In this document: positions 1 through 64,000 of the stretch, piece by piece
Layout: the number at the start of each line of letters is the position of its first letter
How positions within the stretch are numbered: position 1 is the first letter of the stretch
DNA from: an uncultured Gammaproteobacteria bacterium
GTDB taxonomy: Bacteria; Patescibacteriota; Microgenomatia; UBA10105; UBA927
Direction of reading: 5' to 3'
NCBI GenBank assembly: GCA_964621305.1
Contig: CAZUOM010000001.1
Span: 229,448 to 293,447, forward strand
Length of the DNA: 64,000 bases
The notes under the pieces: generated by a model
What the model was told of the DNA's origin: nothing
The model's input: only the letters and a program-made list of their open reading frames with translations
Database searches by the model: none
Translations under genes and position numbers: made by a program

Positions 1-214
1 GGTCGAACTCGACTTGACATCAAGCGCTGGCGTTCCGAGCGCCGCCTGAATGGTTGCGCCAAGATCTACAGCCGTCAAGACATCCAAAGACTGCCCAGAC
101 AGCTCTCCTTCATCTTTCAGCGCTTGTAACATGGCATTTGCATTGGTATTCCTGCTCATTGGAAAAAACCTCCTTTGATCGATTTCCTAACTTCGAAACT
201 CTGTCCGATCGTGT

Positions 215-1234
215 TCATACATCAATCGGATCGGTTGACTTGACGACGTGCATACCGGCTGCAGCGAATCTCTTCATCGCCGCTTCTGCTTCGTCGGTGT
301 AATCCACGACCCCGGGCACGACGACCGGAGACGAGCAATCGTCAAGCAGATACACTTTCTTGGCAAGCGACGGATCACGCGCCGCGATCTCGTCGAGCAG
401 GTCAGCAATCGTCCAGGCGTAGCAGTGCGATTTCGCTTGCCCGGCGATATACAGGCGATCAAAAGTGAGTAGTTTTTGCAGGAACCGTGTGTTTTTCTGA
501 CCGATCGGCTCACCGTGCGTACCAGTTTTGACTTCGGGCCCGAGGATCGAATAATTTTCGGTAAGTGGGTTCCCCCCTTTTACTTCAGGTCCGGTCTGGC
601 TGGAACGAGCGACAAGATGGAAGAATGCCGCTTCTTCGATCGTCGGAACAATCGCGTGACCGATTCCACCCAACACCGCATGGTAGGGCCAAATGTTCAG
701 AGCATACCGACCTTGCTTTGCCAGTTCCGTAACGTAGTGGAGCACATACGCCTCAAGCGCCGCAAGATTGGGTTTGTCCATGACATACGGGGTAACCGCG
801 GGATTCACCCGCCATTTCTTGTTCTTCACGTCATTGACAGTGATGACAGAAAACGGAGCGGGGTGCTCACCATTTTCGTTGATCCAATAGATTGCATGAA
901 AGATCTGCATCGCGGTGTGCGTGTCCATCGTCAAAAAGATCTGCGTAATGACACCGAGATTGCGGTAGATGAACTCTGTAAACCGCGCGCTGTCATCAAG
1001 TGCCCCTGTCCCGGATCGCCCGCCAACGTACAGCTCAAATCCGGGCAGACAGAACGTCATTTGCTGGTCGATACCCATGACCGCGATCCGAACCTTGTCA
1101 GAAGCCGCTGGCGTAAGAGCGTGTTTTCGTGCCCATTCTCTCCCGGCTGCTGAAATCTTTTCATACGGGACGCTTCGAACCTCACCCACGTTTGCCGGTT
1201 TGTAGTGTGGGGGAAGCGGAAGTTGTTTTGCCAT
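215..1234 (-). CDS. isochorismatase-family cysteine hydrolase
   Basis: 339-aa ORF. C-terminal 'YIAGQAKSHCYAWTIADLL' resembles the catalytic-Cys motif of isochorismatase/nicotinamidase-like hydrolases. No search run. Confidence 0.5.
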   Translation of the reverse strand: MAKQLPLPPHYKPANVGEVRSVPYEKISAAGREWARKHALTPAASDKVRIAVMGIDQQMTFCLPGFELYVGGRSGTGALDDSARFTEFIYRNLGVITQIFLTMDTHTAMQIFHAIYWINENGEHPAPFSVITVNDVKNKKWRVNPAVTPYVMDKPNLAALEAYVLHYVTELAKQGRYALNIWPYHAVLGGIGHAIVPTIEEAAFFHLVARSSQTGPEVKGGNPLTENYSILGPEVKTGTHGEPIGQKNTRFLQKLLTFDRLYIAGQAKSHCYAWTIADLLDEIAARDPSLAKKVYLLDDCSSPVVVPGVVDYTDEAEAAMKRFAAAGMHVVKSTDPIDV

Positions 1235-1283
1235 TTCGAAAATCCTCCGTAAAATTTTTTCTCATCGATCGTCATTGGAACTG

Positions 1284-3209
1284 TCAATTGATTTGCAGCA
1301 AGAACACCTCCTTTCGTTTAACGACATACAATCCATTAGGTCCGGGAAACAAATGCGACCCAGAATCTACCCATGGCTCGGTATCGGGAAATTCGCGCGT
1401 CTGGACGATTTGGCCGTTGGATAGTTCTACGCGAACAATTCCCTCATCTGTAGCGCAAAGGAGGAAATTGCCGATTGCGCATTTTCCACGGATCGTTCCA
1501 AGCCATGAATCGTCACCGTCTGGCATTTCAGCAGTCGCAAGAGTTGCTCCATCTCTGCTAATTACGGTGCAGCGGTTGATCGTTTTTGTTCCCTCGCGCA
1601 GACTCATGAAAAACCAGCAGAGGTCTTTGGAAAACACCGCCGTGGAGTCTATGAGTTGACCACGAATGGGCTGGATTTGCACTCGATCATTGATCCCCGG
1701 CCGCTCAGCGTCAAAAACAAACGCGACGCTGATGCCGCCGGCTTTGTAGAATCCAAATCCGAAGGTGGGACCAACCCAAAAAACCGTTTGCGCTTGTAAC
1801 ACCTCGCCCACCATCTCGGGTCCTAACTGACCATCCCGATAAAGGTGACCAGCAGAAACCCAGTATTTACGACGGGCATTGGCGTCAAACATAGGCAAGC
1901 TGCCATACGTATCAACAACTGTTTGCTCGGGTGTGGACTCATTGGGAGAAAACTCGAGGAGTCTTCCGCCCTTTGCAAGGAGAGTTTTTTCACCTTTCAG
2001 ACGAAATCGCACGAACGGATCTGGCTCAAACGATGCCACAACAGATCCACCTTCACGTTTCAATTTTCCGTCTTCATGGTACAGAATACGCAGTATCCCA
2101 TCCTGAAAAGCCGCATATACAATCGCCCCGTGGGTGCTAAAGATATTTTTCACGGTTACCTTCCCACGAACTTCTTTCTTCTCAACAGGCGCGGGCTTCG
2201 CACAACTGGGACAGATTGATCGCGCGTGCTCGGTCCCGCAATTGGTGCACTTGGTCCATCGAATCCTTTGAAGAATACCCAAAGGAAACTCGCCTCGCCA
2301 GTCCTTCTCAAATATTTCATGAAATTTTTGAAGGAGATCATCGGGAAGAATGCCCCAATGAGTGGCTGGCCTTGGATAAATCACGTTAGGGTGAAACACC
2401 GTAATTCGCCGCAATGGCCGTTCACCTTCAAGGACTCTCTGCGTTGGCTTCTTTGGTCGATAAACTCCGCCGTACGGCCCCACAAACAACAATGACTGGA
2501 ACAACATGACGGCATAAGCATACCAATCGGAGTTGGCATTATGCGGCTTAATGAGTTTAAGCGATGTCGCGCTATGGTCACAAAGCAGCGGATCTGCAAA
2601 CCGATCTGTATACATAGTACACAGGTATGGACCAAACTGTGAACTGTCTATGTCCACAAGCCACGCCCATGCTGTAGTACCAACGACGAGCACGTTGAGG
2701 TCGTTGTGATCGGCGATAATCACACCAGCTTTATGGACGCCGCACACAGTGGGATGATATCCGGTAAAGATTTCCATAACCATTTGGTTCGTGATACCGG
2801 CTTGCCGAAAATCTCGTGTTCCATAACGCATGAGCACTTCCGCGCCACTTAAGAATTTCATGGTGTATCCACGAACTTCACGACCAGTTTGGTCTGTGGC
2901 TAGATCAAGAGGCACAACGACATGTGACGGCAGACCTTTTGGAAGCTCACGAAGTTTACGTTGATGCGTTGCAATACGCTCTCGTGCCGCCTGTTGGTCA
3001 GCCGGTTGACCGTGAAAGTCAGGGTGATCCGGCGGCTTGAATATTTTGAGTGCTAGGTCAGATGCTATTTTATAAACATCCGCCTCGCCGCCGCTGCCGA
3101 TCGACTGGGTAGAATCAAGCGGAATCCGTTTCCCAGCCACATAGACACTGTTATACATCTTGTATTCCTTTCTTCGCTGGGATTTACTTCCGTTTCCGTC
3201 GACCGGCAA
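1284..3209 (-). CDS. atypical Ser/Thr protein kinase-like protein with C-terminal zinc ribbon and beta-propeller-like region
   Basis: Gly-loop 'IGSGGEADVYK', Lys 'ALKIF', catalytic-loop-like 'IIADHNDLNVLV' (RIO/Kdo-kinase style), 'LVDIDSS' (DFG-like). CxxC...CxxC 'CTNCGTEHARSICPSC'. Long beta-rich C-terminus. The true start may be an internal Met. Confidence 0.55.
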   Translation of the reverse strand: MPVDGNGSKSQRRKEYKMYNSVYVAGKRIPLDSTQSIGSGGEADVYKIASDLALKIFKPPDHPDFHGQPADQQAARERIATHQRKLRELPKGLPSHVVVPLDLATDQTGREVRGYTMKFLSGAEVLMRYGTRDFRQAGITNQMVMEIFTGYHPTVCGVHKAGVIIADHNDLNVLVVGTTAWAWLVDIDSSQFGPYLCTMYTDRFADPLLCDHSATSLKLIKPHNANSDWYAYAVMLFQSLLFVGPYGGVYRPKKPTQRVLEGERPLRRITVFHPNVIYPRPATHWGILPDDLLQKFHEIFEKDWRGEFPLGILQRIRWTKCTNCGTEHARSICPSCAKPAPVEKKEVRGKVTVKNIFSTHGAIVYAAFQDGILRILYHEDGKLKREGGSVVASFEPDPFVRFRLKGEKTLLAKGGRLLEFSPNESTPEQTVVDTYGSLPMFDANARRKYWVSAGHLYRDGQLGPEMVGEVLQAQTVFWVGPTFGFGFYKAGGISVAFVFDAERPGINDRVQIQPIRGQLIDSTAVFSKDLCWFFMSLREGTKTINRCTVISRDGATLATAEMPDGDDSWLGTIRGKCAIGNFLLCATDEGIVRVELSNGQIVQTREFPDTEPWVDSGSHLFPGPNGLYVVKRKEVFLLQIN

Positions 3210-4098
3210 TCAGAGTCGTATCGTCTCTAAGAATCGCAGCATACTTTGTTACGCGCTGCGCTCTGTAATCAATGCTCTGTGTCTCGCGACTCAAGAGATT
3301 GAGACGCATGGTCACAGCCGCTGGATTTTTGAAGTAGATATCTTCTGTCCAGAACTGAGATACCAACCCCACTTTTTGCTGTTGCCCGGGAACATTCTTA
3401 TCGACAGCTTTAAGCAAATAGTTCACGCCGTCACTGCCAATAAGAAAATTGACCAGTTGATCGGTTGCTATGATTTTTTGGATCCGAAATCGTAAGAGCG
3501 CCTGGTCAATCTTCACTTGTCCGGGCTCAAGTAATCCGTGTCCGAAATACGGCGGCTCATTGTCTGGAAACGGACCGATTTTCATGATATCGCTATTGAC
3601 GATCTCAATCCCGTCGCCGATGCTTACAAAAACCGAAATCTTCGGCGTTATAAGTACGCCGAGCACGGTAAAGAGGAAGTAGTCGAATACCACTTGAGTC
3701 AAACTACTGCCCATAGACCGGGCTAGTTCTCGAATTTTGGCAAGCGCATCTTGCCGGCAGCGCTCCCAAAACGCAGCTTGGGAAAAAACAGTCGAATTGG
3801 CATCCCTCGATAGAATCGCCAGAGCGTTCTCACCGATGATGGTCCCGATCACTGGTGCACCAAGAAGAGCGCCGACCTCGCTGAAATTTTTGCTAGTGCA
3901 ACCATCGGCTACAACGCCAATGATCACATTTTGATCGGAAAGAAGAAAGTGACCGTCCTGGTTATTAATACCCTTGAAGACGTGATCCCACCCGATCCGA
4001 CTCCCCATTGCAAACTCAAACTCACTTGACGGGTGACTGCCGAATGCGCGTGCGAATATCGATCTCATTGGACACTCCTTATGGTAAATTTTGCTCAA
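3184..4098 (-). CDS. PP2C-family Ser/Thr protein phosphatase
   Basis: 'GVVADGCTSKNFSEVGA' (DGxGG-like metal motif) and C-terminal 'LIGSDGV' typical of PPM/PP2C. Immediately upstream of the kinase on the same strand. Confidence 0.6.
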   Translation of the reverse strand: MSKIYHKECPMRSIFARAFGSHPSSEFEFAMGSRIGWDHVFKGINNQDGHFLLSDQNVIIGVVADGCTSKNFSEVGALLGAPVIGTIIGENALAILSRDANSTVFSQAAFWERCRQDALAKIRELARSMGSSLTQVVFDYFLFTVLGVLITPKISVFVSIGDGIEIVNSDIMKIGPFPDNEPPYFGHGLLEPGQVKIDQALLRFRIQKIIATDQLVNFLIGSDGVNYLLKAVDKNVPGQQQKVGLVSQFWTEDIYFKNPAAVTMRLNLLSRETQSIDYRAQRVTKYAAILRDDTTLIAGRRKRK

Positions 4099-4383
4099 CG
4101 CGGCTTTGTAGTAGCCACATTCAAACCTTCACAGAGGCGTAAAGGCATAAACGTGGCTACTACATTTTTACTCTCTTTACTTGTTAAAGAGCAAAACGTT
4201 TCGTGTCTCGGCTCTCCTTGGGGCGCGAAATACATTCTCTCCCGCGCCAACGAGAGGCGAGTCCACGAGATTATACACAACTTGGGCAGGTGAACAAAAC
4301 CTCAGGAAAAACCCATCCGGGCAGAAGGTGAGGCCTATAAGTATAACACGTTCATTCAAATTGTCCAGCGCCCGGCCAAAAAT

Positions 4384-5061
4384 TTACTTCTTCGGCTTGA
4401 TGCGCAGGAGGAGTTTGCGGGAGAGGTCGTCGTAGAAAACTTTCATTTTCGGTATCGGAAGCGATACCCGAAGGCTTGGCCACGACTCAATTTTTTCTAT
4501 TTGTGCTATGGAGTTAGCTAAAAAAAACTCTTCAAGTCCCGCGTCTTTTTGCTTAGCCAGGGAAAAAGCTTTGTCAAAGGTAATATTTGTTTTGGTCATA
4601 ATGATGTAAAAATCGATAAAGTCCTTTGGTTCAAGTCTTCCAAAGATAGTCAGTAGCTTGTTTGAAGCGATATTCTCAATTGCGTCAACGGCAACGTCGT
4701 CAATCGTAACAAGTTTCCCAAAATGAATCGGTTGATCAGCAACAATGTCAATTCGCTGTTCCCACCCTTCTCGTTGGTTTTGTAGATAAAGTTCGTTATA
4801 GTTATCTGTTCTTACCTTTGCAAAGATGGTAGCTTCAAGTTTGTCAGCTATGCTCTGCATGACAGCCTGCATTGACTTATAATCGTAGGGCTTGAGGGTA
4901 AAAAAATCCAAATCTTTACTCTCCCTATGAGCAAAATAAAACGCCGACAGTGCTGTACCACCGGTCAGAAAAAAATCTTTGCCAAATCCACTTCGAAAAA
5001 AAATCTCGAGGATTTGAATTTGATAAGAAGTGAGAATAGGGTTCTTATGAAGACGATACAT
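4384..5061 (-). CDS. nucleotidyltransferase AbiEii/AbiGii-family toxin (type IV TA)
   Basis: 'LTGGTALSAFYFAHRESKDLDFF' matches the DUF1814/AbiEii NTase motif (GGTAL...DLDF). Confidence 0.7.
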   Translation of the reverse strand: MYRLHKNPILTSYQIQILEIFFRSGFGKDFFLTGGTALSAFYFAHRESKDLDFFTLKPYDYKSMQAVMQSIADKLEATIFAKVRTDNYNELYLQNQREGWEQRIDIVADQPIHFGKLVTIDDVAVDAIENIASNKLLTIFGRLEPKDFIDFYIIMTKTNITFDKAFSLAKQKDAGLEEFFLANSIAQIEKIESWPSLRVSLPIPKMKVFYDDLSRKLLLRIKPKK

Positions 5062-5320
5062 GATACCCCCAAGCAGTTAATGCCCGCCGCCATGCTTCTT
5101 TTACCCCAGGGCGTAATTTGAGTTTCGCAAATCTGCTCGTAATGTCAGTCATTTTCACGTATCGCCAAACATCACGAAACCGTGCGCTGGTTAAAATCCG
5201 CGACATCATCCAAGTCCTTTCCGTCTCATTGTTTCCATGCAAAATCCGCCGTACATCAGCCTCAGTTAAATCATAGTCCCACAGAAAATATGGGCGCTTG
5301 CCCCTGGTTTTTTGCTTCAT
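5045..5320 (-). CDS. small hypothetical protein, possible cognate antitoxin of adjacent AbiEii
   Basis: 91-aa ORF overlapping the AbiEii start by 17 nt (operon position of an antitoxin). No recognisable wHTH, so this is assigned by position only. Confidence 0.3.
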   Translation of the reverse strand: MKQKTRGKRPYFLWDYDLTEADVRRILHGNNETERTWMMSRILTSARFRDVWRYVKMTDITSRFAKLKLRPGVKEAWRRALTAWGYHVSSS

Positions 5321-5592
5321 AACGGCATTGTATCACCAATTTCCTATGCGCCTCAACTCCGATACACCATAGTTGCTATTTTACCCATCTTTTGTTAAAC
5401 TAATCGCCTTTGCTCGTTGACAATTTCACCTGCTCTACCAAAAGTATTTGGCTGATGGAATAGTGAACGTACTATCCTTTATGTTCAGTTCACCATCAGT
5501 CAAACTCAAATCGTGGAGGTGAATAAAAGATAAACGAAAATTACCTATCGGTACAAAAATCCACACGTGCACGACTTTCCAAGGAGAAAATC

Positions 5593-6717
5593 ATGACGAA
5601 CAGATCGAACGGACTGAAATTCGCACTTAGTCTTTACAAGGCACTGCCGGAAAACGAAAACGTCTTTTTCTCACCTCTCAACATCCAGATGTGTCTTGCG
5701 AGGGCTGCCGTCGGCGCGCGGAACAACACCCGCCGGCAAATGGAAACCGTCATAGGTCTTACGGGCTTAACAGACGAGCAAATCGTCACATGGATCAAGG
5801 ACGCCTCTGACAGTCTCAACAGTGCCCGCGATGGCATCCTTACCACGGCAGCAAGAATCTACGCACAGGAAAGTTACCCGTTCATCAAGTCCTACATGGA
5901 TCTGATGGGACGAATTGCGGGTATCGAGGCGGTAGATTTTCGATCCGCATTTGAACGAGTACGCGCCGAAATCAACGGTTGGGTTGCAGGGGTTACTCAC
6001 AATCGGATCCTCAATCTACTCCCCGAAGGGTCGCTCGACGCGTTGACGCGGATGGTATTGGTGACAGCCATTTATTTCAAATACGATTGGCTGAGCAAGT
6101 TTACCGTCGCCAACACCAAGCCAGACACATTCCATGCAATCGCCGGAGACGTGACCGCGCCGATGATGCACCAAAGCGCGAAAGGCATTTTCTCTTATAC
6201 AGAAACCAAAACGTTCCAGGCCGTTGCACTGCCATACGTCGGCAGACGACTTTCTATGATCTGCCTTTTACCGAAAGGGGGCTTATCTGACTTTGAAAGA
6301 TTGCTTGACGATCAGCATCTTTCAGAGATACTGTGGCCGCTCCGTCCAGAACACGACCTTGAAGTACGGTTGTGGATGCCGAAATTTGAGATCGGTTGGG
6401 GTACTACGGATCTCACTCCAATGCTCAAATCGCTCGGTATGACCGACGCTTTCATTAGCATGGCTGACTTCAGCGGTATGGAGTCTAGCCGAGAACTCTA
6501 CATTGACGGCGTCTACCACAAGGCGTGGGGGAAAGTGGATGAAGAAGGATCGGAGATGGCCGCGGCGACTGCAACGGTTATGCGGTCACTAAGCATCACT
6601 CTCCCGCGCGAACCAGTCATTGTTCGTCTTGACCGCCCATACCTATACTTTGTCTATGATCACGACACAGAAACCATTCTTTTCATGGGCAGGCAAGCGA
6701 ATCCGACTCTGAAGTAA
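5593..6717 (+). CDS. serpin (serine protease inhibitor)
   Basis: N-terminal 'FFSPLNIQMCLA' and C-terminal 'RLDRPYLYFVYDHDTETILFMGRQANP' match serpin signatures (FxxDRPFLFxI...LFxG..xxP). Length is 374 aa. Confidence 0.85.
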   Translation: MTNRSNGLKFALSLYKALPENENVFFSPLNIQMCLARAAVGARNNTRRQMETVIGLTGLTDEQIVTWIKDASDSLNSARDGILTTAARIYAQESYPFIKSYMDLMGRIAGIEAVDFRSAFERVRAEINGWVAGVTHNRILNLLPEGSLDALTRMVLVTAIYFKYDWLSKFTVANTKPDTFHAIAGDVTAPMMHQSAKGIFSYTETKTFQAVALPYVGRRLSMICLLPKGGLSDFERLLDDQHLSEILWPLRPEHDLEVRLWMPKFEIGWGTTDLTPMLKSLGMTDAFISMADFSGMESSRELYIDGVYHKAWGKVDEEGSEMAAATATVMRSLSITLPREPVIVRLDRPYLYFVYDHDTETILFMGRQANPTLK

Positions 6718-6735
6718 AGAACGATGACACGCAGT

Positions 6736-6789
6736 GGCGAGGGTTTGGACCCGAATTTTTTGGGCAGGCCCTCGCTTTTTTTTGATGAA
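6736..6789. terminator. hairpin + T-run (rho-independent terminator-like) downstream of serpin
   Basis: gcgaggg...ccctcgc stem with inner ggacc/ggccc pairing, followed by T9. A near-identical element recurs at 9251..9292. Confidence 0.45.
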
Positions 6790-7003
6790 ATCTACCCTTT
6801 TCTTCCTACTGCCCAGTCGTTACGGACCACTACCCCAAAACGTCTTTCAAACTCCAATGTCGCAAGTTTAATTTAGGAGGCGTGTGAGGCAAACATTTTT
6901 TCCTTTTGCAACACCCTCCCAAAGACGACCATCTGGGCTGGTCCAGACAATTTGTCCGCCAACAGACATCCACTCGGCCCCGGCAGCATCATCGCCTGCC
7001 TTA

Positions 7004-8151
7004 TTATTTAGCTTCTTCTCTTTCAAAAAACGGGGTCAAGGTAAATCGGTATCCGCCTGCCCTTTTATATTCCTTATATTCTTCTAAAGCTTTTTTGTCC
7101 TGCGTTGGTACTTCATCTTTGTGTATATGGGAGAGAAGTATTGAATCGCTTTGCATTGTTTGCAAGCCGGACTGCCTATTAAAAAGCTCCACGACCTTCT
7201 TTTGAACGGCACGATATCTGCTAGGCAATGATTCCAGCCCCACCTCTTCTATCACGCGAAGGCCGACTAGCAGTGCATCATCCCGTTTGAACCATTTATT
7301 CCCAACTAATGAAGGAATTTCATTCCTGGCATAGGTAAATCCAATCCTTTTGCGAAATAACCCGTGAGGCTTACTTAATGAAAGAAAGACTACAGGAATA
7401 TTCTTATGATCAGCGTAAAATTTATACGGCTGCGTAGACCCAACATACGCTAGGTCCAAATATACAGAGTGTCCTTGTTCACAAAGTTTGCGAATAAAAT
7501 CATTGTCTATAATATTTCCATCTCTGGCTGAGGGATTTGAGATAAACCAAATTCCAGGTTCCGGTAATGTAAATGCTTTGTCTTGTTCTACTTCTTCAGT
7601 TCTAACTCCAACTGTTTTTGCATACTCACGGTAGCCTTCATATTCCCCGGACAAAGTATATATTCTATATAATCCCTTCCCCCAAGTTCGGCAATAGTAT
7701 GAAAAATTGCCTCACTAGATCCTGCTGTGGCATAGCGGTATTTAAAATCTCCGAGCCCCGGAACAGTGTTTTTATATTCTTCGACTATCTGCTCCATCAC
7801 AGGGGCGTGAAGTCCGTCAAGGTCTACTGTGCCGTCTGGCTTAGCAGGAAGTATTAACGGTGTTTTAAAACCCAGTTGGTCAACTATGTCCTGGGCTTCT
7901 CCCATAGAAGTTTGCGTCATAAATAACCTCCTGCCGGAGAGGGCAAGTTTTCCCTCTAGATAGTTAACGACATCCCAAACTTCGGGAAATGCGTAGGAGT
8001 ATACGGCCTTCATGGGTTGCAGCTCTTTACTCATGGTAAATATCCTGCGTCTTCCGTCCAATCTGTTGCAATATCTCCATTGAGGTGGAATATTAACTGG
8101 CGCATTTGTTCGGCTGGGTTGGAATCTTTTGTCAGTGAATTGGTCAAGCAA
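7004..8151 (-). pseudogene. PLP-dependent aminotransferase class-V-like enzyme, apparently frameshifted
   Basis: Two overlapping minus-strand ORFs in different frames (7588..8151 and 7004..7654). 'FKYRYATAGSSEAIFHTIAELGG' and 'SLSKPHGLF' resemble class V fold-type I PLP enzymes (Lys in SxHK-like motif). The frameshift is somewhere in 7588..7654. Confidence 0.4.
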
Positions 8152-8954
8152 ACATTTTGACCGTTAACCTCATAAATTGTTGCGCCGAAAGCATAACGGT
8201 TCTTTACCATACCCACGGAATTCAGGTACAAACTGATCTCAGTAAGTTGCTCAGCAGAAATCTCATGGCCCAGTACCCACTGCGAAACAGATAAATTTCG
8301 CGAGCGTTCAGGACGATTCACCGGTCGGGCTGTCAGCTCATCGGCACCGGTAGATTGAACAAATTCGATTAGGTGTTTGAACTTCTCCGCACTGTCGATA
8401 CCGCCGGCAAACATGATACACGAAAGCCTTACACCCAGGCCGTATTTGTGCAGACGAGACACGAGTGAACGAAGATCAATATAAGAGCGTTCGTAAGGAA
8501 TATACACCTCCTGATTTAACTTCGCATCGTATCCGACAAACGACACGATGTAGGTAGTCAAGCCCAGATGTTTCCACGCGGCAAGGTAAGGCTCATAGAA
8601 TTCTGGTTTTTGTTCTATCCGAATGCCATTGGACTGCAATTCCTTTTTCTGAAATCGAAAGCCGGTCTTTTTTTCAAAGGCCAAAGCGGTTGCCAGAAAA
8701 GCAGTCACGTGATCCGGAAACAAAGTAGGCTCCCCTTTTCCGGTGATCATGAAAGTGTTAGCATTACCGATAGCGGCGTACTCAAGTGCATTCCAAAATC
8801 GTTCCCAGACAATAGGAGGTTCCTTGATACCTAATTCATTGTTGGGTGTCATCTTAGAAATGCAGAACGGACAACGGGCGTTGCAGGCTTCAGTGCCTGC
8901 CAGAACACTAAGGGTCTGCACTTTTCCGATTGGTGGAGCCTCGATATTAGACAT
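8031..8954 (-). CDS. radical SAM domain protein
   Basis: 'CNARCPFC' = Cx3Cx2C radical-SAM cluster motif about 24 aa after Met-26. The ORF-track start (9029) is a TTG, so ATG at 8954 is preferred. 'GKGEPTLF' glycine-rich SAM motif. Confidence 0.6.
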   Translation of the reverse strand: MSNIEAPPIGKVQTLSVLAGTEACNARCPFCISKMTPNNELGIKEPPIVWERFWNALEYAAIGNANTFMITGKGEPTLFPDHVTAFLATALAFEKKTGFRFQKKELQSNGIRIEQKPEFYEPYLAAWKHLGLTTYIVSFVGYDAKLNQEVYIPYERSYIDLRSLVSRLHKYGLGVRLSCIMFAGGIDSAEKFKHLIEFVQSTGADELTARPVNRPERSRNLSVSQWVLGHEISAEQLTEISLYLNSVGMVKNRYAFGATIYEVNGQNVCLTNSLTKDSNPAEQMRQLIFHLNGDIATDWTEDAGYLP

Positions 8955-9118
8955 GCTGATGCTCGTTATTTGGGCCCAGTAGAATGACCTAAACGGCTTA
9001 GAGTGTATCACAAAAAAAAGAATCTTCAATCTACCGGCTTCTTGTAATTAGGCTTCTCTAACGAAAAGTGCCCCATCGTTGCTTTTTCCCAAAATTTATT
9101 ATCTCTTTGGCTTTATTT

Positions 9119-9247
9119 GCAGGAGGAGTTTGCGGGAGAGGTCGTCGTAGAAAACTTTCATTTTCGGTATCGGAAGCGATACCCGAAGGCTTGGCCGCGA
9201 CTCAATTTTTTCTATTTGTGCTATGGAGTTAGCTAAAAAAACTCCTC
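9119..9247. repeat. about 128-bp near-identical duplicate of the 3' coding end of AbiEii gene 4384..5061 (relic gene fragment)
   Basis: 9119..9247 matches 4404..4530 with only about 3 mismatches. It lacks the last 6 codons and the rest of the gene. Confidence 0.8.
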
Positions 9248-9250
9248 AAA

Positions 9251-9292
9251 GGTTTTGGGCCCGAATTTTTTGGGCAGGCCCTCGCTTTTTTT
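9251..9292. repeat. second copy of hairpin/T-run element seen at 6741..6789
   Basis: 'gg(g/t)tttgg(a/g)cccgaattttttgggcaggccctcgcttttttt' shared between 6741..6783 and 9251..9292. Confidence 0.6.
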
Positions 9293-9331
9293 GTGGCTTA
9301 CAGTTCGACGCCCATCCAACTTGAGCGTTCT

Positions 9332-10048
9332 TTATGTGTTCCGTTCAATTTCCGCGGAAATCGTCTCCTGAAAATTTGTGAGCTGCCTCCAGTGGCTTTT
9401 GGGGAGAAATCGCCTGAGCTCAGCCGCAACGGATGCGGCGGCCGGAATCTTCTGCCGGACTTCGGCAAGCAGGCGTTTCTCCGCAACCCCCAAGAGATTT
9501 GCTCTCAACAGAAAATAGAGATCATAGAAATCCCTGGGCTTGGCCCGGGTCGTCAGCGCGCGGATTTTCTCCTTCACCAAATGTTCTTTGTCCAACATGA
9601 CCACGGTATAGGCAGGGATAAAGTCGCTTACCACCGTGACAACTTCGCCCGTATCCCCCCTTGCCCGCCGGGAGAGCTCTACGACCAGTCCTACGGTTTC
9701 ATCCAAAAGTCGAAAACGAAGCTCCGCCAGATACCCTCCGCTGGTCTCTTTTGCCTCAACGATATCTCCGGTAACCCCCGCTCGTTCCATCTCCCGGATG
9801 GTTTCAATAAAGAGATCTTCGATCGTTTTCGTGCTCAGGGCCGTCGCGCTAAAATCCAGATCCTCCGAAAATCGCGGACTGCCGTAGACGATGCGAATGG
9901 CCGTACCCCCTTTGAAAAAGATACGGTTGGCCTGGGGAAAGGTGTAGAAGGAAGAAAGGAACAGGTGTTGCACGTATTCCCGACGTACGTTTAACGCAGT
10001 GGTCTGATAGGCGCGCGCGAGCGATACGATGCGATCTTGGGAAATCAT
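9332..10048 (-). CDS. nucleotidyltransferase AbiEii-family toxin
   Basis: 'FFKGGTAIRIVYGSPRFSEDLDF' NTase motif (DUF1814). Confidence 0.7.
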   Translation of the reverse strand: MISQDRIVSLARAYQTTALNVRREYVQHLFLSSFYTFPQANRIFFKGGTAIRIVYGSPRFSEDLDFSATALSTKTIEDLFIETIREMERAGVTGDIVEAKETSGGYLAELRFRLLDETVGLVVELSRRARGDTGEVVTVVSDFIPAYTVVMLDKEHLVKEKIRALTTRAKPRDFYDLYFLLRANLLGVAEKRLLAEVRQKIPAAASVAAELRRFLPKSHWRQLTNFQETISAEIERNT

Positions 10049-10641
10049 AGTCGTGCGTCAAGAAAAACAAGGAGTTTTTTGCTCCCAAAAAGACGGGCAA
10101 AGCGCATCAGTTTTCCTTTCCTGATGCGACTCAGATGTAATCGGTCGTTTTGGGATTTTTCTACCCGCATCACAAAATACAGATAATCAACCAATGCCTT
10201 TTCCGGCTCTGCCATAAGGAAAGACCGTTGTTCCTTTTTTTGGAGAACATAGCCGGTATACGCTTTTGGCTGGATAGACCGATACGAGTAGGCAATGCCA
10301 TTGACGGCAAAGAGTCGGGTCGGTTTCGTGGTAGCGGAGGTGACGGTGTAGGGCATTTCCGGGAGAATCTGCCAGTAGGCCAGCGCATATTCAAAAGAAA
10401 TGTACGAAGGCTGATAGAGACGATTGGCTATTTCCTCCTCTGCCGGAGGGTCGGTTTGCAGCCCGTAGAGCCCTTTTTTCAGACGAACAAAGAGGCCCTC
10501 CCGGGTCTGACGTTCCAGAAAATATTTCGCCCGGTGGGAGTGCGTCTCAAAAATCCGTTCAAATTCGAGCCGAGAAACGATCCGTATCCCGCGCCTGACC
10601 AATGCTTCCCTCACATGTATTGGTTTCAGTAAAGTATACAT
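10045..10641 (-). CDS. AbiEi-family antitoxin / transcriptional regulator
   Basis: 198 aa, stop overlaps the AbiEii start (ATGA). 'YISFEYALAYWQIL' and N-terminal HTH-like region are typical of AbiEi. Confidence 0.6.
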   Translation of the reverse strand: MYTLLKPIHVREALVRRGIRIVSRLEFERIFETHSHRAKYFLERQTREGLFVRLKKGLYGLQTDPPAEEEIANRLYQPSYISFEYALAYWQILPEMPYTVTSATTKPTRLFAVNGIAYSYRSIQPKAYTGYVLQKKEQRSFLMAEPEKALVDYLYFVMRVEKSQNDRLHLSRIRKGKLMRFARLFGSKKLLVFLDARL

Positions 10642-10853
10642 ATTTATACTTTTCTGAAATGAGTATATCTGACCTATGTCTCGTTGTCAATGGCTTGATT
10701 GTTCCCTTGACGGCTTAACGTACGCTCGCCTCCAGGAAGGAGGTGCCGAAAAAATTCTAGGCGCCCAACAACGCCAGGGGTTGGTTGAAAGTGCATCTGT
10801 TACGCGGCAGATTGATTTCGAAGTGTATTCAATTTCTATCGTTGATTAGGAGT

Positions 10854-11972
10854 TCATTGCGCTTTTCCGACTGTCCCGTCGGTCTTAACCACCACCCCAA
10901 ACAGTTGTTCAAGCTTCAAAATTGCAAGTTTAATGTAGGAGGCGTGCGAAGCAAACATGACGTCTTGCGTTATCCCCTTCCAGATCAGGTTACCCCCGAC
11001 GCCTATCCAACTGGCAAGCCTGGCATCATCAGCAGCCGCCGGAACCATGACCTCTGCGGTTTGGGGTTTGGGAATAAACAGAAAAACAGACGTAACAGGC
11101 CAAGCTTGAGCCGTCATACGGAAGTCTCCTACAGTCACCTTATCTAAAATGGAAATCCCCATAATATCGTTGAGATCTTCAATGCCAATTCCTGTTTCTT
11201 CTTTTAGCTCGCGTTTAGCAGCAGTTATAGCTTGTTCTATAACAGCAACTGCGCCGCCTTTAGACCACCCGGTTCTCGTCTTATCAATCATGCCGCCCGG
11301 CAGTGCGCGCCCTCCCCTATCGCTTCGCTCAATCAAAACAACTTCAAATTTATTATCATGAATCCGGATAATGACCGGATCGGCAGCTTCATTTGGCCCC
11401 AGGAACCAATAAAACCCCGGGCCGGTCACGATGCCTTCGGGACTTGTGACCGCCTCTTTAAACATCGGATGAATCGGAGATCCGTCAGAGGCAAGGATCA
11501 ATCTGGCAAACCGTTCGGTCCTTGCTATTTTGGCCCCGTCTCCTCGATACGCTTCAATCGCGAGATTTTTCAGTTTATTGGATAATCTTCCGTCTTCGAC
11601 AATATTCCGGTTCTCGTGGAGGCCAACATAATAAGCCGGGCGCATTCCTGGAAAACCAACAAGTTCGTCGACGGGTCTTCCTGATTTAAACCACTGAAAA
11701 TATTCTTTTTCCGTCCAATGAAGGCCCTGGGCTGGGTAGCCGGCAAAGTTGGCTCGATCTTTCATCGCCTGAAGCACTTCTTGGACTAATTCCGTGTGGC
11801 CGTAGCGAAAATCAATGGGAACGAGGCGATCCTGCGCTTTCACAACTGGAAGGCCCTCGCGCCTAAGCCCAAGGTGTTCGAGGGGATCGGCGTATCGGGT
11901 TAAAAGATCGGGCGCGCTGGCGCTTTCGATTGCCATGGACCGAATTATAGCCCTAAATATGATTTTTGACAA
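10854..11972 (-). CDS. NUDIX hydrolase with N-terminal extra domain
   Basis: Nudix box 'GGRALPGGMIDKTRTGWSKGGAVAVIEQAITAAKRELKEETGI' (GX5EX7REUXEEXGU). Confidence 0.6.
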   Translation of the reverse strand: MSKIIFRAIIRSMAIESASAPDLLTRYADPLEHLGLRREGLPVVKAQDRLVPIDFRYGHTELVQEVLQAMKDRANFAGYPAQGLHWTEKEYFQWFKSGRPVDELVGFPGMRPAYYVGLHENRNIVEDGRLSNKLKNLAIEAYRGDGAKIARTERFARLILASDGSPIHPMFKEAVTSPEGIVTGPGFYWFLGPNEAADPVIIRIHDNKFEVVLIERSDRGGRALPGGMIDKTRTGWSKGGAVAVIEQAITAAKRELKEETGIGIEDLNDIMGISILDKVTVGDFRMTAQAWPVTSVFLFIPKPQTAEVMVPAAADDARLASWIGVGGNLIWKGITQDVMFASHASYIKLAILKLEQLFGVVVKTDGTVGKAQ

Positions 11973-12019
11973 TAGACGGCTCCCCTATTATACTTACGCC
12001 CTATCGAGCTTGCTCTTTT

Positions 12020-12901
12020 TTATAACTTGAGACCTTTGAGGTAGGCTCGGAAGTCTCCGTTGAGATCCTTATGCGCCAGGGCAAACTCGACTACGGTTTT
12101 GAGGTACTCGAGCTTGTTGCCGGTGTCGTAGTATTTTCCATCGATAATCTCGCAGGCATACACCGGCCGCTTTTTCATAAGGGAAGCAATAGCGTCCACG
12201 AGCCAAATTTCGTTACCCTTGCCAGGCTTAAGGCGTGACAGCTCATCAAAAATATCCGGAGTAAGAACATAGCAGCCGTGGGCGGCTAAATTGCTGGGTG
12301 CCTCTTCGGTCGTGGGCTTCTCCATCATCTTTTTAATCTGCCAGATGTTAGCCTCAACTTTGACCGCATCCACGATCCCGTAGCGCGAGACGTCTTTTTT
12401 CGGCACGCGGACGGCAGAGATCACCGGGTCGCCATATTTTTCGAAAACGTCTATACACTGGCGCGCGCGCGGCGGGTGACTGTAAATGAATTCATCTCCC
12501 CAGATGGCGAGAAACGGCTCATCGCCGACTACGGTTTTGGCGCAGAGAACTGGCGTGCCGTTGCCGTAAGGGCCTTTCTGGCGGATGTAGATAAAGTTGG
12601 CTAGCTCCGCCGTCTTTTTAACCGACTCTAACAGTTCATGTTTACCCTGTTCTTTAAGCGTCTGGATTAGCTCGTTGGGGTAATCAAAATGGTCCTCGAT
12701 AGCCCGCTTGTGCCAGCCGGTGACTATAACGATATCCGTAATTCCGCTTGCTACCAGCTCCTCAACGACGTATTGAATAACGGGTTTGTCTACAATCGGC
12801 AGCATCTCCTTGGGCATCGCCTTGGTCTGGGGAAGAAACCGGGTACCGAAGCCAGCGGCCGGAATAACAGCTTTCCTAATTCGAGAAGGGATACGTTTCA
12901 T
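12020..12901 (-). CDS. galU: UTP--glucose-1-phosphate uridylyltransferase
   Basis: 'KAVIPAAGFGTRFLPQTKAMPKEMLPIVDKPVIQYVVEE' is the canonical GalU N-terminus. Confidence 0.85.
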   Translation of the reverse strand: MKRIPSRIRKAVIPAAGFGTRFLPQTKAMPKEMLPIVDKPVIQYVVEELVASGITDIVIVTGWHKRAIEDHFDYPNELIQTLKEQGKHELLESVKKTAELANFIYIRQKGPYGNGTPVLCAKTVVGDEPFLAIWGDEFIYSHPPRARQCIDVFEKYGDPVISAVRVPKKDVSRYGIVDAVKVEANIWQIKKMMEKPTTEEAPSNLAAHGCYVLTPDIFDELSRLKPGKGNEIWLVDAIASLMKKRPVYACEIIDGKYYDTGNKLEYLKTVVEFALAHKDLNGDFRAYLKGLKL

Positions 12902-13215
12902 ACCGACGGTTTACCCCGCAAACGCGCAAGCGTTGTGTGGGGCCTTACGAATTTTGGATGAGTTATTTTTCATCAGGTGCTCTTGATTTTATGCATTAAA
13001 CTCAGTTCTTGTCAATCAAAACAGAAAGGGAATGGCTGCCATTTCCTTATATGCTCATCTAATCAGCTTTTTCGCTGCTTGTCCTGAGCTTCCGAAGGAC
13101 AAACTTGAGTAAGATAGGTATATATCAGGCTCAGTCGTGTTAGGAAATACCATCATCGTAGAACCAGTGCGGTCCTTTACTTAATGTTGTTTTTTTGCTA
13201 GGATAGGACAGGTGA

Positions 13216-13234
13216 CCCCCGGGAGGGGGTTTTA
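13216..13234 (+). terminator. GC hairpin (cccccgggaggggg) + T-run just upstream of secE
   Basis: Perfect 5-bp G/C stem with GGGA loop followed by TTTTA. Role is unclear (terminator or leader structure). Confidence 0.3.
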
Positions 13235-13245
13235 TAAAGAAGAAT

Positions 13246-13431
13246 ATGGTACCACCGGTTGCGTTTTTCAAAGAGGTCACAACGGAGCTGAAGAAGGTTA
13301 CCTGGCCAACCCGTGAAGAGACACTTCGTTACACAGCTATCGTCTTTGCAATATCGATTTTAGTCGGCGCATTCGTCGGCGGACTCGATGTGCTGTTTGT
13401 CAAAACAACGAGTATTTTGTTCAAACGATGA
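13246..13431 (+). CDS. secE: preprotein translocase subunit SecE
   Basis: 61 aa, 'KEVTTELKKVTWPTREE' + single TM helix. Sits immediately upstream of nusG (conserved synteny). Confidence 0.8.
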   Translation: MVPPVAFFKEVTTELKKVTWPTREETLRYTAIVFAISILVGAFVGGLDVLFVKTTSILFKR

Positions 13432-13543
13432 AAATCCAAAATCCTAAGGTTAATCTATTCACCTTTTGAACTTTATCATTGATTTGACATTTGAATTTTG
13501 CTTGCACTGAGTTTTTCCGAAGGGACATTTGAATTTTTGACAT

Positions 13544-14131
13544 ATGGATCAACCAACAACAACAGCCAATCCGCCAGTAACCTCCTCCGGCATTGACCGT
13601 GACGAAGGAAGGACCCGCTGGTATGTGGTCCATACTTACTCCGGCCACGAGAACAAAGTCGCGGCAAATCTTAAGCAGCGCATCGAAACGATGAAGCTTG
13701 CTGATAAAATCTTTGACGTTGTCGTTCCTACAAGGAACATCATCCAGGTCAAGCGAGGTAAAAAAGAAGAAATCAAGGAAAAAATTTTCCCAGGATATAT
13801 TTTGGTAAAAATGGTTTTGGAAGACGACTCCTGGCTCGCTGTCCGGACAACCCAAGGAGTCACGGCTTTCGTCGGTGCCGGCAACAAACCCACCCCAATT
13901 TCCCAAAAGGAAGTGGATACCATCCTCAAGTTTATGGCCCTGGAAGCGCCAACCTATAAGACCAGCTACTCTATGGGTGAAGCCGTCAAAATCATCGATG
14001 GACCGTTTGCGGACTTTCTGGGTTCAGTCAACTCCATTGATGAAACCCGAGGCAAGCTTAAAATCCTCGTCTCGATTTTCGGTAGGGAAACACCAGTGGA
14101 ACTGGATTTTCTCCAAGTATCTAAGCTCTAA
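13544..14131 (+). CDS. nusG: transcription termination/antitermination factor NusG
   Basis: 'WYVVHTYSGHENKV' NGN domain start, KOW-like C-terminus. Confidence 0.9.
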   Translation: MDQPTTTANPPVTSSGIDRDEGRTRWYVVHTYSGHENKVAANLKQRIETMKLADKIFDVVVPTRNIIQVKRGKKEEIKEKIFPGYILVKMVLEDDSWLAVRTTQGVTAFVGAGNKPTPISQKEVDTILKFMALEAPTYKTSYSMGEAVKIIDGPFADFLGSVNSIDETRGKLKILVSIFGRETPVELDFLQVSKL

Positions 14132-14274
14132 ATGCCCGATCTGTTTGTCTATGTTGATAACAAAAACTTAGCGCGCTGTCCGGACTGGGGCGATGGGCTA
14201 TGGAGTGGCATACGTGTCGAGCACAGGGGCTAGACCGTGCTATAATATAGCAACAACACAAGACTTTCTTACAT

Positions 14275-14703
14275 ATGGCAGTCAAGAAAATCAAAACCGT
14301 TATTAAACTAAATCTCTCTGCAGGAGAGGCTACGCCGGCCCCCCCCGTTGGTCCCGCTCTCGGCCAGCACGGACTGCCGATCATGGAGTTTGTCAGAGCC
14401 TACAACGACAAAACAGGGAAGCTCAAAGGCCAAACCATTCCGGCAGTCATCACCGTCTACGAAGATCGGACGTTTAGTTTTATCACTAAGCTTCCTCCAG
14501 TTGCGGCAATGATCAAAAAAGTTCTCGGCATCGACAAGGGCGGAGGTAAAGCCGGCCGCGAGATTTCTGGCAAGCTCACCAAGGCACAGGTTGAAGACAT
14601 CGCAAAAGACAAACTAGCTGATTTGAATACCGAAGATGTTCAACAGGCGATGAAAGTGGTTGCGGGAACGGCAAAATCGATGGGGATTGAAACAGAAGCT
14701 TAG
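14275..14703 (+). CDS. rplK: 50S ribosomal protein L11
   Basis: 'IKLNLSAGEATPAPPVGPALGQHG' canonical L11. Confidence 0.9.
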   Translation: MAVKKIKTVIKLNLSAGEATPAPPVGPALGQHGLPIMEFVRAYNDKTGKLKGQTIPAVITVYEDRTFSFITKLPPVAAMIKKVLGIDKGGGKAGREISGKLTKAQVEDIAKDKLADLNTEDVQQAMKVVAGTAKSMGIETEA

Positions 14704-14758
14704 TGGTTTAGTAGCTTAGTAGCTTAGTAGCTTAGTGGCTTAGTAGCTTAGTAGCTTA
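14698..14758. repeat. tandem octamer repeat (gcttagta)x~7 beginning at the rplK stop codon
   Basis: 'gcttagtggtttagtagcttagtagcttagtagcttagtggcttagtagcttagtagcttaa'. The 8-nt period places TAG in every reading frame. Confidence 0.9.
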
Positions 14759-14809
14759 AAGAAATTCTAAGCTTCTAAATAACTAAGCATCTAAACCTCT
14801 CTTCAAATT

Positions 14810-15673
14810 ATGGGTAAAATTCGTGTAGCTACACTCGGCAGTGAAGAAGAAAAAGAACAACGTCGCAGAGCCGGCGCCCGTCGCCAGACCAAGAAGTCTA
14901 AAAAGGACAAGGTCGAAGGCGTCGGGCTCCATGGCGGCGAGCGCACGGTGGTGATGGAGGGAGCTGAGCTTAAGCCCGAGATAAAACGTTTGGTTGAGGA
15001 AGTAGAAAGTGGAGTGCAGCCAGCAGTCAACAGCCAGCAGTCAACAAAACTGAAAAAAAAGAAACAAGCAAAACCCAAATCCAGACGCTATCAGGAAGCG
15101 GCAAAACTTGTTGATCGCACCAAGCTCTACCTAGTTTCCTCCGCCATTGATCTGGTCAAAAAAACGTCGCTGACCAGATTCGACGGCACAGTCGAGCTCT
15201 CAGTCAACCTCAACGCCGAGTCGTTGGGCGAAAACAAGGCCCTGCGCGGGTCCGCAAGGCTCCCACATTCGATGGGTAAAACCATCCGCGTGGCCATCGC
15301 CGATGATGAGCTTTTGGGTAAAATTGAAAAGGGGGCAATAGATTTTGACATCCTTGTTGCCGCGCCTGCCATGATGCCCAAATTAGCCAAATTTGCCAAA
15401 ATCCTGGGCCCCAAGGGCCTGATGCCCAATCCCAAAAACGGGACCATTGGCGAGGACACAGAGAAACTTGCCGCAAGTTTTGCCAGAGGCGAGATCCACT
15501 TCAAAACCGAGCCGGACCAACCTATTCTCCACTTGGTCGTGGGCAAAGTATCCCAGCCGGAAAAAGAACTGGCAGAAAATGTGGAGGCGTATCTGTCCGC
15601 CATCGGTCCTTCAAAAATTCTCAAGGCCACTCTTTCTGCGACCATGGGACCGGGGGTGAAGGTGAAAATATAA
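14810..15673 (+). CDS. rplA: 50S ribosomal protein L1 (with about 90-aa Lys/Arg-rich N-terminal extension or mis-called start)
   Basis: From 'KPKSRRYQEAAKLVDRTKLY' onward it matches canonical L1. The upstream 90 codons are K/R/E-rich and contain a 15-bp tandem duplication (agccagcagtcaaca x2 at about 15016..15045). No RBS at 14810. Confidence 0.8.
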   Translation: MGKIRVATLGSEEEKEQRRRAGARRQTKKSKKDKVEGVGLHGGERTVVMEGAELKPEIKRLVEEVESGVQPAVNSQQSTKLKKKKQAKPKSRRYQEAAKLVDRTKLYLVSSAIDLVKKTSLTRFDGTVELSVNLNAESLGENKALRGSARLPHSMGKTIRVAIADDELLGKIEKGAIDFDILVAAPAMMPKLAKFAKILGPKGLMPNPKNGTIGEDTEKLAASFARGEIHFKTEPDQPILHLVVGKVSQPEKELAENVEAYLSAIGPSKILKATLSATMGPGVKVKI

Positions 15674-16383
15674 TAAACTACCCAGAATGCGAAGGTGCTC
15701 CTCGATATGTATGATATAGATCAAAAGTATACGCAAATGGATACACCCTGGGATAAAGGACTGATGGGTGGATTAGTCCAAAAACCCAAAGCGTATCAGA
15801 AGTCAAACTCGGCGAGAAACAAATCAATTGTTCACCAAAAAAACTTTCACCATCATCTTTATAGCGGACAACACTCAAATACACGCCTTTTGTTGCTGTC
15901 GGGAAGAAGTAATGCTCTTCTTGATTGGATTCGATATAGGCTGCAACACTTGCTGTATTTTGTTCCTCACCCGGTATACCTAGCCGGAGAAGAATCATAT
16001 TGCGAGCGACAACATCTTCTGGTGAATACCGAAGAAGCCATTTGATGCCATGGCTTCCTGGCTGATAAAATTCTTCTAGACTCGTCCCAACAATGCGTTC
16101 ATTGAGTGCCCATAGGAGATCCGATTGTAATATCGACCGATATCCCTATTGGAAGAGCTTTTGGAAATAGATGCCGAACATCCCTAGGAATAACTACCGG
16201 CGCCCTGATGCGCTGTGTTTCAAATTCGCCAATTGTATTGGTCATATTCATTAATAATTGTATAGTTTTTTGCTATAAGATTTCAATAGCGTCCAAAAAT
16301 TAGCCGATGGGAAAACTATCAAACGCGCGACAGTGACCCTCTCTTCTACCACTAGCCCGGGGGAGAAAGTGATATTTGGGTAA

Positions 16384-17013
16384 CTACGATGCCAACAAGA
16401 GCTTCTTACGCTTGCTCCAAGCGTACTCGTTTATTCCAAGTTCCGGAATTTTTTTCGTTTCCCAGATCAGACTTGTAATTTCATTCTGGAGCGGCTGCAT
16501 GGGCAGTTGGGCAACCAGAAGCGACAGGATGTCCAAGCGGTCTTTCTGACCTTTGGCTGTCAGCTTCCGCTGGCCGTACACATAACCTTTAAGCGCGAGC
16601 AACACATCAACCGTGGGGACAACAAAAGTATCAATAGTGTGTGTTTTTTTCAAAACATCCTCAACCGGCATCCCGATACTGCTCCAATGAGGCAGGTATA
16701 TATCAATGGAAGCCATATCGTCCAGCGCCTCGTATTTTTTGAGCCGTTCGTTTTTGACAACAGGATAACGTTTTTTCAGCTTTTCCAGTTGGTCGTAGGA
16801 GACGATGATATCGATATCCTTGGATTTAAGCGCTTTGGTATAAAGCCACACTGCCCAACCGCCGATGAGGACAAACGTAACTGCCCGCTTCAGATCCTGG
16901 AGCGTCTGCCAGCTTTTGGCAGTGATAATATCGTTATAAAAATCCATAGGCGTGCTCTTTGAGCGCACGGAAGTAATCCGTCGCATACCAATCGGACAAG
17001 TTCCAAAGGTCAA
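16384..17013 (-). CDS. minimal nucleotidyltransferase-fold protein (AbiEii/MNT-like putative toxin)
   Basis: 'VLIGGWAVWLYTKALKSKDIDIIV' = GG...DxD polymerase-beta NTase motif. The real start is probably Met-23 (about 16947), overlapping the upstream HTH gene stop. Confidence 0.5.
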   Translation of the reverse strand: MTFGTCPIGMRRITSVRSKSTPMDFYNDIITAKSWQTLQDLKRAVTFVLIGGWAVWLYTKALKSKDIDIIVSYDQLEKLKKRYPVVKNERLKKYEALDDMASIDIYLPHWSSIGMPVEDVLKKTHTIDTFVVPTVDVLLALKGYVYGQRKLTAKGQKDRLDILSLLVAQLPMQPLQNEITSLIWETKKIPELGINEYAWSKRKKLLLAS

Positions 17014-17503
17014 CCAGCGTCTGGGACACAGGGGTGACGTTACCTGTTAAATACGGGTCCGGACGAAGGACAAAAAGATTGGCCGGGCCGGGTGCTTTGG
17101 GAAACCGCACCTTGAGCGCTTCTGTCCCGTACACGTACACTTTATCATAGTCAGCAGGAGCAGAGCCCAGATGAATGCGCACGGCGCTATAACAGCCGTA
17201 AACGGCGTGGGCATCCATGAGTCCCTCGATTTCGGCAACTGAAAAAGGGGCGCGCGTTGCGTATATAATGTCCCTAGAAAGATTACGGTGCGTGGCCCAG
17301 AAATAGAGGAGTTTTTCGGCATTTGTAAGACGAAAATTTCTCCCGGTAACCACTACCGCGCCAAGTTCCCTTAATGGGGATAGGGCGGAAAATACAGTGC
17401 TGGTGCTCATGCCAAACTGCTCGGCGAGCTTCTTTTGCTCAAACACCGGATGCTTCACCCCGGCCTCTAGGATTTCCCTCCAGATGATTTCGATTTTCTT
17501 CAT
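16934..17503 (-). CDS. HTH-domain protein (AbiEi-like putative antitoxin/regulator)
   Basis: N-terminal wHTH-like 'KKLAEQFGMSTSTVFSALSPLRELG'. Sits upstream of and overlapping the NTase gene, which is the AbiE architecture. Confidence 0.45.
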   Translation of the reverse strand: MKKIEIIWREILEAGVKHPVFEQKKLAEQFGMSTSTVFSALSPLRELGAVVVTGRNFRLTNAEKLLYFWATHRNLSRDIIYATRAPFSVAEIEGLMDAHAVYGCYSAVRIHLGSAPADYDKVYVYGTEALKVRFPKAPGPANLFVLRPDPYLTGNVTPVSQTLVDLWNLSDWYATDYFRALKEHAYGFL

Positions 17504-17756
17504 GCGTTTTTTCTCTCTTTTCGAATATAATCGAAAAGAGCAGCCTTGTCAAATCCTTACACGCCACCTCTCCCCCACCATAACGTAAGGCTATAGCCCA
17601 CCTGGGCTGCGCAAGCGAACACCAATGGGCAATTTTTATTACTTGCAGAATGGCCACGTTTATGAGATACTCTTTTTATCCTAAAGACCGTAGGTTCCGG
17701 TTATCAAGCGGAAGACCGCTTCAGCCGGATTAAAATCCTACCGAGGGAAAATTTAT

Positions 17757-17868
17757 ATTGTTACATTGCTGCGTTGTCACATTGTTAACGAACAATCCAG
17801 AATGTAGCCTTTCCCTCGCATCATGCGAGGTTTTTTATTTTTAACAATTTAACAATTTAACAATTTTT
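17757..17868. promoter_or_regulatory. AT-rich composite motif copy A (TTGTTACATTGCT...ACATTGTTAA...TTAACAATTTAACAATTTAACAAT) in rplJ upstream region
   Basis: Shares submotifs with 32581..32643 and 42078..42150. Lies between divergent gene starts. Confidence 0.5.
17813..17842 (+). terminator. hairpin cctcgcatcatgcgagg + T6AT5 (rplJ leader attenuator/terminator-like)
   Basis: Near-perfect palindrome followed by ttttttattttt, 30 nt upstream of the rplJ start. Confidence 0.5.
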
Positions 17869-17872
17869 CAAT

Positions 17873-18388
17873 ATGCCAACACAGAAAAAAATCGACACCG
17901 TCACTGATTTAACCGAAAAGCTTGCAAGAGCCAAGTCAGTCATGCTGACTGACTATCGCGGTTTAAAGCATAAACAGATGGAGGAGCTAAGGGGTGCGCT
18001 CAAAAAGGCCAATGCTGACTTTATGGTTGCTAAAAATCGGCTGTTTCTGCGCGCCCTTGGTAGTAAAGCAAAATCACTTAAAGAATATCTTAAGGATACA
18101 ACTGCAATCCTTTTTTCCTATGCAGATGGCGTCGCCCCACTCAAAGAACTCGTTAAATATTTCAAAGCAGCCGGTGTGGGCAAAACCAAAATTGGCCTTG
18201 TGGAAGGCCGGATGCTTTTAGAAGATGACCTCCTGCGATTGTCTACCTTGCCAACCCGTGACGTCTTGCTCTCACAGCTCGCTAGACAACTCAATGCCCC
18301 AATCCAAGGCTTACATTACACGCTCTCGCGGAATGTGAGAAGGCTGTTATACGCCTTGCAACAAATCCAAAAATCAAAATCCAAATGA
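17873..18388 (+). CDS. rplJ: 50S ribosomal protein L10
   Basis: 'KKIDTVTDLTEKLARAKSVMLTDYRGLKHKQMEELR' canonical L10. Confidence 0.85.
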   Translation: MPTQKKIDTVTDLTEKLARAKSVMLTDYRGLKHKQMEELRGALKKANADFMVAKNRLFLRALGSKAKSLKEYLKDTTAILFSYADGVAPLKELVKYFKAAGVGKTKIGLVEGRMLLEDDLLRLSTLPTRDVLLSQLARQLNAPIQGLHYTLSRNVRRLLYALQQIQKSKSK

Positions 18389-18447
18389 CAAACCAAGTCA
18401 TAAGCTCTAAATCCAAATTTGAACTTTTCGATCGGAGGTGATTTTTT

Positions 18448-18840
18448 ATGACCAAATTATCAAAAGATGAATTATTAAAAGCAGTTGAGGAGATGAGCGT
18501 TTTGGAGCTGGCTGATTTCGTGAAAGCCTTGGAGGAAAAATTCGGCGTGAGCGCCCAGCCAGTAGCTGTGCCAGCGACTGTGCCCGCCGAAGCTTCAGCG
18601 AAGGAGGGAGCGAATGCCCCCGAACAGACTGTATTCAACGTCGTTCTTGCGGCACCCGGAGACAACAAAATCGGCGTCATCAAAGCTGTCCGCGAGCTCG
18701 TCCCAACTCTCGGACTCCAGGAGGCAAAGATTCTCGTTGAATCTGCTCCCAAGGACGTCCTAACTGCTGTCAACAAGGCAACAGCCGAGGAGGCAAAAAA
18801 GAAATTGGAAGCAGCGGGTGCAAAAGTGGATCTCAACTAA
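18448..18840 (+). CDS. rplL: 50S ribosomal protein L7/L12
   Basis: '[27 protein letters not shown]' ... '[24 protein letters not shown]'. Good RBS ggaggtga. Confidence 0.9.
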
Positions 18841-18848
18841 GCCATTTC

Positions 18849-18863
18849 CAAGGGGTCCCCTTG
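18849..18863. repeat. REP type 1 palindrome caaggggtccccttg (copy a, just after rplL stop)
   Basis: Near-perfect 15-bp palindrome. Same motif at 19075..19089 and 19611..19625. Confidence 0.8.
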
Positions 18864-18882
18864 ATTTTGCCGTAACAACGGG

Positions 18883-19578
18883 CTATGTGTCTTGACCATC
18901 AATACTCATTGTATAAATAAATTCACTATCTCCCGCCTGGGATACAAAAGATTCATAGGACAAATGCGGATTCTTCCGAGAAAAGTAAGAAAGGATTTCA
19001 GTGGTAGACAGCCACATCGTCTTACGGCGACCAAGATAATCTAAATAAGACGAAGGCTGCTCTGACAACATTTCCAAGGGGACCCCTTGCAAAGCTAATG
19101 GGTTGCGATGAATATAGCGGGATAGATGCTGGAGCTGTTCATCGGTTGTGACCAGAACTGCTTTATAAACACCTTGATACAGCGGCCCTACCCGTTTATT
19201 TTTCCTATTAAAATACATCGTATATCGAGTGCATAACGAGTTCATAAATGTATCGACAGCTGTTCCCTCCTTCTGTTTGACTAAAAGATGAAAATGGTTC
19301 GGCATGAGACAGTAAGCAAAAAGACGTATCGAGCCAAAAAAATTGTTGAGTTGAAGTGATTTGAGAATCTTATGTTTCTCTTTTGAAGAAACGGTCGGGT
19401 CGGCCAAACGACTACGAAGAGACTTTTTGTCTTTCTGTAGAAGATATTCTTTCAGATACGACAAAAATACACTATAGTCTTGGGCATCTTGAAAGATAAT
19501 CCGCTTCTCTACTCCGCGATTGTAAATATGGTAATACCCATTGGTAACGTAAAGCTTTTCAGAGTTTTTTGCAGGCAT
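18883..19578 (-). CDS. REP-associated tyrosine transposase (IS200/IS605-like Y1 HUH transposase, RAYT), paralog 1
   Basis: 'YHIYNRGVEKRIIF' and HUH motif 'MPNHFHLL'. Flanked by REP type 1 palindromes, with one more inside the CDS (encoding ALQGVPLEM). Confidence 0.7.
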   Translation of the reverse strand: MPAKNSEKLYVTNGYYHIYNRGVEKRIIFQDAQDYSVFLSYLKEYLLQKDKKSLRSRLADPTVSSKEKHKILKSLQLNNFFGSIRLFAYCLMPNHFHLLVKQKEGTAVDTFMNSLCTRYTMYFNRKNKRVGPLYQGVYKAVLVTTDEQLQHLSRYIHRNPLALQGVPLEMLSEQPSSYLDYLGRRKTMWLSTTEILSYFSRKNPHLSYESFVSQAGDSEFIYTMSIDGQDT

Positions 19579-19607
19579 ATATATACTTTATCTTGTCCTC
19601 ACAACTT

Positions 19608-19628
19608 TTACAAGGGGTCCCCTTGTAA
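19608..19628. repeat. REP type 1 extended palindrome ttacaaggggtccccttgtaa (copy c)
   Basis: 21-bp palindrome 30 nt upstream of the RAYT-1 start. Confidence 0.8.
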
Positions 19629-19766
19629 GTGCTCCTTTTGATTACCCCTTTGATTCCTCTTGACAAGGTATGAGCATTGATGATACTTTACGATAAATAT
19701 TGATATCACTTGAAATTCGCTCAGGCGAATTCAAGTGTAAACCCCCGCCCAATAGAAGGAGGACCT

Positions 19767-19967
19767 ATGTCCCTCGGTGATGACTGGCCAGGTCTTTTAA
19801 CTGTCCGCGAAGTGGCAAAAATCCTGCGCGTCTCGCCTCTGACGATCAAACGCTGGGGCAAGCGCGGCAAACTGCCGGCTATTCGCATTAACTCCCGCGG
19901 CGACCGCAGGTATAAAAAAGAGGCGGTCATGTGGTTGTTAGGCCTCCAGCAAAAAGGACAAGGGTAA
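19767..19967 (+). CDS. helix-turn-helix DNA-binding protein (excisionase/AlpA/MerR-like)
   Basis: 'LTVREVAKILRVSPLTIKRWGKRGKLPAIRI' is a classic HTH of the excisionase family. Strong RBS aaggagga before ATG 19767. Confidence 0.55.
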   Translation: MSLGDDWPGLLTVREVAKILRVSPLTIKRWGKRGKLPAIRINSRGDRRYKKEAVMWLLGLQQKGQG

Positions 19968-20064
19968 CGCGGTAACCAAAAAAAACACCCTCTCCTGTTA
20001 AGAAATCCCAAATGGGACGGACTAGAAAGTCCGAGGGTGAAATGCAAAATCTGCGGATATCTTA

Positions 20065-20568
20065 TTAGGTGTTCTTGACGATGATGGCGGGCTGCAAGCG
20101 CAATATCTCGCCGACTGTCAGTTTGCCTTGGTCATAAAGCTTGAGAGCTTTCCCTGCCAAGCCAACCTTGGGGTTGGTGAGCAATTGACGTTCAGTCATT
20201 CCATACTGCTCGAGTATACCCGGAACATCTTTCGCGATCTCTTCCGCCATGTCAATCGCGCCCGAAAGCGCCGACTCCATCATGCTTGCCGCGGCATCCG
20301 ATCCGAAGAGATCAAGAGACGCTGCTGGAGTCACAGCGACGGCGGCTTTGACGAAGCCGTTTGCGACACAGTAACGGAGGAACGCGATTTTCGCCTTCAT
20401 GAGGGTCTCTACAGTCGCGGTCTTGTCAAGCAAATCCAAAAGCACTGTTGGAGTCGCTTCTATGTATGGGCGAAGCATTTTTTTCATCGCAAACCGTTGA
20501 GCGGCAAATTCAGGATGCTTTTGGAGGGCATCCCAAACTTCCTTAGGTTGAACGGGTTTTTTGGACAT
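20065..20568 (-). CDS. hypothetical protein
   Basis: ORF with RBS aaggagaaacaaATG at Met-23 (MSKKPVQ). No recognisable motif. Confidence 0.4.
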   Translation of the reverse strand: MSKKPVQPKEVWDALQKHPEFAAQRFAMKKMLRPYIEATPTVLLDLLDKTATVETLMKAKIAFLRYCVANGFVKAAVAVTPAASLDLFGSDAAASMMESALSGAIDMAEEIAKDVPGILEQYGMTERQLLTNPKVGLAGKALKLYDQGKLTVGEILRLQPAIIVKNT

Positions 20569-20608
20569 TTGTTTCTCCTTTTTGTTTAAGTGTGTCCGCT
20601 GCTGATAG

Positions 20609-21214
20609 CTACCAGCCGTGGGTGATGCGTTCAAATTGCCGATTTACTCCTGGCAATGGTCGAGGATCAGGACGCTTTTCCCAGCCTGTCTCCGTTTTCT
20701 GTTCAAACCAGCGATGGATTTCAAAAATGTTGTCGCTATCGCTGTAGTACGGCAGAAGGGAATCGGCGCTTGGGGATTGATTGCCTTTTGGGACGGGATA
20801 GAGTCTGAGAAGTTCCTCAAGATCTGTACCTTCCCAAAGAACTTTTGGCTTTCCCGGATCTTGACCTATTGCGTTGATTGTCTCAAGAACCCGGTACGTG
20901 GTCGGCGGTGGCCACTTGGCAATGATTCCGAGGGCTCGTTGATAGTGTGTGTCATATCCCCAGGGACACGCCTTGGGCCGTCCCATTGAGTCGTAAAGTC
21001 TTTCAAAAACGACCTTATCACCCTCTCGGGGATCTCGCAGGTGTTTATTGTTAAGCACCGCCCCGATAAATTGTGGTCCACGCTTTCCTTTGACGGCGTT
21101 GATTATCTGACCGTCGTTGAAGTGAAACCACAGCTGTTCCTCGGCATCATCGTCAGGAACAATGAACCCGAACCGTTTCTGCGTATTAAACCACTTGACT
21201 CTTCCGCTTTCCAT
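20609..21214 (-). CDS. cold-shock-domain protein with C-terminal extension
   Basis: 'GRVKWFNTQKRFGFIVPDDDAEEQLWFHF' resembles the CspA CSD (GxVKWFNxxKGFGFI). About 130-aa unknown C-terminal region. Start is at Met-8 with RBS. Confidence 0.6.
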   Translation of the reverse strand: MESGRVKWFNTQKRFGFIVPDDDAEEQLWFHFNDGQIINAVKGKRGPQFIGAVLNNKHLRDPREGDKVVFERLYDSMGRPKACPWGYDTHYQRALGIIAKWPPPTTYRVLETINAIGQDPGKPKVLWEGTDLEELLRLYPVPKGNQSPSADSLLPYYSDSDNIFEIHRWFEQKTETGWEKRPDPRPLPGVNRQFERITHGW

Positions 21215-21452
21215 ATCACTCACTCCTTCCCTCAAGGCTCACCTACAATAGGTGGCTAACTGCCTACCAAGGCCGATAAACAGATAGCCACCTACAAAGT
21301 GAGTTTTCCGCAGATTGTAAACGTGCAAAGAAAAAAATCCACCAACAAGGCCCAGCAAAAGCGCTGATTGGTGACTTATAATCAAGGAGTCTATCAGAAG
21401 AAGAAGAAGAAGTCAAGATACTATAAGATATAAAAGGGATCATTATGATAAA

Positions 21453-21875
21453 ATGCCTTGCGGCTTCCTGCGCAGCATAGAAAATTTTATGACACAGCCT
21501 GAAACAACCGAGCAACTGGTGGTTTCCGTTCAAATTTTACGGGATATATTAGAGGCGGGATCTTCCGATTCGCCTACGGAATTTCGGTCTCTTCGCGGCA
21601 AACCGCTGACACAAAAAGATCTTGTCACGGCAATCCGCACGGCATTTCAGTACGAAAAAATAAAACTATCTCACGGTCGCGATAATAGAATTATTGTGGT
21701 TGGGGTCACCCGGGTAAAAGACCGGGACATTCCCACAGTCCTCATGGATTCCGAATTTGTGAATCACTCTACCCCAGAAGGACTCAAAGCGGCTATTGAA
21801 AACGGCATAATCAATCCTAGGAAAATCATCCGTAGCTTATATAGTTTGGTAGTTAAAGAACTGGTTGTTGAATAA
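21453..21875 (+). CDS. hypothetical protein
   Basis: 140-aa ORF, no motif. Start uncertain. Confidence 0.3.
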   Translation: MPCGFLRSIENFMTQPETTEQLVVSVQILRDILEAGSSDSPTEFRSLRGKPLTQKDLVTAIRTAFQYEKIKLSHGRDNRIIVVGVTRVKDRDIPTVLMDSEFVNHSTPEGLKAAIENGIINPRKIIRSLYSLVVKELVVE

Positions 21876-21880
21876 TGGTT

Positions 21881-22387
21881 TTATTTTGGCAATCCAATGG
21901 TAGACAGGGACGCATTGGTATACTCGCTCTGACCCGAAACTTCGCGACCAAACCAGTCCGGCGGAATAAAATCGTGTGCGTCATTAAGAGAGGCAAATTC
22001 GACTTCAACTGTTGCAAGCTCCGCCAGATTCCCTGCATAAATATCCAATTGCGCCGTGGCTCCCGATTCAATTGGTATCATATAGCGGCATTTCGTGAGG
22101 CGCTTGCCTTCTGTCAGAGGCCAGAGTTTTTCAAACTGATCACGGGACAATATAACTTCCGTTTCCGGGTGTTCTATGCCGGTTCCGGACTTTACCGTCA
22201 AAAACCACATCTGATGTTCCCCTTCTTTTACATGGCGAAGCCTAAAAACGGACTCCTGGGAAATTGCGATATAGCCCTGGGATATTTCCTGATAAACAAC
22301 AGCATCAAGTCCCTCTGGTATATCCCGAACTAAAAATTTCCGCTCGATTTCTACGTTACTCATACGATTGAATTCTATAGATTTCAT
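21881..22387 (-). CDS. CYTH-domain protein (CyaB/thiamine-triphosphatase-like triphosphate tunnel metalloenzyme)
   Basis: N-terminal 'EIERKFLV' is the CYTH signature. 168 aa. Confidence 0.75.
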   Translation of the reverse strand: MKSIEFNRMSNVEIERKFLVRDIPEGLDAVVYQEISQGYIAISQESVFRLRHVKEGEHQMWFLTVKSGTGIEHPETEVILSRDQFEKLWPLTEGKRLTKCRYMIPIESGATAQLDIYAGNLAELATVEVEFASLNDAHDFIPPDWFGREVSGQSEYTNASLSTIGLPK

Positions 22388-22540
22388 AAATACAAATTAT
22401 ACACCAATATACATCCAATACATAAAAAAAGACCTCTCCTTCCCACTCCACATTTTTCAGACCAACGAATGAGCGCTTTGGCTCACTGTAGAATTCTGAA
22501 AGTTTTGAGTAGATCTGAAAGAGAGGTCTTGAATGGGAGC

Positions 22541-22765
22541 CTAGGCTTTTTTAGCCTGCTCCAAGAGTTCTTGCCCGCGGGGCGAGGATTTCGAAACCCA
22601 CTTTTTGTTCTCCTCGTCCCAGATCGTATTCATCGCCTGTGCCACGTAGGCGGGTGAATTGGCAAGAGCATCAATCCTTGCTTTTTCCCGCAACTGCGCC
22701 GCGCCTGGGTGAATTGCCAAAGCCGCATCCGCAATTGCCTTTCTTAACGTATTCCGTAAACTCAT
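22541..22765 (-). CDS. small hypothetical protein
   Basis: 74 aa with RBS caggaggtaaggaaaATG. Confidence 0.35.
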   Translation of the reverse strand: MSLRNTLRKAIADAALAIHPGAAQLREKARIDALANSPAYVAQAMNTIWDEENKKWVSKSSPRGQELLEQAKKA

Positions 22766-22956
22766 TTTCCTTACCTCCTGAAAAAAGATTGTAGCTCAGG
22801 GCTACTTCGCAAATACAAAAGTTGCACCCACGAAGTAACCCTGAGCCTGAATGGAGGAAGCAAATTCCATCTCCTGTCAACGAGCGAAAAAAACAATACC
22901 GCAGCTTGGAGCGGTACGTTTTAGGTCCTAACTGTAGCACAAAAATGCTTTAATTG

Positions 22957-24618
22957 TCAAATTCCTATGGGCCTATCCGGCAGAGATTCTATCGCATGCG
23001 CTAGCGACGGCGCTTTTGTAAACCATCGAGCGGCAAGGGCACGCTTGGTTTCTCCAACAAGCGCGCTCAACTTCTCCCTCCCCAGCGCATCAACTACCGC
23101 CTGAAAATAGCGCACTTCCGGTGTTTTTTGCAGCTCGGCAACAAGTTCGTCTGCGTTGACTGGTTTGGCGACATGCGGCCCCATAGCCATAGTAAGATAC
23201 GCTGCCACCGTATCGGCGTAGTGTTCCTCTTCAAACTGGAGAGCCGCCCGGATTAATTCCTCCTGATCACCTTCCGAAAGCCTTCCTGTATAATCGCCAT
23301 CAACCACAAGTTTCATACAGTAAAATCCCGTACGGCGCGCCACGGCATCAATTGCCTGCAACGGATTTTTATACTTGATCCCCTGCATAATCATGCCTCT
23401 GTATAACTCCACAGCTTGTCCGGCAATCGGATCAAGACGGCTTAATATGTCCACCAACCGCCCAATCCGCTCCTCGACAAGATAGGACAAAAGCATTTCG
23501 CTAAACTCGTCACTAAGAAACCTGCTAAATTTCCCCACCCAAGGAAGAAGAAAGTACCGCTCGCCCATGTCAAACATTGACTTCCTAGAATCATTCCATA
23601 ATAACTGCGGCAAACCATCTATGTCTATGCAACTTTTGTCCGCTACACATTGCAAAACAGTACTTTGAAATGAGTTTCCTTTTAGGGAAGGATCAAGCGA
23701 AACCATAGTTTTTATCCCCCGAGCGTGCGCCTCCCACCTGGCTGACAACAGCCGCGGTAATGTAGAAACATGAACGAGCTGTAAAACTCGCGGATACCGT
23801 ACAAAAAGGCTCATCGCGTGAGACAATTCATGAGCAACAATAAACGTAGTGATAAACTGTTTCTGTTCCGGAATCGTCGCCTGTTCATAATACCTTAAGA
23901 TTTCGTCCTCCCGATCGACATGAATTTCCCGTAGAGGAGAATTATAACCAGCAGCCCGATCAGCAGTCACTTCTCCCAAAACGATGTCAACCGGCACAGG
24001 AGAAACGCGGCGTACATCGGAAATCCCCCGGCGAAGCCGAGGTTGAGGAGGTCCATCGACCGGATCTTTATCCCGGACATTAGGCTCCTGAAACTTATTG
24101 CCAACTTTATTCCAAAGATTGAGCACAGCATCAATCGGATAAGCTTTCGCTGTTTTGTCTTTTGATAATTTTGTCACCTCCATCACTGCCTGATTGAAAA
24201 TCGTCCGCGCTGACTGAGGTGTTAATTTGTGCGTTTGGTCATTAGAGATAGTCTGGCCAATTAAATCTATAGTTCCTTTCAATATCTTCAGATCAACAAT
24301 CGCTGGAAGATAGAGTTCTCTTTGTGGCAGATCAACCACAAAGGTAAAATCTGGATGAGGAAATAATTTGCTCATGTCCGGAAAACCAGACATGCTGGCG
24401 ACAAACGCTTCACAAGATGCATAAGCTGACTGGATATTTGTCCACAAGCGCTCAAACTCCTCCCTGTCCACTCTGCTAAACCACTGGCCTATACCATACC
24501 ACACTGCCTGTGCAGCTTCTTGGACCTGTTTTGAAGCTGAAGCGGCTGTCCCAACAGCAATGCCGCCGCCTACTGCTGCACTCATTTTAAGAAATTCCCG
24601 ACGGTTCAGATCGTCCAT
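22957..24618 (-). CDS. Tat-signal secreted protein with HExxH (putative zinc metalloprotease)
   Basis: N-terminal 'RREFLKMSAAVGGGIAVGTAASA' twin-arginine signal. Internal 'VAHELSHAMS' HExxH. 553 aa. Confidence 0.5.
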   Translation of the reverse strand: MDDLNRREFLKMSAAVGGGIAVGTAASASKQVQEAAQAVWYGIGQWFSRVDREEFERLWTNIQSAYASCEAFVASMSGFPDMSKLFPHPDFTFVVDLPQRELYLPAIVDLKILKGTIDLIGQTISNDQTHKLTPQSARTIFNQAVMEVTKLSKDKTAKAYPIDAVLNLWNKVGNKFQEPNVRDKDPVDGPPQPRLRRGISDVRRVSPVPVDIVLGEVTADRAAGYNSPLREIHVDREDEILRYYEQATIPEQKQFITTFIVAHELSHAMSLFVRYPRVLQLVHVSTLPRLLSARWEAHARGIKTMVSLDPSLKGNSFQSTVLQCVADKSCIDIDGLPQLLWNDSRKSMFDMGERYFLLPWVGKFSRFLSDEFSEMLLSYLVEERIGRLVDILSRLDPIAGQAVELYRGMIMQGIKYKNPLQAIDAVARRTGFYCMKLVVDGDYTGRLSEGDQEELIRAALQFEEEHYADTVAAYLTMAMGPHVAKPVNADELVAELQKTPEVRYFQAVVDALGREKLSALVGETKRALAARWFTKAPSLAHAIESLPDRPIGI

Positions 24619-25024
24619 ATGAGTGAATCATAGATGTTACCATATTATAGGATATTAATCAAACCATTGACGATAAATCAACGGAGGTATAAAATGCTCA
24701 TCTGTTTCAACAAATCTTATGGGTGAGTATCTTTCGCAAGAATAGTTACAAGATATTTTAGAGTCTGAGCACGGCCTAATTTTTTTTCCGAAACGATCAC
24801 TTGTGCTGCCAGAGATAGCCCAAGACCACCTCGCAAGACTTGTGAAACCAGGAAAATTAGAAACTGCGTTAAAAGGAATAGGTTTTATTCAACAATATCT
24901 TGCAGGAAATGCGGTTGGCGACACATGGGGTAGTAATCATGAAGCAAGACGAAAATGGACTAGTCAGCTTGTCAAGCAATACGGTGAGTCTTTTTTTTAA
25001 AATCGATTGAAGCGTTGGGTTTAT

Positions 25025-25981
25025 TTAAAGGAACTGCTTGAGTAATTTTTTTGCCGTATTTTTTATCACTGGGCTGACAACTACTTCCACAACCCCCTCC
25101 CCAGGCTGGCCGTAGTAGACGATCGCGCCTTCAGGCGCGTGTACCACTACCGGAAGAGCAAGAAGGTCCTCCTCTCCTTTGACAATGAGGAGGGTAGGCC
25201 TGCAATGGGTAGCCCAGGCAGCAATTGCTGTCTGCGCCGTACTGCTAATATAGCCCGGTCCGCTTTCAACAGCCATACTATAATACAAAAGGATCTCTGG
25301 AACTTTTGCCAGAGTGTCGTGAATTTTACGGGCAATATGCAGGTCTATAATGGATAAATTCGGAATACTACCAAGCCCCAAGGCCGTCTCCGTGGTGGCG
25401 TCGCCCACGGTAATTGTGATAGCAGCCGTTGGCTGAAGCGCTTTGTCAATAGCCTTACCCGTCAGCACCCTTCCTAGGGGCCTCCTTAGCTCTGGACGAA
25501 GGCTATCTGGCAATATCAGCTTTCCAAACGCAGTAATCTCACCCCCCCTTATACGTGATGAGGAAATCGGCTGCCCGTCGTCGGCGGCAACGATGGGCAC
25601 CTCGATCAGAGCCACGGGTGACAGGGCGAGACCCTGTCGCAGCTCATTGATACGCTCCCCGGTTGTTCTGTTCTCTGCAGTCACGATGATGGCCGTCAAA
25701 TCCGGCATGCTCGCCGCCGGCTCGTAGGGGTTATCAATAAAAATTATTTTCGCCCGATCAATAAATCCCTGATCAGTCAACCATTGCACAACTGCCTGTT
25801 TCCGTTTTGTTTGGTCATTGTGATTTGTGATTTGTGATTTGTAGGCGCGTATAAACGAATCGCTTGTTACGCCAACCGTTACCCTCTCCCCCTCCTCAAG
25901 CGCCCGGGTTAACAAGGCAATGTGTCCTTTGTGGAGCCCGTCGAAAGTGCCGGCAACAAAGACGTGGGGAAAGCGGTTCAT
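25025..25981 (-). CDS. fusion of archaeal-type phosphopantetheine adenylyltransferase (cytidylyltransferase fold) and DUF359 GTP-dependent dephospho-CoA kinase-like domain
   Basis: N-terminal 'VAGTFDGLHKGHIALL' (T/HxGH nucleotidyltransferase). C-terminal 'LRRPLGRVL...ITVGDATTETALGLGSIPNLSIIDLHIARK...IVKGEEDLLALPVVVHAPEGAIVYYGQPGEGVV' matches remembered DUF359 conserved blocks (VGD...D.K.R, GEEDL, YGQP). Confidence 0.55.
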   Translation of the reverse strand: MNRFPHVFVAGTFDGLHKGHIALLTRALEEGERVTVGVTSDSFIRAYKSQITNHNDQTKRKQAVVQWLTDQGFIDRAKIIFIDNPYEPAASMPDLTAIIVTAENRTTGERINELRQGLALSPVALIEVPIVAADDGQPISSSRIRGGEITAFGKLILPDSLRPELRRPLGRVLTGKAIDKALQPTAAITITVGDATTETALGLGSIPNLSIIDLHIARKIHDTLAKVPEILLYYSMAVESGPGYISSTAQTAIAAWATHCRPTLLIVKGEEDLLALPVVVHAPEGAIVYYGQPGEGVVEVVVSPVIKNTAKKLLKQFL

Positions 25982-26256
25982 GATCGTTGATAGTGATCGT
26001 TTATATCGACAACCTCAATAGTCGCAGGGGTTTTAAAGATAAAAACGGCGCGATATTTTTTGTCAATGCGAAATGAATAAATTTTAAACTCTTTCGGTTC
26101 CAACCTTTCTGTATTCAAGGAGGGGTGTCTGGGATTCGCTAGAAATAGCACCCTTTGCTTTTCAAACTTTCTGATGAGTCCGCGTTTGACCAAAAATTTC
26201 CGCAGGTCCGGCCGAAGGGGTTCAACTTGCATACCAGGAGGATTTCTTGAGACCAC
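25978..26256 (-). CDS. RelE/YoeB-family type II toxin (mRNA interferase)
   Basis: 'KIYSFRIDKKYRAVFIFKTPATIEVVDINDHYQ' fits the RelE/Txe-YoeB C-terminal pattern. Overlaps the upstream RHH gene. Confidence 0.6.
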   Translation of the reverse strand: MVSRNPPGMQVEPLRPDLRKFLVKRGLIRKFEKQRVLFLANPRHPSLNTERLEPKEFKIYSFRIDKKYRAVFIFKTPATIEVVDINDHYQRS

Positions 26257-26485
26257 TTACTACGCTGGTAATAAATTTTTTGTTGTACTTGCCGGTTTTC
26301 TCCATGCCCCTTTTAATTTCTTCAATGGGTCGCCTCTCAAATGCCTCAAACTCCAGATCCTTAAAAAAGTACTTGCGCAGAAGTGCACGGAAAAACTCAC
26401 TCCTTGTCGCAAAGCCACTTTTATGCGTTTCCACATCAACTTGCTGTAAAATCTGGTCTGGGAGAGAAATCGTCAAAGTCGCCAT
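26222..26485 (-). CDS. ribbon-helix-helix (CopG-like) antitoxin
   Basis: 'MATLTISLPDQILQQVD...RSEFFRALLRK' RHH fold signature. Upstream of and overlapping the toxin. Confidence 0.6.
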   Translation of the reverse strand: MATLTISLPDQILQQVDVETHKSGFATRSEFFRALLRKYFFKDLEFEAFERRPIEEIKRGMEKTGKYNKKFITSVVSGLKKSSWYAS

Positions 26486-26536
26486 AATAAGAAATTATAA
26501 CAAAATTTATGAATTTTTGTCAAGACCTGGGGAAAT

Positions 26537-27493
26537 TTACGCATAGGCGACGTGTTGGATAAGAGTTTTGGCCCGATTCAGATGATCTTGGGCAAGTACG
26601 ATTTCAAAAGGACTCCGATCGTTTATGCACCAAAACTCCCCGGTTCCGATATATTTTTGCATACCATCCAGAAAGATTTGCTCATCGTATTGTCCGACCG
26701 TTATGCGATTTGCGGCAAGTTGAACTAAAGCAGCTTCAACCAGATGCCCGTCATTGTGATAAGGATCGCGGTGGCTTAGTGACAATTCGATAATATGCGG
26801 TTTGTTCTCCCGGTCTACATATACCACGTCAAAGGGGTGGGCAACGATAATCCTGCCATCAAAAAAAACGGCTACGCTCTGCTCGAAATAAAGCTTTGTT
26901 GCCTCGTGGGCAACCCGATCAATAGCTGGGGCAAACTGGCGCAGATCAACTCTCACCCCGGCAGGATTCTTGATGACCGTTTCAACCCCCAAGCCAAGCT
27001 GTGTTCCATTCAATCGATTATGAAAATCGTCAAAAAAAGCCGTTAACACGTCTTCTGTCTCATGGCTTTTGGCAAGCTCTCCTCCCAACCGTATGATGGA
27101 ATCCCCAATTGCAAAGGCTTTATTGTGGTGATGACCCATAAAATGAACCAGTGCACCTGTCCTGGCATCTTGGCGGGACATGAGTCCGTCGGTAACGCTG
27201 GTCTTGGTCCACCACTTCCAAAGCATCGTCGCGTAGACAGCCTGTTCTGCCTCGCGACCCAGCTGTTCTGCGTTGGGAAAGAGAACTATTTTTTCCGGCT
27301 TTGGCTTCAGGACTTTTTCTACACGCGACAGTGGGAGAACCCGGAAAGGCTGCGCAATTGGGTGACGACTGTGCCTCGTTCGCCATGATTGTTTTTCAAT
27401 AGCAGCTGCAGCGTCGGCAATATCTTCTGACGAAGGAGGACGTACAGTTTTGCGACGGATCTTATCATCAAACAAAGGATCTTCTGTGCCCAT
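26537..27493 (-). CDS. hypothetical protein
   Basis: 318 aa, His-rich 'HFMGHHHNKAF', no recognised family. Confidence 0.4.
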   Translation of the reverse strand: MGTEDPLFDDKIRRKTVRPPSSEDIADAAAAIEKQSWRTRHSRHPIAQPFRVLPLSRVEKVLKPKPEKIVLFPNAEQLGREAEQAVYATMLWKWWTKTSVTDGLMSRQDARTGALVHFMGHHHNKAFAIGDSIIRLGGELAKSHETEDVLTAFFDDFHNRLNGTQLGLGVETVIKNPAGVRVDLRQFAPAIDRVAHEATKLYFEQSVAVFFDGRIIVAHPFDVVYVDRENKPHIIELSLSHRDPYHNDGHLVEAALVQLAANRITVGQYDEQIFLDGMQKYIGTGEFWCINDRSPFEIVLAQDHLNRAKTLIQHVAYA

Positions 27494-27524
27494 AGGCTGA
27501 TACTACCGATTATATCAGCTTTTC

Positions 27525-28277
27525 GTGTGCAAAGTACGCTACTTGACTCAACTATGGGGCATAGCTATACTACTCCCCCATATGTCAAAAGAAGACAATT
27601 CTCACGATAAATTAGGGGAGATGCAAGCTCATCTGGAAAAAAATCGTGAGACTATTAAAGAGCAGTGTGTCGCCCTCGTCCTCGCAGCAACGGAAGTTGC
27701 CGACTCCATGATCACCAACACGCTATGCTCAGACGATGACAAACAAATCCTAAGCACAGGCATTAGTTACCTTTGGAGTTTTGTCGATAATGATATCGTT
27801 GCGTTTAATGTCTCTCCCCATGTCCCATCTAAAAAAGACAAGCTCCCAAAGTTATTCCCCCGTGAACACCGAGGTGTTGAATTCTCACTGAGCACCAAAG
27901 ACAATACCATCATCTACGTTATGCTCTACGGAGGCATGCGCGATCCAAAGCATCCAGCAGATTATAACGATCGCGACCGACTGCAGCGTCAAGGACATGC
28001 TCCGGCAACCATCGAAACGGTATCGAAGCAAACATTTATCGGTATGAGGCTCGTGAGTGGAAACGGCAGACCATTGACCGAAATTTGGATTACGCACGAA
28101 ACCGGCAGACAATTCCGTCTAAATAGCTTTACGCTCTTTATTCCTAAAAAGAAACACCCATCCGGGGCTTGTCACCCAACACTCCAGTCCAAAGACCAGC
28201 AATTTTCCAATCTTGATAAAAGAACCGGTGCGATAAAAACCGCACTTGCCGACCTGATTCCGAGCGTACCAGAGTAA
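27525..28277 (+). CDS. hypothetical protein
   Basis: 250-aa ORF. Start may be Met-21 (27585). Confidence 0.35.
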   Translation: MCKVRYLTQLWGIAILLPHMSKEDNSHDKLGEMQAHLEKNRETIKEQCVALVLAATEVADSMITNTLCSDDDKQILSTGISYLWSFVDNDIVAFNVSPHVPSKKDKLPKLFPREHRGVEFSLSTKDNTIIYVMLYGGMRDPKHPADYNDRDRLQRQGHAPATIETVSKQTFIGMRLVSGNGRPLTEIWITHETGRQFRLNSFTLFIPKKKHPSGACHPTLQSKDQQFSNLDKRTGAIKTALADLIPSVPE

Positions 28278-28297
28278 TACCATCCACGAGGGGATTT

Positions 28298-29200
28298 TTA
28301 ACGCCGCTCGGGGCAGCCAAATCCGATGCGTTCTCCCACATCGCCGCTAATGATCGTTCGATCCACAAACGCCACCCGGCAGGATCGCTCTGACTGTGGC
28401 AGACGTTCCCACCATGATAAGATCGTCTCGTGATAATCGCGTTGGACGAATCGGGCAAAATCCGCAAGCATCGTGCGGGGAGCGTCGATACCACAATTGC
28501 CACTTAAAAACTGACGCGTCTGATCCGATATGGGTATACCCGCAGGGCATCCGACTGTTTTACCCAAACCCAATTTTCGAAGCATTCCTCTCTCCAGGCC
28601 GCCGGAAGCAGTAATAAGTGCGTAGTTTGACTCGGCAAATAAGCCCGCCGGCAACCCAATGCCCAGAAATGCCTTGGATACATCGCCTAAGGAAACGCGC
28701 GAAAGCTCCACTACTGTTTTTGGATCAAAAGATTCACCCAAGAGTGCAACCAGTTGTACCGTCGCACGCGTACCGGTATGAAGACCCGCGCTCATCTCAG
28801 AGCGCAAATTCAGTCTGTGAAGTACGGCCCGAGATTGATCTGCAACAAGATCATTTGTCAATTCCAACAGATGGCGCGCGTAAGGGTGGATAAACCGTAC
28901 TGCCGCCTCCGGTATCGGTTTACCAAACAGAAACGCTCCCGACTTTTGATCGCCAATTACCTCAAAAATTCGCTGAAAGCTCAAATCCATACTACGCTGA
29001 ATACTCCGTGCATATTCCTTGAGAATAGAGGCTTCATCCTTTGTTGCCGTGAGCTGTTGGGGGTCGAATTGTTTCAAGTGACTACCTTCCCACACTGCCG
29101 CAAATGGGACAGAACCTGCGTCAAGCAAAATTTTATGAAACTCCCACAAAATGCCCGTTGAGTCGGCCAGATACTGATAAAAACGTTTATGACTGTTCAT
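28298..29200 (-). CDS. hypothetical protein
   Basis: 300-aa ORF, no motif recognised. Confidence 0.4.
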   Translation of the reverse strand: MNSHKRFYQYLADSTGILWEFHKILLDAGSVPFAAVWEGSHLKQFDPQQLTATKDEASILKEYARSIQRSMDLSFQRIFEVIGDQKSGAFLFGKPIPEAAVRFIHPYARHLLELTNDLVADQSRAVLHRLNLRSEMSAGLHTGTRATVQLVALLGESFDPKTVVELSRVSLGDVSKAFLGIGLPAGLFAESNYALITASGGLERGMLRKLGLGKTVGCPAGIPISDQTRQFLSGNCGIDAPRTMLADFARFVQRDYHETILSWWERLPQSERSCRVAFVDRTIISGDVGERIGFGCPERR

Positions 29201-29263
29201 CGCTGCATTATATACTATTGTGCTAAAATCGCCTACATGAACGTTGTTGAAGGTGAAAAATTT

Positions 29264-29914
29264 ATGGCGCTTTCTGAAGAAGCTACTATTGGAGACGTCA
29301 ATCAGTTACTGAGGGGATCTTTTGGGGTCGGGATACCGAATACATTAGTTGATCGGTTAGATCTTTCAGCATTTTCATACCAAGTTAAACAAACTAGCCA
29401 AAAACACAGGAAGATGCTCACAATCGTTGGCTGGGACCGGCAGCAGTACGGCTCACCGATATGTGATGCAGTTTCCTGGATACAGTGTATACAGGAAACT
29501 GGTCGTTATCAGATCCGGCAGGTCACCAAAGCATTGGTTATCTCCGGCACTGATCGTACAAGCCATCGTCAGATGAGTCTTTTATATTCCCTTGATAGTC
29601 CGTACGAACTGTTTTACCTTGCGGCGTCTGATCGTTTTCCTTGGGAGGAGCCAGGGGTAGCTCATCCAAACAGTTTAATAGAGACGTGCACAACCGGTAT
29701 GATGTGCCGCACGGATGGGCATACGAGGTTTATCATCTGCCAAAACCGAACATGGGACATTGGTCGCGGTGTTGTCAGCTTCTTTGCACCAGGTATGGAA
29801 AAGTTGGGCTACCGCCTGAACCTAGAAGATACAACCGTTAATCTTTCCTGGGAACCGAATGATCCATGGATAGATCAATCCTGGACCCTCACTATCCCCA
29901 GATACCTCATGTAA
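29264..29914 (+). CDS. hypothetical protein
   Basis: ORF 29189..29914. Preferred start is ATG 29264 after aaggtgaaaaattt. Confidence 0.35.
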   Translation: MALSEEATIGDVNQLLRGSFGVGIPNTLVDRLDLSAFSYQVKQTSQKHRKMLTIVGWDRQQYGSPICDAVSWIQCIQETGRYQIRQVTKALVISGTDRTSHRQMSLLYSLDSPYELFYLAASDRFPWEEPGVAHPNSLIETCTTGMMCRTDGHTRFIICQNRTWDIGRGVVSFFAPGMEKLGYRLNLEDTTVNLSWEPNDPWIDQSWTLTIPRYLM

Positions 29915-30171
29915 CAAATAGAAAACATTTAACTCCGGCTTATTTGGTCGCGAGGAACTCCTTCGGCGTTCGTGCCTGTTGGTATGAGCGCAATGAATTC
30001 GTTTGCTAATGCAATAATTTTTTGATCTGTCGGTTTTCCTTCAGGGTTTTCATACCAGAAAAAGCAAGCTCAAGTATGCAATGCATACAACCCCTACGCC
30101 TTACGTCAAAGTGCCTACTTGTCAACAAAGGTGTTATGGCCTACTATTGAATACACGTATTTCAAGCCCAT

Positions 30172-30843
30172 ATGGATGAAATCAAAACTGAGCACCCAGC
30201 ATCTGCAGAAACCACTTTCAATAAAAAGAAAGATCGTTACCAGATACAAAAAAAGGAAAATGGTACGAAAAATAATTTTAAAAAGTTATCAGAAATATCT
30301 AGTTTGGAAAAACTTGCGATTTCTGAATTTTCGCAACGAGCTGTTTCTTCTGTCATACCCGAGTACTTTGACGATGCCGCCCAAGCTGTCATCACTAACC
30401 TACATAATGTGGATTTGAAGGGCGGTAAGCTGTGGTCTTATCGCACTGCCATAGAACGACTCACAAATTTAAATGGGTTGACAGAGGAGCAGGCAAAATA
30501 TTGCTTCGACTATGGTCGAGCCATTGCAACGATGAAAAAGTACGCACGATTGGCAGCATCGCCTAATTTATTTGATACGAAAGAAGGAAGAGAAGCCAAA
30601 GCAGAAGCGCGCAAATGGTGCGGCATGGCATACGCAGTGGAAAAAGGATATAGTCTTCCGGACTATGTGAGAAGCGCACGATCAATGCTTGCTGCTTTAC
30701 TCCCCACCTCGCCAGTTTCGAAACAAGCCCTTCAGGGACTGCGCAAACGCATGGAGGCGTGTTTTAGAGACAATAAAAATTGTCAGCGACTCCGAACCAT
30801 TGTTGGCCTTAATTCCTCTGCAACTCCGAAACGCGCCTCATGA
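30172..30843 (+). CDS. hypothetical protein
   Basis: 223-aa ORF, no motif recognised. Confidence 0.35.
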   Translation: MDEIKTEHPASAETTFNKKKDRYQIQKKENGTKNNFKKLSEISSLEKLAISEFSQRAVSSVIPEYFDDAAQAVITNLHNVDLKGGKLWSYRTAIERLTNLNGLTEEQAKYCFDYGRAIATMKKYARLAASPNLFDTKEGREAKAEARKWCGMAYAVEKGYSLPDYVRSARSMLAALLPTSPVSKQALQGLRKRMEACFRDNKNCQRLRTIVGLNSSATPKRAS

Positions 30844-31237
30844 GGTCAAGTTGGTAGCTGATATCCATTGCGTTTCGTCCCCATAGGAAACTATACTCCG
30901 TGGTTGCTGTTTCCCAAACATGCGGGCCTGGATCGGATACATCTGCGGCAATTTCGAACAGTCTTGTTGGTTCTGAGACGTGGAGCCTGCCGGTTTTGGC
31001 ATCAACCATCGCAACCAACTCGATGCCACGGAGGATATCTTCCCGTCGAAAGCCCGCCTCCATGGTTTTTTGTTCATATGGCTGGACTGACCCATCGGAG
31101 AGGAATACTGCAGCTGTCCCTGGAGTGAGCCCAAGGGGTGGAACGAACATTATTCCTTCTCTCCGCATGCGGAAAATGACAGCGTAGCCGATGGTTCTGG
31201 GCGCGTGTTCTTCTTCCATGTGGCTACAAGTATACAC
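30809..31237 (-). CDS. hypothetical protein
   Basis: 142-aa ORF. Weak resemblance to DUF296/PPC or PNPOx-like small proteins, not supportable. Confidence 0.3.
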   Translation of the reverse strand: MYTCSHMEEEHAPRTIGYAVIFRMRREGIMFVPPLGLTPGTAAVFLSDGSVQPYEQKTMEAGFRREDILRGIELVAMVDAKTGRLHVSEPTRLFEIAADVSDPGPHVWETATTEYSFLWGRNAMDISYQLDLMRRVSELQRN

Positions 31238-31299
31238 CTTCTTGTCAAAGCGCTTCCGTAGTGCTTTACCAACAGTGGTAAAGTTCTTATACTGGATGC

Positions 31300-31962
31300 A
31301 TGGACGCCCTTGCCCCCTATCTTGACCTAGCCAACCACCACGGAAATGCCACGGCCGTGGACATTAAAAAACTCTGCGCCGACGTCATCACCTACAGCCT
31401 CCACGCGGCGTTTGTGAACCCCTGCTATATTGCTCTTGCCAAAGAAGCGCTTGCCGGACGCGCTCGCGTCGGGACGGCATTTTCTTTTCCGTTAGGACAG
31501 GACACGCTCGCGAGCAAAATATCTACAGCAAATGAACTAGTTCAACTGGGCGCTGACGAGCTGGATGTCGTGCCCAACCTGGGTTTGTTTTTAGGAGGAG
31601 AGACCAACGGGTTCCTGGCTGAAATGAAAGCAGTCGTTGACTCGGCGCGGATGGTGGGAACAGCCGTCATCGTCAAATTCATCATCGAAACCGGCTATAT
31701 GAGCGACGAACAGATTGCCGAGGCTTCTAAGCTGGTCGTTGAAAGCGGCGCGGACTTTGTAAAGATCTGCTCCGGTATGGGGCCACGGGGAGCCAGTGTC
31801 CACGATGTTGAAATAGTTCGACAAGCGGTCGGCCCAAATGTAAAAATCAAAGCCGCCGGAGGAATAGACACACGGGAAGAAGCCGAAGCATTTATAAGGA
31901 CTGGCGCGAGCCGCATCGGCACCAGCCACGCCGTGGAGATTGTCAGAACCAATAGAACATAA
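31300..31962 (+). CDS. deoC: deoxyribose-phosphate aldolase
   Basis: 'FVNPCYIALAKEAL', 'VGTAFSFPLGQ', 'KIKAAGGI' match DeoC class I aldolase. Confidence 0.8.
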   Translation: MDALAPYLDLANHHGNATAVDIKKLCADVITYSLHAAFVNPCYIALAKEALAGRARVGTAFSFPLGQDTLASKISTANELVQLGADELDVVPNLGLFLGGETNGFLAEMKAVVDSARMVGTAVIVKFIIETGYMSDEQIAEASKLVVESGADFVKICSGMGPRGASVHDVEIVRQAVGPNVKIKAAGGIDTREEAEAFIRTGASRIGTSHAVEIVRTNRT

Positions 31963-31977
31963 TTATTTTGATTTTTG

Positions 31978-32580
31978 TTAGAGCATTTTTAGGCGGGGAA
32001 TGATGGCGGGGTCCGATATAATTAGTCTGGTCGCACCGGCATCCACAATCATCTTGGCTGAACTTTCGCTGATCCCTTCTTCTGCAGCAATGGTCAAATC
32101 CGGATATGCCTGATGGATGGCGCGGATTTTTTCGACATTTTCCGGCTGGAGCGTGAGGCCCCTGGCGCCCATCTCTGCCATCATCACTAGCACTACGTCG
32201 ATGGTTTCCAAAAACGGCTCGACTGCCTCGACTTCTGTGGCTCCGTCGATGGCCAGACCCACCTCAACGCTCTCTTTTTCTGTCTCATCAAGAAACAGCC
32301 GCGGGTCGTTGGCTTCGACGTGTGCTATCAGGCGTTTGAACCCGGCATCAACCAGCATCCGGATGTATTTTTCGGGGCTAGCGACCATAAGGTGTGCTTC
32401 GAAACTGACTGGTTTGACTAATTGGCCAAATTTGGCTAAGTCCAAAAATGTCTCCGCCGGCACCAGTGAGCCATCGGCGATATCAATCTGCAACCAGTCA
32501 ACGTAGGGAGCAACAATAGCAACTTTGCGCTCAATTGCGTCCCAGTCTTTTTCAAAAATAGTAGGAATGATGCCGATCAT
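31978..32580 (-). CDS. rpe: ribulose-phosphate 3-epimerase
   Basis: 'IIPTIFEKDWDAIE...WLQIDIADGSLVP...HLMV...VLVMMAEMGARGL' follows the Rpe TIM-barrel pattern (IxPSIL..D, DVMDGxFVP, HLMV, MSVxPGFGGQ-like). Confidence 0.7.
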   Translation of the reverse strand: MIGIIPTIFEKDWDAIERKVAIVAPYVDWLQIDIADGSLVPAETFLDLAKFGQLVKPVSFEAHLMVASPEKYIRMLVDAGFKRLIAHVEANDPRLFLDETEKESVEVGLAIDGATEVEAVEPFLETIDVVLVMMAEMGARGLTLQPENVEKIRAIHQAYPDLTIAAEEGISESSAKMIVDAGATRLIISDPAIIPRLKML

Positions 32581-32643
32581 TGTTAAACTGCTACATTGCT
32601 AAATTGTTAAAAAACAATGTAACCATGTAACAATGTAACAATT
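32581..32643. promoter_or_regulatory. AT-rich composite motif copy B (ctgctacattgctaaattgttaaaaaacaatgtaaccatgtaacaatgtaacaat) upstream of rpe
   Basis: Shares TACATTGCT / ATTGTTAA / AACAATGTAACAAT submotifs with 17757..17868 and 42078..42150. Confidence 0.5.
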
Positions 32644-32958
32644 TTATTTGTAGCTCTGCAAGGAGGAAGAAAGGGAGGCGTAGGACTCATCGAGTTTTTT
32701 GAAGGTCGCGTCATCAAGGAACCCCCTGCCCCAGGCAACAGCCAGATGTGTGCGGGTTTTGGCGACCTCGCCAACGGCTGCCTCAAGAAGCTCTTTAGTC
32801 TTGCTGCTGTCTTTCCTGGTTAGTCCATCGGCAACTGTTGCCGCGACTTTTTCGCTAGAGGCAACAAGATCGCTATCCTCATCAGGGAGGGCTTCCTGTA
32901 AATCCATCAGCGCCACGTAGGCCGCCTGCCAAAGCTTGTGTTCGTGAAAGTTGACCAT
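32644..32958 (-). CDS. four-helix-bundle protein (23S rRNA-intervening-sequence-protein-like)
   Basis: 'HKLWQAAYVALMDL' and overall helical 104-aa architecture typical of the family common in CPR genomes. Weak. Confidence 0.45.
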   Translation of the reverse strand: MVNFHEHKLWQAAYVALMDLQEALPDEDSDLVASSEKVAATVADGLTRKDSSKTKELLEAAVGEVAKTRTHLAVAWGRGFLDDATFKKLDESYASLSSSLQSYK

Positions 32959-33007
32959 AGAGCTATTCTAACGGATTATTCTAGGATTTGCTATACTCAC
33001 AGCCACA

Positions 33008-33394
33008 ATGTCTCCTGAAAACAAATCGCAACAGCGTGCGGGGGTTGATACAGCGGTCCTCCTGACAGTATTGATTGGCCTTGCTGCCAGCGGAGGTGCC
33101 ATGGTTGTGGCCTATTTCCATCAGATACCACTAGAGACAGATGTCTGCGGGGAAGCTTTAAAACTGCCAACACCAACCAGGATTCTGCCGCGGCCCGATG
33201 ATAGTCATCTTGTCCAGTGGCAAGGCATCTACCACTGCAACAAAATCCGCATCCTGGAATACGGATCATTTCCGATTGAAGCCAGAACCGTGGCCGGTGC
33301 TTGTCCTTATAACAGCCGGAATGGCGCATTTAAACTCGTAGACGGCACCTGCCGAAGCTTTGTGCAATCTATAAAACCCACGCCAACACAGTAA
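33008..33394 (+). CDS. small membrane-anchored Cys-containing hypothetical protein
   Basis: N-terminal TM 'VLLTVLIGLAASGGAMVVAYF'. 6 Cys in the C-terminal part. Confidence 0.35.
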   Translation: MSPENKSQQRAGVDTAVLLTVLIGLAASGGAMVVAYFHQIPLETDVCGEALKLPTPTRILPRPDDSHLVQWQGIYHCNKIRILEYGSFPIEARTVAGACPYNSRNGAFKLVDGTCRSFVQSIKPTPTQ

Positions 33395-33489
33395 TGGTTT
33401 TTATATGAAACAACAGTAAATCAAGAATCCTTTGGAATTATTGATGCCGCAACCCTAAGGACTCCCGAGTCCGAACCACGATAAAAGAA

Positions 33490-34329
33490 TCATTTTTTTC
33501 TAAGTTTCTCTGCCGCATCGGTCGGATCAACAATGTTAACGTTGAGTCCCGTGCCCAGCTCAAAACCGGCCCGATGGATAAAGCGCGGGGTGATCCTTAT
33601 AAACCAGTTGACTCCGTGAAAAATGTAGAAGTTGTAGCCCAACGGGTTACCATTGTGCACATGGGCTAGTTCTGGATCCGAATAGACGGCGGCAACCTTC
33701 TTGATCCCGCTCTGGAGGGCTGCCGCTAGCGCAGGCAGAACCGAATCAGGCGTATCTCCAAAGCGCGTACCCTCGATTTTTGGCGCAATCCACGTTTCAA
33801 ACGGCCACTGAGAAAAATCCGGACAGTAAGTCACCATTGCCTCATCCTCACTAACGACGTTTGCAACTGGCTCCCGGGAGAGGGCGTCCAGATTTATCTG
33901 CCGGGGCACAACAACGAGCTGGCTATGCGGATGGGTGAGGCTTGCTCCGGCGTGAGCACCGTGATTGCAGAAGATAATGACATGCCCGTCTGTCGCATGA
34001 ACGCGGAAGCGATCACGGTAGGCGCGGACGATGTCTATGACCTGTTCCAAAGGGAGATCTTCGATATCCCTCTCGTGATCCGGGCTGTGGATCACCACCT
34101 CATGGGTGTCAGTTATGGGAAATTTGTTGGGAATGACGCGCACCTTCCACCCAGGGCTGTTTGCCGGACCTTCGCCGATTCTATAAGTCTCAAGAGGTGT
34201 TGCCCCTTCCGAACCGTGGCAAAACGGACATGTTGGTTGTTCTTTGGCACCATCACTAGGGCGGCCGGTTCTGCCGGGAACGATAATCACCCAGCGCTGG
34301 GTTTTGATATCGGGTACGTATTTGGCCAT
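33490..34329 (-). CDS. galactose-1-phosphate uridylyltransferase-like (GalT/HIT superfamily) enzyme
   Basis: 'CPFCHGSEG' zinc motif and 'HPHSQ' (HxHxQ) nucleotide-transfer motif. Confidence 0.65.
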   Translation of the reverse strand: MAKYVPDIKTQRWVIIVPGRTGRPSDGAKEQPTCPFCHGSEGATPLETYRIGEGPANSPGWKVRVIPNKFPITDTHEVVIHSPDHERDIEDLPLEQVIDIVRAYRDRFRVHATDGHVIIFCNHGAHAGASLTHPHSQLVVVPRQINLDALSREPVANVVSEDEAMVTYCPDFSQWPFETWIAPKIEGTRFGDTPDSVLPALAAALQSGIKKVAAVYSDPELAHVHNGNPLGYNFYIFHGVNWFIRITPRFIHRAGFELGTGLNVNIVDPTDAAEKLRKK

Positions 34330-34344
34330 AAGTAGTAGTCTACA

Positions 34345-35652
34345 CTATTTCGCTTCCCCGTTGCCGTTTGGTTTTTTATAAGCTTTCTTATATAGAAAAT
34401 CTATGAGAAGATCATGGTAAAAGGCTGACATTTTTTCCCCAACCGCATCCCATGTAAAAGTATGCGCGACTCTCTCGATGCCGTTTTCGCGCATCATTTT
34501 TTTTACCTGCGGATGACGAAGGATAAAAAGAAGCTTATCGGCAAATGCACTAGCGTCGCGGGCGGGAACCAAAAATCCGGTTTTGCCGTCGCGGATCGTA
34601 TATAAAAGCCCGCCAACCCTTGATGCAACTATGGGCGTACCGCAGGCCATCGATTCAAGCGGCACGAGCCCGAATGGCTCGTAGTAGGACGGCACACACG
34701 TCACGTCGGCGCTCGAGTAGTAATACGGAAGCTCCTCGGGTGAAACCCCGCCGATGAAGCGGACCACATCGCCGATACCTTCTTTTTCAACAATATCAGT
34801 CAGCCGTTTTCGTTCTTCTGAAACGATCGGCAATTCTTTTTTCCATCTGTTTTTCGGCTCGCCACCGGAGACGATACAACGAAAGTTTTTGCGATTGTCA
34901 CCCATTTTTTGCGCCATAATGGCAACGGCGGCAAGGAGCGTGTCGATCCCCTTTCTCCGTTCGATGCGACCGATATAAAGGACGACGTCTTGATTTTGCG
35001 GCCAGCGCAAAACTCTTCTGGCTATCGTGAGCGGAATAGGAAAAAACCTTTTGAGATTAACCCCTTCTCCGATGACGACAATTTTTTTGGACGATACGGC
35101 ATAAAGGCCCATCAGCTCGTCCTTCATCTGGGGACACGTAGCGATGACGCGATGCAGCCGGTCGAGCACCTCTTTTTCGTGGGTGATCCGGTCCGAAGGC
35201 GACGGGTCGTTGCTGCCAAGAGCCTGGTGTTTGACCATGCCCAAGGTATGGAATGTGTTGACCGCCGGAATTCCCAACTTCGCCGCCGCTTCAACGGCAG
35301 CATAGGCTGAATTATAGTAGTTGCCGTGAATCAGAAGGTAGTCGAGATTGTTTTTTTCTTTGAAAGCCAAAAAGCTTTCGACATATTTGGGCATGAGGGG
35401 AAACAATTCTTCTTTCGGAACAAACTTTACCGGCCCAGCGGGTATACGCACAACTCGAACCGTATCGGATACTTTGGCTATCTGTGCCGTCTTGTGAAAG
35501 GACCAACGCACAAAAACATCAACTGTCCATCCTAGACGTCCGAGTGCACGGGAAACTTCGAGTATGTAGACGTTCTCGCCTCCTGCTTCGTGCCCGCCAA
35601 GGGGAGACAGGGGGTCGGCATTGTCGGTAAAAAAAGCAATGCGCTTAGTCAC
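34345..35652 (-). CDS. glycosyltransferase family 4
   Basis: 'EPFGLVPLESMACGTPIVASRVGG' GT4 (E-X7-E) motif. Confidence 0.8.
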   Translation of the reverse strand: MTKRIAFFTDNADPLSPLGGHEAGGENVYILEVSRALGRLGWTVDVFVRWSFHKTAQIAKVSDTVRVVRIPAGPVKFVPKEELFPLMPKYVESFLAFKEKNNLDYLLIHGNYYNSAYAAVEAAAKLGIPAVNTFHTLGMVKHQALGSNDPSPSDRITHEKEVLDRLHRVIATCPQMKDELMGLYAVSSKKIVVIGEGVNLKRFFPIPLTIARRVLRWPQNQDVVLYIGRIERRKGIDTLLAAVAIMAQKMGDNRKNFRCIVSGGEPKNRWKKELPIVSEERKRLTDIVEKEGIGDVVRFIGGVSPEELPYYYSSADVTCVPSYYEPFGLVPLESMACGTPIVASRVGGLLYTIRDGKTGFLVPARDASAFADKLLFILRHPQVKKMMRENGIERVAHTFTWDAVGEKMSAFYHDLLIDFLYKKAYKKPNGNGEAK

Positions 35653-35725
35653 CTAGCCATGGTATCACATAAAGAGTTAATTCTGTCAAGCGGCGAACCC
35701 GCGCATGGTCTGAATTTTGTAAACG

Positions 35726-36871
35726 CTATAAAGAGGTTTTTAGTCCCAATATTTGCTCGTACACTCTTTCATATCCAGCTACCATCTTCTCGATCGTAAA
35801 ATAATCTTCAATTCGTTTTCTGCATGCCAAACGCATCGCACGGTATTGACTATTCGGCATCTCATAGATACGTCTAATCGCCTCTTTCATGCCTTCCATG
35901 CCTGTTCTTTTCACTACCCAGTCACCGCGAATATCCTCAACTGATGGGTTGAGAATATATCCGGTCACCCCATCGACTACAATTTCCGGCACAGACCCAC
36001 GGGCAAAAGCGATAACCGGCGTCCCGCATGCCATGGCCTCAATCATCACCAGCCCAAACGGCTCCTCCCATTGGAGCGGAAACAGATAGGCTTTAGCCTG
36101 CCCATAACGGAAAAATAAATCATTCTGCGAAAGCATTCCACCGTGCTGGACAAGATTCCCGCCTAAATAAGGAACTATCTGAACCCAATATGCATCGCCA
36201 TGGCCTTGGTGATGCGTTCCGAAAATTTGAAGGGGCATTCCGGTTGCGTGAGCCAGTTGTGCCGCCTGTAATATTCCTTTGTCCGGGGTGATGCGACCGA
36301 CAATCAGAAGAAAACCACCGGCTCCATCACCCGCTGGATAAAGTTTAGGGTCAACGCCATGATAGACCGTACCGGCATAGCGTAGATTGGGCAAATTTTT
36401 TCGTTGTGCATTGCTAATTGATACATACCATTGCGTATCTGGAATTTTTTCAAGTATTCGCTTTTTTATGCCTACAAGCGGACTATGAAGAGTAGCCACG
36501 GTAGGCGTTGATACAAATGATGAATAATACGCACTACGTGTATCAAAAGATGAATGAATTATATCAAATATCTGATCGCGTGCATCAAGATAGCACCGAC
36601 GAATCAACAAGTGCTCCATTTCAAAATGGTTCGCAAGACCTATTTCTTGATCATGTATACTTGCTACCTCACTAACAGAAATCAATCTTCCCGTTGTTTT
36701 ACTATCGCCCGATGCGTACAGCTTCACATCATGCCCATGTGCAACAAGGCCATCCGTAATCTTTGACATGATCCGCTCGCTGGCACCGGCAAATCCCGGT
36801 GGAAGCCTAGTGGGATCAGGAGGAAGGGGAAACAAATTTGAAGCAAGTATTGCAATACGTAATTTTCTCAT
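35726..36871 (-). CDS. glycosyltransferase family 4
   Basis: 'EEPFGLVMIEAMACGTPVIAFARGSVPEIV'. Confidence 0.8.
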   Translation of the reverse strand: MRKLRIAILASNLFPLPPDPTRLPPGFAGASERIMSKITDGLVAHGHDVKLYASGDSKTTGRLISVSEVASIHDQEIGLANHFEMEHLLIRRCYLDARDQIFDIIHSSFDTRSAYYSSFVSTPTVATLHSPLVGIKKRILEKIPDTQWYVSISNAQRKNLPNLRYAGTVYHGVDPKLYPAGDGAGGFLLIVGRITPDKGILQAAQLAHATGMPLQIFGTHHQGHGDAYWVQIVPYLGGNLVQHGGMLSQNDLFFRYGQAKAYLFPLQWEEPFGLVMIEAMACGTPVIAFARGSVPEIVVDGVTGYILNPSVEDIRGDWVVKRTGMEGMKEAIRRIYEMPNSQYRAMRLACRKRIEDYFTIEKMVAGYERVYEQILGLKTSL

Positions 36872-37932
36872 GCCTTTTTATCACCTAATATGCGTTCATA
36901 TACTTTTAAATATCCATCAGCCATCTTTTCTTTCGAAAATCGCTCTTCCACCCATCGACGACATTTCAAGCGAGCTAAGCCTGATATCTGTGGTACATAA
37001 GAAGCTAACTCCTCAACTGTCTTACCCAAAAATCCAGTTTCTCCATGACGAATTATTTCTGGAAAAGATCCTCGGCTAACACCAATGACCGGAGTCCCGC
37101 AGGCCATAGCCTCTACAGCGTATAGACCAAATGGTTCATCCCATTGAATCGGCGCAAGCAAGGCATATGCTTGCTGCAGATATTTTACTTTAGTTTCAAG
37201 ATCGAGTTCGCCCAGCAAAACAATCTGAGATCCGTCAATCATTGGCTTACACGATTCAAAATACTGCCAATCTGCAGAATCTACTTGACGATCGATTTCT
37301 TTAGTTGCCAACAACAGTCGACGGCCAGCTTTTTTAGCTATCTCTATTGCCTCTTTTGCTCCTTTATCTGGAGAAAATCGTGCAAGAAAAAGCAGGTAAT
37401 CATCGTGAACATCTAAATATGAATATAAAGATAAATCGATACCGTTATAAACTGTTGCTTTATACTGTAGCTTTGGTGCGCCCTTTCGTTGATTATTCGA
37501 AATAGAAACATATTCCAGATCTGAAGAAGACTGATAACCAATCTGTTGATGTTGCAAGTTTGTAGGCATGTGTAATGTCGTTATGAGCGGGTTATGAATA
37601 AATTGATGGAAAAGAAGAAGGCGCCAACCGTTGTGGTTATGAACTATATCAAATGCACGATTTTGTAATTCAGAAAGTGTCAAACTAATTCCATAATACT
37701 TTGCTCCTTCTCGGCTAGACAAATGGGTACTATATGGTGCTGTTGATCGCAAAGCACTCGGGAAAATTGACACTAATTTGCACGGCACGTTAGAATCGCC
37801 CGTTCCAAATAAAGTCACGTCGTGACCACGGGAAACAAGCTCTGTTATGAGGTTGTAAATGACAACCTCTGTCCCTCCGTATTTTTTCGGCGGCACGGAT
37901 TCTTCAAACGGAGCAAGCATGGCAATCTTCAT
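36868..37932 (-). CDS. glycosyltransferase family 4
   Basis: 'DEPFGLYAVEAMACGTPVIGVSRGSFPEII'. Overlaps the downstream GT4 by 4 nt. Confidence 0.8.
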   Translation of the reverse strand: MKIAMLAPFEESVPPKKYGGTEVVIYNLITELVSRGHDVTLFGTGDSNVPCKLVSIFPSALRSTAPYSTHLSSREGAKYYGISLTLSELQNRAFDIVHNHNGWRLLLFHQFIHNPLITTLHMPTNLQHQQIGYQSSSDLEYVSISNNQRKGAPKLQYKATVYNGIDLSLYSYLDVHDDYLLFLARFSPDKGAKEAIEIAKKAGRRLLLATKEIDRQVDSADWQYFESCKPMIDGSQIVLLGELDLETKVKYLQQAYALLAPIQWDEPFGLYAVEAMACGTPVIGVSRGSFPEIIRHGETGFLGKTVEELASYVPQISGLARLKCRRWVEERFSKEKMADGYLKVYERILGDKKA

Positions 37933-38048
37933 ATTGATTAGTATGAATCAGTTTCTGCCTGAATACAAGGAGGAATAAAACTTTTTGCAACAAGAAGGCT
38001 CCTTACGGTGCCCTTGATAGACATCCGTATCTTCTTTATGATTACTCT

Positions 38049-38282
38049 ATGCCAACTGGTGAAATATCACCAACTACAATTTTATTCGGGGCAGCCAAGC
38101 CTCCTCGCCTTGATACAATAAAACTTGCTACTGTGATTAGCCAATCTGCAGCAACTGTGTCTGGACCAAGACAAAATGAAAAAGTAAGTGGGATTATTGA
38201 GAAAATCCTGCGAGATTCGGACCCTGAAATACAACAATTTGCATTAAATTATCAACAATTTCTCGGTCTGTTTAAAGACTAG
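38049..38282 (+). CDS. small hypothetical protein
   Basis: 77-aa ORF only. Confidence 0.2.
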   Translation: MPTGEISPTTILFGAAKPPRLDTIKLATVISQSAATVSGPRQNEKVSGIIEKILRDSDPEIQQFALNYQQFLGLFKD

Positions 38283-38312
38283 GGAGCACGAAGAGAAACA
38301 CCTGACACGGTC

Positions 38313-38930
38313 ATGTTCAGCCAGGAATTTGCCCGTTTTATCTATCGAGGCCTTCGTGTTGGAGACGAAGCTCCATTTATGTCTGATTGTTTGTCTCAAC
38401 TGCGTGACATATCTAGTGCACTCAAAAGAACACGCTTTGGATCAGCGCTTGGCAATGGAATGATGAGAGCAATAGCTGGCGCCCAGACCCATGCTGGACT
38501 TATGAATCTATTAACAGACGCTGGATACCAGATTGTTGTTCCGAAGCTCAGCGATAAAGCCGAATGCGTTCAGTGGGACTGGAACATTGGTTGCGACTTT
38601 GCAGCATATAAACAAGAGAAACTGTATCTTATTGACACTAAAAATGCCCTCTTCGACGCAGAACAAGCTGATAAATCTTTTCTAGAAGTAGCAAGCGTGG
38701 TCGAGGTGACTAGAGGAAAGTACAACATGCGTCTTGTATTATCAGTTCGTCACGATATATTGAAGTTGCTCAAAGCGCCAGATGAAACACACATGAACCA
38801 TCTTATTGTTACTGTTCCATCAGTCGGGATTATTAAGGGGTCAATAGCCACCATTGAACCAACCGCAGCAAGTGATATACTCAGGCAATTAAATTCTATA
38901 AAAGGAAAAACGTATGCCGCAGACAATTGA
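38313..38930 (+). CDS. hypothetical protein
   Basis: 205-aa ORF, no motif. Confidence 0.4.
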   Translation: MFSQEFARFIYRGLRVGDEAPFMSDCLSQLRDISSALKRTRFGSALGNGMMRAIAGAQTHAGLMNLLTDAGYQIVVPKLSDKAECVQWDWNIGCDFAAYKQEKLYLIDTKNALFDAEQADKSFLEVASVVEVTRGKYNMRLVLSVRHDILKLLKAPDETHMNHLIVTVPSVGIIKGSIATIEPTAASDILRQLNSIKGKTYAADN

Positions 38931-39097
38931 AGATAGCATTAAGCACTATAAATTGAGATATTTTGATCAACTGAAGGGATTACCTCCGTATGAGATGGTG
39001 AAGAAAACGATTCTCATTTTCTGGTATGGCCTAACAGGAAATCGCCTTCTAGAAAGCAAACAGTCAGTCCCGCCTTCCCCGGCCACGACAAAAAAAT

Positions 39098-39133
39098 AAG
39101 GCCCCCTAGCCTGAAAAGGCGAGGCCTTTTCTA
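39098..39133. terminator. hairpin aaggcc...ggcctt with A-tract/T-tract flanks (bidirectional terminator-like)
   Basis: aaaaaaataaggccccctagcctgaaaaggcgaggccttttct. Confidence 0.4.
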
Positions 39134-39173
39134 GCTAACTTTATGTATCAAGATATTATTTGTATGACCCTGG

Positions 39174-39890
39174 ATGTATTTTGATATATATTGTTATATA
39201 ATTCCTGTCGCAATGAAAGAATTTCCAACTAACCCAGAGGCATTACCCAAACAAGTGTCACTTCCGGTCAGACGACCGGATGACTTTGGAAGCGTAAACT
39301 GTTTTATTGATGTCTGCACGACAGGACTCCTGTCAATTGATCCTCAACTTCAGATGTCTTCTCACTCGTTTGCGGACTTAATGCCCCAACCTTATGAAAA
39401 ATATTGCAGTTGGTTCTATGCAGAACATGTGGTTAATCAAGTTATTGCCCAGGTTGAAACCCGAATTTATTACAAAGAAGAGTCAGCCTGGCCTATTGGG
39501 CCAAAATTTAACACTGCCATACAACGCAAAATCGCCTCTGGAAACTATATCCATGTGGGAGTTGACGATAAGGAATGGCTCAAAAGAGTCTACAATGTCG
39601 ATATCTCGACACGACAAACGCACGCAGTCCTTATCACCGGATATAGACAGTCTGCTCCAACAGGAGAGCTTCTATTTGAAGTACAGGATTCCCTGTCGAA
39701 AAACCAACCGGGACCAATGGGCGTATCAAGTACGATTCTTTTCCGATCGGTCCTCGCTTCTATGTCTCTCATCCATCCGAATATCGATGGTAGATTGTTC
39801 AGGTGTCCTTATGGAGTATTTTATTGGACAAAATCAGCCACCCAACCTGGTACCCGCTTCTGGCATTCAGAGAGTTTCCCCCGTGGGTAA
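39174..39890 (+). CDS. hypothetical protein
   Basis: 238-aa ORF. Start is probably MKEFPTNPE (about 39213). Overlaps the next ORF in another frame. Confidence 0.35.
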   Translation: MYFDIYCYIIPVAMKEFPTNPEALPKQVSLPVRRPDDFGSVNCFIDVCTTGLLSIDPQLQMSSHSFADLMPQPYEKYCSWFYAEHVVNQVIAQVETRIYYKEESAWPIGPKFNTAIQRKIASGNYIHVGVDDKEWLKRVYNVDISTRQTHAVLITGYRQSAPTGELLFEVQDSLSKNQPGPMGVSSTILFRSVLASMSLIHPNIDGRLFRCPYGVFYWTKSATQPGTRFWHSESFPRG

Positions 39891-40267
39891 CCTTAAACAC
39901 GGATAGCAGCGACTATTTTGACGACGTGCTCGTATCGCTCGTGGGGAACTTCCCCCCAAAGAGCGTCTTGGGACTCCTGGACCGCCTCCGTCGTGAGCCG
40001 AGCAAACTGGACTGGGGAACGATCCTGTACGCACGTGACCTGCTCTTTATCGACGACAACCGATACGATTCGGCCGTTCCGGCCCATGCATTTTTTCAGG
40101 GAATAAAACTGACGAAGCATGAGTGGGTAGCAAATGATTTACTGGAGTTTCGGCGGCGAGGCCTTTCCAGGCTAATGTTCGTGCATCATGAGCCAGAGGA
40201 ATTTGAGGAGTGCCAGCTGCCGCTTCCAACGCCGGGGCTGCCTGCTAAGCCGCCAGAGCCACTCTAG
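39803..40267 (+). CDS. hypothetical protein (possibly the frameshifted continuation of the previous ORF)
   Basis: 154-aa ORF in a different frame overlapping 39174..39890 by 88 nt. Confidence 0.25.
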   Translation: MSLWSILLDKISHPTWYPLLAFREFPPWVTLNTDSSDYFDDVLVSLVGNFPPKSVLGLLDRLRREPSKLDWGTILYARDLLFIDDNRYDSAVPAHAFFQGIKLTKHEWVANDLLEFRRRGLSRLMFVHHEPEEFEECQLPLPTPGLPAKPPEPL

Positions 40268-40894
40268 GCCGATAGCCCTGACGAAGGAAGGGGCACGGGG
40301 GATAATGCCGGCGATCATATCGAACGCCCCGCCGACGGACATGAGCACAATTTGAGATTTGAGATTTGAAATTTGAAATTGGCGCGCGAGGCAGATACAG
40401 AAGTGCTCTTGTTTCGGTGCACCGAGGCCAACGAAAACCAAACGAGTCTTGGTGACAGCGAGTTTTTGAGTAATTTCCTCGATAGTTTTCCCTTCAGGCA
40501 CATCCGCCCACCCTGCGAGGCCAGGAAACCGCCTCTGTAAGCACTCGAGAGCTTTAAGTGCTACACCTCCTCCACCGCCTATAAGTGCTATTGAGAAGCC
40601 CCGCCTGGAAGCTAGCTCAACCAGCGACTCCAAAAGATCAATTCCAGCGATTTTTTCGCAGCCGACGGTGAGCGCAAGTCCGATACCGTCGGGGATTGCT
40701 ATATCGGCCCGATTGAGGACTTTTCGGAAATGAAAATCTGTCTGTGCCAAAACCACCTGCTCGGGATTTGGAGTGGCGATAACCAAGGGCTTGAGTGCGG
40801 GAACGTTTAAGTACTTTTCTATATACTCTAAGATAGTTATCTTAGAATTCAACGTTATGCAAATTCCGAAGATTTTTTTTGATATTAATCTCAT
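40172..40894 (-). CDS. WecB/TagA/CpsF-family glycosyltransferase (N-acetylmannosaminyltransferase-like)
   Basis: 'FDMIAGIIPRAPSFVRAIGLEWLWRLSRQPRRWKR' is the conserved WecG/TagA C-terminal motif. Start at Met-12. Confidence 0.75.
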   Translation of the reverse strand: MRLISKKIFGICITLNSKITILEYIEKYLNVPALKPLVIATPNPEQVVLAQTDFHFRKVLNRADIAIPDGIGLALTVGCEKIAGIDLLESLVELASRRGFSIALIGGGGGVALKALECLQRRFPGLAGWADVPEGKTIEEITQKLAVTKTRLVFVGLGAPKQEHFCICLARQFQISNLKSQIVLMSVGGAFDMIAGIIPRAPSFVRAIGLEWLWRLSRQPRRWKRQLALLKFLWLMMHEH

Positions 40895-41031
40895 AGTATA
40901 ATATACTATCTTAATACACCATTCCAAAGTTCATCGAGATACTTGAAATGAACACAATTTTTCGAAGCTGTTTTACAGGTTACTTCTTATTAGCTACTTC
41001 TAATAAATAGAACTATAAGATTTGTCTTACT

Positions 41032-42063
41032 TCACTTACCAATACTTCGTTTGTAAAGCTCTATGTTCTCCAATGCCACGCCGGTGCCGCGGACCACACA
41101 GAGTAGAGCCTCATCAGCAACATGACAAGGGACACCGGTCGCTTGTGTCATGAGCCGGTCGAAGTTATATAGAAGTGACGTTCCGCCAGCCATGACAATC
41201 CCTTTATCAATAATGTCTGCTGCTAGCTCTGGCGGCGTATCACCAAGGACCGCCTTAACTGCTGCAATGATCTGTTGAAGTACTGGACTGATCGCTTCGC
41301 TGACTTCTCTTTGCGTCAGTACTGCCATCCGCGGCAGACCGGTGATCGCATCTCGGCCGCGGACCTCTATGGAGTCACGGGAGTCGGGCGATTGTTTATC
41401 TGTTTTTGGCAGGCCCGATGGGAGAGCGTCTCCTATCGTCGTTTTGATTGTCTCGGCCATACGCTCGCCTATAATGAGGTTGTATTGTTTCTTGACAAAG
41501 TTAGCTATAGCTTCATCTAGCTTGTTTCCCGCAACACGCGCGCTTTTGTGTACCACCACGCCACCTAAAGAAATAACTGCCGCCTCCGTCGACCCTCCGC
41601 CAATATCGACAATCATGTGGCCGGAGGCTTGTGCGACTGGAATTTTGGCACCGATTGCTGCTGCAAGAGGCTCTTCGATGAGAAAAGCCATCTTGGCTCC
41701 AGCAGCAAGTGTTGCATCCAATACGGCCCGCCGTTCAACCTGAGAAGCCCCGGATGGTACGCAAACCATGACTTCTGGCTTGAATATCCTATTTCTCCCA
41801 ACAGCTTTATCCATAAAATATCCAAGCATAGCCTCAGTTACTACGTAATCAGCTATTACTCCGTCTCGCAGTGGTCGTGTGACCATAATGTTGCCGGGGG
41901 TGCGACCAAGCATCTCTTTGGCTTCGCTTCCTACTGCCACGACCCTATTATCATCTACAGTCACGGCTACAACGGTCGGCTCATTAAGGACAACGCCGAT
42001 GCCCGCCAACCAGACGAGTGAATTGGCTGTACCTAGATCTATGCCGATTCGTTTGGTAAACAT
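41032..42063 (-). CDS. mreB: rod shape-determining protein MreB
   Basis: 'RIGIDLGTANSLVW', 'DIGGGSTE' actin-fold ATPase motifs, 343 aa. Confidence 0.9.
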   Translation of the reverse strand: MFTKRIGIDLGTANSLVWLAGIGVVLNEPTVVAVTVDDNRVVAVGSEAKEMLGRTPGNIMVTRPLRDGVIADYVVTEAMLGYFMDKAVGRNRIFKPEVMVCVPSGASQVERRAVLDATLAAGAKMAFLIEEPLAAAIGAKIPVAQASGHMIVDIGGGSTEAAVISLGGVVVHKSARVAGNKLDEAIANFVKKQYNLIIGERMAETIKTTIGDALPSGLPKTDKQSPDSRDSIEVRGRDAITGLPRMAVLTQREVSEAISPVLQQIIAAVKAVLGDTPPELAADIIDKGIVMAGGTSLLYNFDRLMTQATGVPCHVADEALLCVVRGTGVALENIELYKRSIGK

Positions 42064-42077
42064 ACATTCGGAGGATA

Positions 42078-42150
42078 ATTGTTACATTGCTACATGGCTA
42101 CATTGTTAAAAGTCAAAGCAATTTAACAATGTAACAATTTAACAATAATC
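42078..42150. promoter_or_regulatory. AT-rich composite motif copy C (ttgttacattgctacatggctacattgttaaaag...aacaatgtaacaatttaacaat) between divergent mreB and PEGA gene
   Basis: Same submotifs as copies A and B. Confidence 0.5.
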
Positions 42151-42187
42151 ATTAGCATTCTACCACACCAGCGAGTATAATAGACCC

Positions 42188-43381
42188 ATGGTGGAAAAGG
42201 TAAAAGAAGCAACTAGGAAACTGATACCTTTTATTGTATTTATACTCATTCTTACAATATCAATTGGCATCATCGCTTATGGCAAGGGATGGCGATTGGA
42301 CGTCACCAATAGGTCAGTCAAGCCCACCGGTCTTATTTCTGTAACATCACAACCAAGTGGCGCCCAGGTTTTCGTCGACGGAGCACTCAGAACGGCCACC
42401 AACAATGCATTCAATATCGACCCTGGCTGGTATACTGTTCGGATTGTTAAAGAGGGATATTTGCCTTGGGAAAAAAAGTTGCGCGTGCAAGGAGAAATAG
42501 CGGTTAAGGTCGAAGCGTTACTGCTGCCAGGGAGCCCCTCTCTTTCACCCCTGACGAATACTGGAGTTGTCAAACCGACACTCTCTCCCGACGGCACAAA
42601 AGTTGCCTATATCGCCACTTCATCGCTTCGCTCCTCAGTGCAAGCGCAGGCTGGTTTATGGGTGCTTGAGTTATCTGACCGGCCACTGGGGCCCAACAGA
42701 GATCCGCAACAACTTGCCCAAAATGATACCATTCTTTCATCGCCGGAGGCAGAGCTCCTTTGGTCACCGGATTCACGGGATCTCATGGTTAAAACAAAAA
42801 CCGCAGCCCATCTTTATACTGTCGGAAAAAGCCAATCCTTCGTTGATATTTCGGCAGTCACCGTTTCTGTCCTTGCAGGCTGGCAAGCCGAGGACAAAAA
42901 AAGGGAAAAACAGAAACTCGCAGGTTTCGCGCAAGAATTTGCCAACGTTGCGTCAAGTTCCGCAACCATCTTGTCCTTTAGCCCCGATGAAACCAAAATT
43001 CTCTACGAAGCCACGGCGCCAGCAACTATTCCAATAATTATCAAACCACCACTTATTGCATCAAACCCCACTGTTGAAACGCGAAATATCATACCAACAA
43101 AAATGTACGTCTATGACGCGAAAGAAGACAAAAATTTTCTCATTGAAAATTATCCGCGCAACGGAATTTGGTTCCCAACATCAAACCACTTTATAATATC
43201 TCAAAATAATAAAATAGATATCATGGAATACGACGGGGCTAACCGAGTCACACTCTACGCCGGTCCGTTTGTCGAGGGGTTTCTGGCCCCCTGGACCAGC
43301 GGAAACAGACTCGTCATCCTCACCAACCTCAACCCCGGCGCAAGCACCCTACCCAACCTGTATACGGTTAATTTGAGGTAA
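42188..43381 (+). CDS. PEGA-domain membrane protein with TolB-like beta-propeller region
   Basis: N-terminal TM. 'VTSQPSGAQVFVDGALRTATNNAFNIDPGWYTVRIVKEGYLPWEKKLRV' PEGA domain. 'SPDGTKVAYI' TolB-like repeats. Confidence 0.55.
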   Translation: MVEKVKEATRKLIPFIVFILILTISIGIIAYGKGWRLDVTNRSVKPTGLISVTSQPSGAQVFVDGALRTATNNAFNIDPGWYTVRIVKEGYLPWEKKLRVQGEIAVKVEALLLPGSPSLSPLTNTGVVKPTLSPDGTKVAYIATSSLRSSVQAQAGLWVLELSDRPLGPNRDPQQLAQNDTILSSPEAELLWSPDSRDLMVKTKTAAHLYTVGKSQSFVDISAVTVSVLAGWQAEDKKREKQKLAGFAQEFANVASSSATILSFSPDETKILYEATAPATIPIIIKPPLIASNPTVETRNIIPTKMYVYDAKEDKNFLIENYPRNGIWFPTSNHFIISQNNKIDIMEYDGANRVTLYAGPFVEGFLAPWTSGNRLVILTNLNPGASTLPNLYTVNLR

Positions 43382-43383
43382 AC

Positions 43384-43650
43384 ATGGCAAAACCTGAAGA
43401 CACGCGCCCATTAGATGCTGATATAGGGGCATACATTGACAGTTTAAGGCGGGACACTAAACATACCCCTGCTGACTGTCAAACTCCTGGACACTTAGTC
43501 ATTCGGCTACCAAGTAGAGACCTTGCTTGCGGATTCGGTGGGGTGTGGCCAGAGACCGGAGATGCTTTTGTCTATGATCCTAAAGATCATAGCAATTTAA
43601 GTGGTAAACTTGTGCGGATAAATCCTCCCCAAAACAACTGGAAGGCGTAA
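43384..43650 (+). CDS. small hypothetical protein
   Basis: 88-aa ORF. Confidence 0.3.
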   Translation: MAKPEDTRPLDADIGAYIDSLRRDTKHTPADCQTPGHLVIRLPSRDLACGFGGVWPETGDAFVYDPKDHSNLSGKLVRINPPQNNWKA

Positions 43651-43656
43651 ATTCTG

Positions 43657-43728
43657 TGCCGCTAGAAGGAATCGAACCCTCATCGTACCCTTAGGACGGG
43701 TCTGCTCTGTCCATTGAGCTATAGCGGC
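43657..43728 (-). tRNA. tRNA-Arg (anticodon CCU)
   Basis: Manual fold of the reverse complement: acceptor GCCGCUA/UAGCGGC, D-arm GCUC-AAUGGACA-GAGC, anticodon loop GUCCUAA, T-arm GAGGG-UUCGAUU-CCUUC. 72 nt. Confidence 0.7.
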
Positions 43729-43734
43729 TCGCGG

Positions 43735-43807
43735 TCGGAGAGCCGGGACTCGAACCCGGGACCTCATCGTCCCGAACGATGCGCGCTACCAACTGCGCCA
43801 CTCTCCG
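43735..43807 (-). tRNA. tRNA-Pro (anticodon CGG)
   Basis: Acceptor CGGAGAG/CUCUCCG, D-arm GCGC-AGUUGGUA-GCGC, anticodon stem CAUCG/CGAUG with loop UUCGGGA, T-arm CCGGG-UUCGAGU-CCCGG. 73 nt. Confidence 0.7.
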
Positions 43808-43975
43808 AAATTTTTGCGGGGCCAACCGAGCGCTCTACACTGAAAATTACTTCGTAATTTCCAGTGTAAACCAACTGTTTACTCGGTACATCTTTCAAGA
43901 TGTTACCGAGAGCTATACCCTCAGGCGATTTTCATTGTAGCAAATTTGCAGTTTTTGCGATATACTAGACTTCTC

Positions 43976-44626
43976 ATGAACTTATCCTTCAGGAAATCCT
44001 CCGATCCCCTGCCTCCTCCCCCAGTCCAAGTCATTCTTGCTTCCCAGTCCCTCGGCCGGCGGCACCTTCTGGAAAAACTGGGCATCCCGTTTCGGGTAGT
44101 AATTAGCCGCATTGAGGAAGAAAAAATTACTAACAGCGATCCTTTTCTCACTCTCAAAAAGCGGGCAGCAGCCAAGGCCGAGGAAGTTTCTAAAAATCCG
44201 CGCGTTTATTCCTTGCCGGAATCCGGCAAGGCACTGATAGTTGCAGCTGATTCAATGGGCGTCTTGGGCAAAAAAACTTTCGGCAAATCCCGCGATCGGG
44301 AGGACACAAAGGAAATTCTTAAAAATCTCATGGGCCGCACCCATGTATTCGCCACGCACACAGTAGCATTGTACCTTGAAAACCTAGAAGAGAAGAAACG
44401 GTGGGAAAAGCTCGTCAAAACGCGCGTAACGCTAAGAAAACTAACGGCAACCGAAGTCGATAGCTTCGTCAACCGCTACGACCTGTCCCGCTTTGCCGCC
44501 GGCTACGCGCTCAACGAAACCCCCTGGGATTTAGTCACCAAAATCGAGGGAAGCTACACGAATGTCATTGGCCTCCCGTTTGAAGTGCTTCTCCCTGTCC
44601 TTCGCCAACACAAGATTATCATCTGA
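43976..44626 (+). CDS. maf: Maf-like nucleoside triphosphate pyrophosphatase
   Basis: 'VILASQSLGRRHLLEKLGIPFRVV' and 'VAADSMGVLGKKTFGKSRDREDTKEIL' match the Maf family. Start at Met-11 of the track ORF. Confidence 0.75.
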   Translation: MNLSFRKSSDPLPPPPVQVILASQSLGRRHLLEKLGIPFRVVISRIEEEKITNSDPFLTLKKRAAAKAEEVSKNPRVYSLPESGKALIVAADSMGVLGKKTFGKSRDREDTKEILKNLMGRTHVFATHTVALYLENLEEKKRWEKLVKTRVTLRKLTATEVDSFVNRYDLSRFAAGYALNETPWDLVTKIEGSYTNVIGLPFEVLLPVLRQHKIII

Positions 44627-44780
44627 CAACGGCCTTTCTCAAATCCAATCATTTCGTTTGACACCTTGCTGTAAGTCTTACCCAATACAAAATATACCCT
44701 ACGGGTCTCTCTACCCAATTGAAAAAAGAGACCATTGAGGACTAGAAAAGAAAGGCGCGAACCGTGTACCCTGTCGGTGT

Positions 44781-45971
44781 ATGAAGATCGACATGGACGA
44801 TTGGCGCATCCAAAGTATTGCACAGCTACAAGATCTCCTCAAGGGAACGGAGCGGTTTGTCGTATCTTTGGAGCACGGCTCCATTGAAGAAAAGTACCGG
44901 TTCATTGACCGTACCGTTGACCGCTTCCAGTATCAGACGCTTACGAGGAGACAGCGGCATGCCGTCTACCGCTATCTGCCAAAGGTGACGGGCTACAAGA
45001 AAGCCTAACTCCTCCGGCTCATCAAACGGGCAGTGGTGGGAAAACTCATACGGAAGGAGTACAAAAGGAGAAATCCCAACCGCATCTACACCAGTCGTGA
45101 TATTAAGCTCCTGGAGAAAACAGATGAGCTTCACCTTCGCCTCTCCGACCGGGCAACACAAGAAATTCTCCGACGTGAGTACGAAGTGTTCGACAAAAAG
45201 GAGTATCAAACCATTGCCCGTGTCTCTCATGGACACATCACCAATCTCCGGCATCACCCCCTCTATGTAAATGCGTACGTCAACCACACCAAAGCCCGAC
45301 TCATCCCCATCGGGATGACCAGACCTCCGGAAACCTACGGCAGGCCAGGCTCGATTCGGGTTGATACAGTCCACCAAAGAGACATCTACCACATTAACGC
45401 GGTGGATGAGATTACCCAGTGGGAAGTCCTGGTCTCTGTACCCGTCATCAGTGAAGTCTGCATGCTGCCGGCTATCTCTATCCTTCTTGACCAGTTTCCT
45501 TTCACGATCTTCAACTTCCACTCTGACCGGGGAGGAGAGGCGATCAACTATCTGGTTTCTGATTTTCTCCAGAAGCTCCTCATCACCCAGACCAAGTCAA
45601 GAGCACGTCACCCCAATGACAACGCGCTTGTGGAAACCAAAAACGGCAGTGTAGTCAGGAAGAACATGGGGTGGGAACACGTGAGCCAACAGTTTGCCGA
45701 TAGTTTCACTGTTTACTACCGTACCTGGTTCAACCCCTATCTCAACTTCCACCGGCCCTGTGCATTTCCGACCATAAATAAGGATGAGAAGGGAAAAACC
45801 AGGAAGGTCTATGAGATCTACCAAACCCCATATGATGCTCTCAAGGGCATTCCAGGGGCTCACAGGTTTTTGAAACCCGGGCAAACTTTTGAAAAACTTG
45901 ATACAATAGCCTATGCCATGAGTGACAATGAGTTTGCTGAACTGATACGGTATCATTTTTCGATTGAGTAG
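44781..45971 (+). mobile_element. IS481-like DDE transposase gene interrupted by an in-frame TAA (pseudogene or readthrough)
   Basis: ORFs 44781..45008 and 45033..45971 are in the same frame, separated by TAA at 45006. The C-terminal part has the integrase-core 'FHSDRGGEAINY' ... 'HPNDNALVETKNG' (DDE, rve). The N-terminal part has an HTH-like region. Confidence 0.6.
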
Positions 45972-45994
45972 GACTACGTTGTGAGGTTTATCTT

Positions 45995-46020
45995 TAGCTT
46001 CGCAAGGACTCTCCTTGCAA
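45995..46020. repeat. REP type 2 palindrome tagcttcgcaaggactctccttgcaa (copy a, upstream of RAYT-2)
   Basis: Palindromic core gcaagga(c/g)(t/a)ctccttgc. Copies at 46536..46561, 46742..46772, 49640..49669. Confidence 0.8.
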
Positions 46021-46048
46021 ATTATTTTCCTTCTGCTAGTATGGTTTC

Positions 46049-46744
46049 ATGCCCGCAAAACACGCAATCAAAGAGTTCGCGCCTCACGCCTACTACCACA
46101 TCTACAACCGCGGTGTAGAAAAACGCACCATTTTCCTCGACCAACAGGATCGCGCTGTCTTCCTTTCCTACCTCAAAGTGTATCTGCTCCCAAAAGAAAA
46201 AGACGTACTGCTCGGAGTTATTGCAAATCCAGAATCTTCATCCAAAGAAAAAGATCAGGCGCTGAAATTGTTGCGCCTCAATAACTTTGCTGATTCGCTT
46301 ACTCTGCTGGCGTTTTGTCTCATGCCCAACCATTTCCATCTCCTTATTAAACAAACAGACGCAATAACGATAGATCATTTTATGAGATCGTTCGGTACAC
46401 GGTACACGATGTATTTCAACCGGAAGTATCGTCGGGTAGGAGGATTGTTCCAAGGTGTCTATAAAGCCGTGCAAGTTGTAAGCAACGAACAACTTCTTCA
46501 CCTTTCTCGTTACATTCACCGCAACCCCATAGATCTAGCTTCGCAAGGAGAGTCCTTGCAAAACTTTAGCTACTCATCTTATCCCAAATATCTAGGAATA
46601 ACCCATACAGAGTGGGTCCATCCAGAAGATATTCTCTCCACTTTTCCAAAATCCGGCAAACGAGGTTACAAAGAATTTGTTGAAGGGCCATCAGATGAGG
46701 CCGGAAAACTGGCAATTGCCAAACTTATCATCGACGTTGACTAG
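46049..46744 (+). CDS. REP-associated tyrosine transposase (RAYT), paralog 2
   Basis: 'YHIYNRGVEKRTIF', 'MPNHFHLLIKQ' HUH motif. Highly similar to 18883..19578. REP type 2 lies upstream, at its stop codon, and inside the CDS (encoding LASQGESLQN). Confidence 0.7.
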   Translation: MPAKHAIKEFAPHAYYHIYNRGVEKRTIFLDQQDRAVFLSYLKVYLLPKEKDVLLGVIANPESSSKEKDQALKLLRLNNFADSLTLLAFCLMPNHFHLLIKQTDAITIDHFMRSFGTRYTMYFNRKYRRVGGLFQGVYKAVQVVSNEQLLHLSRYIHRNPIDLASQGESLQNFSYSSYPKYLGITHTEWVHPEDILSTFPKSGKRGYKEFVEGPSDEAGKLAIAKLIIDVD

Positions 46745-46772
46745 CTTCGCAAGGAGAGTCCTTGCGAAGCTA
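46742..46772. repeat. REP type 2 palindrome (copy c) overlapping the RAYT-2 stop codon
   Basis: tagcttcgcaaggagagtccttgcgaagcta, a perfect 31-bp palindrome apart from its centre. Confidence 0.8.
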
Positions 46773-47168
46773 AAACAGCAGGCTGATTTCCTTGGCTGCT
46801 GCCTCTGCCGAATCGGAGCGGTGGACGACGTTGCGGGGCTTATCAATGCCAAAATCTTTCCTGACAGTTCCTGGCGCGGCATCCGCCGGATCAGTCGGGC
46901 CACAAATATCAAACACAATCTGAATCGCACCATCTCCTTCTAGTACCATTGCTACGACGGGTGTACTCATCATTTGCCTACACAGCTCCGGAAAAAAGGC
47001 CTTATCCTTGTGGTGGGCATACCAGACGTCGAGGATATCCTGGGTCAGCCGGACCATCTTCAACCCGACGACAGCAAGCCCCACCTTTTCAAACCGGCTG
47101 ATGACTTCACCGATGATGTGCTGTTCCATCCCGTCGGGCTTGATTAAAACAACAGTTTTTTCTTTCAT
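46770..47168 (-). CDS. ndk: nucleoside diphosphate kinase
   Basis: 'KEKTVVLIKPDG' ... 'NVVHRSDSAEAAAKEISLLF' canonical NDK (the active-site His is in 'VVHRSDS'). Start at ATG 47168, as the upstream track start is out-of-family. Confidence 0.85.
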   Translation of the reverse strand: MKEKTVVLIKPDGMEQHIIGEVISRFEKVGLAVVGLKMVRLTQDILDVWYAHHKDKAFFPELCRQMMSTPVVAMVLEGDGAIQIVFDICGPTDPADAAPGTVRKDFGIDKPRNVVHRSDSAEAAAKEISLLF

Positions 47169-47274
47169 ATACTTCAAATATAAAATAGAAAAAGAAACGT
47201 GTCTACTACCAACCTGAACTTTCCTTCTTGACAATTTCAAAGTGTACATATAATTATTTCTGTTCGCAGAATGC

Positions 47275-47559
47275 ATGAAAAGGAGGTGGCAAAGTATGAA
47301 AAAATTAAAAAAAATACCGCATTTTAAAACCGAAGAGGAGGAGAATCGTTTTTGGCAGCGAGTGGATTCGACTCAATATGTAGATTGGGACAAGGCTGAG
47401 CATTGGGTTTTTCCTAATTTGAAATTAACATCTAGACCAATAACCTTGCACCTTCCGTGTGGCTTAATCAATGATTACAAACTCAAGGCCCACAAAATGG
47501 GACTACCATACCAGGGACTCATGAAACAAGTGCTGTATAAGGGACTCGCGACGATCTAA
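47275..47559 (+). CDS. BrnA-like antitoxin (orphan)
   Basis: 'KIPHFKTEEEENRFWQRVDSTQYVDWDKAEHWVFPNLKLTSRPITLHLPCGLINDYKLKAHKMGLPYQGLMKQVL' matches the BrnA/CopG-like antitoxin pattern. No BrnT upstream. Confidence 0.45.
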   Translation: MKRRWQSMKKLKKIPHFKTEEEENRFWQRVDSTQYVDWDKAEHWVFPNLKLTSRPITLHLPCGLINDYKLKAHKMGLPYQGLMKQVLYKGLATI

Positions 47560-48365
47560 CGAAACCGCTGCCCAAAATTATCGATTGCTTTGGCCTTATC
47601 CCAAACAAACTCAAAAAGCTGGCGCAGCATAGATGCGTATTCGCTGTTTGTCACCTGAATGGCCACCTCGTCTCCTATTTTGACGCCCCAAAAGACGATG
47701 GAGTCGTCAGTAATGAAAATGTCTTGCTTGATATCCAGAACTTTTTTGGGGATCAACCTGTGGCGGTAGAACTTCGTAGTATATTTTTTGTTGGTCGTCC
47801 AGGTCGTCGTACCGTCGGGAGCTATGGGGTCTTCTGAATTGGATATTGACCGGATGCGCACATTTTTTTCGACATTGATCTGCCTGAGCTCTTCCGTAAA
47901 AGCTGACCCCAGTTTATCGTTCCACTGGAGAGAGTCAAATACCAGGACCTCGGTATCTGGTTTTCTGCCACGGATAATCCACTCCATTTGTTTGAGGCCC
48001 CGCACGCCTTTGTAATACAAAACGGATGTTTGGCCAGGGTTACCGGCCACAATTTGTTCGCTAAACTGCCTGATTTTTTCAACTGATGCTTTCATCTCTC
48101 TGGTTTTGGCCTCGGATTCGAGGATTATGGTTTTGAAGCTGTCAGCACTGGAAACGTTGTAAAAGCTGGTTTTCTCCCCTAGCTGGGTAACCACGAGGCC
48201 TTTTTCAATCAGAGACTCAAGGACTCTGTAGATAGTTGACCGCTTTATTGGACAATTTTTGGATAACTGCACCACCGTACTCCAGCCTTTTTTTACAAGG
48301 AGCAGATAAACCTTCTGTTCATCATCAGTAAGTCCAAAAACGCTGAGATCTTCCGTAATGGTCAT
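47556..48365 (-). CDS. TrmB-family transcriptional regulator
   Basis: N-terminal 'FGLTDDEQKVYLLLVKKGWSTVVQLSKNCPIKRSTIYRVLESLIEKGLV' TrmB wHTH. C-terminal sugar-binding-like domain. Confidence 0.6.
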   Translation of the reverse strand: MTITEDLSVFGLTDDEQKVYLLLVKKGWSTVVQLSKNCPIKRSTIYRVLESLIEKGLVVTQLGEKTSFYNVSSADSFKTIILESEAKTREMKASVEKIRQFSEQIVAGNPGQTSVLYYKGVRGLKQMEWIIRGRKPDTEVLVFDSLQWNDKLGSAFTEELRQINVEKNVRIRSISNSEDPIAPDGTTTWTTNKKYTTKFYRHRLIPKKVLDIKQDIFITDDSIVFWGVKIGDEVAIQVTNSEYASMLRQLFEFVWDKAKAIDNFGQRFR

Positions 48366-48452
48366 ACCTGTCCACCATTATGGACAACAGTTGGACAAAA
48401 ATCAAGACCGCTTCTATACTATGGGACTGTTCTTTGAGGGAGGTGAAATTTT

Positions 48453-48746
48453 ATGTCAGAACACATTAGGCCATCTTCTCAAGAAGAGGTAATCATTAGA
48501 AATGCGTTTCGTCGGGAAAAGACGAGAGGAAGGTGGCCAACAAAACAAGCAAAAGACCGAGAACTGGTCGGAACCGCTTTACATGTACTGAAAGATCATC
48601 CAGAAGATGATTTTAGCGAACAAATGTATCGTCATATTGCTGCAACGTGCAGAGAGGAACTGCCTAGGGTGTCAGCTCCAGGTGATACCGTTGATGTGGA
48701 GACTTGGCATCGTTTGACCCTCTTTATTAAGGAAGCAATTGGGTGA
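48453..48746 (+). CDS. hypothetical protein
   Basis: 97-aa ORF. Confidence 0.3.
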   Translation: MSEHIRPSSQEEVIIRNAFRREKTRGRWPTKQAKDRELVGTALHVLKDHPEDDFSEQMYRHIAATCREELPRVSAPGDTVDVETWHRLTLFIKEAIG

Positions 48747-48888
48747 CAGGAGGAGAGGAATGTAAAGCTTAAGTATGGAGTAAAAAGGGAGTTTTTTCTT
48801 TTCTTCCAACATTTCGCCCTAAAATATCAGGAGCTTCAAATAAAACTCGCTCAATCGTGGTAATTTTCTTCAGATAGTTTCAGTATAG

Positions 48889-50175
48889 TTACAGCTTAAG
48901 CATGTATTCAAGTTTTTCATCTCTCGGTTTGTTCCACACCAGTGCCATATTGAGGGTTTTTGTGACCAGATACTTTCTTACTAGTCGGTTGATGTCCTCT
49001 TTTGTAACCTTTTCTATCTTTTTGAGATATTCATCCAGCGTCAAAATGGGCTGACCGAAGACTTCCTGCCGTCCGTAAAACTCGGTCATAAACTCCGGGT
49101 CCTCAGCTTTAAATGCCATCATGGTTTTGATCCGTTTTTTGGCAACAGCAACTTCTTTCTCCGTTACTCCTTTCTCTCCCGCTTTTGCCAACTCTGCCAG
49201 TATTGCTTGTGTTGCTTGTGTTACTTTCTCTGTAGCCACACCAGCATAGATACTCCAGTACCCCACGTCTGCCCAGTTATTGGAGTTTGACCGGATGTGG
49301 TAACACAGTCCCCGCTTTTCGCGGATTTCCTTAAATAGCCGGCTGGTAAACGAGACACCCATAAGGAGATTAAAGACATTCCATGCAAACCGATCCTCGC
49401 TCCCCCGGCAAAACGTACGAAAGCCTAAAACCAGATGCGCCTGACTCGCATCGGGCTTGGTGACGACCTCAAGCTTGGGCTTACTTTGATGATTAACGAT
49501 CCTCTCCGCCTCCTCGGCGGACCCGCCGGTGAGGCTGGCAAACCACTCTTCTGTTTTCTGTCTGACGGCTGATGACTGACGACTGATGGCTCCTGCCAAC
49601 ACCACCACCATCCTACCAGGCGTGTACCAACGATCGTAGTAGCTTCGCAAGGACTCTCCTTGCAAAGCTAAGAGGCTTTCTGGTTCGCCGATTGTTCGCA
49701 TGCCGAGGCTAGTCGCTGGGTACATCATCGTGTGAAACGTTTCTTCTACTTTTGCTTCCGGCTCATCCTCGTAACGCTTCATTTCTTCGAGAATCACGCT
49801 GCGCTCCCGGTCGATGTGCTTCTGTTCGATTAATGGCGCCAGAGCAAGCTCGCGATTTATCTCTAGCGCTAGCTCCCAATCAGTGCTTAATACCTTGTTG
49901 TGGTAGTTGGTGATATCTATATCTGTATAGGCGTTTTGCAGCCCACCGATCCGCTCAATGATGTTGACGTCGTCGGTGGTAGGGTACCTTTTGGTTCCTT
50001 TGAAGACCATATGCTCCAAGAAATGGGAAACTCCGTTAATATCTTTGGTTTCGTAGCGGCTGCCCACCGCCACCATGACAGCCGTTGCCACACTGTTGAC
50101 GCCCTGCATTGGGACGAGAATGAGCCGAACGCCGCTTGGGAGGGTGGTTTTGTCGTAAGGGTTCCCTGTCTGCAT
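48889..50175 (-). CDS. M16-family (pitrilysin/insulinase-like) zinc peptidase
   Basis: 'HFLEHMVFKGT' inverted zinc motif HxxEH. 428 aa. Carries an in-frame REP type 2 copy (49640..49669, encoding LALQGESLRS) and a CTGATG-rich repeat (49541..49580). Confidence 0.8.
   Translation of the reverse strand: MQTGNPYDKTTLPSGVRLILVPMQGVNSVATAVMVAVGSRYETKDINGVSHFLEHMVFKGTKRYPTTDDVNIIERIGGLQNAYTDIDITNYHNKVLSTDWELALEINRELALAPLIEQKHIDRERSVILEEMKRYEDEPEAKVEETFHTMMYPATSLGMRTIGEPESLLALQGESLRSYYDRWYTPGRMVVVLAGAISRQSSAVRQKTEEWFASLTGGSAEEAERIVNHQSKPKLEVVTKPDASQAHLVLGFRTFCRGSEDRFAWNVFNLLMGVSFTSRLFKEIREKRGLCYHIRSNSNNWADVGYWSIYAGVATEKVTQATQAILAELAKAGEKGVTEKEVAVAKKRIKTMMAFKAEDPEFMTEFYGRQEVFGQPILTLDEYLKKIEKVTKEDINRLVRKYLVTKTLNMALVWNKPRDEKLEYMLKL
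49640..49669. repeat. REP type 2 palindrome (copy d) inside the M16 peptidase CDS
   Basis: tagcttcgcaaggactctccttgcaaagcta. Confidence 0.8.
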
Positions 50176-50240
50176 AGATGTTCATCCTACCAAATTCCTA
50201 GCCTTGCGTAAAGGCTCATTCCGCGCTATAGTTTACACCT

Positions 50241-50750
50241 ATGAAAAAAGAACAAAAAATTACTGGCCTTGAGCTCTACCGGCATTTCCCCTGGTACCAA
50301 CGCGTGACGGATTCGATACAGGGCATTTTAACTCAAGACGCAATCGACGCTGTTAGCGAATACGGACTGGACATAGAAGACTACAAAAAGCTCCTGTTTT
50401 ACCAAACAGGTGCTCGCGAACTAATTGGAGAAACCAATGATCGAATGCAGAAGCTCACGCAACACGAGCTATGGGAAATTTACCAATACCAGAAAACTGA
50501 ACTTGCCAAATGGGAAAGGCAGGAAGCCAGCGATTGGGCGGCGCAGAATCTAAAAGAGTACAAAATTTCGCGACTGCGCCAAGCTCTTTCAGCCAAATGT
50601 TTCCAAGACTTCGATGCACAACTTGCGGCTATTAGCGAACTGGAGGCAACAGTCAACCTGTTTCGCTTTGAATCGGACCTTCTTTCCCCTAACATCCACT
50701 CCGACTGGCCTAATGAACTTTTAAGCAAGAAAAAAAGGAAAAAGAAGTAA
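50241..50750 (+). CDS. hypothetical protein
   Basis: 169-aa ORF, Lys-rich C-terminus. Confidence 0.35.
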   Translation: MKKEQKITGLELYRHFPWYQRVTDSIQGILTQDAIDAVSEYGLDIEDYKKLLFYQTGARELIGETNDRMQKLTQHELWEIYQYQKTELAKWERQEASDWAAQNLKEYKISRLRQALSAKCFQDFDAQLAAISELEATVNLFRFESDLLSPNIHSDWPNELLSKKKRKKK

Positions 50751-50835
50751 GTGTTTACCAGCGCCTTTTTTTCCGGGGAATTTTTGGTGGCGTATGCTAT
50801 ACTGAATATATGACACAGGAAGAAGCAATTGCCCG

Positions 50836-51000
50836 ATGGAGAAAAAGCGCCAACCCTTCAGGGAACTGGTCCGACTCAAACAGCTCACTGGCGACATCGA
50901 GTTGGTTATCGAGCCGGTCCCCTACCATCCGGATGACCTGACTGATAAGTACGACCCACTGGCAAAAGAAATCCGCACCCACGGCATCCGGATCGTGTAA
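50836..51000 (+). CDS. possible small protein (54 aa)
   Basis: ATG..TAA ORF 'MEKKRQPFRELVRLKQLTGDIELVIEPVPYHPDDLTDKYDPLAKEIRTHGIRIV', below the ORF-track cutoff. Coordinates are +/-1. No motif. Confidence 0.2.
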   Translation: MEKKRQPFRELVRLKQLTGDIELVIEPVPYHPDDLTDKYDPLAKEIRTHGIRIV

Positions 51001-51505
51001 ACAGTGCTCAATAGAAAATCCTATAGGGTCTTGATTTTTTGGGGAGTTTGTGGTATAAGAAGAACAATCAACAACGCCTTGTCCTTCGTCGAAGACTCCT
51101 CAGGACGAGTCCTAAGAAGGAAATTATAACCGGCCAGAGAGCCGGTTTAATTGTGGGGAAAAACCGGTAAAATTGATTTTCGAACCAAAATGAATATAAT
51201 ACGATATCTTGTAGTAAGTCTTGAGTAAACATAGCTCTTTGACCCCGCCACCAATCTTACCTCGCGCCGTCCGCCCCCAGCTACGCAGTTGCTGGCGGAG
51301 CGCTCGCGAGGAGCGATGGTGCAAGGGTCTGGATCACAACATGCGATGCAGTTGTTCTTTGACATATCAGGATGAAAAACCAGGAAGGATGCATTCTGGA
51401 AGCTATCAGTCTTCAGTCATCAGCCATCAGACTGAAAGCTGAGCGCTGACAGCTGGCAGCTTTTGGAAGGCATCCTTGCTGGGGAGGATGTAAAGGAGGA
51501 AGACG

Positions 51506-51694
51506 ATGTGGTTAATACCAATAATCATTATCGTGATTACCATCGCGCTCGCCATTTTGCTGATACTCACAGCGCCACTCTGGGCGAGAATGTTCAATGC
51601 GATCGCCAGCCTCGGAAAAAAACAGATCAAAGAGGCAGGCGAGACACTTGAGGCGGACGAAAAAAAGGAGGAAGGAAATGAGCCGCTATCGTGA
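51506..51694 (+). CDS. small membrane protein
   Basis: RBS aaggaggaagacgATG. 'LIPIIIIVITIALAILLILTAPLW' TM helix. Overlaps the SPFH gene start. Confidence 0.4.
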   Translation: MWLIPIIIIVITIALAILLILTAPLWARMFNAIASLGKKQIKEAGETLEADEKKEEGNEPLS

Positions 51695-52679
51695 TGATGA
51701 GTTAAGTAGAAGAACGTCTATCCCCGGCACATACATAGCCGCTGGTATCGTCGTGATTCTACTGGGGTGCAGCGTTCTGTTTGCATGCACGGCGGTTGAT
51801 CGGGTTGATCCCGGAAACGCGGGAGTGCTCGTAGACTTTGGGGCGGGTACTGTGGCTGGGGAACCGAAACTCAGCTCAATCCAAACGTCACAGTACTTTT
51901 TCAAAAACCCGATCTGGCAAGTCCTGGTTGAATATCCCATCACCCAACAAACTCTCACCATGAACAAAGCCGAGAAGGAGGGTGATGATTCCATCCGCTG
52001 TCAGGACATGAACGGGGTGCCCGTGAATATCGACACCTCTACGCTCTGGCGCGTGGATCCATTGAAGGTTGGGCAATTATACCTCAAGCGCCGCGACATG
52101 CCGCTCGTTGGCAAGGCCGGAGGCGACATTGAAAGTGTGATTGTCCGACGAGAAGTACGAAACGCTGTTACACTAACGTGCAGCAAATACCGATACGACG
52201 AGATGTACGGCACCAAGCGCGTGGAGTTCGGCGAGAAAGCAACTAACTTTCTCGGTCCTGAGTTGTTAGAAAATCACATTCTGCTGGACAAGTTCATTTT
52301 GGGCGAGATTCACCTTTTGCCAGAACAGCAGACGGCAATCAACCGCAAGGTGCTCGCCGAGCAGGCGGCGCTCGAAGCGGCGTTTCTGAAGCAGAAAGCC
52401 GAAAACGAAGCAGCGGGAAAGGTTGCCGACGCAGAAGGTCAGCGTAAGGTGCGTATTTTGCAAGCCCAGGCGGAAGCGGAGGCAATCCGCATCGTGAATG
52501 AACAACTTGGGCAGTCAAAGTTCTACATCGAGTACACCTACGCGATCAAGTGGAATGGAGCGTATCCATCGACGATCGTACTCGGTAGCGGGCAATCAAT
52601 CCCGGTCCTAGCGGGACTACAACTGCAACAACTGGCAACACCAACACCCGCGCCAACCGTACCAACGGGCACCAAATAA
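51678..52679 (+). CDS. SPFH/band-7 (stomatin/prohibitin-like) membrane protein
   Basis: RBS aaaaaggaggaaggaaATG. N-terminal TM, then beta/alpha SPFH-like region and the Ala/Glu-rich coiled coil 'AEQAALEAAFLKQKAENEAAGKVADAEGQRKVRILQAQAEAEAIRIV' typical of HflK/C and stomatins. Confidence 0.65.
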   Translation: MSRYRDDELSRRTSIPGTYIAAGIVVILLGCSVLFACTAVDRVDPGNAGVLVDFGAGTVAGEPKLSSIQTSQYFFKNPIWQVLVEYPITQQTLTMNKAEKEGDDSIRCQDMNGVPVNIDTSTLWRVDPLKVGQLYLKRRDMPLVGKAGGDIESVIVRREVRNAVTLTCSKYRYDEMYGTKRVEFGEKATNFLGPELLENHILLDKFILGEIHLLPEQQTAINRKVLAEQAALEAAFLKQKAENEAAGKVADAEGQRKVRILQAQAEAEAIRIVNEQLGQSKFYIEYTYAIKWNGAYPSTIVLGSGQSIPVLAGLQLQQLATPTPAPTVPTGTK

Positions 52680-52884
52680 CATCATCCTCACCCCCTGGGT
52701 AGTCCCCAGAGTACCCAGGTCATCCTGATACCAAGGTGCAAAACCTCGGTCGGGCTTGGAGAAAAAGCACTATGCATCTGCATACTGCCTATACCCTCTC
52801 TAGCCCGACCGATTTTTTTTAGGAAAAGGCAATTCTATTGTAGCACCAGATCCGTTTGAGCAGCTATGGTATACTACCATCAGC

Positions 52885-53172
52885 GTGGATATTCAAACGG
52901 TCAAGCATAAATCAGCCCCAATATTGCAACAATATCATGTACGAAAAGCCGCGGTTTTTGGATCTTTTGCCCGCGGAGAAGATCACGAAAAAAGCGATAT
53001 TGATATTCTCGTCGACCTACCCGATGCGCTCAGTTTATTTGATTTCGTCGCCCTCTCAAGCGATTTGGAATCTATTCTCCACACTGCGGTAGATCTGGTT
53101 GAGTATGATGCAATAAAACCGGCACTCCGAAAATATATTCTTGGCACAGAAATCCCCATTTATCCCATATGA
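52885..53172 (+). CDS. MNT-type nucleotidyltransferase (MntA-like antitoxin)
   Basis: 'VFGSFARGEDHEKSDIDILV' = GSxxRGx...SDxD minimal NTase motif. Confidence 0.7.
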   Translation: MDIQTVKHKSAPILQQYHVRKAAVFGSFARGEDHEKSDIDILVDLPDALSLFDFVALSSDLESILHTAVDLVEYDAIKPALRKYILGTEIPIYPI

Positions 53173-53501
53173 CTCGAGATATCAACGTCTATCTTGACGA
53201 TATATTAGAAGCTATTGCAAAAATACGTGAGTATACCAACTGATTGGATGAAGTCCGGTTTTCTGAGGATACCCCAATCCAGGACGCGGTCATCCGGCGG
53301 CTGACCATCATCGGCGAAGCAGCCGGGAATATTCCCAAAGAGATCCGGCTGCAATTCCCCGACGTAAAGTGGAAGTCTATTGTGGGACTTCGAAATGTCG
53401 TCATACACGAATATGCCAAAGTGAAGCGCTCCCCCGACCTTACGGTCGGGGCATCGGCTGGTTCATTCGGAGCGCGAAACCCCGCACCGAATGCCTTTTG
53501 A
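53170..53501 (+). pseudogene. HEPN/DUF86 (HepT-like) toxin gene, frameshifted
   Basis: 'MTRDINVYLDDILEAIAKIREYTN*' (frame 1) then 'LDEVRFSEDTPIQDAVIRRLTIIGEAAGNIPKEI...VGLRNVVIHEYAKV' (frame 0) with the Rx4HxY HEPN motif. The C-terminus also diverges. Confidence 0.5.
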
Positions 53502-53690
53502 AACCATTCATCCCTCGAGCTTACGCTCGGGGCATTCTGGTGCTGGGGTAAAAATGGGACGGGTGTGGGAAGTGGTTCACTCAGAGTTATCGAGCCTTGA
53601 ATCGTCTATCCAATCGATGAAAGAATCGTGTGTGAAACAACAACGACACTGAAAAACCCTCTCTAGCCCGACCGAACCTTTTTTCCCAAC

Positions 53691-54929
53691 TCAAAAGAGG
53701 CACGCCGGAGCCTGGCCGGTCAATGATACAAGCTGAAAGGTATACCCAGGTAGAGACACGGTAGGCTTCCATCGGTCATCGGCGTCAGACCGGAACTTGA
53801 CTTCATAGGCTTGTCTTTTCTTTGGCACGAGAAAGTCTATTTCCTTATCGCGCTTGCGCAGAAACGTCACTTCTTCCCCCTTTTCCAACAACCGCTCCAA
53901 AACGTAGGACTCAACGGCAAAGCCCATACCCGTGGCAAAATCGTGTTTGGACTCAAAAAGCGAAAACATGGAACTCACGTATATCTTTTTGGCGCTGTTT
54001 TCTCTCGTGAGAGGCTTAGTGCTGTTGTACACGATATACACCAACCCCATCAGCTCCAGAACAGAAAGATATTTTTCCAATGTGACGGCTGTCGTGTTGG
54101 CAACGCGCGCTAGGTTGATGGTCGATACGACGCTACCGCTATTGGTTCGAAGGTAGGTAAACAGGGCATTTATAATCTGCGGTTTTTCTATTGCAAAATA
54201 GTTAAACGCATCCTGCGTGAGGCTCTGGCCGAGGACAGAAAGAATATATGCTTTCTGCTGGTCCGGCGTAAGCCGTACCATTTCCGGCAGTCTCCCCCAC
54301 GCAAGAAACTCGCGGAACCGGCTATTGAGCTCGGAAAGCATGTGTCCCCGCACGAACCGATCTTTTTCGTGTTGGACCGATGATGCGACGGAAACAAGCG
54401 AAGAACCGGTCAACCCCAGGTATTCACTAAATCCCAACGGAAAAAGGCGGTAGTGGAAAAATCTCCCCCCCAGGCTCTCTTCCATTCTCTGTTTGTAGGA
54501 GAGGCTCAGCGACCCGGTCAATACAAATTTTGTCTTCGGCCCTGTGTCGTAAAACTCCTTCACCACCCGTTCAAATCCATGGACAAATTGTATTTCGTCG
54601 AAAAAACAATAAACCGGGAGCCCCGGCGCGGCGATTTCTTTCAGAAAAAGATCATAGACCGACCAGATATCCTCACGGGTATCTCCCGGACCAAACTCAA
54701 AAAAAAGGATCTGGGTCGGCGGCACAGCCTTCTGACGGATGAGATCATCAACAACCTGTCGAAGAAGCACAGACTTGCCGGTCCGCCTGGGCCCGGTCAA
54801 AAAAATCATGGGGCGCGATCTCATATCTTTCCAAATGTTGCCAAATAGAGCTCTCCGGAACACAAAAGTCTCAAGCTGCCTTCCGGACCAATGGCGATTT
54901 TGAAAAATGACACGATCGCGTATGATCAT
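53691..54929 (-). CDS. AAA+ ATPase (AAA_14/DUF4143 family)
   Basis: Walker A 'LTGPRRTGKS', Walker B 'YCFFDEIQ'. C-terminal DUF4143-like region. Confidence 0.65.
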   Translation of the reverse strand: MIIRDRVIFQNRHWSGRQLETFVFRRALFGNIWKDMRSRPMIFLTGPRRTGKSVLLRQVVDDLIRQKAVPPTQILFFEFGPGDTREDIWSVYDLFLKEIAAPGLPVYCFFDEIQFVHGFERVVKEFYDTGPKTKFVLTGSLSLSYKQRMEESLGGRFFHYRLFPLGFSEYLGLTGSSLVSVASSVQHEKDRFVRGHMLSELNSRFREFLAWGRLPEMVRLTPDQQKAYILSVLGQSLTQDAFNYFAIEKPQIINALFTYLRTNSGSVVSTINLARVANTTAVTLEKYLSVLELMGLVYIVYNSTKPLTRENSAKKIYVSSMFSLFESKHDFATGMGFAVESYVLERLLEKGEEVTFLRKRDKEIDFLVPKKRQAYEVKFRSDADDRWKPTVSLPGYTFQLVSLTGQAPACLF

Positions 54930-55096
54930 ATACTAAACTCTATACGATCTATATAATTTTGTCAACAAAGCAATAAAGAGCCTATCGGAATATGGTTGCA
55001 GCTAAACACGGCCAAACGACACTAAAAAACACCCAAGCAGAACGCGATAGTCATCTTCATGAAGAAGACAATATCGATCCGCCTGGGTGTTTGTGT

Positions 55097-55615
55097 TTAT
55101 CTAAACGACCGTCCGTATAAGTACCAAACGGCCTCATATCCATCAATCTGAAGAGTACCAAATAAAACATCCACCACGCTCCCCTCTTTCCACTGGCTCT
55201 TCAAGGAATACGTGTACTGGGTTGTTAGATCTCCAGCAATAATGTCTTTATTGGGAACTCTCCGATAATTCACGTACAACAACTCCGGCACGATGCAGGA
55301 GGCCGGCGGCAGTGTTGGATTCTGGCAACGAGGCACATCAAGAACGACTGTGTCCCCATTTTTAACTTCCACCGCGATCGCATCTTCGTCTGGAACGTAT
55401 CCAAACCAGGTTACTTTCGGGGGATTATCCCAGACCGGCGGTGTTATCTCGAAGATATGTTTGATATCATCAATCGAGAAGATTCGCTTGGATTCGTCAG
55501 TCGTGAGAGGAACTGATGTTTCCAACACGAATGATATTCTTTCTCCAGCCGGCGCGGCCTGACAGGCGCTGGCAGCTAGGAGAACTAGCGCCAAAACACC
55601 AAGAAACTTTCTCAT
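55097..55615 (-). CDS. secreted hypothetical protein
   Basis: RBS ggaggaATGgcATG. Signal peptide 'MRKFLGVLALVLLAASACQAAPAG'. Confidence 0.45.
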   Translation of the reverse strand: MRKFLGVLALVLLAASACQAAPAGERISFVLETSVPLTTDESKRIFSIDDIKHIFEITPPVWDNPPKVTWFGYVPDEDAIAVEVKNGDTVVLDVPRCQNPTLPPASCIVPELLYVNYRRVPNKDIIAGDLTTQYTYSLKSQWKEGSVVDVLFGTLQIDGYEAVWYLYGRSFR

Positions 55616-55749
55616 GCCATTCCTCCAAAATTGGATTCGCACTATAATGTTCAACTACAATGGAAATGTGCGTATCTATTATTTTATCATATCCTATAAC
55701 AATAGTAAACTACGCCCTAGTTATTTCGTCGTGACTTCTATATGATTAT

Positions 55750-56127
55750 TTGATGACCGCTGATGATCTACGTCAGGATTTGGAACTGAAAATCGTTGAG
55801 CTTCTAAAAGCTAAAGTTGAGGATGGGTCGATGACCGAAGAGCGGAGCCAGCAAATAGCCAAGATCGTCCTGGAGCTCCTGCGGCCCGGCATGAGCTGGG
55901 AGGAGCTGTTCAAAGCCATTCCCAGACTGGACGATAGCGCATCGGAGCTTTGTATTGTCATCCTCCCCTATTTACGAAAATACGAGGAAATGGTAAGCAA
56001 CAAAGCTACACACCAGGTAGCAGAATTCATTCGCACCGGTCAATACGATGCAGCCGTACAACTGTCTAGGAAAGTAATCGCCCAAGAGGGCGTCACGCTG
56101 ACGGGATCAGGAAGCGCTACCAGCTAG
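55750..56127 (+). CDS. hypothetical protein
   Basis: 125-aa helical ORF. Confidence 0.35.
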   Translation: MMTADDLRQDLELKIVELLKAKVEDGSMTEERSQQIAKIVLELLRPGMSWEELFKAIPRLDDSASELCIVILPYLRKYEEMVSNKATHQVAEFIRTGQYDAAVQLSRKVIAQEGVTLTGSGSATS

Positions 56128-56129
56128 GC

Positions 56130-58103
56130 CTAATCTCTATCAAGGCGGGGAAATCGGGCATCCGCTTGCCCCTTTAATGCCGCAAGCATGGGTCTAGTGA
56201 TATCATCAACTGCACTTTTTGCATTTGGATCTGGCTGGCCGGGTGATGCGGAAGAAAATGCATCATTTATTTTAAGTTGCGGGGCAAAATCATCCGTGTC
56301 GCAATATTCTGCGTATGCCGCAAAACAATCGGCGACGTAGGCTGTTAATGCAGTTAATTGCTCTTTCGTAATGCCAACGTTGTGCGCGCTTTCAAAAAAC
56401 TCCGTGGCTTTTTCACGATAAGTATCCTGCCCGTATATGGATATGTTTTGTTTACAGAGCAATTTCATATACTGTACTATAAATTCACTCTGGTGAAAAA
56501 TGTCACTCGTTTTTTTGTGCGGTGGTCGATAATTAAGTGGTGATTCAGATAATATATCTATATCAGAAAATCCAGTAAACATTTTTCTTAAATCCGTTTG
56601 CAATTGGGCGAGTGATTTTTTCGTATTCAACTGTCCTTCTATAACATAACTGACTCCAATAGAATACAACGTTTTTAGCATCATATATTTCACCTGATCG
56701 GTAAATTGATCTCTGGTCTGGCTATGTTTGAGTGCCATGAGTGTGTTTTCAGCGCCAAATTCACGAATTTGCGCGACATATATTCTCTTGCGCAGGTGTT
56801 GTTTTGTATGCTCTACCAATAAGCGCGCTGATAGCTCTATCAGCTTTTTTCTATACTTCTGTGTATCCTCTCCTTCAAATGCACTACTATACAAGTCTTT
56901 TTCGTGTTTGCGAAGATAGTCCCGGTGCCGGATGACAATTAGCTTTTTTACCGCTTCGGCACGCGGATCTCCTCTTTCGTAAAACAGGCGGTAGGCCGTG
57001 ATGGCTCCCACGGCAAGGCTCTGGGCATATTGAGGTATCTGACTGGCACAAACGATATATTCTGCAATATTTTGATTACTTACGATAATTTTTAATGCTC
57101 TTCCTAAAGCATAGGATGCATCATCTCGATAGCCGGTGTTGAGTGAAGATGTGAGTAGCAACTCCAAATCCTCTGTATCGCTATCTTCAAATCCTTCAAA
57201 TATTTTTGAGGTGAACGTGGTATGGGCATGGTCAATCTCGGAAAGCCGCCTGGGAGCAAATTGATCCATGGCTTCCAATGCGCGTATAAAAACAGATGTA
57301 TTGATGAATTGTTCGTCCCGGCTATAAGTCTTCGTCGCCCGTATCTCTTTTGCTGATCCGGCGAACTTTGGGCCTATGTACCGGCCGACGATGACGCTTT
57401 TTCCCTGAAAAAATCGAATGATTTGCGCTAATGAAAAAGCGGTCTGAAGCCTGCGATATCTATATTTGTCCTCCGGTGTTGGGTCATCATAAAAATCAAA
57501 TTGGAATTTTTCCTTCACATGGTAGGCGCCATAGACCGTATCGATCCCAAGGCGCTTGGCGACCTGGGCAACCGCCGTTTCCCACTGATATTCCCACGCT
57601 CTGCTCCGGTCCCATGCCTGGCCTTTGATCAAGTTTTGGGTAAAGGCGTCTTTTGCAAAATCAAAGACCCCCTCGCGCACGACTGAATCCTCCATCGAGC
57701 CCAATGGACTATTCAAATATCTATGAACTATACTTTCAAGCTCTGTGAGCAGTCTGTTGTCTGCAAGTGATTCTGGGTCTTTTCGTGCGTCGTCGATAAG
57801 ATGCTGCCACAATTCTGTTTGTGCAAGAATTTTAGCAAATGCATTAAGTTCTACTGAGGCTGCCTGGTCTATGAGGCGGAGCACTTGTTGATGCTTTTCT
57901 TGTTCTATTGCCAATCTATCGGGGTTTGTTTGTTTTAATATTTCAATATCCGATTCGTCAGGATACAGTGCATCTTTCAGTGGCTTTATTATCCGTTCAC
58001 TAAAGATATACCGCTTTGCTCGGATATCTCCGGATACCTGTGTGGCAAAGTGATACCAAATATCCCCGCCCGCCGGCAACGGTAAAACTTTTTGTTCACT
58101 CAT
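56130..58103 (-). CDS. large hypothetical protein (657 aa), operon member
   Basis: No motif recognised. Start ATGA-overlaps the stop of the upstream 73-aa ORF. Confidence 0.5.
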   Translation of the reverse strand: MSEQKVLPLPAGGDIWYHFATQVSGDIRAKRYIFSERIIKPLKDALYPDESDIEILKQTNPDRLAIEQEKHQQVLRLIDQAASVELNAFAKILAQTELWQHLIDDARKDPESLADNRLLTELESIVHRYLNSPLGSMEDSVVREGVFDFAKDAFTQNLIKGQAWDRSRAWEYQWETAVAQVAKRLGIDTVYGAYHVKEKFQFDFYDDPTPEDKYRYRRLQTAFSLAQIIRFFQGKSVIVGRYIGPKFAGSAKEIRATKTYSRDEQFINTSVFIRALEAMDQFAPRRLSEIDHAHTTFTSKIFEGFEDSDTEDLELLLTSSLNTGYRDDASYALGRALKIIVSNQNIAEYIVCASQIPQYAQSLAVGAITAYRLFYERGDPRAEAVKKLIVIRHRDYLRKHEKDLYSSAFEGEDTQKYRKKLIELSARLLVEHTKQHLRKRIYVAQIREFGAENTLMALKHSQTRDQFTDQVKYMMLKTLYSIGVSYVIEGQLNTKKSLAQLQTDLRKMFTGFSDIDILSESPLNYRPPHKKTSDIFHQSEFIVQYMKLLCKQNISIYGQDTYREKATEFFESAHNVGITKEQLTALTAYVADCFAAYAEYCDTDDFAPQLKINDAFSSASPGQPDPNAKSAVDDITRPMLAALKGQADARFPRLDRD

Positions 58104-58321
58104 AATGATGTTTGTAAGACACGGAAAAATTGCGTGCAGGTCTTTTTGAGTTCAATGATCGCCTGAGCACCTGAAATAATATTATCGCTGTATTGATTTC
58201 GAATTGTTTGAAGATTTTTTTGAAAGGCAATATGCGCGGAAAGGTCATGCGGAGAAACAATAATCCCGTGGTTTATTGCCGTACCGGTCATTCCATCGGA
58301 CATATACGGCAAGTATAGCAC
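58100..58321 (-). CDS. small hypothetical protein (73 aa), operon member
   Basis: Translationally coupled between the 560-aa and 657-aa genes. Confidence 0.35.
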   Translation of the reverse strand: MLYLPYMSDGMTGTAINHGIIVSPHDLSAHIAFQKNLQTIRNQYSDNIISGAQAIIELKKTCTQFFRVLQTSL

Positions 58322-58335
58322 AAAAAAATCGCCTA

Positions 58336-60018
58336 CTACGATTTTTTCTGTGTTTGAATGAAAAAACCATCATCTCGTATCTCAAAGCCGGTAACAGAAA
58401 CATTCTGAAGATTCGTATTGAGATACCACATGGCCGCCGGAAGCAACCAACTTGAGGCAATACCTGCAAGTGAAAAAATATCTTCATCCGTTGCACCCTT
58501 CAGTTCATCAGGAAACGCTTCGCGCATTTGATCGGAAACTATTTCTAAACTATCCACGCGTATGCCAAGTTTATCATGATCGTCATTTACTAAAACAATG
58601 CGTCCAAAAAAACGTTCAACGTCAATCTCAATAGTTGCTCTTTTTTCTGATTTACGTTCATCGAAAATAATATTCATTTTCTTTTTATCATCATCTTTTA
58701 ATGCTTCATCAATTATGTCGCGACTGATGAAATACCCATCAGATTCGGGAGATGCATCGATGGCGGCTACTATATCCGGCTGTTTTTCCGGCACGTCCAT
58801 GTTACCGAGTACCGTAAAACCATCTTTGGTAACTTGAAAACGGGTAAATTCAATCTGCTGTCCCTCCGATTGCCTGACAAACAGCTCAGGCAAACGGGTA
58901 AACAGAAGGTGGATGCCCTCCGTCGTTTCCGGTATGTCAGAAAATTCATCTTTTTCTCCTTCTGCCATTCGTGCCAGCGGCCGTTCCATGCGTTTACCAA
59001 TGCGTATGGCCAAATCCAATATCTTTTTCACTATCGGATTGAGGACTAATTCTGTCTCGATTCCAACTTTTGAAGCATTCGAGTTGCGCACCACTACTTC
59101 TACGGAGAGGTTATTGACAAACCTCTGAAGCCTGGATAACGGCGTACCGGAAAGATTGAGCCCAAAATCCGCGTGTGCGGTGATTTCTGACGGGTTCTTC
59201 TGCGTAAGCGTGAGATGAAACTTCTTCAGATGGTTGCCCAGTATGGCTTCTTCTACTATCTCAGATACTGATTTTCCTGCGTTATCAACTTGCAATAATC
59301 GAATGCCAATGGCGGCAGCGGTATTGACGCTGTATTCTGTAAGCCCGAGCGGAATGGTGAACTCGTAGGGCAACCGTATGGTAGGCTCTTTTTCTTCTTT
59401 CTTCATTCGTTTGGGCATTTCGGGATCATCTCGGACCATCAAATCAAATACTTTGCTGTCGCCAATGTCCGGAGGCACAAAATCTTTCCCAACGCCTAAT
59501 TTTAGACGAATGGGTAGTTCTGTTGATGATATTTGCTGTATGATTTTTTCTCCTGCTTCATCTGAGAGACGATCAAAACATGGAATGACAATTTCTATCC
59601 CTTCCAAGTTAGCTGCATGAAGAAGTCGGCCCAGTTCTCCCATGGGATCAACACTAAACTCATTGGTCCACTCTTCACGCTGTATGCGATCTGTCTCTGA
59701 TACATCAATCCGATGATTTTTTTGTATGACATCTCTATCATCTGTGAAAGACCAGAAGATATGGTGTGTGAAGGGGTTAAAAAATTTACTATACGATATA
59801 TCATCCTGCGGAGAAAGAATAACCGGAATCGCTAAAATTCCATCTGGGTGTACAGATTTCAGGCCGATGGTCGCGTCGCGAGCTTCGAGTAATTTGCTCA
59901 TTGATCGTTCTCTCTGCCGAAGGCTGCCGCGAAGAAAGGAAATGGGGGCGGCAGAGCCTATCCACTCAGACCCGGCAGGATCTTCTGTGGGGATTTCAGG
60001 CACTAGAGAAGAAGGCAT
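58336..60018 (-). CDS. large hypothetical protein (560 aa), operon member
   Basis: No motif recognised. Its first about 17 codons are duplicated at 60813..60860. Confidence 0.5.
   Translation of the reverse strand: MPSSLVPEIPTEDPAGSEWIGSAAPISFLRGSLRQRERSMSKLLEARDATIGLKSVHPDGILAIPVILSPQDDISYSKFFNPFTHHIFWSFTDDRDVIQKNHRIDVSETDRIQREEWTNEFSVDPMGELGRLLHAANLEGIEIVIPCFDRLSDEAGEKIIQQISSTELPIRLKLGVGKDFVPPDIGDSKVFDLMVRDDPEMPKRMKKEEKEPTIRLPYEFTIPLGLTEYSVNTAAAIGIRLLQVDNAGKSVSEIVEEAILGNHLKKFHLTLTQKNPSEITAHADFGLNLSGTPLSRLQRFVNNLSVEVVVRNSNASKVGIETELVLNPIVKKILDLAIRIGKRMERPLARMAEGEKDEFSDIPETTEGIHLLFTRLPELFVRQSEGQQIEFTRFQVTKDGFTVLGNMDVPEKQPDIVAAIDASPESDGYFISRDIIDEALKDDDKKKMNIIFDERKSEKRATIEIDVERFFGRIVLVNDDHDKLGIRVDSLEIVSDQMREAFPDELKGATDEDIFSLAGIASSWLLPAAMWYLNTNLQNVSVTGFEIRDDGFFIQTQKKS
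59971..60018. repeat. direct repeat copy 1 (about 48 bp) flanking the VapBC cassette
   Basis: cccggcaggatcttctgtggggatttcaggcactagagaagaaggcat versus 60813..60860 with 4 mismatches. Confidence 0.85.
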
Positions 60019-60132
60019 AAAGTAATTGTAGCATATTGCCGCTAGCGCGGCTCTTCCTCATATTAGAATCTGTATTCTAATATGTATATTCTCCTTGACA
60101 ATGCATAGACTGTCTGGTATCGTTGCTCTACC

Positions 60133-60387
60133 ATGAACACCAAAATCATCCCTATCACAGAATTCATCCGCAGGTTCGGAGTCTATAGCCAGCTTCTTCC
60201 TACGCTTTCCGGCCTTATTTTAACCCGTGAGGGCCGCCCGTTTGCGACACTCAGGGCTACGCCGGAGGAAAAAAACCGGCAACTTCTCTCTTTTTTCGGT
60301 CTCTGGAAAGGAACGGACTTGGATAGCGATCTCCTCTGGAAAACCGTTCGCAAACGCCGCAACCGCAAGGCCCTTATCTCTCTCTAA
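60133..60387 (+). CDS. Phd/YefM-family antitoxin
   Basis: 'KIIPITEFIRRFGVYSQLL...LILTREGRPFATL' Phd/YefM-like N-terminus. 4-nt gap to vapC. Confidence 0.5.
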   Translation: MNTKIIPITEFIRRFGVYSQLLPTLSGLILTREGRPFATLRATPEEKNRQLLSFFGLWKGTDLDSDLLWKTVRKRRNRKALISL

Positions 60388-60390
60388 GCT

Positions 60391-60822
60391 ATGACGTATC
60401 TTTTAGATACTTCGGTCATTGTGGGATTATTACGAAGAAACCAGGCAGTGCGTGATTTCCTTGCAGCCCATCAAGACGACACGTTCACCGCCAGTACACT
60501 TTGCGTTTTTGAAATTACCAGCGGTATCTATCGTGCACCGATCAAGGATCAAGCCAGGTATCAAAGCCAGGCAAAGGCAGTATTCGGAACTCTTACGGAA
60601 CTATTGCCATTTACCACAGAGTACGCGGATATTGCCGGCGCAATCCAGGCAGAGCTTGCCAAAAAGGGTAACCTCATTGATGATATCGATATCCTTATTG
60701 CCGCAACCGCACTGGCCAATCACGCCACGCTCGTAACGCTCAATATGCGACATTTCCAGCGTATCAAGGGACTTGCCATTGTCTCCCCCACTGAGAAACG
60801 CCACCACTCGGGCCCGGCATGA
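60391..60822 (+). CDS. vapC: PIN-domain VapC toxin
   Basis: 'YLLDTSVIVGLL' (Asp-5), '...FEI...', 'DILIAATALANHATLVTLNMRHF' PIN acidic residues. Confidence 0.7.
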   Translation: MTYLLDTSVIVGLLRRNQAVRDFLAAHQDDTFTASTLCVFEITSGIYRAPIKDQARYQSQAKAVFGTLTELLPFTTEYADIAGAIQAELAKKGNLIDDIDILIAATALANHATLVTLNMRHFQRIKGLAIVSPTEKRHHSGPA

Positions 60823-60860
60823 TCTTCTGTTGGGATTTCTGGCACAAGAGAAGAAGGCAT
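60813..60860. repeat. direct repeat copy 2 flanking the VapBC cassette (overlaps the vapC stop)
   Basis: See copy 1. Creates a decoy ATG plus 17 codons of the 560-aa gene N-terminus. Confidence 0.85.
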
Positions 60861-60866
60861 CAGCAC

Positions 60867-61682
60867 TTATTTTGAAGTATTTTCCAAAAATTTCTCGAAT
60901 ACATCCTTTTGTGTAGCTTCCGGAGCTGCAAAAAATTCTTCTGCGTTCTGAAGATTAAACGCCTTCACCAGGGCTTTCTGCATCATGTCCAATCTTTCTG
61001 CAGTGGTTCCCGGACGAAAATTTTCTGCTAGTCCCGGTGCCCAATTTCTCAATAGATCGTACACTGTCCGATGTCCTACGTGTCTATCATAGTTATCAAG
61101 CATTTTTACAGAAAGCGCCGCAAGATCTCCTATTGCCTGCCGACGGTCCTCGCTTAAGTTTGCTCCAGTCTGATCAACTGACTCACCCTGACATCGAACG
61201 TTGAGTATGTTGATAAACAATTGACGCTCCTGCTGTGACATGCCAACCACCTTTCCCGGTTCGGTTCCAGCCTTTTTGAAAGCAATATCTGCTTGTTTAT
61301 AAAATCTCTCAATCAGTTGTTTTCGAGCTCTTTCATTTGCGGCTTCTTCTGCTTTAGATTCTCTCTCCGTTTTCCATCTCGCGCCCAACAATTTTTCTGC
61401 TTGTAATTTTTCTACCCTCGTTGCGTTTCTAAGAAACGCTTCTGAAGTAACCCGAAGATATTTATCTATTGTACGTGCTTCACCTAAGAAAGGCGCCTTA
61501 TATCCTTCCGCACGCTCTTCTTTTTTAGGAGCTAATCTAGCGACCCTCTCTGGATCCAAAGTTTTCCTCGGGTCTGTTAACGCCGCATCTGCAACAAACG
61601 CTGGCGCCTCTGGCTTCAGGGGTCCAGGACCTTTATCATGGGTTAAAGCTCTCAATGCTCCTTCTGTATCTATTGATGCCAT
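60867..61682 (-). CDS. hypothetical protein (271 aa), operon member
   Basis: No motif. Charged/helical. Confidence 0.45.
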   Translation of the reverse strand: MASIDTEGALRALTHDKGPGPLKPEAPAFVADAALTDPRKTLDPERVARLAPKKEERAEGYKAPFLGEARTIDKYLRVTSEAFLRNATRVEKLQAEKLLGARWKTERESKAEEAANERARKQLIERFYKQADIAFKKAGTEPGKVVGMSQQERQLFINILNVRCQGESVDQTGANLSEDRRQAIGDLAALSVKMLDNYDRHVGHRTVYDLLRNWAPGLAENFRPGTTAERLDMMQKALVKAFNLQNAEEFFAAPEATQKDVFEKFLENTSK

Positions 61683-61743
61683 ATTTTTGCCTTATCTATT
61701 CTGAATTTTAGTATCAAAAATAATCCCTTGTCAATGCCCAATT

Positions 61744-62181
61744 TCACGCGGTTGTGGCGGAGGCAACCGTTGCCCAGTCGTCCTGGTCGATAGCCGTCAA
61801 GACTGACTGCACGCGTGCTTTCTCTGCCTCGTCAGGGGCAGTATTGAGTATATCCAGCCGCTCTTGGAAATTGGCTTTCACGAGGTCTTTTTTCATCGCC
61901 AGCAGCTTGGCCCTTACGTAATCGTCAAAGTCCGGAAACTTTTGCTTCAGAAACTCCATGGCCTGGGGTTTGGTTGCAGGATCTGCCGAAAGCTTATTAA
62001 ACTCGTCAATATCCTCCTCGGTCATATAAAGCGGTAGGTCTTCTGCTGCCATGGCACTAAAGGCACCCTCTAACAGCTCGTTGGTGTAGCCTTCCCGTTC
62101 TTCGGGCGTCAAGTGGGACAGGCCCAACAGCTTAAACAAATCAAGTTCTTCCAGTGTTACTTTTTTGGGTTGATCATCCAT
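61744..62181 (-). CDS. acidic hypothetical protein (145 aa), operon member
   Basis: No motif. pI clearly acidic (many D/E). Confidence 0.4.
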   Translation of the reverse strand: MDDQPKKVTLEELDLFKLLGLSHLTPEEREGYTNELLEGAFSAMAAEDLPLYMTEEDIDEFNKLSADPATKPQAMEFLKQKFPDFDDYVRAKLLAMKKDLVKANFQERLDILNTAPDEAEKARVQSVLTAIDQDDWATVASATTA

Positions 62182-62221
62182 ATGTATCTATTAAAAAGCC
62201 AAAAGCCGCTGTTGTCAAGGA

Positions 62222-63997
62222 TTACTTTCTGATGAGGCTAAGCGGTATCTTAAGTTTGGCTTCCTTACCTACATAGTGCCAGAGCTCCTTTAGTTTTCTC
62301 ACTGCATCGGCTTTTGAAGTAGCATCGCCTGTTTGAGCAGATGCAACGAGGCTAGCGATTTTATCCTGATCCAATCCCGCGGGAGTAATAAGTCCCTCTA
62401 GTGTCGCAATAACATTCGTATTCTTTACCGCTTTTGCCATAGCAAGGGAACGATTCCAGTACTCAACATTGTCACTATTGGCCTTGGCCATCTCTCCTAA
62501 TATGGTATTGGTGTCTTTCCAAAGATGCGGATCGCTGACTCCTTTCTCCCTCATGTAGGCAAAAACCGTATCGCCGACGGTTTTATTGACCGTCACGGTG
62601 TCAAAGGTCGGAGCGATCGGAGCGGTCGGAGGCGCCGGGGGAACCTCAACTCTCTCCTGGAGCTTCTGATACACGTCTTTTTGCTTCATTTTCTCCAACT
62701 CCTCAGGCGTAAACGTTCTGTCTTCTGGCACAGGCGGAGCCGCTGGTGCTTCTTGGGCAGGTACTTCTCCTAGTCGAATCGCCCAGTCAAAAACAGAAAA
62801 TACATTAATGGCCTTTGCTGCGGCCGTCAAGCTCCTGCCTGTGACATAGGCAGCTTCCAGCCCAAACCTATTGATGTCACCTCTCCTAGACTCGGAGAGG
62901 ATCTGCGTAAGCTCATTGGCAAGTTCTTTATCTTCCGCTGCCGGGCTATCTTTAAGTTGCGCAATAGCACTTAGACTCATGTCTCGAAAATCCCTATACA
63001 ATTTATTGAGCCTATCTATCCTACTATTGGGACTTTGCAGGGTTTCTGGATTTTCTATGGATTTGAGATAATCAGTTTCACGGAAGTACCCCACCTCCCT
63101 ATCCCGACCTAATTGTCTGGTCATTTTAACAAGATTTAATCGAAAGAGTCGTGCGTCATGAGATGTTGAATCCAAGCCTTCTCTCACCGCAGCCTTAATG
63201 TCCTCAATATTAAAGTCAGAATTGAGTACTTCGTTGATCATTCCCCTCACTCTTTGGTTTTCCGCTCCGCGTTCAATGGAAAAGGCTCGGACGGCTAGCT
63301 GACCCGCGCGGACCTCCGTGCCCCGGCCAAGGGCGCCAAAAAACCTGCCCACCGTCTCCAATCGCCCCCGCCACCCCTTGTTTTCACTCTTTTTAAACGA
63401 CACATCCTCGGCCATCATACTCGCGAGCCCCCGTCCCCTCCACATTTCTGAAGCGCCACGCGCTCCCGAAAGAGCCGCTCCTGCCCCTGCGGCAACGAGG
63501 AGGCCTGCGCCACCGGTTAAAATCATGGCGTAATCTTTTGCCAGTGCGGTACCCACGCCAACTGCCGTGGCACCGACGAGGTCTTTGCGGCTAGCCCACA
63601 TTCCGGCAACGAAATTCTTGGTGAATTCGTAAATCTTCTTCTGACGAGGAGAAGGTGTTTCCGGAGCCACTGTTGCTCCGCCCAGTTCCGGTTTGACAAA
63701 GCGCTTATCCCACTCAGCCCGCCACCGGGTCGCTATCTCCCGCAACCATTGGCCCTTCTGAATTTGCCCTTTGCGTTCTGCAACAGGCAGATCTCTCGTC
63801 CTCCTCCTATCATCTTCCAAAGATCCCTGAAAAGCTTTACCTAGTGGTATTAATAAGGTGAGTCTGTCCTTTGCCCGCTCTATTATGCCTTTACGGGCCG
63901 CTACGGCACGAGATGTCAACTGGGCAACACTATCTTCAGACGGTTTGGTTGCCACAGGCTTCTTTTCGCCACGAGTCTTCTTCTCAGATACCGGCAC
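62222..63997 (-). CDS. large membrane-associated hypothetical protein with glycine-zipper hydrophobic segment (partial, continues beyond the window)
   Basis: 'LVGATAVGVGTALAKDYAMILTGGAGLLVAAGAGAALSGARGA' GxxxG-rich TM segment. Pro/Ala-rich linker 'PAQEAPAAPPVPE...VPPAPPTAPIAPT'. The ORF reaches the window edge. Confidence 0.45.
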   Translation of the reverse strand: MPVSEKKTRGEKKPVATKPSEDSVAQLTSRAVAARKGIIERAKDRLTLLIPLGKAFQGSLEDDRRRTRDLPVAERKGQIQKGQWLREIATRWRAEWDKRFVKPELGGATVAPETPSPRQKKIYEFTKNFVAGMWASRKDLVGATAVGVGTALAKDYAMILTGGAGLLVAAGAGAALSGARGASEMWRGRGLASMMAEDVSFKKSENKGWRGRLETVGRFFGALGRGTEVRAGQLAVRAFSIERGAENQRVRGMINEVLNSDFNIEDIKAAVREGLDSTSHDARLFRLNLVKMTRQLGRDREVGYFRETDYLKSIENPETLQSPNSRIDRLNKLYRDFRDMSLSAIAQLKDSPAAEDKELANELTQILSESRRGDINRFGLEAAYVTGRSLTAAAKAINVFSVFDWAIRLGEVPAQEAPAAPPVPEDRTFTPEELEKMKQKDVYQKLQERVEVPPAPPTAPIAPTFDTVTVNKTVGDTVFAYMREKGVSDPHLWKDTNTILGEMAKANSDNVEYWNRSLAMAKAVKNTNVIATLEGLITPAGLDQDKIASLVASAQTGDATSKADAVRKLKELWHYVGKEAKLKIPLSLIRK

Positions 63998-64000
63998 CTC

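Follow-up and report, generated by a model that had tools for sequence, protein, structure and literature searches.

The transposase-like gene RAYT-2 and the repetitive extragenic palindrome REP-2, which lie in the 64,000-nucleotide stretch of DNA analysed here (the window), probably belong to a REP-RAYT module ('REPtron') of Candidatus Gottesmanbacteria (Patescibacteria), of an unusual form conserved in the family, and the copy of the palindrome found within an M16 peptidase gene would be a passenger that has overwritten part of its host; this is the reading that we favour, with some reserve. A RAYT that carries its own hairpin in-frame is supported family-wide, and such an internal hairpin seems to be previously undescribed. 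REP-2, TAGCTTCGCAAGGAGAGTCCTTGCGAAGCTA, was found in four copies: 5' of RAYT-2, within RAYT-2, at the RAYT-2 stop codon and in-frame in the peptidase. A second gene of the same kind, RAYT-1, with a palindrome of its own (REP-1), lies elsewhere in the window. The features on which the argument rests are the following.

18849..18863, no strand assigned: REP-1 core 3' of RAYT-1, in the interval that separates its stop codon from the next, convergent gene (sequence matches)
18883..19578, minus strand: RAYT-1, paralogue of RAYT-2 with its own palindrome (57% amino acid identity to RAYT-2)
19075..19089, minus strand: REP-1 core inside the RAYT-1 coding sequence, encoding ALQGVPLE, where the homologous site of RAYT-2 has its internal REP-2
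19611..19625, no strand assigned: REP-1 core CAAGGGGWCCCCTTG, upstream of RAYT-1 (sequence matches, fold)
45995..46024, no strand assigned: REP-2 upstream of RAYT-2 (exact core at 46002-46018)
46049..46744, plus strand: RAYT-2, Y1 HUH tyrosine transposase-like gene, 231 aa (Pfam Y1_Tnp, PF01797, E 2.7e-9)
46536..46566, plus strand: REP-2 inside the RAYT-2 coding sequence, 'site B' (core and 31-nt matches)
46742..46772, no strand assigned: perfect REP-2 with a 14-bp stem (core and 31-nt matches)
46770..47168, minus strand: nucleoside diphosphate kinase (NDK) gene, convergent on RAYT-2, with its stop codon in the REP (Pfam NDK, E 1e-48)
48889..50175, minus strand: gene for an M16 peptidase of the pitrilysin/insulinase family, 428 aa, which contains the fourth REP-2 (Pfam Peptidase_M16 and Peptidase_M16_C)
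49640..49670, minus strand: REP-2 inside the M16 peptidase coding sequence, encoding LALQGESLRS, residues 169-178 (core and 31-nt matches)

All four REP-2 copies listed in a preliminary description of this DNA were recovered at their places. The 17-nt core GCAAGGASWSTCCTTGC matches exactly at 46002, 46543, 46749 and 49647 (0.05 matches expected by chance), and the 31-nt form matches at 46536-46566 with two mismatches and at 46742-46772 and 49640-49670 with none, 100 shuffles having given 0 matches. The copy at 46742-46772 takes up all the space that separates RAYT-2 from the convergent NDK gene, and its terminal TAG and CTA are the stop codons of both (TAG for RAYT-2, and TAG on the other strand for NDK); its DNA fold has an energy of -15.9 kcal/mol (z = -7.3), and a second, independent assembly from the same organism breaks within it. 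This intergenic copy, a family member outside genes, agrees with the peptidase copy (-12.6 kcal/mol, z = -6.2) at 30 of 31 nt, the loop being shared, and REPs of this type also lie between genes in other Gottesmanbacteria loci. The upstream copy keeps its left arm and folds as a 7-bp hairpin (z = -4.3), with a degenerate outer right arm and an inverted loop (CTC versus GAG in the other RAYT-2 copies). The copy inside RAYT-2, 32 nt past the Tyr codon, encodes LASQGESLQN (residues 163-172) right behind the catalytic-Tyr helix, a segment that forms a loop of lower confidence in the structure model. The 5' end of REP-2 is TAGC, preceded by T, C, C or G in the four copies, and the 5' GTAG tetranucleotide that serves REPs as a guide is thus not conserved. 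Within about 67 kb of the source genome, one of the four REP-2 and none of the three REP-1 copies (one of seven in total) lies away from a RAYT gene.

The active-site residues of RAYT-2, namely the HUH motif H95/H97 and the catalytic tyrosine Y155, are invariant in a family alignment of 33 homologues. Both RAYTs match PF01797 (E 2.7e-9 and 4e-10), and REP_Tyr_transpos (NF047646) is the best and sole NCBIfam hit for both, at 42.5 and 47.2 bits; since these scores do not reach the equivalog cutoff of 80 bits, the two proteins represent a divergent subfamily. A Foldseek search of the PDB with the RAYT-2 model placed 4er8_A, the E. coli TnpAREP bound to a REP, first (E 1.8e-6, prob 1.00, with a TM of only 0.40/0.53), and the IS200/IS605 TnpA proteins after it. 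The earlier view of the two RAYTs as paralogues with different palindromes holds, and so does the homologous position of their internal REPs: in the protein alignment the two palindromes coincide immediately after RYIHRNP (the internal REP-1 being 27 nt past the RAYT-1 Tyr codon). Both genes are flanked on two sides by their cognate palindrome, and the flanks of RAYT-2 are inverted relative to each other (loop CTC upstream, GAG downstream).

That each RAYT gene holds its cognate REP, as had been proposed for this pair, extends to the whole clade, with internal and flanking hairpins covarying locus by locus. Among 80 metagenome loci of related Patescibacteria RAYTs, 60 have a flanking hairpin, in most cases on both sides of the gene, and in 26 of the 60 this hairpin recurs inside the coding sequence at two positions only, +20..+51 or -236..-277 nt from the Tyr codon, shuffled coding sequences giving 0-3 hits per 200. 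The in-frame copies would occupy two loops of variable length, of which site A precedes the HUH motif and site B lies where the catalytic core passes into the C-terminal tail. The hairpins are unrelated from locus to locus (e.g., CCTGCAGGGCCAGGCCCTGCAGG, CTTTCGGGAGACTCCCGAAAG, TGACAGGGTCTCGCCCTGTCA, AAAAGGTTAAACCTTTT); copies within one locus share an identical stem and loop, and between loci the stems carry compensated changes or the hairpins are wholly different. Nearly all of 120 homologues have A-[SL]-[QK]-[GD]-x-x-[LF]-[RQ]-x-Y behind RYIHRNP, and residue covariation in this motif follows base pairing (G with S/T/A/P, D with L, K with F/L). Sites A and B read the same palindrome in different frames, and in the locus L100 one palindrome is read in two frames within a single gene, as SLQGQALQA and as LPAGPGPAG. 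The conserved entity has been shown to be the nucleotide palindrome, not the peptide. In a test by prediction, flanking cores were foretold from the peptides 'ASQDTLLQNY' and 'ASQGTSLRSY' alone, and both predicted cores, CAAGA...TCTTG and GGTACTTCC, were present on the DNA of the loci L162 and L163, upstream as REPIN-like doublets and at the stop codon.

The internal hairpins could alternatively be functional cis-elements of the RAYT gene, with the peptidase copy as a by-product, which we regard as possible but unlikely. The copy at site B may let the enzyme, or RNA or DNA structure, control the expression of RAYT itself; it might determine how much RAYT protein is full-length (auto-inhibited) relative to truncated (hyperactive); or it might be a protected 'master copy' by which RAYT stays coupled to its REP. 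The identity of internal and flanking copies in 26 of 60 loci, at just two positions, is in keeping with such a role, and site B falls at the end of the minimal Y1 core, ISDra2 TnpA ending about 6 aa past its Tyr and the Pfam match of RAYT-2 stopping at residue 159. In E. coli TnpAREP the tail that follows the core is autoinhibitory and its deletion hyperactive (PMC3479197), and hairpins are cited as limiting tnpA expression in IS200 (in PMC3733652). However, the internal copy is dispensable, because 34 of the 60 loci with a flanking hairpin lack one, and the internal copies of both RAYTs in the window retain just the 7-bp apical stem (z = -1.7 for RAYT-2), accompanied by no T-tract and no other terminator feature.

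Several traits of the module are shared with known systems. Like the E. coli REPtron, with its TnpAREP (RAYT), flanking REPs and BIMEs (Nunvar 2010, PMC2817692; Messing 2012, PMC3479197), which is also the best structural match, it has a Y1 HUH fold with HUH motif and catalytic Tyr, cognate palindromes flanking the gene, at least one of them inverted, and a C-terminal extension after the Tyr helix. It departs from the E. coli system in that the gene translates its cognate palindrome as well, at one conserved site or two within the reading frame, and in that the REP is without the 5' GTAG by which classical RAYT substrates are tagged. The protein, at 231 aa, is also longer and falls under the NCBIfam equivalog cutoff, and the host is a reduced Patescibacteria genome in which the copy number seen is low (about 67 kb read). 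The REPIN-RAYT systems of Pseudomonas (Bertels and Rainey, 2011, PMC3116915; PMC3337134) likewise have in one genome several divergent RAYT paralogues, every one paired with a REP family of its own, and REP doublets beside the gene (here upstream in L162 and L163), whereas their REPINs are extragenic and number in the hundreds, and in-frame copies within RAYT are not described for them. The IS200/IS605 elements (IS608, ISDra2, IS200) have the same catalytic fold and subterminal hairpins that are recognised on single-stranded DNA and that near tnpA can limit its expression; unlike the module described here, they differ in sequence between left and right end, depend on obligate dimers, occur in multiple identical copies and add length when they insert at a target tetranucleotide or pentanucleotide.

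It is improbable that RAYT-2, instead of being a domesticated RAYT, makes up together with its flanking hairpins an autonomous insertion sequence of the IS200/IS605 type, about 780 bp long, with the other copies as solo ends or footprints. A single Y1 gene does have hairpins at either side, the size resembles that of IS200, a DDE integrase-like ORF adjoins RAYT-2, the short-read assembly breaks at the downstream hairpin and numerous RAYT homologues are found on very short contigs, but the same palindrome stands at both ends in place of distinct left and right ends, the window holds no second identical RAYT copy, only the two paralogues at 57% identity, and the best fold match is the monomeric TnpAREP, above the IS200/IS605 transposases. 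The gene order peptidase-NDK-RAYT is moreover found again in the locus L013, where a RAYT occupies the same syntenic place beside NDK, albeit one of a different subfamily.

Rickettsia palindromic elements (RPEs) were reportedly described by Ogata et al. in 2000. In common with these, as cited by Di Nocera 2013 (PMC3733652), and with the intragenic GTAG/CGTC REPs of that paper, the system described here has palindromic repeats in-frame in housekeeping genes and the same gene struck at about the same site in related species, and with the GTAG/CGTC REPs it also shares REP termini that give TAG stop codons to flanking genes. Those elements are described as insertions that add 20-30 or more residues, unlike the peptidase copy, which adds none, and in that paper only 5' and 3' RAYT overlaps are reported, not a cognate REP inside the gene. 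The tolerance of in-frame REPs in proteins, also claimed previously, is real: intragenic in-frame REPs are already known in other bacteria (PMC3733652), and the LepA loop of L033, from a related genome, bears a true in-frame REP insertion of 10-11 aa, and L051, L076 and L008 have other REP-like inserts in that loop.

In the M16 peptidase, whose closest solved relative is 3HDI (E 4e-62), the REP-2 segment lies at a helix-turn-helix junction of the structure model, with a pLDDT of about 60. The preliminary description regarded this copy as inserted in-frame and named, as evidence that would speak against insertion, orthologues with the same segment in non-palindromic form. The in-frame residence is borne out, but the insertion is not: the site has the same length in 120 database and 68 genome orthologues (188 in total), most of them with non-palindromic sequence, and the alignment with solved M16 structures (3HDI and the mitochondrial MPP-beta) runs through it without a gap. 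The 31 nt therefore take up ten codons that were there before, and the palindrome is a same-length replacement in an interdomain linker, which agrees with the first half of the counter-evidence so named. Carriers of a palindrome at the same codons are the window, L002, L006, L013, L073-75, L156, L158 and L159, and they are interspersed among non-carriers; the peptidase P0032 is 84% identical to a non-carrier and at most 76% to any carrier, and P0046 is 90.5% identical to the non-carrier P0072. Palindrome-bearing and palindrome-free alleles occur side by side in the group and appear from these sequences to be swapped by homologous recombination. The single clean example, which leaves the polarity of the alleles aside, is that of L156 and L157, which differ by 0-1 mismatch per 50 nt save in one patch of about 375 nt that begins at most 20 nt 5' of the palindrome and in which L156 equals L158. 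Among the 'KGETL' palindromes, three independent uncompensated stem-breaking changes were found, two of them synonymous, and because older copies decay in this way the peptidase palindrome looks like a passenger.

The palindrome might also be a selected structural element, for instance a hairpin in mRNA or DNA with a regulatory effect on the peptidase, kept up by compensatory change, its likeness to a REP being incidental. In this sense could be taken the palindromes with different stems at the same codons of several lineages and at least one compensated pair difference (T-A in the window copy, as in the RAYT-2 REP, versus C-G in L075). However, about 60 of the 68 genome orthologues lack the palindrome, non-carrier sequences at the site are clade-specific and conserved, carriers decay by uncompensated synonymous changes and the window copy equals the resident RAYT-2 REP at 30 of 31 nt, loop included, all of which makes selection quite improbable. 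That REP-2 was added to the peptidase as an extra 10-residue segment, as Rickettsia palindromic elements are, is scarcely credible and is refuted by the gapless alignments, with 31 nt not even a multiple of three, despite the in-frame position, the near-identical REP 3 kb away and the real length-adding REPs in LepA of related genomes.

Under the favoured REP-RAYT reading, the RAYT gene would sit in an array of its own cognate hairpin, with one or two copies upstream, one over the stop codon and one, or at times two in relatives, translated in-frame as a segment of the RAYT protein. By analogy with E. coli TnpAREP (PMC3479197), the RAYT would bind and nick its hairpin on single-stranded DNA, and RAYT-dependent strand transfer and/or short-patch gene conversion would spread the copies and keep them alike. 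Since there is hardly any room between genes in these genomes, copies would frequently land in or overwrite coding DNA, and they would last only where about 10 encoded residues are tolerated. REP-2 may in this manner have overwritten a peptidase linker of the same length, in a frame (L-A-x-Q-G-x-x-L-R-x-Y) that mimics the native L-x7-L-[RK]-x-Y, and old copies would decay. The overwriting mechanism is one that we infer. Classical IS200/IS605 or REPIN movement lengthens its target, and we know of no HUH reaction that accounts for an exact 31-nt-for-31-nt replacement.

Compared with the intragenic REPs already known, both the in-frame cognate REP at conserved sites of the RAYT and the overwriting of coding DNA at unchanged length seem to be novel forms. 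As a rather doubtful proposal, the enzyme of this RAYT clade, or a repair pathway triggered by it, might overwrite DNA with the cognate hairpin at unchanged length, in a templated 'hairpin exchange'. If this were so, the three to five copies around and inside RAYT would be kept identical while the hairpin type evolves, in-frame rewriting of coding sequence in other genes would be possible, and the REP-delimited RAYT segments, together with the peptidase patch at the palindrome, would be products of nick-initiated, REP-anchored conversion.

Each of the two RAYT genes of the window is accompanied by a palindrome of its own, and one of these palindromes, REP-2, is also found in frame in the gene of an M16 peptidase. 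The features concerned are the following.

18883-19578, minus strand: RAYT-1, 57% identical to RAYT-2
45995-46024: REP-2 copy upstream of RAYT-2, with an inverted loop and a degenerate outer right arm
46049-46744, plus strand: RAYT-2
46536-46566: REP-2 copy inside RAYT-2, retaining the 7-bp apical stem and the loop
46742-46772: REP-2 copy at the RAYT-2 stop codon, a perfect 14-bp stem and the longest hairpin of the window
46770-47168, minus strand: nucleoside diphosphate kinase (NDK) gene, convergent on RAYT-2
48889-50175, minus strand: M16 peptidase gene with an in-frame REP-2 copy encoding LALQGESLRS (residues 169-178)

The 17-nt core of REP-2, GCAAGGA-SWS-TCCTTGC, occurs exactly four times in the 64 kb (46002, 46543, 46749 and 49647; 0.05 matches in shuffles), and the full palindrome of 31 nt, TAGCTTCGCAAGGAGAGTCCTTGCGAAGCTA, is found at 46536, 46742 and 49640 (zero matches in 100 shuffles). 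The positions given in the preliminary description are confirmed. The copy at 46742-46772 fills the whole gap between RAYT-2 and the NDK gene, the two stop codons being its terminal TAG and CTA, and it differs from the peptidase copy by one base. Copies of the REP-1 palindrome, CAAGGGGWCCCCTTG, lie upstream of, within and downstream of RAYT-1, and the internal copies of the two paralogues coincide in the protein alignment, right behind the catalytic-tyrosine motif RYIHRNP, which bears out the homologous position ascribed to them earlier. These copy numbers cover about 67 kb of the source genome, i.e., the window and 3.2 kb beyond one edge, and no REP was found in the adjoining 3.2 kb. No Rfam family matches any of the hairpins, the only Rfam matches of the window being two adjacent tRNA genes (43657-43807, minus strand). 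A 10-bp-stem palindrome unrelated to REP-1 and REP-2, CCTTGCCGGAATCCGGCAAGG, is present as a single copy (44211-44231, plus strand) within a Maf-like gene (43946-44626), where it encodes SLPESGKA. Another, older assembly of this organism (GCA_005239695.1), produced independently, matches window positions 46751-67155 at 100% identity, and its contig SBBN01000039.1 terminates mid-palindrome at the RAYT-2 stop codon, which is the expected effect of a repeat or hairpin on short-read assembly.

Both RAYTs match Pfam Y1_Tnp, and their best NCBIfam match is the REP-associated tyrosine transposase model, at about half of the curated cutoff score. An alignment of 33 homologues shows no variation at the HUH histidines or the tyrosine, and homologues are listed under names of Candidatus Gottesmanbacteria and other Patescibacteria. 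A sequence-profile search of the PDB returned nothing at E <= 0.01 (ISDra2 matched weakly at E 0.06); the top PDB match of the AlphaFold model (pLDDT 83) is 4er8_A, the complex of TnpAREP from E. coli with a REP hairpin, which outranks the IS200/IS605 transposases. Palindromes are found in frame at two positions of the coding sequence, site A before the HUH motif and site B after the catalytic tyrosine, both in regions where the aligned proteins vary in length. The model shows the site-B segment as a loop of lower confidence that immediately follows the tyrosine helix, at the point where minimal Y1 transposases end and the autoinhibitory tail of TnpAREP starts (PMC3479197). The internal copies may be functional cis-elements at the junction of core and tail. 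Alternatively, RAYT and hairpins together may constitute an autonomous IS200-like element.

The presence of an internal palindrome is a property of the family. At the site-B position, nearly all of 120 RAYT-2 homologues display A-[SL]-[QK]-[GD]-x-x-[LF]-[RQ]-x-Y with the middle two residues hypervariable. The residues of the motif covary as if base-paired: G (GGn) accompanies S/T/A/P (nCC), D (GAn) accompanies L (nTC), and K (AAR) accompanies F/L. A hairpin scan of the DNA of 80 related RAYT loci from metagenomes revealed a locus-specific palindrome repeated upstream of, within and downstream of the gene, the palindromes of separate loci being unrelated (e.g., TCGCAAGGCGTCCCCTTGCGA, AAAAGGTTAAACCTTTT, TGACAGGGTCTCGCCCTGTCA, CCTGCAGGGCCAGGCCCTGCAGG, CTTTCGGGAGACTCCCGAAAG). 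The apical core of the flanking hairpin, with up to 2 mismatches allowed in 15-21 nt, recurs inside the coding sequence in 26 of the 60 loci that have such a hairpin, and the claim that each RAYT holds its cognate REP within its own gene, which holds for both window paralogues, can be extended accordingly. Every internal match falls at site B, 20-51 nt after the tyrosine codon (21 loci), or at site A, 236-277 nt before it (12 loci); when coding sequences were shuffled, 200 trials produced 0-3 matches. It is the nucleotides and not the peptide that are conserved, since sites A and B of a single gene read one palindrome in different frames (SLQGQALQA and LPAGPGPAG in locus L100; LSGDSRK and PFRESPER in locus L102). 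Flanking repeats could also be predicted from the peptides of two close homologues: 'ASQDTLLQNY' implied a CAAGA...TCTTG stem and 'ASQGTSLRSY' a GGTACTTCC apex, and both were found (loci L162 and L163), in doublets upstream of the gene and also at the stop codon. No mention of a cognate REP within a RAYT gene was found in PMC3733652, Nunvar 2010, Quentin 2018 or Bertels 2011.

Upstream of RAYT, the doublet of L162 and L163 compares with a single inverted copy in the window. Directly upstream of RAYT-2 lies a 312-aa ORF (45033-45971, plus strand) with weak matches, far below cutoffs, to IS3 and IS481 DDE transposases, and this ORF may have displaced the other upstream copy. In one Patescibacteria genome (L057), two different RAYT paralogues (3035-3721 and 5824-6375) stand on either side of the M16 peptidase, and the palindrome at site A of the first, TACCGTGCAAGGTCCGACCTTGCACGGTA, is also in frame in a 304-aa ORF at 12900. 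Another RAYT subfamily (L013, 11932-11975 and 12692-12735; L033; L058), with the classical NPxxxGxVK...PWSS, has no internal copy and is flanked by AGCTTTACACATCCGATGTGTAAAGCT; its L013 member takes the syntenic place of RAYT-2, where it lies downstream of the peptidase and converges on NDK.

The preliminary description had REP-2 inserted in frame into the peptidase, and this has to be abandoned: there is no gap at the palindrome site in 120 database orthologues and 68 orthologues from species-representative genomes, and residues 113 to 215 align without gaps to 3HDI, a protease of Bacillus halodurans, and to mitochondrial MPP-beta, so that a gain of extra residues is rejected. Judged from these alignments, the ten palindrome codons belong to the ancestral M16 fold, and since the length of the segment is ancestral too, a single ancient insertion followed by decay is ruled out as well. 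In the peptidase model, they form a helix-turn-helix junction between two domains (pLDDT about 60). Most orthologues have non-palindromic sequence at the site (e.g., SLRSVASKELKEYH, SMKAADASTLRAYH), and a minority carry a palindrome at identical codons with varied stems and loops (checked on DNA for the window, L002, L006, L013, L073, L074, L075, L156, L158 and L159). In this frame, a REP encodes L-A-x-Q-G-x-x-L-R-x-Y and keeps the nearly invariant L168, L176 and Y179, which may be why the site tolerates it. Convergence by point mutation is ruled out because, within one clade, carrier alleles differ from non-carrier alleles at about 20 of 36 nt, and the neighbouring RAYT of L013 is rejected as the source of the L013 peptidase palindrome, being of a different subfamily with an unrelated REP.

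Outside the palindrome site, carriers are scattered among non-carriers in a neighbour-joining tree, itself crude. Over several kilobases, the carrier L156 and the non-carrier L157 show 0-1 mismatch per 50 nt, bar one patch of about 375 nt that starts at most 20 nt upstream of the palindrome and in which L156 equals L158, another carrier that is divergent elsewhere. This mosaic, one clean trio, indicates that peptidase alleles have moved between lineages by homologous recombination; scattered carriers therefore need not have many independent origins, and strict independent gain in each carrier lineage is weakened. In the 'LASKGETLRG' allele group, the stem of an inferred perfect palindrome has been broken three separate times by uncompensated changes, of which two are synonymous, and this is the pattern expected of a passenger under protein-level selection; it is unlikely that the hairpin is selected for the peptidase's own sake. 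The window copy shares with the resident RAYT-2 REP its loop and a T-A pair that is C-G in L075, a likeness which suggests that it arose recently from the local REP or was converted by it. A loop of variable length (window about 49480-49560) follows some 35 codons downstream of the site, the proteins ranging from 425 to 475 aa, with further small palindromes in L156 (4263-4452) and L157 (3255-3369), e.g., ATCCTCGGGCTTGACCCGAGGAT. A CopG-type antitoxin-like gene (47296-47559) and a TrmB-family regulator (47556-48365) separate NDK from the peptidase in the window; NDK directly follows the peptidase in L074 and L158, and the stretch between them is thus variable.

Coding DNA of these genomes commonly harbours REPs. 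In a scan of Gottesmanbacteria loci totalling 1.14 Mb, the same REP type (TAGCTTCGCAAGG-N5-CCTTGCGAAGCTA) is intergenic in several genomes, often overlaps gene ends and also occurs inside large ORFs, in agreement with published intragenic REPs and REP-derived TAG stop codons (PMC3733652). The tolerance of proteins for in-frame REPs, also proposed earlier, is illustrated by LepA/EF4 of L033, in which a REP doublet adds 10-11 residues to the loop after VRIVDG; other orthologues have different REP-like inserts in the same loop, and length-adding insertions therefore coexist with the same-length peptidase case. The LepA/EF4 palindromes are located as follows.

L033, 3160-3204 and 3705-3754: palindromes in LepA/EF4, the latter a perfect palindrome of 50 nt farther along the gene
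L051, 3613; L076; L008: REP-like palindromes in LepA/EF4 orthologues

Another palindrome, CCTTTAAAGGTCNNACCTTTAAAGG, encoding PLKVxPLKD, occupies the same site of an apparent arginyl-tRNA synthetase in L012 (2249-2273) and L019 (4569-4593), which are 62% identical, with a third copy in a 194-aa ORF (L009, 7357-7381).

By analogy with the enzymology of TnpAREP, the RAYT would nick its own hairpin on single-stranded DNA; strand transfer, short-patch conversion or both would disperse the copies and keep them alike, and their survival in genes would be filtered by tolerance of the encoded residues. These steps would cover spread and homogenisation, not the exact 31-nt-for-31-nt replacement. To our knowledge, REP mobility has been reconstituted by no one, and the long-term matching of RAYT and REP as well as REP copying are therefore open questions. 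A clade with the cognate hairpin inside the transposase gene, shifting together with the flanks over dozens of loci, represents a natural dataset of RAYT-REP specificity covariation, and the internal hairpin provides a direct experimental handle. As the same-length replacement in a conserved protease demonstrates, coding DNA can be rewritten by palindromic repeats with no indel, which bears on annotation, alignment-based selection tests and the assembly of reduced CPR genomes.

Follow-up and report, generated by a model that had tools for sequence, protein, structure and literature searches.

A PP2C-like gene pair beside four orphan genes: a possibly composite minus-strand cluster in an uncultured bacterium

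Membrane PP2C phosphatases of the Stp1/PstP type (M. tuberculosis PstP; S. agalactiae and S. aureus Stp1) are among the closest known systems to gene A, the first gene of the cluster described here. PP2C-fold pseudophosphatases have also been described, TAB1 and PHLPP2 being eukaryotic and soluble (PHLPP2: PMC12002173). Two other known systems bear on the locus, the site-2 proteases (peptidase M50; M. jannaschii structure 3B4R) and the VapBC type II cassettes. The DNA analysed is a 64,000-nucleotide stretch from an uncultured bacterium (hereafter the window), near one end of which an earlier note had described a conserved operon of at least six genes and proposed that it encodes a single lineage-specific machine. 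We find that only the first two genes (A-B) recur elsewhere, and the evidence leads us to favour, by a little, a composite of two units over one six-gene machine: a rare conserved gene pair, A-B, and a separate unit, C-F. This reading is based on the recurrence of A-B without C-F, on a break in GC3 between B and C, and on a promoter-like site in the B-C gap.

All six open reading frames lie in the same direction on the minus strand between 56130 and 63997+, as described previously, in the order A-B-C-D-E-F (591+, 145, 271, 560, 73 and 657 aa). The intergenic gaps from A to F are 40, 61, originally 6, and 14 nt (15 nt had been given for this last interval, between the 560- and 73-aa genes), followed by a 4-nt overlap of E and F, where the proposed ATGA coupling at 58100..58103 could be confirmed. 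A-F are true coding sequences, since the log-likelihood of each in its own frame (about -4.0, versus -4.3 to -4.4 off-frame) matches the scores of the reference genes of the window, which served as the yardstick. The short gene E (58100..58321, minus strand) has the weakest coding signal of the six; in another assembly it is called as 67 aa. Pfam, PHROGs, NCBIfam and PADLOC gave no significant match to the in-window sequences of the six genes, and their earlier description as domain-less holds to this extent; it fails for the N-terminus of A, which lies beyond the window edge and has a PP2C fold. The genes are indeed closely packed and lineage-restricted and, save for this PP2C-like domain, unassignable.

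The window contains the C-terminal 591 of the 886 residues of A (62222..64000, minus strand; ORF listed as 62222..63997+). The truncation by the window edge had been noticed, and the full length is now given by the public record SBBN01000039.1, which matches the window identically, reaches 3155 bp further and carries the gene to 64882 in extended coordinates. The protein consists, in order, of a PP2C-like domain (residues 1 to ~300, Stp1-like), a glycine-zipper anchor, a basic helical middle domain, a Pro-rich linker and a C-terminal domain; the glycine-zipper membrane segment and Pro/Ala linker reported earlier are thus both present. The glycine-zipper hydrophobic segment (residues ~438-475; 63458..63571, minus strand; Kyte-Doolittle 1.78 for MILTGGAGLLVAAGAGAAL) is K/R-rich on both flanks, is kept in the A relatives P0005 and P0009, and either forms a hairpin in the membrane or crosses it once as an anchor. 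The C-terminal alpha/beta domain of ~130 aa (residues ~755-886; 62225..62620, minus strand; model pLDDT ~80-85) follows the Pro-rich linker, ends in a conserved K(I/L)KIP and is kept in P0005 and in metagenome contig L008; no fold assignment was obtained.

An exhaustive HMMER search recovered six relatives of A in 1.84 billion representatives, including P0004 (E 3.6e-20), P0005 (921 aa, with the architecture of A; E 6.9e-19) and P0009, the other three being PP2C proteins (P0006-P0008; phmmer E 7.6e-6, 1.4e-5 and 2.4e-4) that match Pfam PP2C at 1e-10 to 6e-17. The PP2C domains of the A relatives match NCBIfam Stp1 (E 4.4e-51), and in a direct Pfam scan of A itself the PP2C models stayed below significance. 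A therefore has the fold of the PPM/PP2C family, a central beta-sandwich with helices at its flanks, and a significant sequence relationship to bona fide PP2C proteins. Of the family motifs, however, it has lost all but two residues, the Asp of motif 1 and that of 'DN'. In the alignment ADGxGG is changed to AEPT with a 2-residue deletion, GDSR to GAAG and CSDG to GGES. As three of the five canonical metal-binding positions are altered and the DGxGG loop is shortened, the sequence suggests that the PP2C-like domain is probably a pseudophosphatase, binding rather than dephosphorylating; residual catalysis is conceivable, since two of the three altered positions are Asp-to-Glu changes.

Gene B (61744..62181, minus strand; 145 aa, pI 4.3) has homologues with 46-58% identity directly downstream of A homologues in three metagenome contigs (L002, L004 and L008), so that A and B are adjacent in all four loci. 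The pair is rare: it amounts to 4-5 loci among ~15 billion proteins, and a B-family profile found no match in 185,579 species-representative genomes. A-B is followed in L002 by a homologue of a further protein, M, and by X177, in L004 by a convergent solute-binding protein and in L008 by an unrelated 241-aa gene, and the context of the A relatives is cellular (DprA, tRNAs, transporters). None of the three contigs contains C, D, E or F, and the cluster is accordingly not kept as a unit, contrary to the conserved six-gene operon of the earlier note. The contigs compared span only 3.8-8 kb and come from distant relatives, with A at 25-33% identity; a closer relative could still hold C-F beside A-B.

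Just beyond the window edge, head-to-head with A, lies the gene for M, a 228-aa multi-pass membrane protein with 6-7 hydrophobic segments in total, one of which contains an HExxH motif (HELSH, residues 54-58). Its homologue in L002 is 40% identical (E 4.6e-31), is encoded in an overlapping A-B-M-X operon, and keeps the HExxH, which aligns to the zinc ligands H54/H58 of 3B4R. This M. jannaschii site-2 protease is the sole PDB match of the M profile, at a below-threshold E of 0.098, and the match to Pfam Peptidase_M50 is likewise below threshold (E 1.6; 8.4 bits, cut-off 27.2). A conserved motif, SN[ST]MFSSxED[ML]K, places an N and a D at a spacing similar to that of NxxPxxxLDG, without the Pro, Leu and Gly. 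M may therefore be said to resemble site-2 proteases weakly. Together, A, B and M would form a membrane-anchored scaffold of the Ser/Thr-phosphosignalling type, in which B, a small acidic cytoplasmic protein, probably binds the basic middle domain of A, and M possibly processes A within its Gly-rich membrane segment.

The remaining genes are of a different kind. C (60867..61682; 271 aa), D (58336..60018; 560 aa, acidic), E and F (56130..58103; 657 aa), all on the minus strand, form one block coupled in translation, whose four products are soluble proteins lacking both signal peptides and membrane segments. They had no match in Pfam, PHROGs, NCBIfam, PADLOC, PDB, phage or plasmid searches and each stands alone when 15 billion proteins are clustered at 90% identity; no relatives of C were detected, and none of D and F in a word-index search, which covered these two genes and was less sensitive than HMMER, having missed the 30%-identity relatives of A. 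Nuclease, ATPase, NTase and protease motifs were not found in C, D and F. Uncultured bacteria with small genomes often carry orphan genes, so that C-F are unsurprising on their own. GC3 is 0.34-0.41 in C-F (C 0.34, D and F 0.41), compared with 0.46 in A, 0.59 in B and 0.45-0.62 in typical genes, with a break from 0.59 to 0.34 at the B/C boundary. Other patches of the window likewise have lowered GC3, for which expression level or amino-acid bias, and not foreign origin, could be responsible.

In the B-C gap, just upstream of C, there is a sigma-70-like promoter match (TTGACA-18-TAAAAT, 11/12; 61705..61734, minus strand), of which 0.11 would be expected per 9 kb according to shuffles; it is a consensus match only, and the sigma-70 consensus may not be that of this organism. 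No terminator-like site was found between B and C or elsewhere inside the cluster, and read-through from A-B into C-F is therefore possible. A weak terminator-like hairpin (56079..56092, minus strand) lies 38 nt past the F stop, inside a convergent 125-aa gene. The stretch around C-F is variable, containing VapBC, an MNT/HepT pair and an AAA_14/DUF4143 ATPase, with an IS200-like transposase nearby; a flanking Band_7 gene has its closest relatives among species-representative genomes in Anaerolineae/Chloroflexi MAGs (46-49% identity), and the CPR-like genome presumed in the earlier note is to this extent uncertain. We infer that C-F may be transcribed and have been acquired independently, and would represent an accessory cassette of this strain or lineage, either taken up from elsewhere or evolving fast, inside this stretch.

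Between C and D, VapBC is a later insertion into a once-contiguous junction. The toxin, VapC (143 aa; 60391..60822, plus strand), has a PIN domain (PF01850, E 1.9e-13), and a VapB-like antitoxin candidate of 84 aa (60133..60387, plus strand), named by position only, ends 3 nt before vapC, giving the PIN toxin and small upstream antitoxin gene of a VapBC cassette; the cassette contains no integrase or transposase. It is flanked by a 57-nt imperfect direct repeat (59962-60018 and 60804-60860, 89% identical) that duplicates D codons 1-19. The copy at 59962-60018 regenerates the D start; the displaced former copy (60804..60860, minus strand) contains the vapC stop codon, and its ATG (60860) lies 6 nt past the TAA of C, in agreement with the earlier suggestion that the 271-aa stop would abut the 560-aa start once VapBC is removed. 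Three of the six differences between the copies are synonymous. At the insert border, upstream of the present D start, are two back-to-back promoter-like sites, one on the minus strand (TTGTCA-16-TAGAAT, 60074..60101) and one on the plus strand (60095..60123) that could serve vapB. VapBC would have entered D within codons 1-19 and, by bringing with it both a promoter-like site and a substitute for the lost 5' end, would have allowed D-E-F to stay expressed.

One alternative to the two-unit reading keeps A-F, together with M, as one lineage-specific apparatus, for instance for the cell envelope or host interaction, in which C-F evolve so fast that their relatives are too diverged to detect. The co-directional, tightly spaced genes with a 4-nt overlap at the end, the uninterrupted run without a terminator-like site and the limited sensitivity of the homologue searches for D and F would all fit; against it stand the unrelated genes after A-B in each of the three other contigs, the GC3 difference between B and C, the strong promoter-like site of C-F, and the lack of any signal peptide or membrane segment in C-F, so that we consider the single machine unlikely. 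We are similarly sceptical of a novel anti-phage or other conflict cassette made up of C-D-E-F in a defence-island-like stretch: VapBC, MNT/HepT, the AAA_14/DUF4143 ATPase and the IS200-like transposase are typical of variable or defence islands, and singletons with atypical GC3 would suit such a cassette, but C, D and F carry none of the catalytic motifs mentioned above and, their relatives being absent, there is no co-occurrence with defence genes to compare. PADLOC, moreover, finds no known defence family, the only match in PADLOC-DB 2.0 being DrmC on B (E 0.0069, 14 bits), far from convincing, with none on A, C, D, E and F. There is also a small chance that C-F is a self-contained four-protein system without relatives in present databases (e.g. 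a new module for conflict or host interaction), or else that A-B-M is a new membrane signalling device. In the former case C-F would have been acquired next to the A-B-M module and then kept under selection, as suggested by the regeneration of the D start after VapBC integration; in the latter, a site-2-protease-like M would process a PP2C pseudophosphatase scaffold, A.

We regard it as quite improbable that C-F are nearly or wholly functionless orphans, whether they arose de novo not long ago or are decaying with their long ORFs still kept. Their singleton status, the joint absence of domains and motifs, and the shortness and weak coding signal of E would be expected of such genes, but chance cannot maintain ORFs as long as 271, 560 and 657 codons at 44% GC, the codon statistics in their own frames are on a par with those of known genes, translational coupling is preserved, and D regained its 5' end after the VapBC insertion, with 3 of the 6 repeat differences synonymous. 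Least probable by far is a prophage tail remnant, an option raised by the earlier note, in which A would play the part of a tape-measure-like protein. A does have Gly-rich hydrophobic segments and long predicted helices, like many tape-measure proteins, and Foldseek returned tape-measure and internal virion proteins at probability < 0.25; however, none of the six genes has a significant PHROG match, A, B, C, D and F have no tblastn match in 50,697 phage genomes, D and F have no relative in IMG/VR, and the significant viral structure matches (BFVD) are to PP2C only. The annotated 20-kb record, which extends past the window edge, and the surveyed window genes lack capsid, terminase, portal and integrase, and the relatives of A sit in the cellular context described above. 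With no support from phage families, genomes, contigs or neighbouring genes, this reading is effectively refuted.

If the two-unit reading is true, A would be an unusual member of the bacterial membrane PP2C phosphatases, with much of its metal site lost, always paired with a small acidic protein and linked in two genomes to a site-2-protease-like membrane protein. Bacterial candidates for a PP2C pseudophosphatase scaffold are rare, and A would be one, possibly under the control of intramembrane proteolysis. C-F would add ~1,560 aa of coding sequence without detectable ancestry, and VapBC, with its diverged replacement of the first 19 codons of D, would provide a neat small case of a gene-preserving insertion.

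Compared with Stp1/PstP, A has the three altered metal positions and shortened DGxGG loop, its middle and C-terminal domains are without known relatives, and its membrane segment is a K/R-flanked Gly-zipper that may be a hairpin, not a single pass. The genes linked to PstP-type phosphatases (Ser/Thr kinase, FHA, FtsW/PBP) are absent from the 20-kb record, and no Pkinase or FHA was found among the scanned window genes. In contrast to TAB1 and PHLPP2, A is bacterial and predicted to be membrane-anchored, and its inactivity is deduced from sequence. Like the site-2 proteases, M is multi-pass, and its HExxH, placed in a membrane helix, precedes an 'LLP' turn that 3B4R shares. A conserved Asp of M, D156 (in SN[ST]MFSSxED), lies ~98 residues further downstream and may correspond to the zinc ligand D148 of M. 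jannaschii S2P. M differs from the site-2 proteases in its below-threshold scores, in not preserving NxxPxxxLDG and in having no PDZ or CBS domain. Finally, the insertion in D resembles VapBC type II cassettes in its PIN-domain toxin and the small same-strand ORF 3 nt upstream, and is set apart from them by an antitoxin candidate without a family match and by the 57-nt repeat of the target gene's own 5' end that brackets it.

All six minus-strand ORFs described in the earlier note were recovered where it had placed them: A (62222..63997, continuing past the window edge), B (61744..62181, 145 aa), C (60867..61682, 271 aa), D (58336..60018, 560 aa), E (58100..58321, 73 aa) and F (56130..58103, 657 aa). 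Gaps of 40 nt (A-B), 61 nt (B-C) and 14 nt (D-E) separate them, and the ATGA overlap reported for E and F is present. A codon model that takes reading frame into account, trained on twelve window genes with Pfam support, gives all six about -4.0 per codon in frame versus -4.3 to -4.4 off-frame, and since the in-frame values match the -4.02 per codon of the reference genes, A-F are real coding sequences. A tblastn search with all cluster proteins found no paralogues within the window. The observation in the earlier note was largely right, but its idea of a single conserved machine of six genes is not supported. A composite of two parts explains the region best: a rare A-B(-M) module, where M is a 228-aa HExxH membrane protein just outside the window, built around what would be a membrane-anchored, probably inactive PP2C domain, and a four-gene orphan cassette, C-F, which would later have been split by a VapBC toxin-antitoxin cassette.

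The NCBI record SBBN01000039.1 (20,405 bp, assembly GCA_005239695.1), which encodes F, is 100% identical to window positions 46751..64000 and extends 3,155 bp further, giving a full-length A of 886 aa and, beyond M, a 347-aa protein without known family, encoded on A's strand. Run SRR6943130 yielded a Logan contig that matches 58162..63282 without a difference, VapBC included, and so represents the same strain. The claim that the cluster lacks domain signatures holds inside the window, where Pfam, PHROGs, NCBIfam and PADLOC returned nothing significant or useful for the six proteins and their neighbours, but full-length A does contain a PP2C domain.

A word-index homologue search with A returned the query alone. 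This was a false negative, given that an exhaustive HMMER search across 1.84 billion representatives recovered six relatives, with identities of about 30%. The HMMER matches comprise P0004 (E 3.6e-20, A residues 34-315), P0005 (921 aa, E 6.9e-19, A residues 345-883), which shares the overall architecture of A, P0009 (404 aa), which covers the middle region of A only, and three PP2C proteins aligning to residues about 93-207. In the alignment, ADGxGG has become AEPT in A with two residues deleted, GDSR has become GAAG and DG has become ES; the signature is likewise degenerate in P0004 and intact in P0005-P0008. With much of the catalytic signature lost, the domain in A is probably a pseudophosphatase, although two of the changes are Asp-to-Glu, so that activity is still possible.

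Downstream of the PP2C domain, A carries a charged linker. It also has a glycine-zipper hydrophobic stretch (Kyte-Doolittle 1.78) that is K/R-rich on both flanks, which under the positive-inside rule would point to a hairpin anchor and a protein lying entirely in the cytoplasm. A basic helical domain bears a conserved ESRRG/S...N...Y..R...K motif, and a Pro-rich linker precedes a C-terminal domain with K(I/L)KIP at its end. For this last domain we considered a LysM-like reading, based on a Pfam match in P0004 (14 residues, E 0.044) and a beta-helices-beta layout. A weak EspA-like TPR_23 match in A (E 0.012) was discarded as noise; the relatives of A do not have it. Searches of PDB sequences with A and with the A- and B-family profiles gave nothing useful, and a single-sequence AF2 model of A, with a pLDDT of 37, was too poor to use. 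The window holds a second PP2C-led cluster on the minus strand (215-4098), in which a PP2C_2 protein (3184..4098, E 1.7e-14) is followed by 641-aa and 339-aa proteins without Pfam match. This cluster has no sequence similarity to A-F, and BLASTP detected none between its PP2C_2 protein and the N-terminus of A.

The pairing of A and B recurs elsewhere. Contig L002 (8 kb) carries an A homologue and, closely spaced or overlapping behind it, a gene for a 155-aa protein that shares 58% identity with B. On L004 (7 kb) and L008 (3.8 kb, found by scanning JGI metagenomes), an A homologue lacking the PP2C domain precedes a B homologue (46% and 54% identical, respectively), followed in the former by a convergent solute-binding protein and in the latter by an unrelated gene. 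A-B adjacency thus holds in four of four loci. Nothing resembling C, D, E or F was found on any of the three contigs, so the conservation proposed for the six-gene operon is confined to A-B. The family is very rare, as a B-family profile found zero relatives in 185,579 species-representative genomes (GTDB). For the B-family proteins (window 61744-62181, L002 5249-5716, L004 5123-5590), sub-threshold matches to the Pasteurella multocida toxin C2 domain recur across two libraries, Pfam PF20899 (E about 0.1, two of the three proteins) and PDB 2ec5 (E about 1); they are probably noise.

We call C-F orphans in the sense that relatives above roughly 30-35% identity are lacking. The word-index search, run on D and F, returned the queries alone, which is weak evidence given that the same method missed the relatives of A at 30% identity; C-F form singleton clusters at 90% identity, save for an alternative start call for E. 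Neither signal peptide nor membrane segment is present in C-F, while C, D and F gave no match among PDB sequences (phmmer), D and F gave none among plasmids, and motif and internal-repeat scans of these three were empty, with no common catalytic motif. Furthermore, GC3 is 0.34-0.41 in C-F, compared with 0.46 in A, 0.59 in B, 0.50-0.60 in VapBC and 0.45-0.62 in most window genes. Of the sigma-70-like matches across the 9-kb region, the strongest, TTGACA-18-TAAAAT (11/12), lies on the correct strand in the gap between B and C; 0.11 matches of this quality are expected per 9 kb of shuffled sequence, and the operon has only 229 nt of intergenic gaps in all. Together, the absent relatives, the low GC3 and the promoter match suggest that C-F are a separate, compositionally distinct transcription unit adjoining A-B. 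Another low-GC3 patch of similar composition (35726-39890, 0.32-0.39), which holds GT4 glycosyltransferases, looks like a variable surface-polysaccharide island.

Between C and D, on the plus strand, lie a PIN toxin (E 1.9e-13) and an 84-aa ORF upstream of it, in an insert of 842 bp (60019-60860) that has neither integrase nor transposase. A tblastn search of the cluster proteins against the window revealed a 57-nt imperfect direct repeat (51/57 identical) bracketing this insert, with copies at 59962-60018 and 60804-60860 that each encode D codons 1-19. The old copy begins 6 nt past the C stop, which bears out the suggestion in the earlier note that C and D were close before VapBC arrived and indicates that they were once translationally close. 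Three of the six repeat mismatches are synonymous, and one non-synonymous difference makes the TGA stop of vapC (60820-60822), on the opposite strand within the old copy. At the inner border of the insert are back-to-back promoter-like sites, one directed toward vapB and the other toward D. In this way the insertion regenerated the start of D, and the D-facing site could be a new promoter for D-E-F. This amounts to weak evidence for selection maintaining D.

Besides ribosomal protein L1, MreB and GT4 glycosyltransferases, the window encodes a full-length serpin (5593-6717, Pfam E 1e-91), here in a bacterial MAG, and a cytidylyltransferase-like domain fused to DUF359 (25025-25981); DUF359 is the family of archaeal-type dephospho-CoA kinases. 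Close by, on the downstream side of the cluster, are an MNT-like nucleotidyltransferase and HepT-like toxin-antitoxin pair (52885..53501) and an AAA_14/DUF4143 ATPase (53691..54929), and an IS200-like Y1 transposase lies at 46049..46744. The flanking Band_7 gene has its nearest relatives among species-representative genomes in Anaerolineae/Chloroflexi MAGs (46-49% identity), whose GC is 56-58% versus 47% here; these three loci are distant and do not share the neighbourhood.

A prophage or tape-measure remnant, one of the options raised at the outset, finds no backing: matches to phage families, phage genomes and viral contigs are all absent (A, B, C, D and F against phage genomes, D and F against IMG/VR), significant viral structure matches concern PP2C only, and the neighbourhood lacks phage genes. 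A known defence system was likewise rejected on the negative PADLOC result. It is possible that C-F are a novel defence or conflict cassette, in keeping with surroundings rich in toxin-antitoxin genes and bearing a transposase, but this reading has no positive support, and we prefer the composite of an A-B(-M) module and an orphan cassette.

M (extended coordinates 64921-65607; 1549-2235 of the extended record) is a multi-pass protein with HELSH, head-to-head with A at a distance of 38 nt. On L002, the next gene after the B homologue encodes a protein of 217 aa with 40% identity to M, and a 177-aa membrane protein comes after it. M is therefore linked to A-B in two of the four loci, and its arrangement differs between them, which speaks for a functional connection. 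M matches Pfam Peptidase_M50 at E 1.6, and the sole PDB match of a two-sequence M profile is the M. jannaschii site-2 protease 3B4R (E 0.098); all these matches being sub-threshold, a site-2-protease-like M is a lead, not an assignment. The spacing of the Asp in the conserved SN[ST]MFSSxED motif of M resembles that of the third zinc ligand. In the comparison with 3B4R, the HExxH of M aligns to the zinc ligands H54/H58, and in both proteins a Leu-Leu-Pro turn follows.

Follow-up and report, generated by a model that had tools for sequence, protein, structure and literature searches.

A vapBC-like toxin-antitoxin cassette flanked by a 57-nt duplication of a host gene start: a probable insertion footprint at an operon junction

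In the 64-kb stretch of bacterial DNA analysed here (the window), a two-gene vapBC-like toxin-antitoxin cassette lies between two operon genes of opposite orientation to it, and is bracketed by two copies of a 57-nt sequence that spans exactly the ATG to codon 19 of one of those genes. This arrangement probably records an illegitimate or homology-facilitated insertion of vapBC with duplication of the target, achieved without a recombinase. Toxin-antitoxin pairs are among the most mobile prokaryotic genes, yet most carry no mobility function, and their entry between chromosomal genes has so far largely been inferred from patchy distribution. The locus in the window and eight non-identical loci of the same cassette family appear to keep the junctions of such insertion events.

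The duplicated gene start and the cassette between its copies

The following features define the locus:
59962..60018, minus strand: left repeat copy, the ATG and codons 2-19 of the working 560-aa gene (repeat search and alignment)
60804..60860, minus strand: right repeat copy, apparent remnant of the start of the 560-aa gene (repeat search and alignment)
58336..60018, minus strand: 560-aa ORFan, downstream in the operon, with the duplicated start; nothing matched in Pfam, NCBIfam or PHROG
60867..61682, minus strand: 271-aa ORFan, the upstream operon gene; no Pfam, NCBIfam or PHROG match
60133..60387, plus strand: 84-aa antitoxin in the vapB position, of a conserved family that has no Pfam model, with a weakly Phd/YefM-like N-terminus
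60391..60822, plus strand: vapC, 143-aa PIN-domain toxin (PF01850), ending at a TGA (60820-60822) that the right repeat copy supplies
60019..60058: left end of the inserted DNA, not common to homologous cassettes, with an extended -10 box
60790..60803: 14-nt junction stretch between the expected vapC end and the right repeat copy
60720..60860, minus strand: 46-codon decoy ORF (ORF call only), from the remnant ATG at 60860 to a stop at 60720-60722, antisense across the vapC 3' end

The two copies align without gaps and are identical at 51 of 57 positions (89%), with mismatches at 59968/60810, 59970/60812, 59978/60820, 59989/60831, 59998/60840 and 60004/60846; they lie 842 nt apart and share no identical stretch longer than 14 nt. 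The boundaries are sharp, similarity dropping off abruptly at either side, and gapped extension past 59962/60804 found that it ends there. The repeat occurs only as this pair (two occurrences) within the 64-kb window, and the computed chance of at least 51 of 57 matches at any pair within 2 kb is ~1.7e-16. The alignment thus confirms the direct repeat that an earlier note had placed at either end of the toxin-antitoxin pair. The length of about 48 bp with 4 mismatches given there describes the inner part (59971-60018), and the full repeat has 9 nt and 2 mismatches more; the ATG is included as claimed, but it is followed to codon 19 instead of about codon 17, and the distance from the right copy to the stop codon of the 271-aa gene (60867-60869) measures 6 nt, not 4. 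The same note had recognised that the vapC stop falls inside the right copy and that the duplicated start opens a decoy ORF, and both observations hold. The locus is 100% identical in NCBI contig SBBN01000039.1 (GCA_005239695.1) and in a separate Logan assembly of run SRR6943130, with both copies and both junctions spanned; given this identical sequence in two further assemblies, the repeat is no assembly artefact.

The inserted DNA measures ~785 bp, is reversed in orientation relative to its two neighbours, and contains vapB and vapC as its only genes; from left to right, the copies enclose ~42 nt of unassigned DNA, the promoter/operator, the 84-aa antitoxin and the PIN-domain VapC. The toxin matches PF01850 at E=1.9e-13 (51.5 bits, cut-off 23.6) and keeps residues D6, E41 and D100, which are invariant in an alignment with 14 homologues, while NCBIfam VapC models match below their cut-offs, the best being those of tRNA(fMet)-specific VapC. 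The antitoxin ORF stops 3 nt before the vapC ATG, and at more than 30 loci a gene 49-70% identical to it immediately precedes a VapC homologue; L003-L007 and most of the 44 metagenome loci have such a gene of 84-85 aa. Of the earlier designation phd-vapC, the second half is borne out, and membership of the antitoxin in the Phd family is unproven. A Pfam search with the 84-aa protein gave no match even at E<=10, and the hints obtained are sub-threshold: PF02604 was matched by one of six antitoxin relatives (E=0.011), PDB profile searches returned weak matches to Rv2865 (E=1.8) and VapB46 (E=0.62), and hhalign probabilities were 1.9% against Phd and 0.3% against YefM, using approximate Phd and YefM sequences. 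The AlphaFold single-sequence model of the antitoxin (pLDDT 55) was unusable for fold assignment.

The 3' end of vapC bears directly on how the cassette arrived. All near homologues of the toxin are 133-134 aa long and end at window residue 133, where the native stop is missing in the window; the reading frame instead runs 10 codons into the right copy, so that residues 134-143 (60790-60819) form a non-native tail. The TGA that terminates it exists only because of a difference between the copies, its T (60820) standing opposite a G (59978) in the left one. An out-of-frame TGA at 60792-60794, which follows a run of five C (60785-60789), could at a guess be the former vapC stop. Homologous cassettes have the promoter/operator, vapB and vapC in common and nothing beyond the vapC stop, which places the right edge of the cassette at about 60790-60803, beside the repeat. 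Comparison of the left-end DNA (60019..60058) with relatives found no match. A recombinase was absent between the copies, no integrase or transposase was found in the insert or ~10 kb around it, a repeat search found no terminal inverted repeats joining both ends of the insert, and an Rfam search at the locus returned nothing. Plasmid, phage and IMG/VR collections, searched for antitoxin homologues as a clue to the vehicle, yielded none.

Both flanking proteins lack relatives in the collections searched. The 560-aa protein found only itself in a word-indexed search of 5.8e9 proteins and in an exhaustive phmmer search of 1.84e9 representatives, and a degenerate DNA pattern back-translated from its N-terminus, MPSSLVPEIPTED, matched nothing in metagenome and genome contigs. 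The 271-aa protein had no homologue in the word-indexed search or in a tblastn-confirmed scan of GTDB genomes. Because neither protein has a homologue in these searches, no empty site was found in relatives, and we infer the polarity of the event and the pre-insertion state from the sequence of the locus itself. The source bacterium has MreB, a serpin and glycosyltransferases.

Promoters and expression of the split operon

Within the left part of the insert, several regulatory signals lie close together, the promoter assignments being consensus matches alone:
60059..60084: perfect palindrome CATATTAGAAT-ctgt-ATTCTAATATG with 11-nt arms (z = -10 against shuffles), presumed operator
60074..60123: face-to-face promoter-like sites, both matching the consensus at 10/12 positions
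60095-60100 (TTGACA), 17-nt spacer, 60118-60123 (TATCGT), plus strand: vapBC promoter-like site, conserved in position in relatives
60101-60096 (TTGTCA), 16-nt spacer, 60079-60074 (TAGAAT), minus strand: outward promoter-like site facing the 560-aa gene
60025-60033, minus strand: extended -10 box TGcTACAAT inside the inserted DNA, its last base lying 6 nt before the start codon of the 560-aa gene

The palindrome is presumed to be an operator to which VapB or VapBC would bind; it overlaps the -10 element of the outward promoter-like site, and homologous vapB genes are preceded by related ATGTAT/AATACAT motifs. Toxicity of VapC, and neutralisation and autoregulation by VapB, are likewise predicted from such signs as the palindrome at the promoter. 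No intrinsic terminator was found between the 271-aa and 560-aa genes. The 560-aa gene would have lost its operon promoter because an opposing 0.8-kb unit intervenes, and it may now be transcribed from the inserted DNA. The likeliest route would be a leaderless mRNA starting from TGcTACAAT, 6 nt before the ATG. A TANNNT box stands 6-8 nt before the ATG in 18 of 51 window genes and a Shine-Dalgarno core precedes 8 of 51, the -10-to-ATG spacing at the 560-aa gene being the commonest one in this Shine-Dalgarno-poor genome. The outward promoter overlapping the VapB operator is a second candidate, and read-through from the operon would be antisense to vapBC. A candidate cassette-borne promoter would thus take over the downstream half of the split operon, and such an insertion can rewire operon expression with neither neighbour destroyed.

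Recurrence of the footprint and the origin of the repeat

A first scan of five homologous loci found no flanking repeats, and the pattern emerged only with a larger set. There, direct repeats with a Smith-Waterman score of at least 15 flank the cassette at 10 of 33 loci, or at 9 of 28 non-identical loci (window included), as against 2 of 42 displaced comparisons within those loci (Fisher p=0.003) and 5 of 150 random pairs of the same geometry in the window genome (p=2e-5); in a cross-locus control, the 99th percentile of the score was 16.8. The repeats of the family range from 15 to 57 nt (57 nt in the window, 15-38 nt in relatives), lie 31-185 nt from the vapB ATG and -25 to +195 nt from the vapC end, and affect differing host genes at the eight non-identical cassettes besides that of the window. 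The related cassettes with a footprint come from other groundwater bacteria; L009, L011, L012, L033, L038/L040 and L042 derive from JGI metagenomes (Ga0209211, Ga0209542, Ga0209541, Ga0213870, Ga0233420, Ga0154753, C687J35174). The repeats that consist of host coding sequence are as follows:
L012: last 11 codons and stop of an AAA ATPase gene
L038/L040: last 8 codons and stop of an ABC-2 permease gene
L042: a Gly-rich C-terminus and stop
L009 and L033: 3'-proximal coding sequence
L011: ATG and ~8 codons of RNase J

Repeats at L014 and L024 are non-coding and only 15 nt long, and those at L011 and L033 are A/T-rich. At L038/L040, VapC likewise runs into the remnant and ends at the remnant's stop; the DNA encoding the ABC-2 tail shows unusual conservation, so this repeat may be partly a shared motif. 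Across the footprints, the duplicated host gene ends differ in length, the cassettes differ in where they end, and toxin ORFs carry host-derived tails.

In the proposed history, non-site-specific recombination would have placed a naked ~785-bp vapBC cassette where two co-transcribed genes meet. The initial 57 nt of the 560-aa gene would have been doubled in the event; the left copy heads the working gene, and the right one, 6 nt past the 271-aa stop, would have become a dead remnant. Five lines of internal evidence support the reading, already proposed in the earlier note, of a toxin-antitoxin insertion with target duplication at an operon junction: the right copy keeps the 6-nt spacing expected of a translationally coupled operon partner and the left copy heads an intact gene; the native stop of VapC is missing and its frame runs into the right copy; homologous cassettes end at the vapC stop, so that the edge falls beside the repeat; a mobility gene, a terminal inverted repeat and an attC-like fold are all absent; and a footprint of the same kind recurs at eight other non-identical cassettes, at different host genes. 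With a variable length and variable cassette ends, the footprint does not qualify as a target site duplication of the transposase type.

As to how the two copies arose, homology-facilitated illegitimate recombination or single-crossover integration is favoured, though tentatively and with slightly less than even confidence. Donor DNA from a diverged relative, with the cassette already upstream of a 560-like gene, would have used that gene as a homologous anchor, the broken vapC end would have become attached to the resident gene, at its codon 19, by illegitimate joining, and the two copies would be the donor and recipient alleles. The repeat edge exactly at the ATG speaks for this route, as do the third codon positions, which hold 4 of the 6 differences (a bias that is not significant, p=0.10), and three observations in relatives: L011 combines an L012-type cassette with 45 nt of a former neighbour and again adjoins RNase J, the L027 VapC tail resembles the ABC-2 tail allele of other genomes and not that of its own neighbour, and the cassettes of L008 and L033 are 91% identical while their shared neighbour gene is only 73% identical. 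Against it, the longest identical run, of 14 nt, is short for RecA-dependent exchange, if the copies recombined in their present form. Even so, the homology-facilitated route fits at least as well as a duplication by staggered cuts. In that competing account, staggered breaks or a template switch would have duplicated the target in situ, with copies that were identical at first, the remnant drifting and the functional copy taking silent changes only. This account is a serious possibility of somewhat lower probability; it matches the pattern described for restriction-modification units (PMC2853133; PMC3874152) and accommodates the varying repeat lengths (15-57 nt) and cassette ends of the family. 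The ratio of synonymous to non-synonymous differences, ~7:6 by a hand tally over pooled loci, was informally judged compatible with it, fitting an in-situ duplication with selection on one copy as well as it fits donor and recipient alleles. It would, however, need a coincidence or a strong selective filter to put the junction at the ATG here and no more than 1 nt from the stop in L012, L038 and L042, and it leaves unexplained both the flanks that L011 brings from an earlier site and its landing by the same gene.

In an unlikely alternative, vapBC would be the older resident, and the start of the 560-aa gene would have been copied to the right-hand position later, by a local partial duplication or by gene conversion, with no cassette insertion involved. 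Polarity would need an outgroup, and the window does hold other duplicated gene-end segments (e.g., 4384-4526/9099-9241), but a late right copy would explain neither why the stop is missing from this VapC and not from its relatives, at the very point where the copy starts, nor the position of the copy 6 nt after the 271-aa stop in a tightly packed row of co-directional genes, nor the recurrence of the bracket around eight further family cassettes. A small integrative element moved in trans by a site-specific recombinase would likewise be bracketed by direct repeats, as its attachment sites, and a recombinase encoded outside the 64-kb window is conceivable; this explanation is nevertheless very improbable, given that the repeated sequence differs at each family locus and is always the end of a local host gene, that its distance from the cassette varies (31-185 nt, with the L033 cassette truncated inside vapB), and that the identical core is at most 14 nt, with no secondary structure and no integrase within ~10 kb. 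Least credible of all is an assembly artefact or a chimera between strains, a suspicion that the origin of the sequence from a metagenome-assembled genome invites. Each of the two other assemblies is identical and spans both junctions, one of them having been produced by a different pipeline; six differences and a separation of 842 nt let short reads place the copies unambiguously, and by reasoning, the output of a de Bruijn assembler needs the junction k-mers in the reads.

Beyond the single locus, the vapBC family may spread among groundwater bacteria as a bare pair of genes, taking with it pieces of the host genes that adjoined its previous site. Such pieces would serve as short homing flanks for recombinase-free integration beside the same conserved gene in a new genome, leaving duplicated gene starts or ends, some of them fused to VapC. 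Toxin-antitoxin modules would then have a general mode of mobility that leaves footprints, a possibility put forward here with some reserve. The mechanism becomes testable through empty sites or donor alleles in the same metagenomes.

Comparison with known systems

The cassette resembles VapBC type II systems in having a PIN-domain toxin with the acidic residues retained, preceded directly, across a 3-nt gap, by a conserved small antitoxin gene, and in having a palindromic operator, as presumed here, at the promoter. Unlike typical members, it scores below the NCBIfam cut-offs, its antitoxin belongs to a family that has no Pfam model, and the 10-residue tail of its VapC is encoded by host-derived DNA.

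Transposons leave target duplications of a length that is fixed for each element, which itself is bounded by terminal inverted repeats and comes with a transposase. Here too, the insert is surrounded by direct repeats of the target, but they measure 57 nt, vary in length across the family, and accompany variable cassette ends without inverted repeats. The identity of the insert as a transposon, IS or MITE was rejected, since no inverted repeat joins its ends and the duplication is 57 nt long (15-38 nt in relatives); such elements typically duplicate less than 10 bp, and IS1630 19-26 bp (Furuta 2010, PMC2853133).

Chromosomal integrons hold promoter-bearing toxin-antitoxin pairs as small mobile cassettes bounded by repeats, and integron cassettes have structured attC sites and form arrays beside an integrase. 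The repeats in the window are, in contrast, unstructured host coding sequence in an ordinary row of genes; the copies fold into an attC-like structure or hairpin no better than shuffled sequences on either strand (z -0.24 to +0.89), and an integron gene cassette or att-like structure was therefore rejected.

Single-crossover integration of a partly homologous molecule has been found experimentally to duplicate part of the homologous locus (PMC3240628). Those laboratory events produced duplications of 109-950 bp, as compared with 57 nt at 89% identity here. The route proposed for the window would share with them, and with homology-facilitated illegitimate recombination, one end anchored by homology and the other joined illegitimately.

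Another close parallel concerns gene units of a different type. Nobusato et al. in 2000 reportedly described the insertion of restriction-modification gene units with long target duplication. A literature search for vapBC cassettes with long target duplications found no such paper. In restriction-modification units, the repeats exceed 30 bp and vary in length, mobility genes are missing and genes are fused at the junctions (PMC2853133; PMC3874152). Furuta, Abe and Kobayashi (2010) looked for repeats of more than 30 bp around an insert of less than 20 kb with no mobility-related gene, a repeat that is not multicopy, and a one-copy empty site (PMC2853133). Here, a repeat of 57 nt that occurs twice in 64 kb surrounds a ~785-bp insert with no mobility gene, and the cargo is a PIN toxin with its antitoxin instead of a restriction-modification system. 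The likeness therefore lies in the mode of insertion and not in the cargo family; unlike a restriction-modification unit, this type II toxin-antitoxin pair brings no DNA-breaking enzyme with it. Shared between the two are a small addiction-type unit placed between host genes without a mobility gene, repeats of more than 30 bp of unique target sequence and variable length, and fusions at the junctions. Several members of the vapBC family differ in that the repeat boundary is a start or stop codon. The locus thus links toxin-antitoxin mobility with homology-facilitated recombination as well as with the 'long target duplication' known from restriction-modification units.

The direct repeat

The left copy (59962-60018) and the right copy (60804-60860) of a 57-nt direct repeat align without gaps at 51/57 identical positions; similarity drops off abruptly beyond both ends, and the pair is the sole one in the 64-kb window. 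The 48 bp with 4 mismatches described in the earlier note survive as the inner part of this longer repeat. On the minus strand the repeat comprises the ATG and codons 2-19 of the 560-aa ORF 58336..60018, the start codon having been placed correctly before and the codons undercounted at about 17. The right copy does adjoin the 271-aa ORF 60867..61682, at a distance from its TAA of 6 nt (GTGCTG) rather than the 4 first reported. The overlap of the right copy with the vapC stop (TGA, 60820-60822) was borne out, as was a decoy ORF of 46 codons that opens in the right copy and runs antisense into vapC. The six differences between the copies are three silent third-position changes (codons 5, 7, and 10) and the changes behind two replacements, P14H (one change) and S17P (two changes, codon 17).

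Chance was rejected as the source of the repeat, the expectation for an equally good match within 2 kb being ~1.7e-16. An assembly artefact, the earlier note's own caveat, is very unlikely and was likewise rejected, because the same structure is present, 100% identical, in two further assemblies (NCBI contig SBBN01000039.1 of GCA_005239695.1, and the Logan assembly of run SRR6943130, which spans both copies).

Repeats of other kinds occur elsewhere in the window. Three collinear pairs of blocks (4384-4526 / 9099-9241, 143 nt, 95%; 6740-6782 / 9250-9292, 43 nt, 95%, terminator-like; 6803-6896 / 10865-10958, 94 nt, 78%) surround a serpin gene (5593-6717) and a NUDIX gene (10854..11972), and the genes that the blocks enclose differ from one copy to the other; gene 3' ends make up two of the blocks, and the arrangement may be another gene-end duplication tied to gene insertion. 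Palindromic 31-nt repeats (CTAGCTTCGCAAGGAGAGTCCTTGCGAAGCT) lie at gene borders in both orientations (45994-46024, 46535-46565, 46741-46771, and 49639-49669, with a weak copy at 19066), and a tandem array of ~9 copies of the 8-nt unit AGTAGCTT (14694-14765) is found at the end of ORF 14275..14703. Short direct and inverted repeats of the ATTGTTACA/TTGTAACAAT type cluster in three intergenic regions (17743-17879, 32579-32656, and 42077-42109) and may be binding sites of a common regulator.

The probably inserted cassette and its host operon

Features of the insert between the two copies:
60019-60058: DNA without counterpart in related cassettes
60059-60084: perfect palindrome, 11-nt arms (z = -10)
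60095-60123, plus strand: promoter-like site (TTGACA, 17 nt, TATCGT)
60101..60074, minus strand: promoter-like site (TTGTCA, 16 nt, TAGAAT)
60133-60387, plus strand: gene for an 84-aa protein
60391-60822, plus strand: gene for a 143-aa PIN-domain protein (PF01850, 1.9e-13)

The -35 of the plus-strand site is shared face-to-face with the minus-strand site. The best NCBIfam matches of the 143-aa protein are tRNA(fMet)-specific VapC models, all under cut-off. The 84-aa protein has no Pfam match even at E<=10; its family is well conserved (49-70% identity), always with a VapC homologue directly after it. For the name 'Phd' all signals are sub-threshold: a PF02604 match in one of six relatives (E=0.011), YefM/Phd-type antitoxins at the top of PDB profile searches (E=0.6-1.8), and a probability of 1.9% by hhalign against Phd. 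In itself the cassette is an unremarkable VapBC-type module whose antitoxin family lacks a Pfam model. Recombinase genes were found neither inside the unit nor among neighbours within ~10 kb, and searches for terminal inverted repeats of the unit and for a terminator-like site between the 271-aa and 560-aa genes were negative.

Upstream, related cassettes have in common ATGTAT/AATACAT operator motifs, a TTGACA box, and a -10 box that precedes the ATG by 7-9 nt; past the vapC stop they share nothing, and the closest 14 VapC homologues (133-134 aa) end immediately past the site that corresponds to residue 133 of the window protein. The cassette proper therefore extends from ~60059 to ~60790, its right edge 14 nt from the right copy and its left edge separated from the left copy by ~40 nt of unassigned DNA. 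Past residue 133 the window VapC continues as TEKRHHSGPA, with the repeat starting within codon 138, and its TGA is owed solely to a T at 60820 in the right copy (G at 59978 in the left copy); as read from the sequence, the left-copy base would extend VapC by roughly 35-40 codons more. Instead of truncation at the junction, the lack of the native stop could reflect a homopolymer frameshift: at 60785-60794 a C5 run precedes an out-of-frame TGA where the homologues end, and one added C yields a 134-aa VapC (...VSPH*).

The host genes form a tightly spaced, co-directional row encoding 886, 145, 271, [vapBC], 560, 73, and 657 aa (gaps 40, 61, (6), 14, and -4 nt), none of whose own proteins match Pfam, NCBIfam, or PHROG. 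This row of six ORFan genes occupies 56130-64000 and runs onward in locus L001 (2274-4934). Neither the 560-aa nor the 271-aa protein has a homologue among 5.8e9 clustered proteins, nor does the 560-aa protein by phmmer against 1.84e9 representatives. Nothing turned up in any search for genes related to the two flanking ones or for the duplicated N-terminus, which leaves no empty site for the classical comparison at present.

Shine-Dalgarno sites are scarce in the window (8/51 genes), and 18/51 genes have a TANNNT box 6-8 nt before the ATG, most commonly at 6 nt (e.g., 53691..54929, 46049..46744, and 42188..43381), a pattern that suggests widespread leaderless mRNAs in this genome. TGcTACAAT (60025-60033), in inserted DNA, lies exactly 6 nt before the ATG of the working 560-aa gene; the remnant ATG in the right copy has no TANNNT-type box and probably relies on coupling to the 271-aa gene. 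On the most economical reading, the insertion would have split the operon in two, with the downstream half now transcribed from the insert and upstream read-through running antisense to vapBC.

The footprint across the vapBC family

The antitoxin alignment, run over JGI metagenome contigs, returned 44 loci, from groundwater-type samples; 33 of them (28 non-identical) had flanks long enough to align the 450 nt upstream of vapB with the interval from -60 to +450 relative to the end of vapC. The window (42) scored at least 15, as did the loci L012 (27), L009 (25.5), L011 (23.5), L033 (21.5), the identical pair L038 and L040 (21), L042 (16), L014 (15), and L024 (15). These matches all lie near the cassette, with the low-scoring ones scattered. 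Cross-locus control pairs averaged 9.8, with 16.8 as the 99th percentile; when windows were displaced within the same loci, 2/42 comparisons reached at least 14, both at one locus (Fisher p = 0.003), and random same-geometry pairs of the window genome reached at least 15 in 5/150 (p = 2e-5). The repeated segments are ends of local host genes.

Segments repeated at the other loci:
L012: AAA ATPase gene, last 11 codons and stop; differences two silent, and TGA to TAG
L038/L040: ABC-2 permease gene, last 8 codons and stop
L042: Gly-rich C-terminus and stop, with indels
L009, L033: 3'-proximal coding sequence; native C-terminus stranded downstream of vapC
L011: RNase J ATG and ~8 codons; decoy start upstream of the cassette
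L014, L024: 15 nt of non-coding DNA, matched perfectly

The L038/L040 VapC (138 aa) also enters the remnant, terminating at its TAA. Distances from cassette to repeat range from 31 to 185 nt, and the L033 cassette is cut off inside vapB. Because the target differs at each locus and the cassette ends are variable, the insertions point to illegitimate rather than site-specific recombination.

Several loci deserve separate description. At L033 (1078-1242) the antitoxin gene beside an intact VapC is truncated at its 5' end (55 aa) and has lost its promoter and the N-terminal ~29 residues. L011 (2298-2400) and L012 (2355-2400, 3299-3347) come from ~92% identical genomes with cassette and RNase J in common; the L011 left flank is unrelated to that of L012, and its decoy RNase J start precedes a 45-nt AAA ATPase remnant. 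The L027 VapC tail (1330-1355) was compared with L038 2409-2434 and L007 about 2650-2673; the ABC-2 tail DNA of L007 and L038 is 100% identical over 33 nt, in a region 68% identical overall, and is found again in a paralogue at L038 749-771.

Possible routes to the duplication and known systems

A recombinase-free insertion of the cassette that duplicated the gene start is probable, and two ILLEGITIMATE routes to it fit, the second slightly favoured. Route (a), insertion in which a long stretch of target is duplicated, as for restriction-modification units, is possible, though we rate it lower; route (b), illegitimate recombination helped by homology or single-crossover import from a diverged relative, is tentatively preferred; all other readings together are unlikely. 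In route (b), exchange at one end would occur within a homologous gene, with the other end joined illegitimately inside the same gene; because both joins hit that gene, its end would be kept as donor and recipient allele. In experiments, a partly homologous molecule that integrates leaves part of the locus it matches in duplicate (PMC3240628).

Route (b) is favoured because similarity between alleles would fade outside coding sequence, as the repeat boundaries show (exactly at the ATG in the window; at the stop codon or 1 nt past it in L012, L038, and L042); between L011 and L012, identity of ~92% falls to 67% in an intergenic stretch. It also gains from the lean of copy differences to silent sites (p only 0.10), but the pooled silent:replacement tally of ~7:6, counted by hand, seems to fit route (a) as well, with selection on one copy. 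Further arguments for import come from other loci. The cassette of L011 is of the L012 type and still has the AAA ATPase gene's final 45 nt joined to it, a piece of its former neighbour; it again adjoins RNase J, and the left context differs in all other respects. The L027 VapC tail (YSSASS*) matches the form that the ABC-2 tail has in other genomes rather than the one in its own neighbour (SFSTSS*), and between L008 and L033 the cassettes reach 91% identity, against only 73% for the shared upstream neighbour gene. Against route (b), the donor is not known, and perfect identity between the copies reaches at most 14 nt.

Among other known vehicles, a transposon or MITE was rejected (no inverted repeats; a long, variable duplication), as were an integron cassette and an att site (the repeated host coding DNA lacks structure and varies from locus to locus, and no integrase is nearby) and a plasmid or phage (the antitoxin family was not found in plasmid, phage, or IMG/VR collections). 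While vapBC pairs interspersed among other gene cassettes are already known (PMC4390879), no description of vapBC with flanking gene-end repeats was found in the literature searched. Recurrence of the footprint across the family could make toxin-antitoxin mobility directly testable. Restriction-modification units insert with repeats longer than 30 bp (45-420 bp in tabulated cases), no mobility genes, and junction fusions, mostly in naturally competent species (PMC2853133, PMC3874152). No empty site was found for the cassette; in every testable respect except cargo, its mode of insertion agrees with the restriction-modification 'long target duplication'.
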